From positions 686,043 through 750,042 of the forward strand of contig JAAOMT010000570.1 of the NCBI GenBank assembly GCA_016748015.1: DNA of 64,000 nt. The letters run 5' to 3'. The notes under the pieces were generated by a model, which was given only the letters and a program-made list of their open reading frames with translations, was not told the DNA's origin and did no database searches. The first letter of the stretch is position 1, and each line of letters opens with the position of its first letter. The DNA comes from Geosiphon pyriformis uo1 (taxonomy: Eukaryota; Fungi; Glomeromycota). Positions 1 to 64,000 of this stretch are shown here, in pieces. A program made the position numbers and the translations under genes.

Positions 1-1330
1 TTACTTTTTTGAATTAATTTTTTACTTAATTAAATAAGCTTTATATTAATATCTGAGGTTTTTTTTATGGCTAAGTTAATAACTTGGATATAATTGGTTT
101 TTTGTTTAGTTAATTTAAAATTATGGACAAATATTATTGTATTTTGCAAATTTTTAGAATAATAAAATCTAATAAATTAAAAAATATTGCTTCTTAGTTC
201 TTAATAAATTGGTTTAGAATTTAATTAGATGTATAATAATCTTATTTAATAATTTAAATTTAATAAAAACTTTGATTGAATTGTTTAAAATAAATAATTA
301 CAGCTTTATAATTTTTTGGTTTTATAATATTAAACTAATTTTGTAGTTTAATTAAAATATTTAGATCATGAAAATATTGTAGAAAAGCGAGTTTAAAGGC
401 AGTAAAGTCAGTTGGTTTTTTATTAAAACTTTAGTATTATGAATTAGTAGTTTTAGTTAAGAAGAAAAATAAGACTTAAATTGTTTTGATATTATCTTAA
501 TTGTTTATCATAATTGTTTTTTTAGCTTTAACAATTCAAGTATATGTATTTTTTTTTTTTTTAAAAAATTTTTTTAATTTAATAATGTTTTTGTATACTA
601 TAACAAAAATAATAAAAATTGTTTATTAATTAACAAAAATAAAATTGGCAGTAGTATATTTGGTTGTTTAATTGAACTTATTGCTAACTGTTTTTTTATT
701 AGTTATTATAAAAGATTAAAACAATAATATTCTTTTTAAAGAGATAATTATTAATTTAGTTAGTGGTTATAATATTTGTTATTTCTAAGTAGAAGTATTT
801 TATAAAGTAATATTTGTTATTAGAGTAAGATTTTTAAATAATATTTTGTATTTTTCCAATAATTTAGTCCAAAGATTTTTGTTAAAGTTTTAGAAATAAA
901 AATTTTTGAAGTTTTAAGCTATAATTTAGTAGGCTAATTAAGTAATATTCTATTTTTTAAAGTTTGATAATATAATAATATTGTTGGTAATAGAAATTTT
1001 GACTTTTTGCTAATAGTAGGTTGCAATTTTTTTTGTTTATTGTTATTGAATATTGTTTTTAGTATTTGATTCGAATTCTCTAAAGAAGTATTAATATTAT
1101 AGTTTTTTTTAAGTTATAGATAACAGTTTTGTATATATATCTTAATTTTCTTGTTAATAAGGAGAAAAGTTTTTATAATTGCTTTTTTAATAATAGGTTT
1201 TAATAAATTTGCTTTTTAAATTTTTTAATATTAACTGTTCTGCTTAAATAATAGTTAACTTTAGCATATATATAATAGAAAAATTTATTTTTAATTGTAA
1301 ATATTTCTTCTAAGATTTTTAAATCTTTTT
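1..1330 (-). mobile_element. Heavily decayed Ty3/gypsy gag relic
   Basis: Minus-strand translation of ~365-520 gives NN*DNIKTI*VLFFFLTKTTNS*Y*SFNKKPTDFTAFKLAFLQYF, matching gag of the element at 57595-57816 (QVIPYFLKDMADSWYYSLAQKPQNFNAFKLEFLRYF). Ends approximate. Confidence 0.55.
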
Positions 1331-2699
1331 AAAAGTGTAAATATAATGTTTTTCTAAAAGACAAGTGATTTTTTTTAATTATTTTAATAGTTACTATTTT
1401 GTAAATTTCTGAATGTTTTGTCTCTGTAGATTTTATAATTTTATAAAAAATATTAAATATTATAGATAAACTTGACAGAATATATTTATAATATTTTCAC
1501 TTATAATTTAATATTAAGAGCAAATTAATTTTAAATAAATTAGTTGTAATAGTAAAATTGGTTATCAATCTTTAAAAGTTTTTTTTTTGAAGTTTTACTT
1601 GTTAAATTTTTTGATTATAAGGCATAAAAATTTGTTTTTATTGTAGTATTAATGTTATAATTGTGTTATTCTATGCTAATTGATTACAATTGCTAAAGTT
1701 CAGTATTGTTTTTTTATTTTTTTGGTAAACTAATAAAATTAAGTTTAATATTCAAACTTAAAAAAAGCTTTTCTCTTTTATTAAATTATCATAAAATCTA
1801 TTTTTAAACAGTTAATTTTTAATGTTACTGCTTTATAAAATAAAATAAAATAAAAATTAATATTTTGTTAATTACTATAATTAAAAGCAATTAGTTCAAA
1901 TTATTAAGATTCTAAAAGTATTTATGCTAATAGTATTTGGTCTGGAATAAAAATAAATAAAACAATTAATTCGATTTTAATAATCAAAAGTTTGGAATTA
2001 TGTATTCATAAGTTAAATAATAATATTTTATTAAATTTGTTATAAAATATAGAAAAAATAAAATAAAGTTTATTTAAACTAAAGATAAAATATTAGAAAG
2101 AAATTGATTCTTGTATGTTTTTTTTTATCTATTAAAACTACTTATTTTTATACATTTTTTTTAATTTTATAAAATTGTTTTTAATTGCTTATTATTATTA
2201 ATTATTAATTATTATTTTAATTATTTTTTTATATTATTATTGATTATTCTGTTTTATTTTATATTATTGTGTATTATTTTAAGTTATTTTATATTGTTTT
2301 GCTTTATTTTGTTTTATTCTGTATTATTTTATGTTATTATGTTTGTTTTTATATTATTATATAGTATTTATGTTTTTTTAATAAGTTTTTGATTAATTTC
2401 TACTTGAATAATATTGTTTTGTTTTAGATATTATTATTTAAAATATTTTCAATTATAAAAAGTACTTCAAATATTATTTTAAAATATTAATTCCATTTTG
2501 TATTTAAGTATTGCAATAATAAAATTTATATTAATTTATTATTATTTGCTTTATTTATAAATTTATTATTTTATTAATATAATTTTAAAAGTTATAATAT
2601 GTTAATTATTGTAAAATAATATGCTTTACTTGGTTTTAATAACAAATATTGAATAATTGTCCAAGAATTTAATTAGTATTGCTATAATAATTGTTATAA

Positions 2700-2900
2700 T
2701 TATTTAAGAATAAGTAAAATAAATTATTATTGCTATATTAATTATTAAAGTTATTAGAAAATAAGTAAACTGAATTATTATTATTTTGTTAATTATTAAG
2801 ACTGTTTAAAAATAAGTAAATTTGATTATTATTGCCATATTAATTATCAAGATTTGTTTAAAGATAAATAAATTTGAATATTATTATTAATATTAATTAA
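2700..2900. repeat. Degenerate ~51-bp tandem repeat, about 4 units
   Basis: AATAAGTAAA..ATTATTATT..TTAATTAT recurs at ~2709, 2760, 2811 and 2863. Confidence 0.45.
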
Positions 2901-4040
2901 CATATTATCAATTCTGTAAATAGAATTTGTTTAGATTATAAACAATATAATAATTAATAAATTTATAAAACATATTAATAAATATTTTTAGAATAAGAAA
3001 TAAATTGTTAATTATTTTCATTAACTATAGTGTTTACATAATTAATATAAATGTTTTTGTATTTGAAAGACTTAATAATATAATATTATACTATTTTTTA
3101 TGTAATTATGTAAGTATACAAAAAATTAAATTGACAGTTTTTATTATTAATTATAAATTCTAGATAAAAGTAGACAAGAGACAAAAAGTATTATAAAAGT
3201 ATTATTAAAATTAGATTTTTTTTACTAAAAATTTATTATTTTCTGTATTTAAAATTTTATAATCTATATAATTCTATTTACAAAAATAACACTAAAAAAA
3301 GTTTTTTATTATTAATAATGTATTACAAGATTCAATTGTTATTATTAATTTATTAAGTTATAATATATTTTAAAAAAATAATAATTTAAAATAAATTAAC
3401 AATAAAAAATAATAAAACTAATCTGTCATTAAAAAACATAATTATATAAATCCAAATATACTGCAAATAGTGTGAAAAATATAATACAATTCTAATTACA
3501 AAATATTAGATATGTTGGATTAAAATCTTTATTTTTATAATTTAAAATGTTTTTTATAATTTAAAATACTTTATATTTTTAATTAGATATAAGATGTTTC
3601 AAATAATATTTAAAACAAAATAATATTTAAAATACAATAAATATATTAATATATTATAAAAGCAAAATACAATAAAAAATATATAAACCAAAAACTATTG
3701 CTTTGTTTTTATAAATATGTTAAAAAACATGAATTAAAAATAAGCAGCAGTTTTTTTTAAGAGTAAAAAAACTTTTTATTAGTACAAACTAAAATATTCT
3801 TATTACTTAATAAACAAACCAATTAAAATATTCAATCTAAAGATTATTACTTCACTGTAACAAAGATATTTACAAAATCAAATTAAAAAATTAAAAAATA
3901 TATATTTGACAACTTTAATTAATTAACAAAAAACAGAAAAAAAATATTTCTAAAAATAAATAATGTATTAAAAAAATAAATATTTAAAACATTAACTATT
4001 AATTGTATTTTTACTGGAAAATTTTTACAAATAAAAGCAC

Positions 4041-5451
4041 TGTTACCAGTGATTTTTGTCAATATTTGAAAATATTTCTTAGCTCAACTAATAACACATA
4101 TTACCATGATTATATTACTAACTATAGTATATCATAGATGTATAGACTATTTCAGTGAGTGAAAGAACAAAAAAGAGTATATGATAAAAATATTAAAAAC
4201 AAGAGAAAGCATTGTTATTATTATTTGTTTTTAAACAAGAACTAGTTTTAGGTATTTTAAAGAGGAAAAAGAAGTCACATCTCTTTATATATATCAGAAA
4301 TACAACCAATAACAGAAGTAAAACCAACTATTCTAATAAATATGTAACCAGAATTCTTTCAATTAGTTATCAAAAGGGTGTGGTATTCAAATGCTCAGCT
4401 TTGAAAATAAAGTTATAAGAATTATAAAAAGAATTATAAAAGTCAAACATAACTGAAATAGATTTTGATTAAACTTTTTATTGTTAAAACCACTCTCTAA
4501 CAACATGATATTTTATTACTTATTTTTATATTTAACAACTTGTTTGGGAAAACAAAACTTAATGTGAAATAGTAATAATACATGATTTTAAAAGATCAGA
4601 AGTAATAGAACAACTTAAAATAGTAATAACAAGAAGGTAAAAGATTATAAACAACATAATTCCAAATGGTGATAAGAAATATAGAAAAGCATATTTAAAA
4701 TTGTGATAACAAGTATTTAGAGCATAGAAAAAGGGAAAAAGAAAATAAGAGGTAGAAAAAAAAACTAACTGCTTACTATAAAACTATAGTAAAAAGTTGG
4801 TTCAGTATTGAACTAATACTTTTCTGAGCTAACAGAAAGGCTATATATATAGCTAAATTACACCAGATCTATATATTATATTAGAACTATTTAAAATACA
4901 TCAATTATTTATATACATTAAATTAATCAATTTATGATAAGCTTATTTGGCTTATTATTTATCCAAGAGTTAGTAATTTAGATGATTAGATTTTAGATGG
5001 CTGGATCTAGAATATTGATTGTAAATTAATGATACTAATTGTAATTATAATTAACATAATCAGAAATAGATCAATTGATTACATTTTTTAGTAACCATTT
5101 TTAATTATTGATTACAGATTTGGAATGTTGAATTGTTTTAATAAGGGCATATAAGAATTTTGGAACATAACAAAGTCTTTTATTATCAGATTACATGTGT
5201 CAATCATTTATTTCCATTGGTGTTTCTTGGTTTGCCAAGATTTTTTTGTATTCAACTTAGTTAAACTGTTAGATTGTGTCATATTTCTTTGTTGTAATTG
5301 AACTGATTGTTGATTATTTATTTTCAGATTGCTGGCTGATTTTGCTAATTAAGTACAATAATATAGATTTTTTTTGCATAATTTTGATGTTAATTTTTAT
5401 GATATATGTTGTAATTTTTGTATTGAAAAGTGTAAAAATCTTCTAGTAATA
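4041..5451 (-). repeat. Family C 3' LTR
   Basis: Begins TGTTACCAG, ends CTAGTAATA; colinear with 5593-7002 at offset 1552. Confidence 0.85.
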
Positions 5452-5592
5452 TTTTCTCTATCTTTAAAAAATAAGCTTCTGTGAATTGTTAAATTTTTCT
5501 TTTTTTTTAAAAAAAATTGAAGTCTTCTGAGATATTTAAAGATCATTAAAATGTTCATAGTTGTTTTTATATTGACAATAAGAGACACTATA

Positions 5593-7002
5593 TATTACTA
5601 ATAGTTTTTGTTAATATTTAGAAATATTTCTTAGCTCAATTGATAACACATATTATCATAATTATGCTACTAACTATAGCATATTATGGGTATATAGACT
5701 ATTTTAATAAGTGAGAGAACAAAAAAAGATACATGATAAAAGCATTAAAAACAAGAAAAAATATTGTTATTATTATTTGTTTTTGGGCAAAAACTAGTTT
5801 TAGGTATTTTAAAGGAGAAAAAGAAGTTATATTTCTTTATATGTATCAGAAATACAATTAATAACAGAAGTAAAACCAACTATTCTAATAAATATGTAAC
5901 CAGAATTCTTTCAATTAGTTATCAAAAGGGTGTGGTATTTAAATGTTCAGCTTTAAAAGTAAAGTTATAAGAATTATAAAAAGAATTATAAAAGTCAAAC
6001 ATAACTGAAATAGATTTTGATTAAACTTTTTATTGTTAAGACTATTCTCTAACAATATGATATTTTATTACTTATTTTTATATTTAACAACTTGTTTGGT
6101 AAAACAAAACTTAATGTAAAATAGTGATAACACATGATTTTGAAAGATCGAAAGTAATAGAACAACTTAAAATATTAATAACAAGTAGATAAAAGATTAT
6201 AAACAACATAATTTCAAATGGTGATAAAAAATATGGAAAAACATACTTAAAATTGTAATAACAAGTATTTAGAGCATAGAAAAAGGGAAAAAAAGAGTGA
6301 GAGGTAGAGGAAAAAACTAACTGTTCATTATAAAATTATAATAAAAAGTTGGTTCAATATTAAATTAATACTTTCTTAAGCTAACAAAAAGGCTGTATAT
6401 ATAGTTAAATTATATTAAATCTATATATTATATTAGAATTATTTAAAATACATCAATTATTTATATATATTAAATTAATCAATTTATAATAAGCTTACTT
6501 GACTTATTATTTATTCAAGAGCTAGTAATTTAGATGATTAGATTTTAGATGACTGGATTTAGAACATTGATTGTAAATTAATAATACCAATTGTAATTAT
6601 GATTAACATAATCAGAAGTAGATTAATTGATTACATTTCTTGGTAACCATTTTTAATTATTGATTACAAATTTGGAATATTAGATTGTTTTAATAAGAGT
6701 GTATAAGAATCTTGGAGCATAACAAAGCTTGTTATTATTAGATTATATGTGTCAATCATTTATTTTTATTGGTGTTTCTTGGTTTGCCAAGATTTTTTTG
6801 TATCCAACTTAGTTAAACTGTTAGATTGTGTCATATTTCTTTGTTGTAATTAGACTAATTGCTGATCATTTATTTTCAGATTGCTGGCTGATTTTGCTAA
6901 TTAAGTACAATGATATAGGTTTTTTTTGCATAAGTTTGATGTTAATTTCCTTAATATGTGTTGTAATTTTGCATTAAAAAGCATAAAAATCTTTCAGTAA
7001 TA
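5593..7002 (-). repeat. Family C 5' LTR
   Basis: Begins TATTACTA (decayed TGTTACCA), ends CAGTAATA; adjacent to the PBS. Confidence 0.85.
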
Positions 7003-7725
7003 ACACTTAAGTTTGTTTAAAAGTTTTCAGAAAAAAATAACTTTAAAATATTAAATAATTAATTAAAAAAGTTTAAAAAACAACATAATTTGTATTATAT
7101 TAAATATATGACAAAACAAGCAGTGTTTTCTTGGAAATTTTACCAAAAAATAAAAGCAGCTACATGAAATTATTGGCAAATATAACCTAAATAATATTTA
7201 TAATACTAATAAAATATCATTATTTTTTAGAATACTATTAAATACAACTTTGGCAACAAGAGTTATTTTTAATATAAAGTATAATAAAAATCAGATTACT
7301 ATATTTTTTGCTTATAATACAATAAACAGTATTAAGTTACAGCTCTTAATTATTGACAAAACTGCAAAATCACAATGTTTTTACAATATTAACATAAATA
7401 TATTTCTAATTACTTATTGCTAAAATACAAAAACATGAATACAAACAAATATTTTTAATAAATAACTTAATTTATTAAATAAAAAAAATGTGCTACAAGA
7501 AAAAAAAATTTTGCTTTTGATTAATAATATTGGTTTTTATAATAAAAAATTTTTTATATTATTTAATATAACATCTTATTTATAGTTATTAAATACAAAA
7601 ATTATTATATTTTTTAAGATATAATATTAAAATTTTTTTTTTATCTTATTAATTAATATAATAGCAAGATTTTAGCATTAACAATAATATTAAAAGATAC
7701 AATTAACTTTTTAATTAATATATAA

Positions 7726-9073
7726 TATTACTAAAAGATTTTCATGCTTTTCAAATACAAAAATTACAATATATACTATAAAAATTAGCATCAAAATCAT
7801 GCAAAAAAAACTTATTTTATCATACTTAATTAACAAAATCAGCCAGTAATCTGAAAATAAATGATCAACAATTAACTTAATTACAATAAAAAGATATAAT
7901 ACAATTCAACAGTTTAACTAAATTAAATACAAAAAAATCTTAACAAACTAAGAAACACTAATAGAAATAAATAATTAATGTATTTAATCTAATAACAACA
8001 AATTTTGTTATGCTTCAAAATTTTTATATGTTTTTATTAAAACAATCTAATATTCCAGATTTGTAATCAATAGTTAAAAAATAATTACCAAGAAATATAA
8101 TTAATTAATCTATTTTTGATTATGTTAATCATAATTTTAAATAGTATTATTGATTTACAATTAATGTTCTAAATTCAACCATCTAAATCTGATCATCTAA
8201 AAATCATTAATTTTTGAAAAAATAACATGTCAAGTAAGCTTATTATAAATTAATTAAATTAAATTATATAAATAATTAATGTATTTTAAATAGTTTTAAT
8301 ATAGTATGTAGATTTAATATAATTTAGCTATATATACAGTCTTTTTGTTAGCTCAAAAAAGCATTAGTTAAATATTAAGTCAACTTTTTGCTATAGTTTT
8401 ATAATAAATAATTAGTTTTTTTCTTTATACTTAATTTTTTTTCTTTTTTCTATATTCCAAATACTTGTTATTACAATTTCAAATATGTCTTCTCATATTT
8501 TTTATCACTATTTAAAATCATGTTGTTTATAATCTCTTATTTATTTATTAGTATTATTTCAAGTTTTTCTATTACTTCTGGTCTTTAAATTATGTATTAT
8601 TATCATTTTACATTAAGTTTTGTTTTACCAAACAAGTTGTTAAATATTAAAATAAATATTAAAATATTATATTATTAGAGAATAGTTTCAACAATAAAAA
8701 GTTTAATCAAAATCTATTTCAGTTACATTTTATCTTCACAATTTTTTTATTATTTTTATAAATTCATTTTTAAAACTGAATATTTGAATATTATACTCTT
8801 TCAATAACTAATTAACAGAATTATGGTTACATATTTATTAAAATAGTTTGGCTTTTTTTGTTGCTAATTGTGCTTTCAATATATATAAAAAGATATGCTT
8901 TTTTTTTTCTTTAAAATATATTAAGCTGGTTTTTGTCCAAAAATAAATAATAATAACAATACTTTTTTTCACTTTTAATAATTTTATTACACATTTTTTT
9001 TTACTTTTTTACTTATTAAAATAGTTTATATACTCATAATATATTATAGTCAGTAATCATAATTATAATAATA
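7726..9073 (+). repeat. Family C LTR, inverted copy, lacking ~55 bp at one end
   Basis: Reverse complement of ~5650-7002, more decayed. Confidence 0.8.
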
Positions 9074-10529
9074 AGTATTATAAATAAAAACTATTGCTGT
9101 TGCTAAGAAATTATTAATCTATAGTTTTCACTTAATAATAATAATCCAAAACTGTTAACACTATATAAAAATTTTAGATAATAGCCAAATATTAATTTAT
9201 TTATTACATATTAAACAAAAATTCCAATAAAAAATACAGATTTTTATTAAGCATATTAATATTAACAAACTGTTAACAATAAACTTTATTAAAATTGACA
9301 AGTTTAAATTATTATTTACTTATATTTTAAAAAATAAAATTGTAGATCTTATTAATAATAAGTATAATAAAAATTTTAATATAAATAAAGATTTAGAAAA
9401 TAAAAATAAATTTTTGTCTTTGCTATTTATATATTAAAGTAAAATTACACTTGAAAATATATTATATTATTATAAAAAAACAATATAATAAAAAAATTAA
9501 TCCAGATTTTTTTAAAACTTTGAAAATATTAATTTATAATATTGTTTTTAAAATTTAAGAAAAAAAACAGCTGTAAATAGATGGTTTTTTCGAATATTAA
9601 AAATAAAAATATATTAAATAAATTAAAATTTGTACTTTTTTTAAATATAATATATTAAAAAGTTTTAAAATCAATAAATAACTGGTCAAATATTTTTGCT
9701 TCTGTTTTTATACTTTTTATTAGTATGTTTGTTTTTTAAAATTAAATAACTAATTAATTAATATTATTAATATCTTATTATTTAACTTAAAAAAATTGAA
9801 TATATTAATGAAAAATATAAAAACAAAGACAAAAATATTCAATTTATAATTTATTAATTTCAAAACTTTCTAATGTAATTTTATAAATATTTAATATATT
9901 TAATTAATTATCATATTATATATATAATATATAGATTATATAATAAGATATTGATTATTTTTTATAGTTTTATTTTTTTATAGTTACTATAAATATGTTG
10001 ATCAAAAGATATAACTATAGAAAAAATTTACTGTATTAAATATAAATTAAAAATCCAATAATAATAAATAAAAATTTTAAAACTAATATTATGAATTGAA
10101 GTAATAAGCTAATAAATAACAAGAGAAAACAAAATTATAGAATAATAAAATTAATCAAAAAAAATTTAACTTTAAGAAGCAAATTGAATAAGTATAGATT
10201 CAATATACAAGATTAATCTTATAAAACATTTTAGTTGCTATTTTTTTCAAAGAATAACCAAAGAATCTAAAAGTAAAAAAATAATTCATACTGTCAACAA
10301 ATAATAACACATTGATATAATTCTATGCTTTATATCAGCACTTTTAGAATTTAATATTAGATATTAAATATACTTTTTAGTTATGTTTTATTCAATAATT
10401 TTCAAATGCTACAATTATATGAATCAGAAAAAAGATAAATAAATGCTAACAAGTAATCTTTTATTTTAAGATATTCAGATACTTAAAGATAAAGAAAAAA
10501 ATAAGCAATAAGAAAAAGATTAAAATGAT

Positions 10530-10761
10530 AGTTGTTATTTTATTTATTCTTGATTAATTACTATATGCTTTTCTATATCTAAAAAACTTATTGCTTATAT
10601 AGCTATTAAAAATGGTCAATGATTAAGTCAATAATTAGGTCAATAGTTAGGTTATTAATTAGATTAATAATTACAATTTAAAAATAAAATGGCTAATTAT
10701 ATAATATTAATGATTAATACATGTAATAATTAAAAAAAACTATGATTTTTAATTATAATAT
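10530..10761. repeat. Dispersed repeat (probable decayed LTR family D); second copy at ~62510-62744
   Basis: Shared CTAAAAAACTTATTRCTTATATAGCTATTAAAA...ATGGCTAATTATATAATATTA...TTTTAATTATAAYA. Confidence 0.55.
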
Positions 10762-12149
10762 TAATAATAAAAATAAAATTTTTTTAAATTTTTAAACTAA
10801 TATTTTAAAACAAAAAAAGTTAATACTAGTAAAATAATAACTTTTTCTTAAGTATTATTAACTTTAAAATAAAAAATTATATTTTTTTCACTATTTTATT
10901 GCTTTAAAATTTAAATAATTGAATTTTATAGTAATTAAAAAAAATTATATATTTTAAATATTAATTTATTAATTATTAATAAGACTATAATATTAATTGT
11001 TAATAAAAATTTTTTAATAAATATTAATTTTAAAAAACAAAAAATTTATTTAGATTAAATTATAATTATTAAGAAAATTTTTATAAATATATTTAAAAAT
11101 ATAATCATCTTAATTTTGTTTAAATTTAATTAAACTAAAATCTAAAGTAATTGTATTAATTTTATTAAATCTATTATTAAGTTTATTAATGTTAGTTTTA
11201 CTAATTACTAAGTTAATTAAATTTTTTTCTGTTTTATATATAAAATTAAAAAATTATAATTAAGACTATTTAAGATAAAATTTTTATTTTTAATAATTTT
11301 AAATAATATAAATTAAGATATTATTAAACTTAAAATTTTAAGTAATAATATGAATATTTCTAATAATATTATAAATAAAAATATATTTACTTAGATAATA
11401 GTTTTTTAAAAGTACTAATTATTTAATATTAAAATAAATATAAATAAAATTATTAATATTAATATGTTAATTATATATATACACAAGATATTTTTTTTAA
11501 AATTAATATAGTTTAATTTAGATAAAACTTATGTTTAATTACATATAAAAATTATAAAAATTATATTATATTAAATAATAATTGAATTTTACATATTAAA
11601 AAAATAAAATAAAATAAAATAAAAAATAATATATTTAAAATTTATAAAAACTTCTTTTTTGTGTTTATATAATTATAATTAAATTAAATTTAAACTTATA
11701 AATTTTATAAAATTATTTTAGGTTTAATGTTAATTAATATGTATAATATCAATAAAAATCAAGCTTAAAAAAACATAAAAAATATATACACAACTTTTAC
11801 AAAAAAATTAATATATAAAAATTAGTATTTAATTATAATTATAAAATTTGAAAATAGTAAATTAATTAACATAAAAATTATTGTTTTAATAAAAAACTTT
11901 GTAAGTATATTATAAAAAAATAATTTTGAAAAAACAAATACAAATACAAATATGGAACATAAAATAAGATAAAAATACATTAAGAAAATACAATATATAA
12001 TAAAAGCATTTATGCATTATAAGTTTGTATGTATTTGGCGAAAAAAATTTTTAAATATAGTATCCAATAGGAAATTTGTTAATGGTTGGATTAAACCTTT
12101 AGCAAAAAAATGATATAATTTTTTATAATTTAAAAAAATGGGCTTATAT

Positions 12150-12200
12150 TATATAATATTATTTATTTATTTAACGAGTGAGGCCCAACCAATCACTAAT
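12150..12200 (-). mobile_element. Very short LINE 3'-end stub with (AAAT)n tail
   Basis: Minus strand GGTTGGGCCTCACTCGTT-AAATAAATAAAT matches the LINE 3' terminus TTGGACCTCACTCGT-AAAATATA at ~22194-22220. Confidence 0.5.
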
Positions 12201-12649
12201 ATTAAAAATAAAATAAAATAAAATAAACAATAAGCAATAATATAAAAATAACAAATCAACATAATTTATCAAAATATAATAAATACCTATTTTAATATTT
12301 TACACTTTAAACAATTATTATATTAACAAAATATTTACATGTAAATTATAAAAAATCTTTTTTTTTGATACTAGAATTGAAATCTTCGCTAATAATTAAT
12401 ATGACGAAAAAAATTAAATTCGCAATTCCCAGAAATAAAGTAAGTCCAATTTATGGAAAATAACAACTAATTACCATATGAAATTTACTAAGTGTTTTTG
12501 AAAATGTCAATAATCCATTTTTTCGAAGCGCAGATTGAGCGCTCGAGTTGAGCCCATATTTTGTGGATAGTGAAATCTTGGTCTTTGTCAGAATTTAGCC
12601 TATAAAAATAAATATATGTTAAAGGAGCCTGATAAACCTCCTCGATTAC

Positions 12650-14156
12650 TTAATTCTCATCTTCATCTTCATCGCCATCTCCGAATAAATCAGCATCATC
12701 CAAATCATCCCCGCCGCCGCCATCTTCATGGTACTCTAGTCCTTCAGAATCTTCATTTTCTCTGTCGATTGACGTGGTGGTAGGTGCCTCAGGTGCAATC
12801 GCATCATTTACGTTGTGGTTTTCAACTTTATATTGTGTCTTTAGGTGATAACAATTATTGTAAGAGCCACGTTTATCCAGTATTGCAATTTCTGTGAGCA
12901 CCTCTTTAAGATAAGACTAAAAATACCCAAGAAATCATTAAGGGTGAGTAAAATTCAAAAACCATTTTGTAGAAGCTGGTTCCAATTGACAGGAGATGAA
13001 TAGCGTAGTAGCAGTAGCAGTAGTAGTTGTAGTTGTAGTACCTCTGGTTGCTTCACATAATCTTTGAGACCTTTTAATGTCCAATACGCATATTGCTCAA
13101 AAGCCTGAAACAGTAAATCGAGAAGATCGTCTTTTGGCATACGTGTTGTTTTTTGTTCCATTGAAACTTTTGCTTTTTTCGCCTATTTTTTTTTTAACAA
13201 AGTATTATTTTGTGGGGAACGACTTAATTTCAAGAATTAGGATCGAACTTCCAAAAAACTTCTTATTACCAGTAGTTCCCCGAATTTTTTACCAGGTGGT
13301 ACATAGCCTTGACGATTTTGAGCATCATCAATCATTTTAATATGTCGTTTAGGTTGCCCCGCCTGTATTGTCCTCTCGCGTAACTTTCTACTGTAATCTG
13401 TACCCTGAATTGGTGTAACAAAACATTGGTGATGAATTGTAGCCTGCATAGAAACCGCTGGGAAATACACAGAGTAAAATTAAATAACTATTTCTTGTGG
13501 AGCAACCAAGCTTCGAGTACAAAATAACACGTACCTCCGTTTTCTTTATCGCTGTCTTTTTTTTCATAAAAGCAGTATGAGTCTTTAACATCTGGATTGG
13601 TTATGGTCAAATCATATTCTTTAGGAATGTCCGCATGGGCATCGGTATCGGATAAAAGCAATTTAATCTAAAATCGAATAATATTGTTACAAAAAGGAAA
13701 AGCGGGAAATTCGAAACAGAGTAGGCGTCAGAAAATAGGAAATTTAATACTTTGCCAGGTGTTGAACTACTGTTAATTCCAACAAGAAAAGTCAGTTTTA
13801 CACGTGAATCTTTTAAACGAAATAGAGACCTAGGTTTTCTGAATGTTACTCTGGTTCATATATTCGCACAAATCCCAAGTCTTTGTCTTCTTGTTCTTGG
13901 TCAAGCCACCTTTCTGAGAGGAACTTTGGAAGCTGGAAAGAGAATTGTGTTTGAACAAGTGATTCAAAAGAGGGCTTTGAATAATCCAAAGAAATAACTG
14001 AATTTTTGAAACCTTGACTAGCCAAGCCTTGGTTACGATGTTTTTGAGCTCAAGATCGTCAGCTTCTTCGTCGTCCTCCTCGTATTCAAAATCAGAAGTA
14101 AGTTCATGTGGTTCTTGTTTAGGAGAAACAAGCCCTTCTTCCTTTATATATTCCAT
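12650..14156 (-). CDS. TFG2: Transcription initiation factor IIF beta subunit (RAP30/Tfg2), 7 exons, 324 aa
   Basis: Exons 14156-14013, 13932-13850, 13769-13751, 13667-13535, 13457-13270, 13182-13042, 12916-12650. All introns are GT-AG (77-125 bp) and the spliced total of 975 nt is in frame. Motifs WLVKLPKFL, IPKEYDL, HHQCFVTP, the winged helix RMPKDDLLDLLFQAFEQYAYWTLKGLKDYVKQPESYLKEVL, and an acidic tail. Confidence 0.95.
13005..13040. repeat. (GTA/GCA/GTT) microsatellite in TFG2 intron 6
   Basis: GTAGTAGCAGTAGCAGTAGTAGTTGTAGTTGTAGTA; explains the spurious poly-Leu in ORF 12955..13161. Confidence 0.8.
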
Positions 14157-14289
14157 GGTTGAAGAAGTCGAAGGATTAAAGATTACGAAAATGAATTTTA
14201 AGTAGAGTGATTATTTATACGCCTCAGAAAGATTTCAGGGGTTCAAAACTGCTTAGCGCCACAGATTTGTCTTACCCCCATTTTTTCTT

Positions 14290-14985
14290 TAAGTGCCAAA
14301 TTAATTAAAAGCGAAGGCACCAAAAATCAGTCCAAAAAATTTTTTTTTTGTCTGAGCAGTGTCTGCATTAGCCCAATCTAAACGAGAAAGCAAAGGATCC
14401 GATAATTTTTCGGTTTCGTGGATAGAGGTAGTAGCTAGAAGAATAAATTTCGATAAATCTACTTCTCCATTAAATAGTTTATCTTTTGCCGACTATCAAA
14501 TACTGGTAACAAAGATTCTTCTAAGGCTTGGTTCTGGCCCAATTTTTTCAATATTTTTAAAACAAATAATTGGGAATTCCCCAGCTTTAATAAATTCTTT
14601 ATTTTTGGAATCATTATAAATCTCTTTAATTTTTTTCAATAAACTTTGGGTTTTCGTATTAAATTAATTTGATCTTTTACCTCGACTAATTCTTGATTAT
14701 GCTCTTCCCCCATTAATAAATTAACCCGAGAAAAGTCTTTGATTTTTGGATTCTTTTCTCGAGTTCTTTGGTCATCTAATTCTTTTAAATCAACAGCATC
14801 TTTTAAGTTGTGGCCAATTTTTCTTTTGTAACTACAGCAGCAAAAAAATTAATGTAGGCTAAGTCTATTTCTTCATTGAAATAATGATCAATAAATCTTT
14901 CTTCATTTTTAATATTTTTATTAATTACTTGTTCTAATTCATTCAGAAAAATAATAGGATTTTTGCATCCAGTCTCAATTAACAT
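14290..14985 (-). pseudogene. Frameshifted, intronless fragments of two Lon-like AAA+ ATPase genes, probably of bacterial (endobacterial) origin
   Basis: Segment 1: TGCKNPIIFLNELEQV...RFIDHYFNEEIDLAYINFFAAV (cf. Lon NPVILLDEIDK...FxDHYLxxxxDLSxVxFIATAN). Segment 2: FPIICFKNIEKI...ESLLPVFDSRQ...FNGEVDLSKFILLATTS..KLSDPLLSRLD (sensor-1/Arg-finger region). Confidence 0.7.
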
Positions 14986-15562
14986 CTTATCAAATATCAC
15001 AATTTAACAAAAACTTCAACAATGTTTCAATAAAATAAACAATTAATACTCTTTTATTTATAAATATTTTCACATTAAAAAAACACTTAAAACCCAAATT
15101 TGAAGCAACAAATCTTATTTTAAAAGTTATATATACAATAAATTCAAGACAACAACTAAACCAACAAATACTTATTACAAATTAAAGCAGCTTTAAGATT
15201 CTATAACTTATTTAATACTAGTAAAAATAATTTACAAAATCTGATATTACAATCATTGAAAATTCAATATATTAAAAAGCTTACAAAAATAAAATTTTAA
15301 TAATTTCAAACCAAATTACTTCAATAATTTTATTTTTAATTAATATATATATTATTAATTTACATTTTATTATTTATTATTTAACCAAATTATTAATTAT
15401 TATTTAATTAAAAAAACTTTTTTTTCTTTTACATCCACAAATTCTTAAAAAGCACTTTTCTGAAAAAGAAGTTTTTTTTTTATTTTTTTTTGTTAGTATC
15501 TCACAATTTCTCTTTCTAATAATCCCTTTTTTGTGAACTTGAAGGCTGCTTCTAGTGACAAC

Positions 15563-17413
15563 ATGTCTAAAAAAAAGGCACCAAAGGGTGTTTTTCATGG
15601 TCCTGCAAATGGCTTCTTTTTACAGAAAAAGAAAGTTGTGCTTGAGAATATTAAACACTTGGGTAATGAAAAAAATATCTCTTTAAACAAGTCTGAGTTT
15701 GGTGACAATGTGTTTTCTGGTGTGAATAGTCTGTTTGGTGATAAAAAAGGTGCTAATATAACTGGTATTAATGTTGGGTCTCTTTTAAATTCAGCTGTTA
15801 ATACTTTTAAAACAAAGCATGTTAATACTGGTGCTGTTTTTGGTTCTTCACTTAGTTCTTCCAACTTTGATATAGATGATAATGAAAAAGTCTTTCTTTC
15901 TTTTTACCTCTCAATCTCTCTGAATAAAAAGTGGGTTGACCCCAAAATTGTCAAGACTCAGGTAGAGGTCTTAATTAAGAAGTCATTTGCTTTGAACATT
16001 AATCTCTCAGCTGTGGAAAGAAAATCAGTAATGGCAAAAACTCAACTCATCAAAAATTTTTTTTCAACAGTCAATGGTTTTAGGGGAGCCACTACTCCCT
16101 TAAAGTTTGAAGAGATTATTAGATCTATGTTTATTTCAGAGGAAAGCATAAAAAAAGCCACTTTATTGGCCAGAAAGAAAGAGATTATCATAAATAGTGA
16201 TCTTAAAAAACAAGGAATCCATTCAGATTAGGCTGTGGTAATTAAAAAAATTCTCATGAACATGCCTAAAGACATGATCATTACTGTAGTATCCAAATTT
16301 AAGAAAATTAAGTTAATCAAAATTCAATTAGTTAGAATGTGGCAAAAGACTGTAGTGAAGTTTGCTGATTTAAATTAAGCTAATCTGTTGGTCTCAAAAT
16401 GGTCATTCTTGATTGGAAAAAATTCTGTGTGCATAATCAAAGCTGTAGGAAATTGTAAGATTTGGGCATCTAGGGATCAGTTCAAGATACTGTTGTTTAT
16501 TTTGTCTGTAAGTATAACAGCACATGATTTTGAAACTCTTTTAGAAGAGGCTGGTGAAAAAACTTGCATTATAAACAGATCTATAGAAACTGGTAATAAG
16601 ATTCACTATGCTGTGATTGGTTTTGACTCCAATAATAATCTGAAATCTGCTTTTCGCACAAAGCCAATTTTTGGTGGTATTAAACTTTCTTGGGCAAGGA
16701 TGGATCTGGTTTGGTGTAAGAAATATGGGAGGTTTAGTTATTCTACTTTGGAATATGATGCATCAGTTGCATTTATTTTTAGGCTTTTAAAAACATTTAA
16801 AAGAGTTGTATCTGATAAATGTTGTCTTCAGTTGGCAAAGTTGTATAAGAAGAAGAGTGTTCCAATATCTTGCTCTGCTGCCTTTAGTGGCAAATCTTGG
16901 GCCCAGATGATCTCACTTATTGGTTTTTTTGATGGTTTTCGATTTACTCTTGGTTTTGGTTTCTTTTTCTCTAGTGCCTCAGATTTGAATAGTGGTTTTT
17001 CTCCTGTTTTGGCTGACAACTCATCTTTAGATGCTCAGTTGGCATCTTTGAAATGATCCTTAGAGCTATTAACTGACCAAGTTTTTGACATTGTACATAA
17101 GCTTAGCAACATAAAATTGGTGTCACAAGTTTCATCTCTCTCCTCTAAAGCCTTGGCTTCTTTGATTGCCACCAAAAAGAATTTAACTTTGGATATAATT
17201 GTGAACAGTCCTGAGTTGGTACTTTTACCCATCTCTTCTGCTTCTTTTAAAGTTTCAACTTTGGGTCTGAGTAGTTCAAAAGTCTTAACGACCAAGATTA
17301 GCAGTTTGAAATCTAAGTTGGTGGTTTTTAAGGCCTCTGTTGGTTCAGTTTTGGCAAAGTTAGATCATTTATGTGCTGGTTTGGGTCTTTTGTTATCCTT
17401 TTCATCTCAATGA
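15563..17413 (+). pseudogene. LINE ORF1 (RRM-like domains + CCHC knuckle relic)
   Basis: One frame broken by transition-derived stops at 16231, ~16378 and 17056. Homologous to ORF1 at 38373-39761, which keeps CTNCKQFGHVSNMC. Confidence 0.8.
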
Positions 17414-20400
17414 ATGGTTTGATCTAGAAAATAGCTACATGTAATGTTCAAGACATTAATGTTTCTGCCAAGCAGAAAGATGTTGTTTGTTGGTATAAGG
17501 ATATGAGCAACTTGATTTTGATCATTACTAAGACTAAATTGAAGGGTAAAGTTTGTTTGTGGATTGCTGGCAAGTTTGAAGATATCTGTGTGTTTACTTT
17601 TGGTTTGAATTCTGAATATTTGGATGCCAGTATTGTGGTTGTCATAGACTCTTCTTTGGCAAAACATGTGTACAAGGTTTCTGAAGTGCCTGGTTAGCTT
17701 CTATTTATTAGATTGCTTTTCAAAAATAAACTTTCTGTGTTAGTCTTAGGACTGTATACTGGTGCCTTATCTGTGGTTCAGTTTTTGCAAACTAGAGAAG
17801 TCAACTCTCTTATTACAAAGACTGTTAACGAATCTTTTTTTATCATTTTTGGTGGTAACTTCAATGAAAACAGTTTGCAAAAAAGTGCTAGTTTTAAAAA
17901 ATGTATTAGTTTGGGGCTGGCCAATTCTTTGATGAATAGTTTGGTCATGAAAAGTTCTACATAGAAGAATTCAAGGAGTATGGAAAAAACAATTGATTAT
18001 GTATTGGTTTCATCAAATTTAGTCAGTGCAATAGTAGATTACAATGTCATGAACATTAGTAATTACTTTAATACTGATCATTAAGCTGTTTCTGTGTTAA
18101 TAGATCTGAGCAGTTTGTTAAACACTCAGTTGAACTTTCTTCACAAATAGGCAAATAAAGATTGCTGAAAGTTTGATTTTAAGGGTGCTGATACTGCAAA
18201 ATAGGACAAGTTTAAAGATGCTATGGCAGCCAATGTTACCATGTTCTCTGATAATTTTTTTATCTCTGTGCAATTCTCGAATTTGGATACAATATAAGAT
18301 GCAGTTTGTAAGATTATAACACTATTAGTTAATGAAATATTTAAGAAGAATTGGTTTAAGGGTTTTGATAGTATTTTTACCAAAGAATCTTCTAGATTTC
18401 ATAAGCTGAAGCTTTTGGTCTTGAAAATTGCTAAAGCTTTTTGTGAAAAGAATGTTAATAGGTTTGCTTTCTTTATGGAATGCTGGGATTTTTTGGACAA
18501 TATTAGGGCTTTGATTGTACAGAATATGATGCTCTCTGGTGCAAATTTTGTTCATGTATGTTCGGCTCTTTTTAGTGCACAAAAGTCATATTATGCTTCC
18601 AAGCTTGCTAAGTCTTTGTGAGCTAAGAAGTCAAGTATAAGATTGGCTATTGATAGATAGATGGAGAGTTTTGCAGTCAATAAAAGTCACACAATCAGAA
18701 GTGTGCTAGAGCATCCTTTTTGTAAGGTGGTTTTAGACTATTTAATAGTTGAGAATGAACTGATTCTGAAACTTGACCTAGTTAAAGCCAAGGTTAACAT
18801 TATTATGGAAGGCTGAACCAGAAAGCATAATGTGGTAAAAGATTTTTTCAATGATTGGTCTTGTCAATATTGGCCTTTGGAATATATTTTTAATGATGCT
18901 TTTTCAAATGTGATGTGTTTAATTAGTATTAATAAGTTACTTGGAGTGGTTTCTAATCTGCTTGATGGCAAAGCTATTGGTTTGTTTGGGGTGTCAAATA
19001 AGCTATAAAAGCATTGCAACAGATCAGTTTTGGATATGCTTTTGGTGCTTTTGAACTTTTGTTTGTCTTATGAGTCAGTATCTAGTACTTGAAAAGAAGC
19101 TTGGATCTCAATGATTTCAAAACCATATAAGTGAAAGGGAGTTTTTATGAACACTTGACCTATTGCTTTGATTAAGACTGCCTGTAAAATTCTTTCCAAA
19201 ATTTTCTTGAACAGAATTTTTTTGGCATGCAGCACTTTTGATGTCTTACATGAAAACAATTTCTTGGTTCTAAAGGGTATAATAATGCAATCTCCCATTT
19301 TTGCTATTGGTTTGATTATTGAGGATGTTTTGGAAAAGAACCATGAACTCTGGCTGGTCTTGCAAGACATGTGAAAAACTTATGACTCTGTTAGATAGGA
19401 GCATCTTAGAAACAGTTTGGTTAGAATAAAAATGTGTGACAAGTTCATTAGATTTTTTGGTAACATTCACAATAGTCGTGTTAATAGAATAATAACAGAT
19501 TTTGGTTTGACGAGTAAATATCAGGTACATGATGGTTTGGATTAGGAGAAGATGTTCTCACCATTTCTTTGGTGCATATTTTATGATTCTTTTTTGTGTG
19601 AAGTCAAGAGACAAAAAAGTATATATGAATATAGGCTGAATTCTTATTATGTTACTAAGACTGGTTATTTAAAAGCTTAAGCTGAGTTGACATCTTTTTT
19701 TGCTGCTGGTGCTTTTGTTGATGACACAATCTGGATTGGTAGCAGCCAAATTGCAACTTAACACATTCTTAATGTTGTTAGTGAATTTTTTCAGATCAAT
19801 AACATTTTTATTAATAATGACAAAACTGTGGCAATTCTCATTAATTGCAGAGTTGTATGTTCTAATTTGTCTATTAGTGGTTTGTCTATATCCATTGTCA
19901 AGAAAGGAGAGTCTCATTACTACCTAGGAATTTTTTGTCAACTGAGGATTTATCAAAGTCTAGTTTGGCTAAAGCTAATTCTGATGTCAGATTTTTTACC
20001 AATTTGGTTCTAAGGAAGACCATTTTTGATAAACAGTTTTCATATTTGGTATTGGCAGTTCTCCACCCCATTGTCAATTACAGAACACAGTTCAGTTTTG
20101 TTTCTATCAGTGTGTGTAATAAGTGGAATTTTTTAATTTGCAAGTGCTTAAAACTAAAGTTCAGTCTGTTTCTTGATTTTTCTAATAATGCACTTTGTTA
20201 TCTTTTATTGTATGATTTAAAAACTTTTAAGCAAGTTCAAACTGAAAGCAAAATTGCTTCCATTGTATGCTTTGTGAACTCTGTTGGGATTTTGGGTCAG
20301 TTGTTTTTGCACAGGTTTTATGATTTACAAGTTCTGTTTTGGAGTCCACTTTACTTTTTGGTCTTTCCAGCTTATATTAAAGTCAATGCTTTTGATAATT

Positions 20401-22095
20401 TTTTGGCAGATGTGGTTCATATTTTTCATGGGTGCAGTCTGTTTCTAGGTGGTCATGTAAACAACTTTTTCCATTTTTGTGGTGGAACTTCTATGTTATC
20501 TGTTCTTGGCAGAACTGACTATTTTAAGTTTCTTTCATCTCTTTGATGATACAGTATTGCTTTTGTTAAACAGCTTTGCAATAAAAATGGAGCAGTTTTT
20601 GATTAGAAGACATTCAGGCATTGGAAAAAGCTGGACCCATGTGGCCCTATTCCTGATTGGTTTAGGCTTTCTGTTGACTTTCTCAATAGTATAGCTTCTT
20701 TTCCTGCCTGTTTTTCTTCAATGGGAATTATTGAACCTTTGGACATTCTGGAATCTAATGAGTTTGGTTTGATTTATGATCAGTTGCTGAGTCTTGAGAT
20801 TAACAGCCTTTCTGTCTATATGGATGAATCTCTGAAAGACTTGGGGAGCATTAACATGAAAGCTGGTGCTGTGGTTTTTTTTAAGGATATAAGCTTGGGT
20901 TTGAGAGTCAGAGTTTTTGGTCTGATGTCTTCTACTTTGGCTAAATTGCAGGTCATCACATTGGTTTTTGAGTGTGTTCCTCCTCTTAGTTCAATTAGTG
21001 TCTTTATGGACAGTTAGGCTGTCTTGGATACATACAAATCAGAGTTAGATCTAGTTCATCCAGATTTTTGGAATTGCTGTTGGGTCAAGCATTAGCACAT
21101 TGTAAACATTATTAGGAAAAAGGATTTAAATATTAACTGGCACAAAGTAAAAGATTATTCAGGTGTTATAGATAATAAATGTGTTAATACACTTACTGAT
21201 ATGGCTTTTTTTTTATTCTGGTGTCTTCTTTCTTGTGTGGAAGAATGTTATATTTTAGCTGAAGGTAATATTATTTTTGGTAATTTTAGACACTTTGTTT
21301 ATGAGATCTTTTGGTCTATTCATCATGCATACTGGGAGGTTAGTTCAGATTCCAGGGTTTTGGATAATAGTCTGTGCTTGGATGTTAATTGGCTTAGCTC
21401 ATTATTGGTGTAGCATCCAAACTTGCACATGACTGCTGGCTTTACTAGTAAATCTATGGCTTGTACTTACACATATTTTATGAAAGCTTTATACCATCAA
21501 CTGCCAATTGCTGTTCAGAAGTGCCTGTATGACAAATGTTACCCCAGTGTGTTGTGTTTATATTGTGATGAGATAGAGATTTCTGATCATACTTTTTCTT
21601 GTGTGGTTAATAATTCTGTTTGTTATTGCTTGTTAGATGCTTATGTTACTGCTTGAGATGCACTCTCTGGTCTCCATCTCTTCTTTAAGTGTTTTTCAAT
21701 TACTGTCTTTCTGTATTTCAAATGTTGCAATTTAAACAGCTTTTTGTAAAGGCTTTGTTTTTAAAGAGTGGATTTGGAAAGCTACATTTGTCTTCAGTGG
21801 TTCCAAGATAACTGGTCAGAAGATTATGGAATTTGTGTGTAACTTATGTCTTGCTTTTAGGAATAAGGTTTGGTTGGTTTGTGCTAAGTATCATGCCTAT
21901 ATGGAAAAGAATGAGATGATATTGCATAATGGTTCAGCTCTGGTTTTAGTTTCTGGGCTGTTTGTAGTGCTTTCTATAAGTGTAGTTAAATTGCTGAGTA
22001 TTGTTGAGACTATTGGTATTGGTTTTGGGTTTCATAGGTCTTATTTGTTTTTCTCAAGCATTAAAGACTCAGTCTCTGTACATATAGGTGCCTAA
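17410..22095 (+). pseudogene. LINE ORF2: AP endonuclease, reverse transcriptase, RNase H, C-terminal zinc finger
   Basis: KIATCNVQ and GGNFN (EN), AFVDDTIW at ~19711 (RT), SVYMDESL...HKVKDYSG (RNase H), CLYCDEIEISDHTFSC. Confidence 0.9.
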
Positions 22096-22599
22096 AGTGG
22101 TCCTGATTGGCTCAAGTGGCTGGTCGCATGTAGAAAATGCATAATTCATGCCTAATTTAGATCAGTTATTTGATGTATTATATTAGGTAGTGTTTGGACC
22201 TCACTCGTAAAATATATATAAAAAATTTAATTAATAATTTAATTTGTATAATACATATGTATAATTATGCAATATTTCAAATTTTATAATATTAAAAAAA
22301 TCTTAATTTAATAAAATACTTATTAATTTATAAGATATACAGTTAATTTTTAAAATATCAACAAAAAAATATGCTAAAACTCAAAATAATACTATAATTA
22401 AATATATAAAAAAAAGTTTTTCTTTTTAAATAAATATATTTTTAAATTAATATAATTTTTTTTAATTTTTTTAATTTTTTAATAGTACATTCCAATTACT
22501 ATCTAATACAAAAAAACAAATTAAAAGTTTTTAATTAAATATAATTTATGTATTTTCTATATATAACTAGTTATTTGAACCAATTAAGACTATATTATA

Positions 22600-25500
22600 C
22601 ACTTATATAAATTACAACATCAATATTTAAGCCAGAAAAAAACAAATATAATCTATAAAAACCAAAACCAACTGCAAATGTTTTATTAATTTTAAGCAAA
22701 TAAACAATATTACTTAACAACTAAAATAATACAAAGTGCAATAATATTAAAACCATTTTTATATTATTTATCAAGTTATTGTTTTTCATATTTATTCTGA
22801 ATTTAAATCTAAAATTTCAAATTACTATTCTATAATATTCAATAAATTTGCAAATAAACTTAACTATTATTAAACCTATTTTTTTCTTATTTTTAAACAT
22901 TACTACTGCTTTTTTAAACCATTTTTTCAAAATAAAACTCTTATTAATAATTTCATATAAACCAATATCAACTAAACTTGACAAAAAATTTTGAATAATT
23001 ATTGATATCTAAAAAGCACTAAATTCAACCAAAAACTGTTAACAAAAAATTATTTTTTGTATTATATTTTTATGTAAACCAGTATTATTTAGACAAATAA
23101 AAACATAATCAAAAAATTTTATCTTATTATACATTAAACACAAAACACCAAAGTAAAATCTGTTATAAAGTTTTTTTTTAATAGCAATTAATAATTTTTT
23201 ATAAACTGTTTTTATAAGATAAATATACAAATTTAAAGATATTTTATTAATAAATTTAGTATATATATGGAAATTTAAATACTAAACTAAAATTATATGT
23301 AATCAATCAATACAGTAAACAAAAAATCCAGTTACAATAACTGTATTAAAATCTGTTTTTTAGTTGATCTAATTAACTAATCTATAAACTTTATGTATAA
23401 AATAGTAAATATTACCTAATACTGTTTGATTATTAGTTAAAATAAATCTCTTTTAAATGTAATATTTAAGAAATAAACATAAATAAGCAACAATATTAGC
23501 AAACATATCTACTTTATTATTGCTTATATTTTTTAAATAGTTTTTAATCTTTATTTACTTAACTAAAATATTTTTATTTCTAATTAAGTTAACAATATGT
23601 TTTTGTTTCAATCAACAAATACTGCAAAAATCTAAATATTGTAAATTCAAATCTGAGGTATACATATTAATTACAATTTGGCTGTTTAAGTATATAATTA
23701 TTATATAAAATAAAAAAACATATTTTAAAGCCAAAGTAATTATCTGCAATTCAGTCATTATTAATAATATTAGATTTTGAATTTTTACTTTAATATCTAT
23801 ATTAATATTTGAAAAATAAACTGCTGTTTTATAAATTATAGATAAAAAACCCATATTTTTTAAAGATTTATTAATATAAACAGCAAAACTTCCAAATTAA
23901 ATTTAATATTAATAATCATAAACAGTGTTACCGGAGGTTTTTGGTCTCTTTTCTTAAATGTTGTCAATGCTTGTTTGCTGTGAATTCACGTTTTCTGGAT
24001 GTGGTTGAACCTCTAGTAACTGAATTTATCTTCAAATTATCTCCTATAATTTAAACTGCTGGACTTATAAGTAGAATGGCCAATTCTGTGCCAGTTGCTT
24101 TATGTAGTTACGTTGTAGTAAACATCAACTCTTTCCCAGGAAATGCTTGTCTGGAAGCTCACTAAAAAATGTGTAGTTACTTTGCTGTGAAAGTCAACTC
24201 TTCTACAGGAATCTCGTCTGTAGACTACTTTAATGATTATAGTAAGAAAATAAAAAGAAAATAAAAAAAATGTAAAAGAAATAGAATTCTGTCAAGAGAA
24301 ACGTTTTCTATCCAGGCCTGGAGTTACTAACAGTTTACTGAAATTAGTAGCTAATCAATTTTGAAATGTTAGTTGGGTTTTGGGGATTTTCCAAGTGCAA
24401 TAATTAAAGAACTTGGTTTTTCAAATTATTTGATATTTATTTCTTTTTGTGTATATAGGAATGGTTCTAAGTAATAAATCTAAAGTAAGATATATTTTCT
24501 TGAAGAGAGAAGCTCTTTTTTTATACAACTTGTCGTAACACTATTCTATGAACTTGAACTTTGCTATTTTCTACAATTTTGCTGAACTAAAGATACATTT
24601 TGGCAAACTACAAGTTATTTCTGCGAACTATTAGATATTTCGGTGAACTATCAATTATTTCAGCTAATTTATACAAATTTCGGCAAACTTTTGAATGTTA
24701 TATAGTTCGGGGTATTGCATGTTTGATCATCGCAATTAGGTTACATTTGTGTTGTGTACAATTTGGGTTATTAATTAAATGATAATTTCGGACATTTTTT
24801 GCTAATGTAATAAGTAATAATTTGAAATGATAATATATGCTAATTAATGATAGGAATTATAAGATAATTTCATGCTAAATAATATCTCTAATTTTGTCTG
24901 ATAACAACAGCCACAAAATTATTAGAATTTAAGACACTAAAAGAATCACAAATAGAAAACATGTATAAAGAGCCAGAATAAAAATTAGCCATAAATCTGG
25001 AAAATAACTTAAACCAATAAAAAACTGAATTCTTTGAATTCAATTTTTTCTAACAATAAAATATTTTTTAATTCATAACTACCTTATGTTTATCCAGGAA
25101 TTTGTTATCAAAAACTATGCCAAATTGTCTTAAAAAATTAATTATACCAAAATAACAAAAATTTCCTAAAATAGCTAACATAAAAAATTTGTTATATTTA
25201 TAAAAAGCACTAAGTAAATTATTAGTTAAAAATATTTTATTATCCAAAAAATTTTTTATTATGTTTACAAAAAAATTGTTTACTGGATTAATCTTTAGTT
25301 TTACAAAAAATTATAAAAAATTCAAAAATACTTGCCTCAAAATTTGCAAATTCAAGAATTAATAATCAAATAATTATTACTAACAGCATTAAAAAAAGTA
25401 ATTACTAAGACAGTTTTATTCTTTGCTTATAATTGTTTAAAAAACTTCAGTTTATACAAAGATAAATAGTACAAAAATTCACTAAAAAAGTTTTTAGGCA

Positions 25501-28500
25501 AATTAGTTTTGATCTTGAATCCCTTTCTCAACAAAGCATTCTATTTGTAATATATGTTTTTTAAAATAAAACCAAACTGAGTTCTATAATTAATAATTGG
25601 CTATAGTATTGTTAATATTAAATAAAAAAATTGTTTATTTATTAAAGTCTTTCTTAAAACCATATTGGAAAAAAATATAATATCTGAATATGCTTTGACC
25701 AAATTTGGCTTAAACAGATCTTTAGTTAACAGAAAGATTTTCAGATATCTGTGTAGTTTATTTTTATATACTATTATAATTAGTATCTTATTAATAAACA
25801 AAAAAGCAACTTTAATCTTTTGATTAATTAGAATAGCTATTGTTTTCTTATTGTTAATTAAAACATTATTAATAGAAAAAAAATTGCTAAGAATGTCTAA
25901 AATATATTGTGTAGATATATAACTGTTCTTTATCTAAATAATATTATCAACAAAAACTCTAATTACAAGAAAAAATGTTCTGTTTAAATTGGCTTTTACT
26001 TTTCCTAATTTGGTAATAAACTTTAAATTAATATAATATTTACACAAATATTTCTGTCTTTTAACTTTGCACAAAAAAAAATTGTAAAATATTCTTTAAA
26101 GCAAAGATAAAAAAACTTTATTTTAATCCAATTTATTATGCATTTTATATTCATTTGAAAGTTCAAAATCTGTCATCATCTTATTAATTTTATTTATATA
26201 CAGATTGCCAAAATATTTAATAAAGTTCTTGTATATTTTTATTTGTCTTAAACTCTATTACAGATAAATTTAGTTAACAAAATTATAAACTTTACACATA
26301 TCTTGTAATATTAGCTATAACTCTTTATCCTTTTTTAAAATATTTTTAATAATTAAATTTACTATAAAAATAAGATTCTAAATAAAAGTGCTCTTAAGCA
26401 CAAAGAAATTGTCTCCATAAAACATACCAAAATCACTACAAGCAGAAAAGATATAATTCAAAAAAATTTTTAACAGAATTTTTATTATTATTTCAATTAA
26501 AACAATAAATCTGGCATTTGTTAACACCCTTTTTTAATTATATGACTTTAAAATTATAGAAACCCAAAATTTTTTTCAAGATCCAAGAATATACTTTAAA
26601 ACCAAGCAACTATTTAACAAATTTAAAAGACATTTTAAAACATTATTACTATAATACTTTTACAATTTATTTAAAATATCAGAAAGACTAATAGCTTTAT
26701 TATTAAAAAAATAGCCAATTATTTGCTTTAATTTCTAAACTTAATTTTTTTTATAATCTTAGAAAATATACTATTATTTACATAATTCAAAAGCATATAT
26801 TGATATAACTAAAGACCAAACATTTTTTTATTTGGTCTTTTATAATACTGTTTATTTTATTTTTTATTTTCTTTGACTTCAGAATCAACTTATCATTTAT
26901 TATTAAATAATTCAGCACTATTTTTTAAAAAAGTTATTTTAAACTATTTTTTATTATACAGTCTTTGTTTGTATAAAAGTTTTCTATTTTTTTATTAATG
27001 GTTTTCTTAATAACTAATATTTTAGTAACTTTAAATTCATAAAACTTAGATTGGTAATAATTTTCTTTAGTTTTAAATAAATAATCAAGAACCATCTTAG
27101 ACTTTACTTTATATTTAATTAAAAACTAAATATTATAAGCTTTAATAGCATTAATTTTCAACCAAATCTTTATAAAATATTTAAAATTAAGAGTATTTTT
27201 AGAGACAAAAATCTTGACAATCTTAGAAACCAATATTTTCAACCTAAAAAATTTTGAAGATTGTTTGTTCTTTAAAATATTAAACTTATTGAACTAATAT
27301 TTAGAAAAAATTTTATTTGTAGAATCTATTATTATTTTATCCAAACACTTTTATATTATGTTTAAATTATTTTGTTTTTTTGTATCTTAAAAATTGTGTT
27401 GAATTGAGCATATATTCAAAAATGAACAGTTTTTAAATTATGTTTATTTTAACATATCAGCATTTTTTATTCCAAACTTCTAATAATTATAATTAGTTTG
27501 TTTGTGCAAAGCATTTAAATAAACATTTAAAAAACTACTTAAACTAAGAAATATTAACATAATCTTGTATTTAATATTAAAAAACTCAGATATATTAAAA
27601 ATTTTACAACTAATAATAATTAACAGAAAGTATTTATTAACAAAAATGTAATTAATAATCTTCTTAACACTTCTTGAATTGCTTTATGTTGGTGTTTTGG
27701 CTGCAAAATCTCCAAAAAATAAATTATGTAAACTCAAATTAAAACACTTCTTAATACTAGTACTTTTTCTCATATTATTTTTATTAAAATTATCTTCAAG
27801 TATTATATAAGAACCAAAACTAATTGTTTTAATAATAAAAAAGTTTATTTCACTAGTCTAACCAAAATATATACTTGTTAAAACACCAGTATAAATCTCT
27901 AAAATAATAATTAACAGACTATTATTAAATAAAAAATAAATTGACAAAAAACAACTTAAAATCTTTAACACTTTGCTTACATATTGAGCAAGTATATTAT
28001 TTATTATTATTACAATATTTAAATTCAAGTAGCCAGAATTCAAACCAGATACAAAAACTTTCAAACCAGAAAATCTGTTTTTTATCTATAACTTGTGTTG
28101 TTTTTTTAGCTTTGTCTTAGTTATAAAGAAAATTAAATTTTTAGAATTTCTATGACACTTAACAATATCTTTTTATTTAACTAAATTTTTCATATCTTTA
28201 ATATTACATATAGCAAACTTTCAAACTAACTTATTTATTAAAATACAAAAAACAACAAAAAATTTAAACCAGAACACAACTGATTTAATTTTATCAGGAT
28301 TAAATTAACCAAAACTTACAAGACAACCAACTTTGATTTCAAACTTTTTATCTTAATTGTAAAAATTTTTAATGCACTTGTATTTGGAATTAACTTTTTA
28401 TTAATCATTAATATAAAAAAAGAGAAAGTTTTATGTAAATTATTTATAACCAAATCTGAATTCAAAATCAGACCAAAACTTAATAATACTATTAAAAAAA

Positions 28501-28600
28501 ATAAAGACATAACAAGTATTTGAAAAGCCAGAACTAACTCTTTTAACTTACAAAAAATACTAGAAATCTAAACCAATTCTTAAGAAAAACTTTGTTCATT
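22600..28600 (-). mobile_element. Strongly decayed LINE (end of ORF1 + ORF2), tail-to-tail with the 15420-22225 copy, interrupted by a solo LTR
   Basis: EN start WKFAxCNI at ~28220, RT VFVDNII at ~25950, RNase H VYINKSLKN at ~23870, Zn finger relic at ~23120. Confidence 0.75.
23926..24906 (-). repeat. Solo LTR, family A
   Basis: TGTTACC...GATAACA termini; perfect 4-bp TSD ACAG (23922-23925 / 24907-24910); homologous to the LTRs at 39762, 41202 and 50067. Confidence 0.93.
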
Positions 28601-28849
28601 AATTTAATTACTATTTTTTTTATAAAATTTTATATTGTATCTAAATTATTTAGCTTTTTTATACTTTGAAATTTATTTAGTACTAAAAACATCTTTATTA
28701 ATAAGCATTTCTTAAATTAAGCCTATTTTGAATTATCTGTATTTTTAAAGTCAAACTTCTATTAATTTTTATTAACATGTTTTTGAATTATATTTAAATG
28801 TTTATTCAAAAAATTATTTAAATCAAGAAAAACCTTAACAATTAAATAA

Positions 28850-31520
28850 TTAATATTAAAAAAATTAAACACATTACTAATTTTTTATCTAACTACAACT
28901 GTTAAAAAATATTTACTAATAAAAATATAATTAATAGTTTTTTTTACACTTTTTAAATTGTTTTATATTAGGAGTTTAATAGTAGAATTACTTAAAAAAG
29001 AATTGTATAAACCCAAATTAAAACATTTTTTGAAATTCATTCTATTTTACACTATTTTTGTTAAAATTACTTTTTACTATTATATAAGAACTTAAATTAA
29101 CTGCTTTGGCAATATAAAAGTTTATTTTACAAACTTAACTAAATTATATATTAGCTAAAACTTTAACATACAGATCTAAAATTGTTATCAAAAGCTTATT
29201 GTCAAACAATAAATAAATTGAGAAAAAACAACCAAGAATCTTAAAAACTTTATATATATACTGAACAAAAATATTATTTATTACTATTATTACTTTTATA
29301 TTCAGATAACCAAAGTCTAAACCAAAAACAAAAATTTTCAAACTCAGAAACTTGTTTTTAATTTAAGACTTAGTCTGTCTTTTTAATTTTGTTTTAATAA
29401 ATATAAAAACCAAATTGCCAAAATTCTTATGTGATTTAATAATATTTTTTTGCTTAGCCAAATTGGTTATTTTTTTAATATTATATGTTGTGAATTTCCA
29501 AATATAATTGGTCATTAAAACAAAAAAATTATTAAAAAATTTATGCCAGCACATAAATAATCTAATCTTACCAAAACTGAATTAATAAAAATTTTAAAAA
29601 CAATTATTTTTAATTTTAATTTACTTATTTTTGTAATTAAAACTTTAAAACTACTTAAACTCAGATTCAAATTATCAATTGTTATTAGTAAAAAAAAAGA
29701 AGATTACACTAATAAGTAATTTAAAACTATATTCAAATTCAAACTTGGATTTAAGATCATTAAATTAGTCAAAGTAAAAGAATAAAAAACAAAAACCAAG
29801 GACACCAAATTTATACTACTCAGTTTGTATACAATATCAAATATTTAATTAGTCAGTAATTTCAAAAAATATTCTAAAAAAACCAAGTAAGCATCAATAA
29901 ATAAAAAGTTTTACAGAAAATAAAAAATCTTATTAAAATATAAAACACTAAAAAAAAAATAATCAGAGCCAGAACCAAAGTAAATATTATTAAAAACAGA
30001 AGCTACTGAGACTATTTGAGCTTAAAATTTGTTATCAAAAACAACAGAACATAAAATAGAAATGTTTTTCTTGGTATATAACTTAGTTAATTAGTGATAA
30101 TTTTTATTTAAAACAAACTTTTTATATGTTCTTAAAAATAAAATAGAAAAAGCATCTAAAACATTATACTTTAAAGCAAAATGTTTGAAATACTTATACT
30201 TTTTACAATAAATCAAGTTCAATCTAATTCAAAAAAGTTTTATATTATCAAAATTGGCTTTATGTAAAAAGCAAATTTCAGATTTTTTTTAATTTGAAAC
30301 TAATTACAACATAAAAGTTTTATTATTTGTTTTAAATAATTAATTAATTATACAAGTTTTTTTATTAGCATTTTTTAACAAGACACTAAGATCATAAACA
30401 GTTATTTTCATAAACAATATAAACAAAAGTACTTTAAATTAATCTCTAAACATTTAAATATTATAATTTTTTACAGCTTTGGTCATATATACTAAGTTTT
30501 TTTTAATTAGAAAAGACTATTTAAATGTTAACAAATTAACTTGATCCAATTTGACAAACTCTATTACAGCCTTTTATCAAAGTCTAATTAATTATAATTG
30601 TATTAATATTATTTGATTATATTTAATTATTGCAGTAAAAATTATCTTTTTTGACATGTTTATGAAAATTTTCTTGATTATTATAGTCCAATCTGAATAA
30701 AAACCTTGTATTTTGAGATTGCTGTTTACTTTGATATCTTTTTTTTCAATTAATAATATAACTTTTTTTATGTTTTTCTTTAATATAAATATAAATCTAA
30801 TAATCTTTTCAAATTTTAAAAAAGTAGTGGCTTCTTTAAAATTATTGATTATTAAAAATAACTTCTTTATAAATTAAGTTTTTGTTATTACTAATTTTTT
30901 TTCTATAATTGATAGATTAATGTCTAGTACAAAAAATTTTCTAATAAGTATATTTACCTAAGTCTTAATAACTTTAAAATCAATATATTTTTTATCTAAA
31001 GACATTAAAAAACAAAAAAAAATAAAACTTTATTATTATTAAAATTGTATTTTAAAGTATTAATAAAAAACTTAACTATTTTATTAATGTTAATTTATTT
31101 TGTCTTTAGGGTATTCATTCTTAAATTAAAGTAATTTTTACTTTTAATACTAATTTTATAATTAGTTTTAATATTTATAAAAAGACTTATTAGCATTTTT
31201 TTTATTTGTATTTATTTTAATAAATTGCTTAATAATTTACCTAGCTTCTTTAAAATTTATATTTGTCTTATTATTTAAATGTTTAACAATATTTAAAAAT
31301 ATTTTCTGCCATTAAATCAAGCTATTACTAACCAAATTTAAAGCCAAAACTTTAACTAATCTTTTTTAGCAGTAGAATCATTTATAGTAACAATTAATTT
31401 AATAATAAAAAAATTAGATTCTTAAGAAATAGTAAGATATATAACAAAAAACCAAAAAAAACTTTTTTCAAAATTTGATTTTTTTTTAAAAATTAAAAAT
31501 AAAAAAGAGAAAAAAGTTTT
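28850..31520 (-). mobile_element. Second decayed LINE fragment (5' UTR, ORF1, endonuclease start)
   Basis: Second EN start IWKFTTYNI at ~29500 and ORF1 relics at 29520-31400; duplicates the domain at 27600-28240. Confidence 0.7.
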
Positions 31521-32229
31521 TTGGTTTTATTTAAATTTTAATTAAAACAATATTATTTTTTACTAATTATAAATAAAATTTTTATTTTTATTTTTTAATT
31601 TAAAAATTAGAATAAAATAATATTAAAAAAATAAATAAATAATATAAAAAAGCATTAATTAATAATAAAGTTTTAGTTTTTACAATATTATTATAATTAA
31701 AACTTTATTTAATCATAATTATTAATCATTAATATTATTAATTAACTATTTTATTTTTAGAAATAATTATTAATATAATTAATATAATTATTGATTTTTT
31801 TTAAAAGTATATAAGTAAGATTTTCAAAACTATAAAAATTTATTCATATTTAAATTAAATTTATTTAAAGTAAAGATTAATATAATAATATCGAATTTTT
31901 TTTCTTAATTTGTATAATTATTAGTTTTTATAAAGTATATTAAATAAATATTTACTAAAAAATACAATTAATACTTAATATAAATTCTAAGAATATTAAT
32001 ATAAAACATAAAATTATATTATTTTTATTTTTATTTTTTTTAATGAATAAGATCCATTATATTATTATATTATTTTTATTAATAATATAAATTATTTTTT
32101 TATTTTTAACTTTTTTTGTTATTTTTTAAAAAGAATAATAACTGAATATTTATAAAAATAATTTATATAAATTTTTACTAATTTAAATTGTTTATTAAAG
32201 TTAAATTATTTTATTATTATATAATATTG

Positions 32230-32265
<36 letters not shown>

Positions 32266-32291
32266 GAATTTAATAAGTATAGCCCAACCAC
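32230..32291 (-). mobile_element. LINE 3'-end stub with (TAA)n tail, cut by a family B LTR
   Basis: Minus strand GTGGTTGGGCTATACTTATT followed by (AAT)n; resembles the 12150-12200 stub. Confidence 0.45.
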
Positions 32292-33066
32292 TATTATATG
32301 TGATTATTTGAGATCTCAAAGCAAATAACAAACCCATAATTTGGTGTTCAATTAATATAATAATATTGATTTCTGAAGGTTTTGATATCTGAAGGTTTTG
32401 GTTGAGTTCTTTGTATAATGGATAGAGATTCAATAAGGTTTCAATAGTCTTCCAAAATCACAATTCTGTCGAATTTCTTTTTCAGCATAGTGGTTGGTAA
32501 TCTAACAAAAATACCCTTCTGGTAAGCTATTTGTAAATTCTCAATTCTATACCCTTCCTTTGGGGTCTTTTATCAGGCTATCCTTAATATTAATAATTCA
32601 GTGCTTAATCTTTAATTAATTAATAAAACAAAAGAAATAACAAAAGAAAATAAAAGAAAATAAAAGAAAATAAAGAAATAAGCTAAGGCAATAAATGTTA
32701 GTATTCTATCAATAGCCATGATCAAGAGCTATTGTTTCAGTATGGTTAAGTATCAATTACTATTAACATGAAGAGTTAATAGTAAAAAGTAGATTGAGAT
32801 AGTGAATAATTATTTATTTGATATTTGTAATGTGGAATGTTGCTTAAATCAAATCTAAACTGAGAGATCTGTCTTTTCTGCTTCTAATGCTACTGCTATA
32901 TATACATAATTGAGATTTCTCAATTTCTCAATTCTTCACACCAGGAATCCTGGAATTTCTAGAATCCTGCAATTTCTTTGAGAGAAATTCTGGAATTCTG
33001 GAATCCTACAATTCCTCTTGAGAGAAATCTTGGAATTCCATATCTACTATGGCTACTTCTAATTGG

Positions 33067-33750
33067 CTAATTTATGCTAATATACTTCCTATATTCTATA
33101 AGTAACATTATTTTTTCTTTTTAATATTGAGCTTCATCAAAATCTTCTAATTTTAATTCTCCATCTTTGAGTATTTCCTGAACTTCTTTTTCAAAAATTA
33201 TTTGTGTTATCTTGTTCTGTAATTTTTCAAATTAGGCATTGGTTATTTTTTCTATTTGGTTAACAGTAATAGAATTAATTGTTAAATTGAGTAAGATTTC
33301 AGGTCAGTTTTGAAATCCAATTTGTAATTGATAGATGGTTCATGCTTGTGTGACTAAATTGTTCTTCCTCACAAATTGTTCAAGCTGTTGTAATATCTTT
33401 GAATTGAATAATAACTTTGTTTTATTCATATATAAGTTTTGGATATTTAAATATTGTTCCAAGTAAAAATAATAAAAGTTTCTTAAAAATTGTTGTATTC
33501 ACCACTTCCAAGTTTTTTTAGTTATTTCTTGATATGGAATAACACTTGTTGGCTTTTCTATTGCCAATTTCAGTTTTAAAATTATTTTGTTGATAGTGCT
33601 TTCTGGTTTTTTCTGTACTTTGTATTGGCATATTTTTCTGGTATCTTGGTATCAAATGGTTTGTTAGTTGATAGTAATTTCCATATTCTGTTGTTGAATC
33701 AGTTGGAAAAATTGTTGTGCCAGTGTGTATATGTTGTTAGTAATTTTTAT
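33067..33750 (-). pseudogene. B2 ORF3 (accessory ORF of unknown function, 228 codons)
   Basis: Single frame with transition-derived stops; aligns by eye to family A ORF3; ends inside the LTR. Confidence 0.65.
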
Positions 33751-33850
33751 TTTTTTTTGTTGTTTTTGTCACATATATCATGTCTTTTTATACTCTTTTG
33801 GTTGTTCAATTTAATGTATTTGGTTCAATAATTATGATTGATTCCAGATC

Positions 33851-35189
33851 TCATGGAATCTCATCTGGTTGGACTAGTATTCTCTGTATTCCTAATTGTG
33901 GAATATTACTGGTAAATGGTAACACTATATAGTAATATAGTTTTAGTTGATTATTATGTGCTGTTTTGATTAAGATTTTGTTGTTCAACCTTAATTTATA
34001 AGCTCCATTTCCAAGAATTTTTTCTATGTAAATTGTCCATCTCATTTGGGGTCAAATTTTCCACTCCATTGTTTTTTCACTTTGGTATAATATAAGAGTA
34101 CTTTGTCTCCAATCTTGAATTCAACTGGTTTATCTGGTAGTTGGTTATCATGTCTTTTTTTTTGTTTTTTTTTGTAACTTTTGAATATTATCAGCTGCTT
34201 TTCACCTTTTGTTTTCTAGTGTCTCCATTAAGTCATATGTTTTTCTCAACAATATTCTTTGAAAATTTCCTTCTGTTATTGGTTTTGTTGGATATGTTTT
34301 GACTTTTATCTCAATTGGTAATGTTGCTGTTCTACTATATAGTAATTCAAATAGTGTTGCTTGTGTAATATCTTGCTTCATTGTCCAATAAGCAAATAAT
34401 ACTGATGATATAAACAAATTCCATTTATCCTGGTTTTTTTGGCTGATTTTGGCAATTGTTTTACACAATGTTCTGTTAAATCTTTCAACTAACCCATTTG
34501 TTTGTGAATGATATGATGATGATAATAGTCTTTTTATTTCAAATTTTTGGCTTAATTCTGCTAATGTTCTATTTACAAAATAAGTTCTTTGATCAGATAA
34601 TAATTTTTTTAGGCATTTGTGTCAACAAATTAGATCTTGATGAACAAATTCAGCAATGAATTCTATATCTGCTTTTTGAATGGCTTTTGCTTTTGGCTAT
34701 TTTATAAGATAGTCCATGGCTATTGCAATATATCTGTTGTTTTTGCTGGTTATGGTTAATAGTCTTACTAAGTTAATTTTGATGTAATCAAATAGTTGTC
34801 TTATTTTGATTGGTTTCAATGGCTCACTGGGTTTTGTTTCTTCTCTTCTCTGACAAGCATCACAATTTTGAACATATTGAATAATGTCTGGATACATAGA
34901 TGGCCAATAGTATTTTTTTCTGGTTCTTTTTATGGTTACTTCTTTATGAAAATATTCTGCTGTTAAATCTGAGTACATGTTAAACAATATTGTTTTTTTT
35001 TTCTGGTTCTGTGATTACTCTAATTGGTTGATCCAAATTTTTTTTGTTTTTCTAGTAAAGTATATTTTGATGGTTGATAAAATATTTTGATTGTTGTTTT
35101 ATGTTGTTTTGTTTCTTTTGAGATAATTTCTCCTTGAACAATTAAATATTTATATAATATTGAAATTGTTAGTATTTTTGTATATTTAT
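33851..35189 (-). pseudogene. B2 integrase (separate ORF; start ATG decayed to ATA)
   Basis: YYWPSMYPDIIQYVQNCDAC, IAMDYL, SDQ, NGLVERFNRTL-like, KWDGQF...GNGAYKL. Confidence 0.8.
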
Positions 35190-36020
35190 CTTTTATTATA
35201 TTTTTGAGTTGAAATGTTTTAGATTTGTTTTATTCATGACAAACTATCGGCATTTACATTTTCTTTTCCTTTTTTGTAATATACTGTATAATTAAATAGT
35301 GAAAGTTCTATTTTTCGTCTGACATGACAATTATCTCCAAATTTTTGTTTCTGGATTGAAATCAATCTTTTGTGATCAGTATACATATCAAATTTTTTAC
35401 TTAAGTATTCTTTCTATTTTATGACTGTCCAATAGATTGCTAAGTGTTTTAATGCTGGTGTTCCATAGTTTTTTTCAGTTGGATTTAAGCTGTGGCTAGC
35501 ATATGCTACTGGATGTTCTCTTCTATCTGGTCCTTTCTGAGATAGTACAGCTCCTAATACTTAATCCAATGTGTCAGTAGTAATGATGAATAGTTTACTG
35601 TAATCTGGATAAATTAATACTGGGACTTGAATAAGCTTTTTTTTTAGTGTATCAAAAGCTTTTTGTTGAGTTTCAGTTCATTTATATTTGGTGTTCTTTG
35701 TTTGAAATTAGTGTAGTGGTTGAGCTATTTTGGAAAAATTTTTAATAAAGCAGCAGTAGCATCCAACAAATCCCAAGAATGTTTTTAATTCTGTAAGATT
35801 ATTTGGTACTAGAAAGTTCTTAACAATCTCAATCTTATTTGGATCTGTTTTAATACTATTTTTGCTTATAACATGTTTCAAAAACTTGAGTTCAGTTTTT
35901 TTAAGGAAACATTTGGTTGCATTTAATTTTAATCTAGCTCTTCTTAGTTTTTCAAATACTTGTTGAAGATGATGCAAATGATTATCAAATGTTTTAGAGA
36001 ACATATTAGTGTCATTCAGA

Positions 36021-37395
36021 TATACACCCTTAAACACTGAAGTAAAACCAATAACAGCCAATTTGGATGCTTTATCAACAAAACACACAATCACACATCT
36101 ATTATGCACATATGAACTGGAATTATGGCCAATAAAACAAGTCTTCCTACTATATAATTCCAACAAATCAGAAAGATCATAAGCCATTGTACCAACTAGA
36201 AGAGTATAAAGCAATGCCCAATGTAAATTTCTGGAAATCTATGATTGTTTATCATTAATGACTTTTACCATGCAAATGGAATCCTTTCCCATAAAGACAA
36301 ACCATTTAGCTGTGACCAAATTAGCTATTTCAGATGACTCAAACTTTACTAAAGCTTTCTGCCACAGTCCAATCAATTGCATTTTAATTGATACAATCTT
36401 TTCAAACTTAGAAAAAACAGATTCCACAGCCAATTTGGGAAAATTGACTGGAATTTCCTTAACAATCACTTCCCAATCTGATTGGTTGTTTATCTTTTTG
36501 AGATTATTGTTAACAAGAATTTTCTTACTGATTGCCAATTTTTTTGCCTTATCCAAACTAAAATCTGATGTGAATGATGATCTAATGATTTCTAGAAATT
36601 TTAAGAGAGTGAAAGTCTCCCCAAAACCATCAATGTGATAAAAAATTTTTTTGATTGCGATTAACTTATCACCATTAGTTTTTCCAGGAATTGCCAACAG
36701 CTCTATATCCAGTGCAAATAACTTAGTAGAACTAAAATTTCTAACATCCCTATTGTACAATTTAGTCAATAACAGCTTATGAGATCCAGAAAACTTAGAT
36801 GCTGGAAACACCAATTTGGTATTATTATTACTTAAAATATCGAAAGAAGGCACCTTTGGTGGCTGTTCCAGCATGTAAGTTTTTGTTCATGTTTTCCTTG
36901 GAATGGCATTGTCCATCATGTTGTCTGTCTTAGAAGTGTTGGAGTCAACATAGCTTGTTTTTTTGGCAACTATGTTTTTCATATTCTCTATATCCAACAA
37001 TTCATTAACACTGTTTTCTTTGCTGTCTATTTCTCTGCCCCAAGATCTAGTTTGCTCAATGCTAGTATTTTGCAACAAGTTGGCAGGATAGGTTTAATTG
37101 ACAAATTTACTACAACACCAGAAGTTTCAGACTTTTTCAGTTTTTTGAATAAAGGACTATGAAAGTAGATACTCTCAACATATACCTTTTTCTTTCCAAT
37201 AGACTGAATATCCAACCCAGCCGAAACTGAACCAAAACCACTAGCAAACAAACCTGCCTGTTCTATTATGACAAAAAAAAATATATTAGACAAAATGACT
37301 TAAGAAAACAAAGAGTAAAAAGGAAAAAAAAAGCAATTTCTTCAAAAAAATTTTTGCTTTCATTGTGGTCAAGGGATCAATAAGAGAAAGATTTT
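36021..37395 (-). mobile_element. LINE 5' fragment (5' UTR + ORF1)
   Basis: ORF1 homology in 36239..36874; 5' end TCTTATTGATCCCTTGACCACAA. Confidence 0.8.
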
Positions 37396-38284
37396 TTTTT
37401 TTAATAATTTATTAAATTATTTTTGTAATTTACAAATTGAACTTTTTATATATATAATAAAATTTAAAATATTTTTTATATTTTATTGTTTAAATTTTAT
37501 TTTAATTTTTTTTTGTTTTTATAAAATAAAATAAAAAAATCAATTAATATTTAATATATAAAATATATTAAATAATTATATGATATCAAATAATTATAAA
37601 AATTTTTAAAATGTTATAAATATTAAAAATATTAAAAACACCAAAAATACTAACAATAACTAAAAAAATGTAAAAATAATTAAAAATACCAAAATATTTC
37701 ATATTATTTAAAAAAAATATGTAATAATAATATTAAAAATAAAAAAAACATATTTTTTTATTATTTATTTTTTTAACTATTAATTTATTAAAAAATAATC
37801 TTAATAAAAACAATTAATTTTAAAAAAAATATTAAATATTAGAATAAAGATTATTTATTCAAAAATTTTTTAATAATTAATATTTATTTCTTAAATATTA
37901 TTAAAAACAACACTTTTAAAAAACAAAAAAAAGAAATAAATTTATTATTTATTTAATTAAATTAAATAATCTAATAAATTAATTAATTAAAAACATATGT
38001 AAAAAAAAATAACTTGTTTTGTTTTTAAAACTAATAAAAATTAACCAAAAATCAACATATTAAATAATACAACCAAAAATTAATTAAAATTAAAATTAAT
38101 TAATATGTTTTTGTTGTTATTGTTTAGAATAAAAGATTTATTTTTATTTACAATTATAATAAAATTGACAAAAAGCCAGAAAAAATAAAAAACCAAAGTT
38201 TTATTTTTTACAAGAAAAAAAATTGACTTTAAAATATTAATATTAATAATAATTTTTTTTAACACTTTAAAAGAGAGATAAAAA

Positions 38285-39761
38285 ATTTCTTCTTGTCGAT
38301 CCTCTGACCACAACAAGAATGAAAAATTTTTTTTTTTTTAAAAAACAATAGTCTTCTTTTTCTCTTTTCCCTTTGTTCTTATCAGCTATTTCTTCAAGTG
38401 TACCTATATTTGTTGCAATGAAGCCAGCGAACACATCTGCTGGTGGGCCTAATATTGGTTTGATTGGTTTAGAGACCTATTTGAATGCAAAAAAAAACCA
38501 TATGAATAGTGTTTACTTCTGTGGTGCATCTCATAAAAAGCCAAAGAAGTCTGTTGTTGGTGATATTATCGACTTGTCTGCTAGTCCTTTGAGCATAGGT
38601 AACTTTGTTAGTGCCAGTGTTAAACCTGTGATGTCTTGGAGTAGTGAGGTGGGCAGCATTGTGAGCAGTGCTAGTGGTCTTTCCAACATTGAGAACATAA
38701 AAAACATGGTGGCAAAAAAAACAAGTTATGCAGATTCTGATACTTCATTCAAATATAAGAATATGGACAACACTACTCCCAGAAAGACTCGAACCTATAC
38801 TTATATGTTGGGCCATCCACCAAAGCAGCCTTTGTTTGATTGTATAAGTGATGATAATAGTGTTCTTAAGTTTCCTCCATGCAAGAAAACTGGATCCAAT
38901 TAGATGTCACCATCTGGGTCATGTGCTCCAGTTACACGTGGTTTTAATTTGACCAAATCTTTCATACTTGATATTGAGCTTTCTGTGGTGCCTGATAAAT
39001 CTGTTAATGATAAATTAATTTTAATAAAAAAGATCTTTTATAAAGTAGATGGTTTTGGGAGTGCTTCCACTCCCTCAAAATTCTCAGGGATCATCAGATC
39101 TTCATTTACTTTTGAATCTAACATGAATAGAGCAAAGAAATTGGCAATCCATGAGAAAATTGTGGTAAATGATGATCTTAGAAAGGTTAACAGCTATTCA
39201 GATAAGGAAATTATTGTCAAGGAAATTCTGATCAATCTTCCCAAATTGGCTGTAGAATCTGTTTTCTCCAAGTTTGAAAAGATTGTATCAATCAAAATGC
39301 AGCTGATTAGCCTGTGGCAAAAAGCTTTGGTAGAGTTTGAATTATCTGAAATAGCTGATTTGGTCGCAACTAGATAGTCTGTTTTCATGGAAAAAAATTT
39401 TGTTCGTGTGGCAAAAGCCATTGATGATAAACAGTTATGAGTTTTTAGGAATTTGCACTGAGCATTGTTTTATATTCTTCCAGTTGGTATTACAGCACAT
39501 GATCTTTTTGATTTGTTGGAGTTATATGATGAGAAAACTTGTTTTATTGGCTATAATCTGAGTTCTTATGCGCATGATAGATGTGTAATTGTGTGTTTTG
39601 CTGATAAAACATCCAAATTGGCTGTTATTGGTTTTATTCCAGTGTTTAAGGGTGTAAATTTGTGCTGGGCTGGTCTTTCTTTAGCTTGTTGCACCAATTG
39701 TAAACAATTTGGTCATGTTTCTAATATGTGTTTGGCTGATAAAAACTCTGGAGTTCATCGT
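38285..39761 (+). mobile_element. LINE 5' fragment (5' UTR + ORF1 to the CCHC knuckle), cut by a family A LTR
   Basis: ORFs 38373-39761 homologous to the other ORF1 copies; 5' end TCTTGTCGATCCTCTGACCACAA. Confidence 0.85.
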
Positions 39762-41201
39762 TGTTACCAGAGATTTTTGGTCTCTTTTCTTGAACATTGT
39801 AAATATCTGTTGGTTGCAAATTCACATTTTCTAAAAGTAGTTGAACCTCTAATAACTGAATTTATCTTCAAATTATTTCCTATAATTTGAACTGCTGGGC
39901 TTATAAGTAGAATGGCCAATTCCTTGCCAGTTACTTTATGTAGTTATATTGTAGTAAATGTCAACTCTTTCCCAGGAATTGCTCATCTGGAAGCTCACTA
40001 AAAATGTGTAGTTACTTTGCTGTGAAAGTCAATTCTTCTACAGGAATCTCATTTGTAGGCTACCCTAATGATTGTAATAAGAAAAGAAAAGAAAAATAAA
40101 AGAAATATAAAAAAAATAGGATTTTATCAAGAGAAACGTTTTCTATCCAGGCCTGGAGTCACTAACAGTTTACTGAAATTGGTAGCTAATCAATTTCGAA
40201 ATGTTAGTTGAGTTTTGGGAATTTTCCAAGTGCAATAATTAAAAAATTTGGTTTTTCAAATTATTTGATATTTATTTCTTTTTGTGTGTATAGGAACAGT
40301 TCTAAGTAATAAATCTAAAGTAAGATACATTTTTTTAAAGAAAAAAGCTCTTCTTTTATACAACTTGTTGTAGTACTAGTCTATGAACTTACATTTTTTC
40401 TCTTTGCTCAAATTTCGGCGAACTAAAGATATATTTTGATAAACTACAAGTTATTTTACTGAACTATTGATTAATTTGGATAAATTATTCATAATTTCGG
40501 CGAATTTCTATAAATTTCGGCGAATTTCTGTAAATTTCAGCGAATTTTAGAATGTTACAAAGTTCAGAGTATTGTGTAATTTGATCATCTTACTTTCTGT
40601 TGTACTAATTAGATTATTAATTGAATTATGATATGTGATAAATTGATTAAATAATAAGTAATAATTTAGATTGATATTAACATGTTAATTACTAATAAGA
40701 ATTATAAGGACAATTTCATGCTAATTAATAGCTAAAATTCTACTGGTAACATAATTTCCTCCTCAAGATTGAGCTCTGTCAAAGTCCAAGCACTATCTGT
40801 AATGTCAAGATAGTGGTTCAAGATGATTGAAGTGATTTGCTCTGAAAATTGTTGAAATTTCAGTTCTGTGAGCTTTCCAATGTATTGTATTTTCAATAGT
40901 TGAAGTATTGGGCTTTGTAGGACGTTTTCACAAGTATTAAACAAGTCATAGAGTCTAAGAGCTGCTTTAAGTTTGTAGCGAGTATTTGTTGATCCAGCTG
41001 CTGTCTTGAATTCATTGTGAATTTGTTTTTGTATGGCTTCTGGGGTGGTATTTGTTGCTTCAAGTTCTAGTTTTTGTTCATAAAGTGTTTTTCTAATACA
41101 GAAATATTTAAATATGAGGGTATATTCATTGTTCTGTTCATTAAATAATAGTAGAAGTTTTTGTTGTATTGTGGCATTTGGTGGAATGTCAATAGGGGCA
41201 G
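39762..41201 (-). mobile_element. Family A element A2, 3' end (ORF3 C-terminus, PPT, 3' LTR 39762-40751)
   Basis: TGTTACCAG...CTGGTAACA; PPT GAGGAGGAAA; ORF 40732..40944 homologous to A1 ORF3. Confidence 0.88.
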
Positions 41202-42151
41202 TGTTATCAGAGGTTTTTGGTCTTTTTTTAGCTCTTGTATGTTTGTTGTAATGTTGTTAATTCATGACTATGGGAAGTATTTGAACCTTCGATAACTGAA
41301 TTTTATCTTTAAATTATCTCCTATAATTTGAACTGCTGGGCTTATGAGTAGAATGGCCAATTCCATGTCAGTTACTTCTGTAGTTACATTGTAGTAAATG
41401 TCAACTTTTTCTCAGGAATTGCTTGTCTAGAAGCTCACTAAAAATGTGTAGTTACTTTGCTGTGAAAGTCAACTCTTCTACAGGAATCTTATCTGTAGGC
41501 TACTCTAATAATTGTAATAAGAAAAGAAGAGAAAAATAAAAGAAATGTAAAAGAAATAGGATTTTATCAAGAGAAATGTTTTCTATCCAGGCCTGGAATT
41601 ACTAACAGTTTACTAAAATTGGTAGCTAATCAATTTCAAAATGTTAATTGGGTTTTTGGGGATTTTTTAAGTGCAATAATTTAAAGAATTTTGGTTTTTT
41701 GAATTATTTGATATTTATTTTTTTTGTGTGTGTAGGAATAGTTCTAAGTGATAAATCTAAAGTAAGATACATTTTCTCAAAGAGAGAAGCTCTTCTTTTA
41801 TACAACTTGTCGTAACATTATTCTATGAACTTGAACTTTGCTATTTTTTACAATTTCGCTAAACTAAAGATACATTTCAGTGAACTACAAGTTATTTCTG
41901 CGAACTATTAGATATTTCAGTAAACTATCAATTATTTCTACAAATTTCTACAAATTTCAGCAAACTTTTTGAATGTTACATAGTTCGGGGTATTGCATAA
42001 TTGATCATTACAATTAGGTTACATTTATGTTATATGCAAATTGGGTTATTAATTAACTGATAATTTTGGATATTTTGCTAATGTAATAAGTAATAATTTG
42101 AAATAATAATATATGTTAATTAACAATAGGAATTATAAAAATAATTTCATG

Positions 42152-42871
42152 CTAAATAATATCTCTAATTTTGTCTAGTAACATAACCTTTTCCTCAAGA
42201 CTGAGCTCTGTTGAAGTCCAAGTACTGTCTGTAATTTCCAGATAGTAATCCAAAATTATTGAAGAAATTTGTTCTGAAAATTGTTGAAATTTTAGTTCTG
42301 TGAGCTTTCTAATGTATTGAATCTTCAAAAGTTGTAAAATTGGGTTTTGTAGGATGTTTTCACAGGTGTGGAATAGGTCATAAAGTCTAAGAGCAGCTTT
42401 TAGTTTATAACGACTGTTTGTAGGTCCAGCTGTTGTCTTGAATTCATTGTGGAGTTGTTTCTGAATAGCTTTTTTTGTGAGGTTTGTTGCTGTAAGCTCC
42501 CGTTTTCATTTGTGAAGTGTTTTTCCAATGTAGAAATATTTATATATTGGAGTATAGTTATAGTTTTCTTCATTAAGACACAGTTGAAGTTTTTGTTGAA
42601 TAGTAGCATTTGGTAGAATACTAATAGGAATAAGCATTAAGTTTTCTCTTAAAGCAAGCTTTAAAAGTTCTGGCAGGTGAATTCCAGAATAACTTCTTGT
42701 GTTCTTCTTATATAGGTGGTATTTTCGTGAATTTGGGGCTAAATTTGTAACTATTTCTGTTTGGATATAATTAATGTGGTTTCCAGTAACAGTAATAAAT
42801 AATTCAAGTATTGTTTTTAAAGTTAACATTAGTTTTTGGGATAATTGTTGAATGTTTTGAGGAATAGTCAT
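42152..42871 (-). pseudogene. A1 ORF3 (240 codons, one internal TGA), function unknown
   Basis: ATG 42871 to TAG 42154-42152 inside the LTR; no obvious signal peptide or TM helix. Confidence 0.75.
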
Positions 42872-42993
42872 TATAAGAGATTTGAAAATAAAAAAAAATT
42901 ATTTTTGGTGTATGGGTTTTTATGTTATTTTTGCTTTGTTTTTGTGAGATTGTTTATAAATTATAAGGAGATAACTATAATAATAATTTCAAG

Positions 42994-44379
42994 TTAAGTG
43001 TTCAAGTTGGGAGGTTGTTTAATGACAACTATTAGTTCTAAATTTTGGGGAATATCTTCGGAATTGATTAAAGGGGAATGTGTACCAATTTGTAAAATTA
43101 ATGATTCAGGATTGTGTCTGGAATTATAGTGTTTCAAACAATCTTTATGTGCAACTTTTGCTAAGATTTTGTCATCAAGTCTTAACTTGTATGATTTGTT
43201 GCCTAGGACTTCATGGATAAAGAATAGTCCATCCTATTTATTTTCAAATTTTCCATTCTATTGTTTTTCGGCTTTAGTTCTGTGTAAGAGAACTTTGTTT
43301 CCGATTTTAAATTCATTAGTAACTGGAGGCAATTTGTTGTCATGCCATTCTTTTTGTTGAGCTTGGGAGTGTTTAATATGGGTGGCTGCTATTTATTGTT
43401 TTCCTTCCAATGTGTTAAGCAGAGTATAGGCTCTTCGTTGTAGTGTTTCCTGAAAGTTGTCTTTATTAATTGGTTGTATTGGATATGTTTCTATTGTGAA
43501 ACTAATTGGTAATATTGCTGTCCTTCCATAGATTAAATCAAATAATGTGTGTTTTGTGGTATCTTGTTTTAGTGTTCTATATGCTAGTAACACTGATGAA
43601 ATAAAGAGATCCCATTCTTGCTCAAAATTGGTTGAGACTTTGGCTAATGATTCACACAATGTTCTGTTGAAATGTTTTACAAGTCTATTTGTTTGTGAAT
43701 GGTAGGGCAAAGATAATGGTTTTTTGACATTAAATTGTCCACAAATTTTCTGGATTAAATTGTTCACAAAATGTGTTCCTTGATCAGATAAAAGTTCTAT
43801 TGGACATCCATGTCTACAAATAATGTTTTTGTAGATGAAGTTTGCTACTGATTTTACATCTGCTCATTGAATGGCTCTGACTTCAGGCCATTTGGTGAAA
43901 TAGTCTACAGCTACTGCAATATAATAGTTTTCTTGGTTTGTGATAGGTAGTGGTCTGACTAAATCAATACCAACTTGGTCAAAAGACTGTTCAACTTTGA
44001 TTGGGTTTAAAGGTTCTGTAGGGCAAGTTCCTTCTCTTCTTTGACAACTATCACAAGACTTAATGTATTCATGAATGTCTTTTCTTATTTGAGGCCAAAA
44101 GTAATATTCTAGTGTTCTCTGAATGGTGCTGTTTTTTCCTAGGTGTGTTGATAAAGGGTCTGAGTGCATGTTATATAAAATGGTTTTTTTTTTATGTTCT
44201 TGTATTAATCTGAGTGGATTGTCTGAGTTTCTGAAGTTTTGATAATAAATCATGTTGTTGTGTAAAAAGTATTGTTTGGCTTGTTGTTGTAACTGATGTT
44301 TTTTATCTGAGAACCAATCTGTTGGAATTGTTAATGTCTCCAAATATTGTTTAAAATTGTTGTAGTTTTCGGAGTTCAT
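42994..44379 (-). pseudogene. A1 integrase, stand-alone ORF with its own ATG (462 codons)
   Basis: HHCC (HSDPLSTH...CDSC), GIDLV, AVDYFTKWPE, SDQG, RLVKHFNRTL, DGLFFI..GPF-like C-terminus. Confidence 0.88.
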
Positions 44380-44425
44380 TGTTTGTTGTTTTGTTGTTAA
44401 TTCAAATGGGTATTGGTTTTGTATT

Positions 44426-47400
44426 CTAATCTTGCCTTATTCTTGAGAGACAATCAACATTAGTATGGAGTTTTCCTGATTTGTGGTGTACAATATATTG
44501 GTAGTTGGCTAAAAATTCTGTCTATTGGGTTTGTTTTGCATTCAGCTGAGTGTTTTTGTTCTGAAGCCATTTGAGTCCAATATTATTAGTAATAATATCA
44601 AATTCTTTGGGTCTGAGGTAAAGGTTGAAGTGATATAGGACCCAGATTACTGCTGCAGTTTCTAATTCTGTTGCAGGGTAGTTTTTTTCAGCTGGTTTCA
44701 ATGTTCTGCTAGCATAAGCAATTACTTGCTCATTTCCATTGTCATCTAACTGTAATAGAATGGCACCAAAGGTGGTATAAGAGACATCTGTTACTAACCG
44801 GAATTGGTTGCTAAAATCTGGGTAGGCAAAAATTAGTTTTTCTTTGAGGATTTTAAATGCGTTTTGGTGTTTAGCAGTCCATTTGTATTCGACGTTTTTT
44901 GTGGTTGAGAGGTTTTGCAATTTCTGAGAATCCTTTGATAAACTTTCAATAGTAGAAGGCTAACCCTATGAATCCTCTTAGTTCTGTAGTGTTTTGAGGA
45001 GTTTTGAAGTTTTTGACAGTGCTGATTTTTCCAGAGTCCAGTTTGATTCCATCTTTACTAACAATATGACCAAGAAAGGCCAAGCTTGTTTTTCCAAAGT
45101 AGCATTTTTCGATGTTGAGTTTCAGTTCTGCTTTTCATAATCATTGAAAAACTTTTTACAGATGTTTTAAGTGTAATTTGAATGATGAAGAATAAACATC
45201 AGTATTGTCAAAATAAATGACTACTGACTTCCAAAAGAGTTTTTTGTACACAATATCTATTAATCTTTGAAATGTTGCTGGTGCATTGCATAATCTGAAA
45301 GGCATTACATTGAATTCATAGTTTCTTTCTTGGGTTGTAAAGGCTGTTTTGAGATGATCTTTGGGGTCTATGGCAACTTGCCAGTATTCGCTTTCTAGAT
45401 CTAGTGTTGAAAAGTATTTGGCCTTTCCAAGGGCATCTAACATATCATCAATTCAGGAAAGGGGATAGGCATCTCCAATAGTGACACTGTTGAGTTGTTG
45501 ATAATCAATACAAAATTGTATCTTTCTATTTTTCTTTTTAACTAAGACTACAGGTGAGACCCATGGACTCATTGATGATTGGATAAGCCCATTATTGAAC
45601 ATCTGTTGTACTTCTTCACGGATAAATTGGTGGCTTTCTGGAGCAACTCAGTAGGCTTGCTGTTACCTTGGTTTGACATCTCCTGTATAAATTTGGTATT
45701 GGACCAAATCAGTTCTTCCTAAGTCATTGTTGTTTTTGGCAAAGATATCGGCAAATTCTGCAATTAGCTCTTTGAGCTGGCTCTGTTGTTGTGGTTTAAG
45801 TTGTCCCATGTTAATTCAAGATAGTTTTTCCATAACAACATGGTAGTTTTCAAAGCTGGAGTTTGGGTTGATTTTTGGTAGTAAATGTCCAATAATTTCA
45901 GAGAAATTGGAGACTGTTTGGAATAATTCTTGTTGAAAGATATTACTGTGAATAACTCCAATTTCTAAGTTATTTAATAAAACTATGGGGAAATTGTTGG
46001 GATTGTAAAAAGTAACTCTGATTTTTTTTGTTCCTTCTAAAATATAAATATTTGGGATTAAGATATTATGTTCCAAGCAGATTTGTTTGTTGAACTTAAA
46101 AATTTGTTGTGTGGTTGTTGGCTTTTCACAAGTATAAATTTTGGGGTGTTCTTCAAAGGGTGAAATGGTAATTGGTTGTGGAAGTCGTAAAATTTGGTGA
46201 GATTCTTTCTGTTCGTTAAGGGCTATGTTTACTGGAACTGTAAATTGTCCAGTTAAACCAAAACCTTAGGTTCCTCTTTCACTTTTTTCCAATAGTTCTC
46301 TTTGATTGACTAATTGTAAACCCGAAATGTTGGTTAAGGGTAAATAAATGACTTGGGCAATTTTCTCAACATGTTCAATCTTAAATGGCTTGTTAGTTTT
46401 GTTTTGGAATATTACTGTTATGTTACCAGTATATCCAGCATCAATTATTCCTCCTCTGACATTGATTCCTTTGCTTGCTAGAGAGGATCAGAAGGTGATT
46501 TGAACCATTGCTCCTGGCAGGATTTCGAGAGCAATTTTGAGATTGATTTTTGTGAGAAATTTGGGTTTGAGAATGAGAGTATTCTTGTCTGGATATCTTA
46601 GGTCATATCCAGCATCAATTTTATGTGCTTTTTCAGGTTTTATTTCTTGTCTGTTGTTGTTAAAGTATTTGAGTTGTAAGGCAGGCTGGTTTTCGATGAG
46701 ATAGATGGGTGTTGCTTTACTTTCTTCTGTTGCTTCAGGTTCTCCAAATTCAATTTCGTTCTCATCATTTTTACTGAGCAGAGAAATACTAAAAGCATAG
46801 CATTCAGGACACTACTGTTCATCACAAAGCATAATGCATTCTTCACATAGTCTAATGTTTATTTGCTCTAATCATTGAATTTAAGCTTCTAGGGTTGGAT
46901 AGATGTAACTTGCAATTTGGTGGTAGACTTCTACTTCATCTTCATAATCGAATCCAGCTAATTCCATGGTGTATTCAATGTATTCTGCTTCCTTTATTTG
47001 ATGGACATCTTTTTTAGTAGCTCCATTAATTAATGCCATTGCTAAGTTGAAAATCATCTCAGCATCATGGGAGTAGTGATAAAGTTTGTTGAGAGCACTA
47101 TTGTATGCTGCATTAAAGGGTGTTCCTCTTTTTACTTTTTCTGAAATTAATAAAGCATATTGGCAGGTCTGATTGCAGACTCTTCCTCTCATTGCTACAT
47201 CAATCCAATTGCATTCTTCTGGTAGCATATCTCCACAAGTCAAACAAGAGGTGTTATTTCATTTTCCGTTTCTTTTTATTAGATGGCCCCATCATTCTCT
47301 ATGGCAAGCCTTACAGTAATAACAAGTATAATTTTCATATTTTTCTTCAGATAAAATGCAGGCTTCCATTGAAGAGAGTTTCTTGTGGCAGTCCTTGCAT

Positions 47401-50021
47401 TTGAGTAGAATATAGGGGCATTGTTTTTGTGGTTCTGGTTTTGAATAGGGAACATTCTATTTGGTTGTCACTGGTTCTTTTGTTTCAAGAGAATCATTTG
47501 TTGAAAAGTACTGTTGTTCAGTTTTATCGGCCCAATTGAAGATTGATCCAAGTGCCATAAATGTTTCCATAATGGGCTTTTCTTCTTCTGGTTCGAATTT
47601 AAAAGCTGGGGCTTTTTCGGAGTGTTTGTTGAATGTACCACAAGTGGCAGGTATCCGGGCGTGTTGTCTTTGGTAGGAGATTGTTAACTCTTGTGTCTCC
47701 CAATTCAGATTAGCATTGGCTTTTTAAAGCCAATTATTTCTGACGAGAGCTTGGTACTGGGGTGCATCCATTACAAGAACTTTGACTGAAATGGTGATTC
47801 CATCAAGAGTGAATGGAAAATTGTCAATTTCTCCTACTGGAGTCTTTTTCATACTATCGGCAGTAATGATTACTGTTTGAGCTGGTCAGTTGACATTTCT
47901 CTTTAACTGTTGCATTAACTGGTAGGTGATGATGTTTCCAGCAGATCCACTGTCTAGGATCAAGCAAATTGCCTTTCTTTTGACTTCTGCTTCAGTGTAC
48001 ATAGCAGTGATTGCTTTTTGTTTGTTGGCGGCCGCATTGTTAAGCAGGAATAGTGACTCATTTGCTTCAAACTCAAAAGAAAATATGTCTGAAAGATTGG
48101 CATTTTCAGCAATTCTGGCTGGTGGGATTGTGGTAGGAATATAGGAAGGATTTTATTGTCATGCTGCAGCTCTACCTTTCAAGAGTGCAGTATGGTAAAA
48201 ATCCTGTTCTTCAGGTATTGTAAGATAGCTAGATTGAGTATGATAATGGGTAAGTTTTGGCTGAGCTGGATTTCGGAGAACTAATTGGTTATTCAAATTG
48301 ATTCTATTGTTGTTTATTTGGTATCGGTTTTGTGGTGTAAATTGATTTTGTGGGATTAATCTTCAAGCAGGCACTTGATAATGTTGTGTAGGTGGTTGTT
48401 GGTATTGCTGTTAAATTGGCTGTGAGACAGGCTGATAATAGTTACTTTGATATTGAGGTCTTGGTAGATAGTAAGCTGGTGGTGGTAGTTAATAATAAGA
48501 TTGCTATGGTAGAGGGTAATATTGATTACTCCTATTTTGTTGGTCTTGTTGTAGCTTTCTGCAATCTTTTTTCCAGTGGCCAGAAATTCCACAGTAATAG
48601 CAACTCTAAGGCTGGTTATTAGAGAGTGATGTAAAGTTGTTTTGATTCCATCTTTGGGGTTGTTGTTGTTGTTGGTTGGTAAAATAGTTTTCGACTTTCT
48701 TTGCGAGTTGGTCAATTTTCTCTTCAGCTGCTGAGCTGGTTTCTCCAATGGCTAAGTTCACGAGTTTTGTACAATTGGCTTCTTCCATGGCCATTTCATA
48801 TTTCTTTGCATGCTAAATGGCAGAGTTTAAATCCTCTGGGACATGTGGGTGAACCTTTTTAATTAGTTTATCTTTTAAACCAGTGATAAATTGATCCAAG
48901 GTTTAAGCATCGAAATAATAATCATTAGTTTCAAGTTGGTGAATTTGTCTGAGAAGTTTGTTGAATTTCTCAATATAAGTCATAACAGATTTAGAGGGTT
49001 CTTGTTTGATATTGTGAAAACAATTTTGAAGAGTAATTAAGATGTTGTTATTGGTGAATTGTTCTAAGAAGGCAGTTTTAAAAGCTGTTTAGTCATTAAA
49101 AGGGGTGGTCAAGTTTTCAAACCATTCGCCTGCTGTTTCTTTGAAAAAGTAGGGAATTGTTCTTAACATTCTGGCAGCATTCCATCCATTTGCATCTCCA
49201 GCTTTAGTAACTTGATCGAGCCATTCTTGAGGACTGGTCTCAATGTCTTCTCTATTGAATTCAGAAATTTTTGCAATGTATGCTGTCATTTCATCTTCTT
49301 TATTTTTACTGTCTATTGATTCTTCTTAAGATATTTCAGAGTTGTTTTTTTTGTTTGTTGCTGTCTCAGAGTGTTCACTTCAATTTTCAGCTAGAAAGTC
49401 AAGAAGATTGGAACTAGTTTGAAGGGGTTCTTGTTGTTTGGTGGGACTTCTGGGTAATGTAAAATCTTCTAGTCTTGCAAATCAATTTAAGGATAAATTA
49501 GGTGTTTGTGCTTGTGCAAGTGAAGCTGGAAAAGATGTGATAGTAAGTAGAAGTTTTGAACTGGTTCCTTGTTCAGGTGTTTGTAAGTATTTGGCAGTTG
49601 TTTTTGGTAGTATTGGGGTATTTGGGGTGGTTTTTGAGTATTGCTTCAATTTTTGTTTGCCTTTGTTGCTTGTTTCTGTTTTTGATTCAAAATCAATGGA
49701 GTATTGAGACTGCACTGGATATGTTTCTTTACAATACTTGATAATATTAAAATTTAGTTCTTGAAAGTAAGTGGCAAGTGTTTCATTGTTAAGGTTTTCA
49801 GTTTCCAACTGTGAATAGTGTACTAAATTATTGTAAAGGTTGCTTCTAACTTCTGAGATATTGTAATTTCCAAAAAGATAATTGTTGATGTGGTTTTCAA
49901 TGTATTGGTATACTGATTTCTTGACAACTTCAATTCCATCTGAAATGTTGAATCTTTGCTTGCAGTGAGTGTAAATTGATTGGTAATACTCTAGAGTTGT
50001 TGTGTCTGGTGTGGTTACCAC
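44426..50021 (-). pseudogene. A1 Gag-PR-Cys-rich-dUTPase-RT-RNase H polyprotein
   Basis: Track ORFs starting 50021, 49289, 48794, 47243, 46076 and 45443 share one frame. CYYCGISGHWKKDC at ~48600, LILDSGSAG at ~47960, RT YFDN, RNase H TDVS...VDCLSR, then TAG at 44428-44426. Confidence 0.9.
46250..46690 (-). pseudogene. dUTPase domain within A1 pol
   Basis: Motifs DAGYDL, (R)SSLASKG, GGIIDAGYTG, KIAQ, ERGT*GFGLTG. Confidence 0.9.
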
Positions 50022-50049
50022 TTTGAAGTTGTTTTTGCTGTGTTGTTTT

Positions 50050-50064
50050 CGTGGGAGAGCACCA
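50050..50064 (-). promoter_or_regulatory. Primer-binding site of A1
   Basis: TGGTGCTCTCCCACG, 2 nt downstream of the LTR ...GGTAACA; complementary to a tRNA 3' end (isotype not determined). Confidence 0.8.
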
Positions 50065-50266
50065 AATGTTACCAGAGGTTTTTGGTCTCTTCTTAGCTCT
50101 TGTATGTTGGTTGTAATGCTGTTAATTCATGACTATGAGAAGTGTTTGAACCTCTGATAACTGAATTTATCTTCAAATTATTTCCTATAATTTGAACTGC
50201 TGGGCTTATAAGTGGAATGGCCAATTCTGTGCCAGTTATTTTGTATAGTTACGTTGTAGTAAACGT

Positions 50267-51194
50267 TGTTACTCATAAAATATAGAAAGTATATTAGCAT
50301 ATAAATTAGCCAATCATAGGTAGACATAGTAAATGTGGAATTCCAAGATTCCTCTCAAAAGAATTGCAGGATTCCAGAAATTGCAGAATTTTCACACAAG
50401 GAATTACAGGATTCCAGAATTCCAGGATTCCTCTCAAAAGAATTGCAGAATTCCAGGAATTCCAGAATTCCTGACATGAAAAATTGAGGAATTGAGGAAT
50501 CTTAAATACATATATATAGCAGTAATATCAGAAGTTAGAAAATTAGTCAATGAGACTTAGAGTCAATTGATTCGTGGAGTCAATTAGACTTATAGAATTA
50601 ATTAGACTCGCAAAATCATAATTATTAAATACTCTTCCTTCAAAAAATAGAATACTATAACTTGAAGTGAAATCGCTCTCATATTAATGAAATTATCCAT
50701 TATCTTCAAATCCATGTTATTATCTACTACTTAACCTGCTGGCACAATAGCTCTTGATCACGGCTATTGACAAGACACTTATTTCTTATTTTATTTTCTT
50801 ATTTCTTTATTTTCTTTTATTTTCTTTATTTTATTTTCTTTTCTTTTGTTGTTCACTAAATTGATTAAAAGAATTAAGTGCTGAGTTATTGACGTCATGG
50901 ATAGCCTGGTAAAAGACCCAGAAATAAGGGTAGAATTATATATTATCGGATAGCTTACCAGAAGGGCACAACTGCCAGAATAAATCTGGCCACCAAGCTA
51001 AGAAAGAAATTGGGAAAACAACTTGAGAATACAACCACTATCAATCTTATTGAATCTCTGTTCATTATACAAAGGACTCAACCAAAACCTTCAGATAAAA
51101 ATACCTTCAGATATTACTAACAACATTATATCAATTGAGCACCAAGTTACGGGTTTGTTATTTGATTTGAGACCCCAAATAATCATCTGTAACA
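50267..51194 (+). repeat. Solo LTR, family B, inserted in the A1 5' LTR
   Basis: TGTTACTC...TGTAACA; TSD ACGT (50263-50266)/ATGT (51195-51198, CpG decay); the host LTR resumes seamlessly. Confidence 0.92.
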
Positions 51195-54100
51195 ATGTCA
51201 ACTCTTTTCCAGGAATTGCTCATCTGGAAGCTCACTAAAAATGTGTAGTTACTTTGCTGTGAAAGTTAACTCTTCTACAGGAATCTCATCTGTAGGCTAC
51301 CCTAATAATTGTAATAAGAAAAATAAAAGAAAAATAAAAGAAATGTAAAAGAAATAGAATTTTATCAAGGGAAACGTTTTTCTATCCAGGCCTGAAGTCA
51401 CTAACAGTTTTATTGAAATTAGTAGCTAATTAATTTCAAAACTGTTTTAGTAGGAATTGGTTAATTTCACAAGGGAAAATGATTAAGGATTTGATTTTTC
51501 GAATTATTTGATATTTATTTTGTTTTTTGTGTGTGTAAAGGATAATTCTAATTGTTAAATCTAAAGTAAGATACATTTTTTTGAAGAGAGAAGCTCTTCT
51601 TTTATACAACTTGTTGTAACACTATTCTATAAACTTGAACTTTGTTCTTTTCTACAATTTCATTGAACTAAGACTACATTTCAGCAAACTACAAGTTATT
51701 TCTGTAAACTATTAGATATTTCGGTGAACTATCAATTATTTTGGCAAATTTCTACAAATTTTGGCAAACTTTTTGAATGTTACATAATTCGGGATATTGC
51801 ATGATTGATCATTGCAATTAGGTTACATTTGTGTTATATACAAATTGGGTTATTAATTAAATGATAATTTCGGATATTTTGCTAATGTAATAAGTAATAA
51901 TTTGAAATGCTAATTAATAATAAGAATTATAAGGGTAATTTCATGCTAAACAATATCTCTAATTTTGTCTGGTAACATCAGCAACGGATTCTGCATCCGC
52001 TTTTTGAATTGTTTTTGCCTCTGGCCATTTAGTGAGATAGTCCATGGCTACTGCTATGTACCTGTTTCCTCTACTGGTGATTGTTAATGGTCTGACTAAA
52101 TCAATTTCAATATGGTTGAATGGTTGTTTCACTTTAATTGGTCTTAATGGTTTACTGGGTTTTGTACCTCCTCTTCATTGACAAGCATCACAATTTTGAA
52201 CATATTGGATGATGTCTGGATATATTGATGACCAATAGTATTTTTTTCTGGTTCTTTCCATGGTTGCTTCTTTGTGAAAGTGTCCTGCTGTTGGATTTGA
52301 GTGCATGTTGAATAATATTGTCTTTTTTTTTGGTTCTGTAATTACTCTAGTTGGTTGCTTTAGATCTTTTTTATTTTTCCGATAAAGTATATTTTGGTGA
52401 GTGATAAAATATTTTGATTGTTGTTTGATACTCTTTTGTTCCATTTGAGATAAATTCTCCTTGAACTGTTGAGTGTTTATATAATATTGCAGTTGTTGAT
52501 ATTTTTGTATGTTCATCTTTTTGTTATATTTTTCGTTGGTATTGTTCTGGTTTTGTTATATTTTTGGGTTGAAATGTTCTTAAATTTGTTTTATTCATGA
52601 CAAACTATCAGCATTTCCATTGTCTTTTCTCTTTTTATAATGTATAGTATAATTATATGGTGTGAGTGCTATTTTCTATCTTGACTGTCTTCCATCTCTA
52701 AATTCTTGTTTTTGAAGTGATGTTAGTCCTTTGTAATTTGTGTATACTTCAAACTTCTGGCTCAAGTATTCTTTCCATTTCATGACTGCCCAGTATATTG
52801 CTAAGTGTTTTTGTTCCAGTATTCCATAGTTTTTTTCGGCTGGTGTTAAACCTCTACTGACATATGCTACTAGATGTTCTCTGCTGTCTAGTCTTTTTTG
52901 AGATAGTACTACTCCCAATGCTTGACCAGATGCATCGGTGGTGATAATGAATGGTTTGCTGTGATCTGGATAGATCAGTACTGGAGCTTGAATAAGCTTT
53001 CTTTTCAGAATATCAAAAGCTTCTTGCTGACTTTCTGTCCATTCATATTTTGTATTCTTGGTTTGTAGTTAGTTGAGTGGCTGTGCTATCTTGGAAAAGT
53101 TCTTGATAAAACGTCAATAGTAGCTGGCGAATCCCAAGAATGATTTCAATTCTGTCATATTGGTCAGCACTAGAAAGTTCTTTACTATCTCTATTTTCTC
53201 TGGATCCATTTTGATGCCGTCTTTGCTGACTATGTATCCTAAGAATTTTAGTTCTGTCTTGCTGAAAAAACACTTTGTTGCATTTAACTTTAGTCCTGCT
53301 CTTCTTAGTCTTTCAAACACTTGTTGAAGATGATGAAGATGATCATCAAATGTTTTTGAGAATACATTGGTGTTGTCCAAGTATACAACTACTGATTTCC
53401 ACAATAAGCCAGTATAAACAATTTCTATTAACCATTGGAAAGTGGCTGGTGTATTGGTTAAGCCAAATGGCATTACTTCAAATTCAAAATTCCCTTCTTT
53501 AGTGGTAAATGCTGTCTTTTCTTTGTCAGTTGAATCCATGACTACTTGCCAGTAACCACTGTTCAGGTTTAATGTTGAAAACCATTTGTTTTCACTGAAA
53601 GCGTCAAATAATTTTTGGATTCGTGGAATGGGGTAACTATCTCCACGAGTTACTCTATTGAGTTTTTTATAATCTACACAAAAGCAGATTTTCCTATTTT
53701 TTTTCTGGACAAGTACCACTGGTGATAACCATGGGCTCATAGACGGCTGGATTAGCCCATTGTCAAGCATTTAATTGATCTCTTGATGAATGATTTCATG
53801 ACTGGCTGGTGGTATCCTGTATGCTTGCTGTTTGATTGGCATTGTATCTCTAGTCTTGATTTAATGTTGGATAATGTCAGTTCTGCCAAATTTGTTTTCG
53901 CTGGCAAAGATGTCATTGAAATTGTTGAGTAACCTCTTGAGCTGCATATGTTATAGTGGGTCCAGATTTCTCATGTTTATTTGTTCTAATTGTTTTGGTT
54001 GGAGCAAATAACATTTATTTCATCCATAGATTGTTTGTGATATGATGTCGACATATTCACAAAGTTGTGGAAAGTCTGGAATGGGGTTTGGGGTTTGGTC

Positions 54101-54399
54101 TTCTATTTCTGTGGTTAAATATCTGATAGTGGTTCCTCCTGGTATGTTGATGATATTGCCAGTGTTGTTGTAGATGGGAATTTTTATGCAGCTATAGCTT
54201 TTGGCTAGTATGTGGAGATTGATCAGTCCAATCTCTCCTGATTCATAAAGGTTTGCTTCAGCCTCAAAAATCTGTTCTTGCTCCTTTTCCTTCCTTTCTA
54301 TTGCTAGCATGTACTGGCTATATGGTAGAATAGAAATAGCTTGACTGGTTGAAATAATTTCTTCTTGGCCAACAATTTCTTCTTCTGCCATATTAACTG

Positions 54400-54850
54400 A
54401 TACATCTATTCTACCCATTGACCCAAATCCTTGTATCCCTCTTGCTGTTATTCTTAACTTTTCCCTATTTCCCACTGGTACTAACTGAGCTATCTTGACC
54501 AAAGATAAAAATATTGCCTATGCTATCTTTTTGTTTGACTCTATTATATAGGTCTTTTCTGAGTTATTTTGTAGCATGATAATGATATTTCCTACATATC
54601 CTGCATCAATTATTCCTCCTCTTATATTAATTCCTCTTTTTGCTAAACTACTCCAGAATGCTAGTTGAACCATTGTTGTTGCTGGAATTTCCAGCGCTAT
54701 TTTCAGATTGATGCAAGTGCATGAATGTGGTTCCAGTTTGATAGCATCTTTTCCTAGATATCTCAAGTCAAATTCAGCATTAGTATTATGTGCGCATTCT
54801 GACATAATACCTTTATTATTATCACTGAACCATTTCAGCTCTTGTTTTTT
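54400..54850 (-). pseudogene. dUTPase domain within B1 pol
   Basis: AEFDLRY, WSSLAKRG (decayed RSS), GGIIDAGYVG, KIA*(Q), RGIQGFGSMG. Confidence 0.9.
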
Positions 54851-57800
54851 GGTGAGATTAGAAAGTGCGATATATTGTTCATAATTTAAGTCGGAGTTTG
54901 AATCTGAGTTGATATCATTGTCATTGTTATTGCCATTTTGAACAGAGCTGGAACTGTTATTCTTATCATCATTATTGTCAGAGTTTGAATTGGGATTGAA
55001 CGGTAATTCCGACTCCAATGTGCATTTGCTGATTGGTTCTTCCTCTTCAGGAATTATGTAAATCATGCGTGGTGGTAGATTGTAAATGAGGTCACAATTG
55101 TCACAATATTTAAAGTCATTGGGAATTAAACAATGGCAACACAGTCTTGTATTCAACTGTACTAGCCATTGTTTTTGCTCCTCTCTAATGGGTGCCAAGT
55201 TTTGGTAGTGTTCATGGAACTCTTCTGGTTCTAAGAAATTTATGACTGGCTCTGCATCCCAGTCAAGTTCAATGGGTTCTGGTGGGTTGTTTTTAATTGT
55301 TCTGATTTCTTTTGGTAACACGCCTTCAATTTTGGTGATTACCATTCTCCATAATTCATCATTGTCATGTGGACAACTGTCCAATTACTGTACAGCTCTT
55401 TTCCAGGCAGCTTCTATTAGTGTCTCTTTCTTGACTTAGTCACTGATAAGGATTGTGTATTGGCAGGAAATATTACACATTCCTCCTCTTCCAGGAATGT
55501 TGTTCCATATTTCTTCATCAAGGAGAGTTTCTCTACAGGCTAAACATGGTGTATTATCCCATTTTCCCACTTGTTTTGGTCTTCCAAAGTGTTCAATGAG
55601 GCATGCGTGGCAATAGAACTTGGTTGCTGTCTGATATTCTTTGTTGTTGCCACAACATGCACTCATTGACAACAATTTCTTATCACAATCAACGCACACT
55701 AGTTTGGGTCAGCAATAGGTGAATTGTTGTGATATTGTGAGTTTGTTGGCAGTGGCTTTTTTTCTTTTACTTTTCCTTTCTCTTTGTTGCTTTCTTTCTC
55801 TTCCCAGCTTGGTGTTGGTTCTCTTTCATTGTTGTTGGTCCAAATTAGGTTGTTTGTTTCCCAGGTAAGTTTTTTTCTTTGCTTTCTCTTGGGATTGTCA
55901 TCCCACAATAGTATTGGTGTTAGCTTGTAGTGGTCTTTGTTGTTGGTCCAAGCATTAATAGTGGTTCTACTGGTAGGTTTTTTTCCTTGTCTCTCTTTTT
56001 CATTGTTATCGTCATCCCAGGCAAGTATTGGTGGCAGTTCATTGTGATCGACATCGGCCCACAATACTTGGTACGCCTCTTAAGTAGGCTTTAGTTGTTC
56101 CTCTTTGAGATCGATAAGCGGTGCTGATGTCATGACATTGTTAGGTTTAAAATGGCCACACATTGCCGGTACTTGTGTGTGCTGGCCATTTTGGCTGAAC
56201 TGGAGCTCCTGTATGGTCCAGTCAAGGATGGCATTGTTTTTAGACAACCAATCATTGCTCACTAGTGCTTGGTATTGGGTTGCCTCCATTACCAAGACTT
56301 TGATGGGAGTAATGATGCTATTAACTTCAATTGGGAAGTTGTCAATTTCACCAATAGGCATTTTCGTGGCACCATTGGCAGTAATGATTCTAGCACTGGC
56401 AGTTCAATCAACTTGGTGACCTAATTGATCCATGAGTTGTCATGTGATGATGGTGCCTGCTGAACCACTGTTAAGAATTAACTTGATGAAGTGGCCATCA
56501 ACTTTCACATCAGTGTACATGACAGTGATGGGTTTTTCTTCCAGAGCTGCTCTACTGAATAAGGGGACTGATGTAACTTCCTCGAATTCAAATGGAAAGA
56601 TAACTGCTAACAATTTGTTATTGGTAACAATTACTGGTGGAATGTTGTTGGTAAGTATTGTTGGTTGTTGATCGAGTTCTGGGTTGTTGGAGGTGATGTC
56701 TTCTGGGATAACCAGGAGACTTAAATAGTTCTGGGAATTCAGGTTTTGGGTGGAACCAATACCCAAATCTCACTGATGAGATCCTGATTGTTGGCCTGAT
56801 GAACTGGAGATTGGTTGATAAATAACCATTGTTGATCTCCAGTTTTGGGTGATTCTGGATCTTGGGTTTCTTGACGTTATCATAACTGAGTTTTGATATG
56901 ACGTTTGAACTTGTTGGGGTTGATAAATTACTTAAAACTGTGACTGATAAATGACTTGTGACTGTGGTTGATAAATTGTTGGTGGCTGTGGCTGATAAAT
57001 TGGCAGTTGATATATTGTTGGCTAATAAATTGGTGGCTGCATCATAGGCAGGTAAGCGTTTTGATATTGTTCTTGATTGGATTGGTGATTTGGAGTCTGA
57101 AACTAGTGATTAGGGTTTCAATAATGGTTTCCCGATCATGGGTTGCTATAAGTATGGCAGTTGGTTCTAATATGCCCTTGTTTACTATAGTTGTAGCAGA
57201 CATGCGTTTTTGGCTGTCATGACTGATTAGTAGACAATCCTAGACATGATTGATTCTGGAAATGATTTGTGTTTCTTATATCATTACATTATTGGGGTGG
57301 CTGATAAATTGCATGATTGTTAGCTAAGTAGCTCTCTAATTTCTGATTGATGTTGTCACTAAATTGTTTTAGCTTGGAATCCAGGTCAAATGATCCATTC
57401 ATTACTAAATTCACAGCTTGGGCATGGTTAGCTTCTAACTTGGTGGCTTCAAAATCTCTGACATGAGTTACAGCAGTTGGGAGATCAACTGGATGCATTG
57501 GACATACTCGCTGGAGGATGCTACTGCACAATTCTCAGATAAATTGGTTCAAGATCTGTGGCACTGTAAAGTAGTCAGCTTGGATTGCCTGAATTTAGTG
57601 CAGATTTCTATGAAAGCATCCCAAGTAAGTAGTAACTGCTTCTGTGTCTCTTTGTTTGATGGTGGTGAAAGTACTTGCCAAGTGGTTGATGCTGTTGTTA
57701 TTACTAAAATACCTCAAAAATTCTAATTTAAAGGCATTAAAGTTTTGAGGTTTCTGGGCTAGACTGTAATACCAAGAGTCTGCCATGTCTTTAAGAAAAT

Positions 57801-58957
57801 AGGGAATGACTTGCATGGTTCTGGCATCATCCCAGTTATTGGTGGTGATTGCTTTGGCGACGTCATTGATCTAGACTTGAGCGTCGTTCTCTTTGCCAGT
57901 GAATTTCTTGAGTTTGGTTATTGATACATATGCCATTGGATCTAAGTTGGGTTGCAGTGGTTGTTGAAGTGGTACTAGTGGTTGTTGAATCTGCTGGTGT
58001 AGTTGTTGTGATGGCTGGCCAATCAGTTCAACTGGTGGTGGATTAATGATGATAACAGGAGATAAGTCCAGTTGATTAATTAGATTGGAGTTCTGATTGT
58101 TCTGATTTGGCAGTGGTTGAATATTCAGAGTTTTGATTTCCAGGTTTTCCAAATTTAAATTTTGTTGGGTTTGAAAATTCAGTGTTTCAACTTCCGGGTT
58201 TTCAGTGATTAGGTTCTGGTAAGTAAATTCTTGATCTTCTGATTCTTCTTCTTTTTCTTCTTCTTCAGATAGTTTCCATGGGGTAGTGGTTCTAAAGTCC
58301 AGTTAAGGTGGTGGTGATCGAATTCCTAAGGGCATTGGTGATTGCAATTTAAATTCTTCAAAGTATTCACCATATGGTTCTAATAATTCTGTTTTCTTTT
58401 AATTACTTTGAAATGGAAATTGTTCAAATGCTGATGTCACGTTTGATGTGGATGCGTCTGTTAATAAAATGTTGATGGCACTTCTGGGTGTATAGTGATA
58501 AGATGGATTGGTTGGTGATTCAACCCTTGTCTTCTTCCAAATAAATAGTTGTATTTTTTTGGGAGTTACTGCTGGTGTTTGTAGTTTTTTTTTGTCTTTA
58601 CTAGCATATGTAATCGGATATCTTTGTTGGGTGTGATGTTCAATTTCTTTGTTGATCTTAGTGATAATAGATGCAAAATTATGATTTGTTGGTAGGTTGG
58701 TGTTTTGAATTAATTCTCTGTAGAAAGTTTCCCTTGCTGATTTCATATTCACTGGTGTTCTTAACAAAGAAGAAATTTTTTTATTAATGTAGAAATTAAA
58801 GACTGATTTGGCGGATATATGATTGGGATTTAATCTCAAGTGTTGACAATAGTATTGAAATAAGAATTTCGCAAATCCTAAATGGTTTGCTCCAATATTT
58901 TCTGATTTTACCACTTTTGAATGGTGTTTGTTGGTATTGGTTTTCTGTAAGATTATA

Positions 58958-58974
58958 CCTCACAAGAAGCACCA
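58958..58974 (-). promoter_or_regulatory. Primer-binding site of B1, possibly elongator tRNA-Met-like
   Basis: Plus strand CCTCACAAGAAGCACCA resembles the 3' end of eukaryotic elongator tRNA-Met (...CCTCAC...GCACCA); isotype is an inference. Confidence 0.7.
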
Positions 58975-59789
58975 AATGTTACAGGTGTTTCTTTGGGGTG
59001 TTGAATGAATACTAAATCCATAACTTGGTGCTCAAAAGCTATTCGCATTGTGGATAATATTTTTAAGTGGTTGGTATCTGAAGGTTTTCCAATGAGTCTT
59101 TTGTATAATGGACAGAAATTCAATAGTTGTTTTATCCATAGCTTCCCAGACTTGCAAGTCTGTCAATTCTTTTCTTAGCTTGGTGGCCGGCAATTCTCTG
59201 GTAAGTAATTTGTATCTTCTGTATGTGTCTTACCCACTTGCAGAGGTCTTTTACCAGGCAATCTTTGACATCAGTAACCAGCACTTTGAATCAATTGGTT
59301 AGTGCATAATAACAAAATCAAAGAAACATAAAGAAAATAAAGAAATATAAGGAAATAAGCCAAGGCGATTTGCAAGTTAGTATCCCATCAATAGCTGTGA
59401 TTAAAAGCTATTGTTCCAGTGTAGTTAAGTATCAATTACTATTAACATAAAGGGTTGATAGTGAAGAATGGATTTGATATAGTGAATAATTATTTATTTG
59501 AGAATTGTGAGAACTAAGCTAAGAATTCTTGGTGTCCATTCTGTCTTTTCTGCCTTTAATGCTACTGTTATATATACATATCTGAGATTCCTCAATTTCT
59601 CAATTCTTTGTGACAGAAATCCTGGAATTCCTAGAATTCTGCAATTCCTGATGAGAGAATCCTGAAATTTCTGGAATCCTGCAATTCCTCTAAGAGGAAT
59701 CTTAGAATTTCACATTTACTACGTCTACATCTGATTGGCTAATATCTACTGACTAATAATACTATATTTCCTATATTCTATGAGTAACA

Positions 59790-62300
59790 TCATGATTGAT
59801 TGGCTGATAATAATAATGAACATGATTGATTTTGGAAACAATTGAAGTTTCTTTGGTTGTTATGACATTAAAGAGGTTAATAAATTGCCTAATTATTAGC
59901 TAAGTATTCCTTAATTTTTTGATTAATGGCTTTATTAAATTGCTTCAATTTGGTATCCAATTCAAATAATCTATTTATTACTATATTTATAATTTGGGCA
60001 TAGTTGGCTTTGAGTTTGGCCAATTCAAAATCCTGCATGTATATGACTGCATTTTAGAGAGTATTTGGGTGTATTGAGCATACTTATTGTAATAAGCTGC
60101 TGTATAATCCATGAATAAATTGATTCAAAATTTGTGGTATTATAAAATAATCAGCTCCAATTGCCTAAATTTGGCACAAATTTTGATAAAAAAGTCTCAA
60201 ATATGTGATAACTGTTTTAGTATCATTTTGTTTAATAATAGTAAAGCTAATTAATAATCAATTAATACTGTTGTAATTGCTGAAATATTGTAGAAATACA
60301 GTTTTAAATGCATTAAAAGTTTGTGGTTTATTGATTAAGCTGATATCATAAGTTAGTAGTATTTTGTAAGGAGTAGAAAATAGCTTGAAGAGCTTTAACA
60401 CTATTCCAGTTATTGGTTGTAATTGCTTTGACTATGTTATTCAATTATGTTTGAGTGTTATTCTTCTTGTTAATAAATTTTTTTAGTTTAGTAATAGATG
60501 TATATACTATTGGTACAAATTATTGTTGTTGCAATTATTGTTAAAGTTGTTGTTGTTGTAATTGGTAAATTGATTACAATAACTAAAGATAGGTTTTGCT
60601 AAAAAATAAGAACAAAGTTTGAATTGTTTAGGTTTTACAGAATTTGAACAATCAGAATTTATACTTTTAGGTTATTTAGAATTGGGTTTTAATTATTTAT
60701 TCTCTAATTGTTTTTTTTTTTTTTTCTGATTCAGTATCTTTCTAATGATAATAGATCTGAAATTTGGTTGAGATGGCAGTAATTAAAGTTCTAATAATAT
60801 TGTTAGTCATAATTTAAATTTTTAAAAAAAATTGCTGTAAATTCCTAATAATTTGGCTTTTTCTTGATTATTTTGGAATAGTGCTCTGAATAATAGTGTT
60901 TTTGCCATTGACATTAATATGAATTCAGATGGTATATATATAGTACTTCTTGGTATATAATAATATAACAGGTAAATAGATGAAACAACTTTTGGTTTCT
61001 TTCAAGTAAGTGATTGTATTTTTTTTGGTGTTCTTACTAAAGTTTGTAATTTCTTTTTGTTTATAAAGATAATAGAAAATTTTTGTTGAATGTACTTTTC
61101 AATTTTTTTGTTTATTTTTATGTTAAGTGGTGCAAACAGATAGTTTGATAGAAGTGTGATGTGTTATAATAGTTTACTGTTAAAATTTCTAAAAACAGCT
61201 TCTGAATCTTTTTGGTTTTCCAAATAAGATTTAATTTTTTTGTTAACATAGAAGTTAAAAGCTGATTCTGTTGGTTAATAGTTATTTGTTAATCTGAGAT
61301 AAGTTTGGTAATGTTGAAATAAGAATTTTGTAAATTCTAAATAATTTTCTCTTTTAATTTTTTGGTCTGACACTTTTTTAGATAGTTGATATTAGTGCTA
61401 GTTTTTTGTTAAATTATATCTCACAGAGAGCACCAAAAATTATAAGTAATTATTTAGAGTGTTAAACCAAATAACAAATCTGTAACTTGGTGCTTAATAA
61501 CTAAAAATGTTAATAATTTCTAAAAGTTTTGGAGTCTGAAGATTTTGGTTGAGTCTTTTATATAATAAACAGAGATTTAATTAATGGTTTCTTTTGTGAA
61601 TTTTTTTTTAACATGATAGTTAGTTGATTCTGGCAGTTGTGTTTTTCTGGTAAGCTATCCTTAAGTTTTTTCTATTCTTGTTCTTGGGTTTTTTATCAAG
61701 CTATCTTTAATGTCAAATACTTAATACTTAATTTCTTTAATTAATTAGTAAACAACAAAAAAACAAAACAAAAAAAAATAAAAGAAAATAAAAGAAAATA
61801 AGAAATTAGTATTCTGTTAATAGCCATAATTAAAAGCTATTGATTTAATATAGTTAAGTATTAGATTTTATCAACATAAAATGTTAATAGAGTGAAATAA
61901 ATTAATATTTTTTAATTAAATAATAATAACATGAATTTAATAATAATAGATAATTTTATTAATATAGAAATAATTCTATTTTAAGTCATAAAAAACTATC
62001 TTTTAAAAAAAAGTATTGTTGTTCTAAACTAAATTGAATTTTATCTATTTTATTAAATTCTTTTGAAATTACTTTTTTTGCTTTTAATACTTTTGCTATA
62101 TATACATAATTTATGTTATATAAGATTTTTTAAAATTCTTTAATTTTTTTAAAAGGAATTCTATAATTTCATAATTCCTTAAAAAAAATTCTGGAATCTT
62201 GCAATTTTTCAAGAAAAATCTTGAAATTTTTTTTTTACTACACTTATTTTTAATTGGCTATTTTATCTATTATTATAATTTCTAATTTCTATAAGTAATA
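59790..62300 (-). mobile_element. Older B-related element B3: 5' LTR 61438-62300, PBS, decayed gag
   Basis: PBS (plus strand CTCACAGAGAGCACCA, ~61420-61435); gag relic colinear with 57300-58914. Confidence 0.78.
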
Positions 62301-62301
62301 A

Positions 62302-62744
62302 CAAGTTATAAGTTATCTTAGTATAAATTATTTTAGGTTTGACTATATTCTTTAGTTATGTTTTTATTTAATAATCTTTAAATACTATAATTATACAAAT
62401 TAGAAAAAAGTAGATAAATGCCAATAAGTAATTTTTTATTCCAAGATATTTAGAAGATAAAAAATAGAAAAAGAAAAACAAGTAATAAGAGAAAAATTAA
62501 GTTAATAAATATTGTTTTATTTTTTTGACTTCTTATATATATTCTTACATATTTTTCTACAACTAAAAAACTTATTACTTATATAGCTATTAAAAGTAGT
62601 TAATAATTAAATTATTAATTAGATCAATAATCAGATTAATAGTCAAATCAATAATTACTATCTAAAAACAAGATGGCTAATTATATAATATTAGTGGCTA
62701 ATATATATAATAACTAATAAAAATTATGGATTTTAATTATAACA
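62302..62744. repeat. Probable family D LTR fragment
   Basis: Matches 10530-10761; ends ...ATAACA. Confidence 0.5.
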
Positions 62745-64000
62745 ATATAATGGCTTTAAATAATTTGTCTTAAAACACAAATCAAAGAATCTAATATATA
62801 TATAAGTATTTAAGTAATAAACTTATATATAAAATAAAAATAAATATGAATAAAAATCTTTTTAAAAAATATATTATCAATTAATTTGAATATTTTTTAA
62901 TAAATTTGAATTAAAACATATTTGTTAAAATTCAAATAATTTTAATCTATTTTCAAATTTTAAATATATAAAAAGTCTTAATTTATAAGCTGTAAACACA
63001 TGAATAAAAACTTTTAGTGGCTATTTTTGGTAAATAAAATTAGTAATATAAAATAAATTAAATATGAAATTAAAATACTAGAATTTATATTTATTTGGAT
63101 ATTACAAAGAATATTAGTTTATTTTAATAGTAAAACAATAACTATAGAAGTTGAAATTTGCTAAAAAGTATATAATAACTTATTTGCTAAATAAATTAGT
63201 TCTAAAAATAGATAGTATTTAAACATAATACTTATATCTTATTATTATAGTTAAAGTATAGTCATAATAAATAAGTAGATATAAAATCAAATAAAAAAAT
63301 ATAAACATAAATTCTATTTAAACAGTTCTTAGTACAAATTTTAGTAGTAATAAGAAATATTCAAATAAAAATTTTAAAGATTAAAGTAGAAAAAAACTTT
63401 ATGTAAACAGTATTTGAATATAGATTAGTTAATTCTAAGATATAAAGAAATTTTATTTTAAAGTTTGACAATTTTATATTGTATTATCAAAAAAAAAACA
63501 AATTATTTATATAATAATACAAATAAACTTAAATATATTAATAGAAGTCCTAAAAAAATTTTTTTTTTAAATCATACTTTTAGCACTTTGAAATATTAAA
63601 TTATTTAAAGCTAAAATACCAAATTAAACATAACAAAACACTTTTGTTTCATCTGATACATTCTTAATAATTTGTAAAAATCTAAGAAAAAATATTATTT
63701 TTATATTTAGTCTTATTTATAATTATAACAAGTTTTTAAAATAAATAGTTTCTAATTAATAAAACAATATAAATAAAAAAAATCAACAAAATAAATCTGT
63801 AACTTTGGGAAAAAATTGGCTTTAAAAATTAAATATATTGGGCTTTAGTTTATAGAATACAAAATAGATTACAATATTACCAACAGAAATTTAAAATATT
63901 AATTGGTATAAAATTATTTTTATAATTTTTATTATTAATTAATATATATTATTGTTTTAATTTACTATTTATTATTTTATTAAAATTACCAAATTATTAT

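Follow-up and report, generated by a model that had tools for sequence, protein, structure and literature searches.

An integrase (IN) normally enters the particle as part of Gag-Pol, so an integrase that is made separately requires another route of expression and packaging. In foamy and other complex retroviruses, mRNAs are spliced or start at internal promoters, the integrase stays in Pol and env is present. What they share with the elements described here is a pol function that is not part of the main polyprotein, and small ORFs that encode no envelope and lie beside or overlap the 3' LTR. The ICTV profile of Metaviridae places the integrase inside pol and describes one to three genes (gag-pol; gag, pol; or gag, pol, env) (PMC7879559). 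A dUTPase between protease (PR) and reverse transcriptase (RT) is already published and not new, as PosPlaTy3-5 of Postia contains one in the portion of PMC2864245 covered here. The dUTPase-carrying elements of Postia, Phanerochaete and Tuber share this domain with the elements analyzed here, but hold the integrase within Pol in the descriptions covered. Bdelloid rotifer LTR lineages carry a dUTPase and non-env ORF3s, and their integrase is likewise described within Pol; these ORF3s are env-like, GDSL or DEDDy in the covered part of their description (PMC5408684), whereas the ORF3 described below matches no Pfam family above noise. The Postia and rotifer elements were compared by description. 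In the openly accessible articles covered by our literature search, we found no description of an LTR element whose integrase has an ORF of its own; the family table of PMC2864245 may contain such a layout. Stop-restart translation is used by the non-LTR retrotransposon SART1, the hypovirus CHV1, caliciviruses and influenza B, and by CaMV with a transactivator, according to the covered parts of PMC10275272 and, for CHV1, PMC2699510.

The window, the 64,000-nucleotide stretch of Geosiphon pyriformis DNA analyzed here, contains decayed LTR elements of Ty3/gypsy type nested in one another, and the nearest named proteins are those of G. pyriformis. LTR elements form 41.2% of this genome, as given in the part of PMC11952901 covered. 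All positions below are in the window and on the reverse strand unless stated otherwise. All parts are present only in element A1. A1 is a recombinant and not a single clean insertion, because its flanks come from different families, with an A-type ORF3 on the left and a B-type integrase on the right, and its LTRs are 88.5% alike, which is about as close as the A1 3' LTR is to an unrelated solo LTR (87.3%). The A2 remnant (39762..41201) is composed of the 3' part of ORF3 (40732-41201) and a 3' LTR (39762-40751). The B2 remnant (32300..36025, left end approximate) retains part of RT, RNase H (RH), the integrase, a decayed ORF3 and a 3' LTR that ends at 33107. The B3 remnant (59790..62300, ends approximate) consists of a gag fragment, directly adjoined by element B1, and a decayed 5' LTR with a primer-binding site. 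The copies are heavily decayed, with 31 stops in the 1718 codons of the A1 frame and CpG observed/expected ratios of 0.15-0.24.

The LTRs of the window elements end in TGTTA(C/T)...TAACA. A1 is delimited by a 982-nt 3' LTR (41202..42183) and a 5' LTR (50067..51977) interrupted by a solo B-type LTR (50267..51194, forward strand). The A1 primer-binding site TGGTGCTCTC (50055..50064) lies 2 nt from the LTR, and the polypurine tract (42184..42196) is preceded by the clade-wide motif GAGCTCA. B1 has an 813-nt 5' LTR (58977..59789) and the primer-binding site TGGTGCT (58968..58974). This site is not clade-wide, as families differ in their primer-binding sites, and the window contains no tRNA gene. 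An earlier description made from the letters of the window (the sequence-only reading) had listed these termini, the TGGTGCT site, 4-bp target-site duplications and structured LTR RNA as lineage features. The termini and the primer-binding site are present, but structured LTR RNA is not supported in the two 300-nt LTR stretches folded (z +0.90 and +1.28); small hairpins common to four B LTRs exhibit little covariation. The 4-bp duplications occur around two solo LTRs, the B-type one within the A1 5' LTR (ACGT/ATGT) and an A-type one at 23926..24906 (perfect, ACAG/ACAG), but not around A1 and B1. The TG...CA ends, and two LTRs, a primer-binding site and a polypurine tract around the internal region, are shared with non-chromoviral Metaviridae, as are a CCHC Gag and the PR-RT-RH-IN order with RT, RH and IN of Ty3/gypsy type. 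The lineage differs from them in its integrase, which has its own ORF, and in its non-envelope third ORF.

The Gag-PR-Cys-dUTPase-RT-RH frame of A1 (44426..50066) has one break, at about 44912. Its single-frame part, 50066-44913, encodes Gag, CCHC, PR, dUTPase and RT identified by Pfam, and RH lies beyond the break. Gag is recognized by Retrotrans_gag (E 8e-9) and zf-CCHC (E 4e-4), while Ty3_capsid stays under its cut-off. The dUTPase domain (46248..46637) matches Pfam with an E of 1e-20. The Cys-rich domain (46800..47399) contains several CxxC pairs, has no Pfam match, and is 36-39% identical to those of B1 and relative P0162. A stretch following the dUTPase may be a degenerate second copy of it, but with a pairwise P of 0.029 and a probability of 1.7% this is a lead only. 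The corresponding B1 frame (52580..58959) encodes Gag-PR and, past a break at about 55700, Cys-rich-dUTPase-RT-RH. There are 31 stop codons inside the A1 frame, and 17 and 14 inside the two parts of B1. Both breaks look like decay, because P0162 reads from PR through the Cys-rich domain to RT unbroken, and intact relatives do so from RT to RH. The long Gag-to-RNase H frame with both domains between PR and RT, proposed in the sequence-only reading, is borne out in A1 and B1. The single frame is not constant in the lineage, since in L003 and L022 pol is read in another frame than gag. Beyond Geosiphon, dUTPase and Cys-rich domain were found in one of 91 records, of which 80 are loci and 11 proteins, and many of which are too short for PR-RT. 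They are an add-on of a sub-lineage only; they would be later gains in the Geosiphon branch, where they would limit uracil in cDNA.

The long frame ends five codons past the last RNase H motif in all three elements, with TAG at 44426-8 in A1, TAA at 52580-2 in B1, and a stop at 35219-21 in B2. The A1 integrase ORF (42994..44379; 461 codons, four premature stops) follows after an A/C-rich spacer of 46 nt (44380..44425) that contains no AUG and no predicted structure. It is formed by an H2C2 zinc domain, an rve core and an SH3-like tail. The 5' half of the B1 integrase ORF (51978..52516) is cut by the A1 5' LTR, and the homologous start in B2 is ATA. Measuring 46 nt in A1, 63 nt in B1 and 29 nt in B2, the spacers cover all three frames. 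Across the 643 genome contigs aligned to 44320-44520, no variant of the stop or AUG reached 5%, unlike the spacer, in which four positions vary. Among the matches listed, 111 of 120 integrase homologues start with methionine, 94 of 120 start within four residues of the methionine in the window, and 4 of the 120 long RT homologues have their C-terminus 1-3 residues past the RNase H motif. The RH/IN junction is split in 28 of 41 informative metagenome loci, L068 and L081 not being counted as split, and the intact relatives L003 and L016 share the layout. The RNase H stop, which falls on the same codon in A1, B1 and B2, and the stand-alone integrase are borne out as first described. An integrase scan of viral contigs returned distant integrases only.

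The third ORF of A1 (42152..42871; 239 codons, one premature stop) begins after a 122-nt spacer without AUG (42872..42993), crosses the polypurine tract and has its last 32 nt in the 3' LTR. It is homologous to the A2 remnant (profile E 9e-60) and to the decayed ORF3 of B2 (33774-33067; E 3e-23); B1 lacks an ORF3, being truncated within the integrase at 51978. The sequence-only reading had assigned a non-membrane ORF to the env position, and this is borne out. No transmembrane segment was found in the intact A-type ORF3 P0026 (best 19-residue hydropathy 1.04), values in 25 proteins do not exceed 1.53, and the models are soluble and helical. An envelope with surface and transmembrane domains, as in errantiviruses, was not found in this ORF. 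The helical family is present in 19 of 31 in-clade loci, as opposed to 0 of 10 fused loci; 12 of the 31 gave no ORF3 match. ORF3 is under purifying selection (dN/dS 0.18 and 0.24); for RT, synonymous sites are saturated. The ORF3 of a relative has a confident predicted fold (pLDDT 95), with no structural match in Foldseek or a wide structure search. ORF3 searches gave nothing above noise in Pfam, a best E of 0.0012 in PHROGs (single members only), a best E of 0.45 among PDB sequences (Mdm2), no Foldseek E of 0.001 or lower against PDB and viral models, and a best Z of 4.4 for both models in the wide structure search. Sub-significant matches were DUF1016_N (Atlas 0.85), a DUF3102 protein (Foldseek E 0.8) and Spo0J (Z 3.4). 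The missing match is no proof of a new fold. As the weakest step of our interpretation, we tentatively take the likeliest role of ORF3 to be that of an accessory protein binding nucleic acids inside the cell, and not that of an envelope. Host domestication of ORF3 was considered and is unneeded, as full-length matches (69 of 120 among the matches listed) fit many decaying copies.

The layout is common to soil-metagenome relatives, far beyond the Geosiphon genome, and named stand-alone integrases of the clade occur in Rhizophagus irregularis and R. clarus. Split elements group together in trees of the integrase (support 100/99) and RT-RH (99/99, dropping to 89/86 under a mixture model). The trees comprise Ty3/gypsy-like rows only, with no retrovirus or Bel/Pao outgroup. 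Near-duplicates were omitted, and 18 of 58 rows were thinned, including the long branches L067, L081, P0155 and P0168; a quick tree put L067 and L081 within the clade but flagged them as long branches. In RT-RH, the lineage joins fused elements of non-chromoviral type, animal ones included, and not the plant and algal chromoviruses; the three chromoviral rows of the tree lie apart from it. No chromodomain was detected in A1 integrase residues 1-436 or among the 120 integrase homologues listed. Because the integrase lies outside pol, we call the lineage Ty3/gypsy-type with regard to its descent and mechanism, while its genome differs from the description of the family. No named reference sequence of the fungal non-chromoviral clades Ylt1, SN_1006 and Tmt1 surfaced in the homologue searches. 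The intact relatives P0190 and L055, which have a continuous Pol including the integrase, fall inside the clade in both trees; the sequence-only reading had named intact copies with a continuous Pol and no ORF3 as evidence against its proposal, and this objection holds in part. The separate integrase and third ORF are very probably a lineage trait. The traits are two and nested, a broad split layout and a dUTPase/Cys-rich insertion only within a sub-lineage. The four features of the sequence-only reading hence do not form one combination, given the single dUTPase/Cys-rich record beyond Geosiphon, the varying frame and the differing primer-binding sites, while its lineage with separate integrase and conserved third ORF is upheld and is far wider than this genome.

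The gene row consists of a Gag-Pol that stops past RNase H, an integrase that has an AUG to itself, and a short ORF3 predicted to be all-helical. We hypothesize that ribosomes restart after each upstream stop, producing the integrase and then ORF3 from the same RNA. This three-gene row read from one RNA is the best explanation and somewhat probable; for stop-restart as the route to both proteins, we put the chances at about even. RH-IN junctions are at most 100 nt long in 27 of 34 loci, and seven of the 34 overlap, twice as UAAUG and once as AUGA. The IN-ORF3 gaps are at most 150 nt in 17 of 20 cases, one of them an AUGA overlap. UAAUG and AUGA overlaps count for stop-restart, since they match those of known stop-restart systems in the covered part of PMC10275272; the likeness extends to their position after a long ORF with RNA structure nearby. 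None of those systems is an LTR element with split pol, and the junctions here mostly have spacers of 24-100 nt instead of overlaps. Reinitiation after a very long ORF usually requires a helper RNA element (PMC10275272, part covered), and the spacer of A1 without predicted structure counts against stop-restart. The sequence-only reading had instead likened the expression to that of complex retroviruses, with integrase and ORF3 made from separate subgenomic mRNAs, spliced or transcribed from internal promoters. We regard this possible route as rather unlikely. In its favor, seven loci have RH-IN spacers over 100 nt, including 365 and 395 nt, and some of these are AUG-rich (seven AUGs in L004, eight in L056), which makes them hard to cross by scanning after a stop; two IN-ORF3 gaps exceed 1.3 kb. 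AUG-poor, A/C-rich spacers would also suit a 5' leader. A purine stands at -3 of the integrase start in 35 of 43 loci. The AUG scarcity is not specific, because the control triplet GTA is as scarce in the spacers (4 against 12.3 in dinucleotide shuffles) as AUG (4 against 13.7). In Rhizophagus clarus, four gene models connect RH with IN through a predicted intron. However, these models lose the last RNase H motif and differ at the 3' junction, and therefore look like a predictor bridging the stop; no splice signal was found in the YAG test, in which acceptor triplets before the integrase AUG were not enriched (27 of 45 loci, 28.9 in shuffles); and the start-stop overlaps recur in separate branches. 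The junction sequences thus appear to favor stop-restart over spliced or subgenomic mRNAs.

It is also conceivable, but distinctly improbable, that an RNA element in the spacer brings ribosomes to the integrase AUG without upstream translation. Thirteen loci have a hairpin just before this AUG, together with a conserved GUGAAAGC box; 7 of the 10 hairpin pairs show changes on both sides, a result seen in 0 of 500 shuffles, and the four loci scanned gave no Rfam match at this place. The hairpin counts in favor of stop-restart as well. Nevertheless, the element is restricted to one subclade, the A1 spacer folds to nothing, and the seven overlapping junctions leave no spacer to hold it. Continued production of the integrase as a Pol fusion, through read-through or frameshifting, would be in line with the fused members P0190 and L055 and with the 10 of 34 loci in which the integrase is in frame. 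It is nonetheless very improbable: the integrase is spread over the three reading frames (10, 12 and 12 of the 34 loci), several in-frame cases, such as B1, L022 and L030, contain a second stop in the spacer, and methionine is conserved at the integrase start. Least probable, to the point of near-exclusion, is that the split and ORF3 arose by decay in this genome. The density of stops and the low CpG ratios of the copies would fit such an origin, but the intact L003 and L016 already contradict it, as do the stop and AUG, for which no variant reaches 5% in the genome contigs, and the selection on ORF3; these comparisons indicate that the RNase H stop and separate integrase are not decay products.

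By analogy with Ty3/gypsy elements, transcription of an intact copy would start in the 5' LTR, a host tRNA would serve as primer, and integration would duplicate 4 bp of the target. The protease would not release the integrase from Pol; to reach the particle, the integrase would have to bind to RNA, Gag or RT. We consider it doubtful that the elements form an undescribed, widespread fungal LTR clade with a tricistronic RNA translated by successive stop-restarts aided by structured RNA, in which ORF3 would be a trans-acting factor of new fold that promotes reinitiation or shields from silencing, similar to the caulimovirus transactivator.

Such elements are currently mis-annotated: at least 120 Geosiphon ORF3 homologues are labeled hypothetical proteins, and the Rhizophagus models bridge the stop by an intron. 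ORF3 is conserved and probably an accessory protein, and its confidently modeled structure matched none in the searches made. The lineage would offer a natural series of eukaryotic stop-restart junctions, including overlaps, short spacers and a covarying hairpin, to which the fused members of the clade serve as a comparison.

The AT-rich, repetitive DNA of the window carries decayed copies of two Ty3/gypsy families, A and B, all on the minus strand; LTR elements form 41.2% of the G. pyriformis genome according to passages of PMC11952901. Copy A1 begins with a 5′ LTR (51977-50067), interrupted by a solo B-type LTR, and continues with the priming site PBS and a frame for Gag, protease (PR), a Cys-rich domain, dUTPase, reverse transcriptase (RT), and RNase H (RH) that stops at 44426-8. 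After a spacer of 46 nt comes an integrase (IN) ORF of 461 codons; a second spacer of 122 nt separates it from ORF3, which has 239 codons and reaches into the 3′ LTR. B1 has the same order of parts and is truncated within IN at 51978; the B-type RH, IN, and ORF3 come from B2 (36025-32300), so the B layout is a composite of two copies. A2 comprises an ORF3 tail and an LTR. A1 is a recombinant, since it is flanked by different families and its own LTRs are 88.5% alike, compared with 87.3% for an unrelated solo LTR. The 4-bp TSDs proposed in the sequence-only reading are present at two solo LTRs and nowhere else. The copies in the window are dead; in A1, 1718 codons are interrupted by 31 stops, and the copies show a CpG observed/expected ratio of 0.15-0.24.

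The window also contains a host TFIIF beta subunit gene (12900-14100, minus; Pfam E 7e-12 and 2e-7), near a decayed ORF3 fragment (14969-15321, plus). Long repeats with two long decayed frames (15500-22100, plus; 25500-31400, minus; 36017-37300, minus; 38350-39760, plus) look like non-LTR elements, and three of their segments gave no Pfam match. One repeat interrupts B2, and another is interrupted by the A2 LTR.

The stop right after RNase H holds: in A1, B1, and B2 it sits at the same codon past the last RNase H motif. Their RH-IN spacers measure 46, 63, and 29 nt, respectively, and the copies therefore lack a common frame. Comparison of 44320-44520 with 643 contigs of sequencing run X1 revealed 13 positions variable at ≥5%; four belong to the spacer, and neither the stop nor the AUG is affected. 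This invariance is a family trait and not independent support, because X1 is perhaps the window's own sample and contigs lose rare variants. IN homologues start with Met in 111 of 120 cases among the matches listed, 94 of the 120 within four residues of the window's Met; this search was confined to 243-776 residues, with forms fused to Pol outside its reach. A complementary RT search covered long proteins of 944-3007 residues. Among its 120 matches listed, four end 1-3 residues past RNase H, one has a 221-residue tail without IN, four R. clarus models omit the last RNase H motif and in this way connect RH to IN, and the rest are mostly distant fused elements. A DNA scan independent of gene calls identified 80 metagenome loci. 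With L081 included, 40 of 81 loci have no RNase H within reach, and the informative junctions are 28 split and 13 fused, after L068 and L081 were reassigned to fused from a script call of 30 and 11. The separate integrase layout is well supported.

Three loci place the separate IN behind a Pol extension of ~300-600 residues past RNase H (L016:3497-4441; L020:2420-3274; L035:4945-6705), in which no Pfam domain rose above noise. Other neighbors of IN include an immediately upstream ORF with an Mrr_cat_2 restriction-endonuclease-like match beside a clade-type integrase (L037:509-1237; E 5.5e-9), a coiled-coil-like ORF between IN and ORF3 (L003:7404-8258), and two unrelated ORFs downstream of IN (L030:2942-5367).

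The RT-RH tree (40 rows) contains a 22-member clade with support of 99/99 under LG+G4, dropping to 89/86 with a mixture model. Besides split elements, it includes one R. clarus model and one IN-less long-tail protein. The corresponding clade of the IN tree (43 rows) has 24 members (100/99), and A1 is sister to locus L002. Separate IN as a lineage trait applies to 18 of the 22 RT-RH and 22 of the 24 IN rows, but both clades include the truly fused protein P0190 and locus L055. The AU test does not reject a clade made up of split elements only (p-AU 0.48 and 0.31), which is no proof of it. Chromoviral rows fall outside the clade. Its named members among the matches listed are Geosiphon, Rhizophagus irregularis, and R. 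clarus; a Bacillus-labelled match from a metagenome-assembled genome is probably contamination.

ORF3 is conserved, as proposed earlier: among in-clade loci with at least 600 nt downstream, 19 of 31 have it after IN, against 0 of 10 fused loci. The A1 protein is 87% identical to G. pyriformis proteins (at least 120 matches, all so named among the matches listed). Searching 1.84 billion representatives with a profile yielded 35 matches, including seven remote ones (E 7e-15 to 8e-4). Iterative searching of 3301 ORFs from an L008 seed collected 30 sequences, including Geosiphon A and B types, and ended at seven with a Geosiphon protein as the only seed. The dN/dS is 0.18 for A1 vs A2 and 0.24 for A1 vs L002. 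An ORF after IN in L061:1961-2497 is ORF3 motif-like by eye and under the inclusion threshold, so the family may exceed its counted size. In fused outgroup loci the third ORF is a different one, with motifs that look GDSL/SGNH-like by eye (L064:7329-8099, L072:7295-7783, L076:4835-5533), resembling in this the rotifer elements reported in passages of PMC5408684.

The predicted ORF3 of L010 (148 residues) is composed of eight helices (pLDDT 95, pTM 0.87), and that of Geosiphon (pLDDT 67) has a comparable helix series after an N-terminal extension. No transmembrane segment was found, in agreement with its description as non-membrane. Among the conserved positions are a Y/F-x-L-G motif and an Arg/Lys that occurs in 23 of the 23 rows covering that site. 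Pfam, PHROGs, PDB, Foldseek, a wide structure search, and Atlas gave no family or fold match; three below-threshold hints all point towards helix-turn-helix proteins. The tail crossing the priming site PPT is modelled poorly, and the DNA motif beneath it is conserved even in elements with an earlier ORF3 stop. Therefore, the ORF3 end within the LTR, although seen in A1, is incidental. The motif, with a consensus near CAGGAGCTCAA..TTGAGGAGG, occurs clade-wide before the PPT, inside or outside ORF3 (window 42184-42215, minus; L002:3090-3120; L003:9180-9220; L024:5470-5505). Other Ty3/gypsy elements have similar pre-PPT motifs. We infer that ORF3 plays the role of a clade-wide accessory ORF.

The dUTPase and Cys-rich domain are present in the window families. 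Outside Geosiphon, a search of 80 loci and 11 proteins, in which at least 16 in-clade records cover PR through RT, found both only in protein P0162. Each of the five dUTPase motifs can be seen in A-type copies and P0162. A dUTPase between PR and RT, the location in the window elements, is already published for PosPlaTy3-5 (PMC2864245, section 5), and this part is an ordinary, local addition of a sub-lineage. A ~90-residue domain after the dUTPase (45870-46230 in A1, 54090-54370 in B1), common to P0162 and P0190, may, very tentatively, be a degenerate second dUTPase fold. The PBS varies within the clade, whereas TGTTA...TAACA ends recur in four of six loci checked. A stretch in the B-type U5 (59015-59035 and 61480-61500) is complementary to the PBS of the same element; shuffles are equally strong in 23/2000 for B1, 1/2000 for B3, and 215/2000 for A1. 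The complementarity could reflect a stem between U5 and the leader, or it could point to self-priming.

The RH-IN junctions of 34 loci comprise seven overlaps, 20 spacers of 1-100 nt, and seven longer ones, with a frame split of 10, 12, and 12. The overlaps are UAAUG twice, AUGA once, -8 twice, and -11 in a pair of near-identical loci. Of 20 IN-ORF3 gaps, 17 are ≤150 nt, with a bias towards short gaps, as the ORF3 AUG taken is the first near the IN stop. UAAUG/AUGA-type overlaps also occur in caliciviruses and influenza B, where they mark reinitiation (passages of PMC10275272), and reinitiation is reported for SART1 and CHV1 (passages of PMC10275272; PMC2699510). From these junctions, we hypothesize that IN and ORF3 would be made by ribosomes restarting after the upstream stop codon, a translation route to which we give an even chance. 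AUG occurs four times in 21 de-duplicated spacers against 13.7 expected, a scarcity that gets little weight because GTA is as rare. Synthesis of IN and ORF3 from subgenomic mRNAs is rather unlikely, as splice-acceptor triplets are not enriched before the IN AUG.

A conserved GUGAAAGC box with a covarying hairpin lies a few nucleotides upstream of the integrase AUG in L016:4476-4503, with a matching stretch in L006, L008, L010, L011, L021, L023, L026, L040, L049, L050, L056, and L063; no Rfam match to it was found in the scanned loci. In the 13 loci, 98.5% of cells are paired, and seven of ten pairs have both-side changes, matched by 0 of 500 shuffles and ≤3 in slid controls; both controls flatter the hairpin because it was drawn from the compared, related sequences. 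A1 lacks the hairpin, which speaks against internal initiation at the IN AUG, an improbable route. A few loci have long, AUG-rich spacers, which argue for more than one route of translation.

The ICTV profile of Metaviridae places IN within pol and permits env as a third gene (PMC7879559), whereas here IN is separate and ORF3 is third. A separate integrase is not described in passages of PMC3248453, PMC2774666, PMC5408684, PMC13468544, PMC10224137, and bioRxiv 10.1101/2021.03.30.436303, and no LTR element with a separate integrase ORF was found described in the open-access literature, GyDB and Repbase being outside the scope. The lineage is a real, apparently undescribed Ty3/gypsy variant that combines a separate integrase with a clade-wide accessory ORF3.
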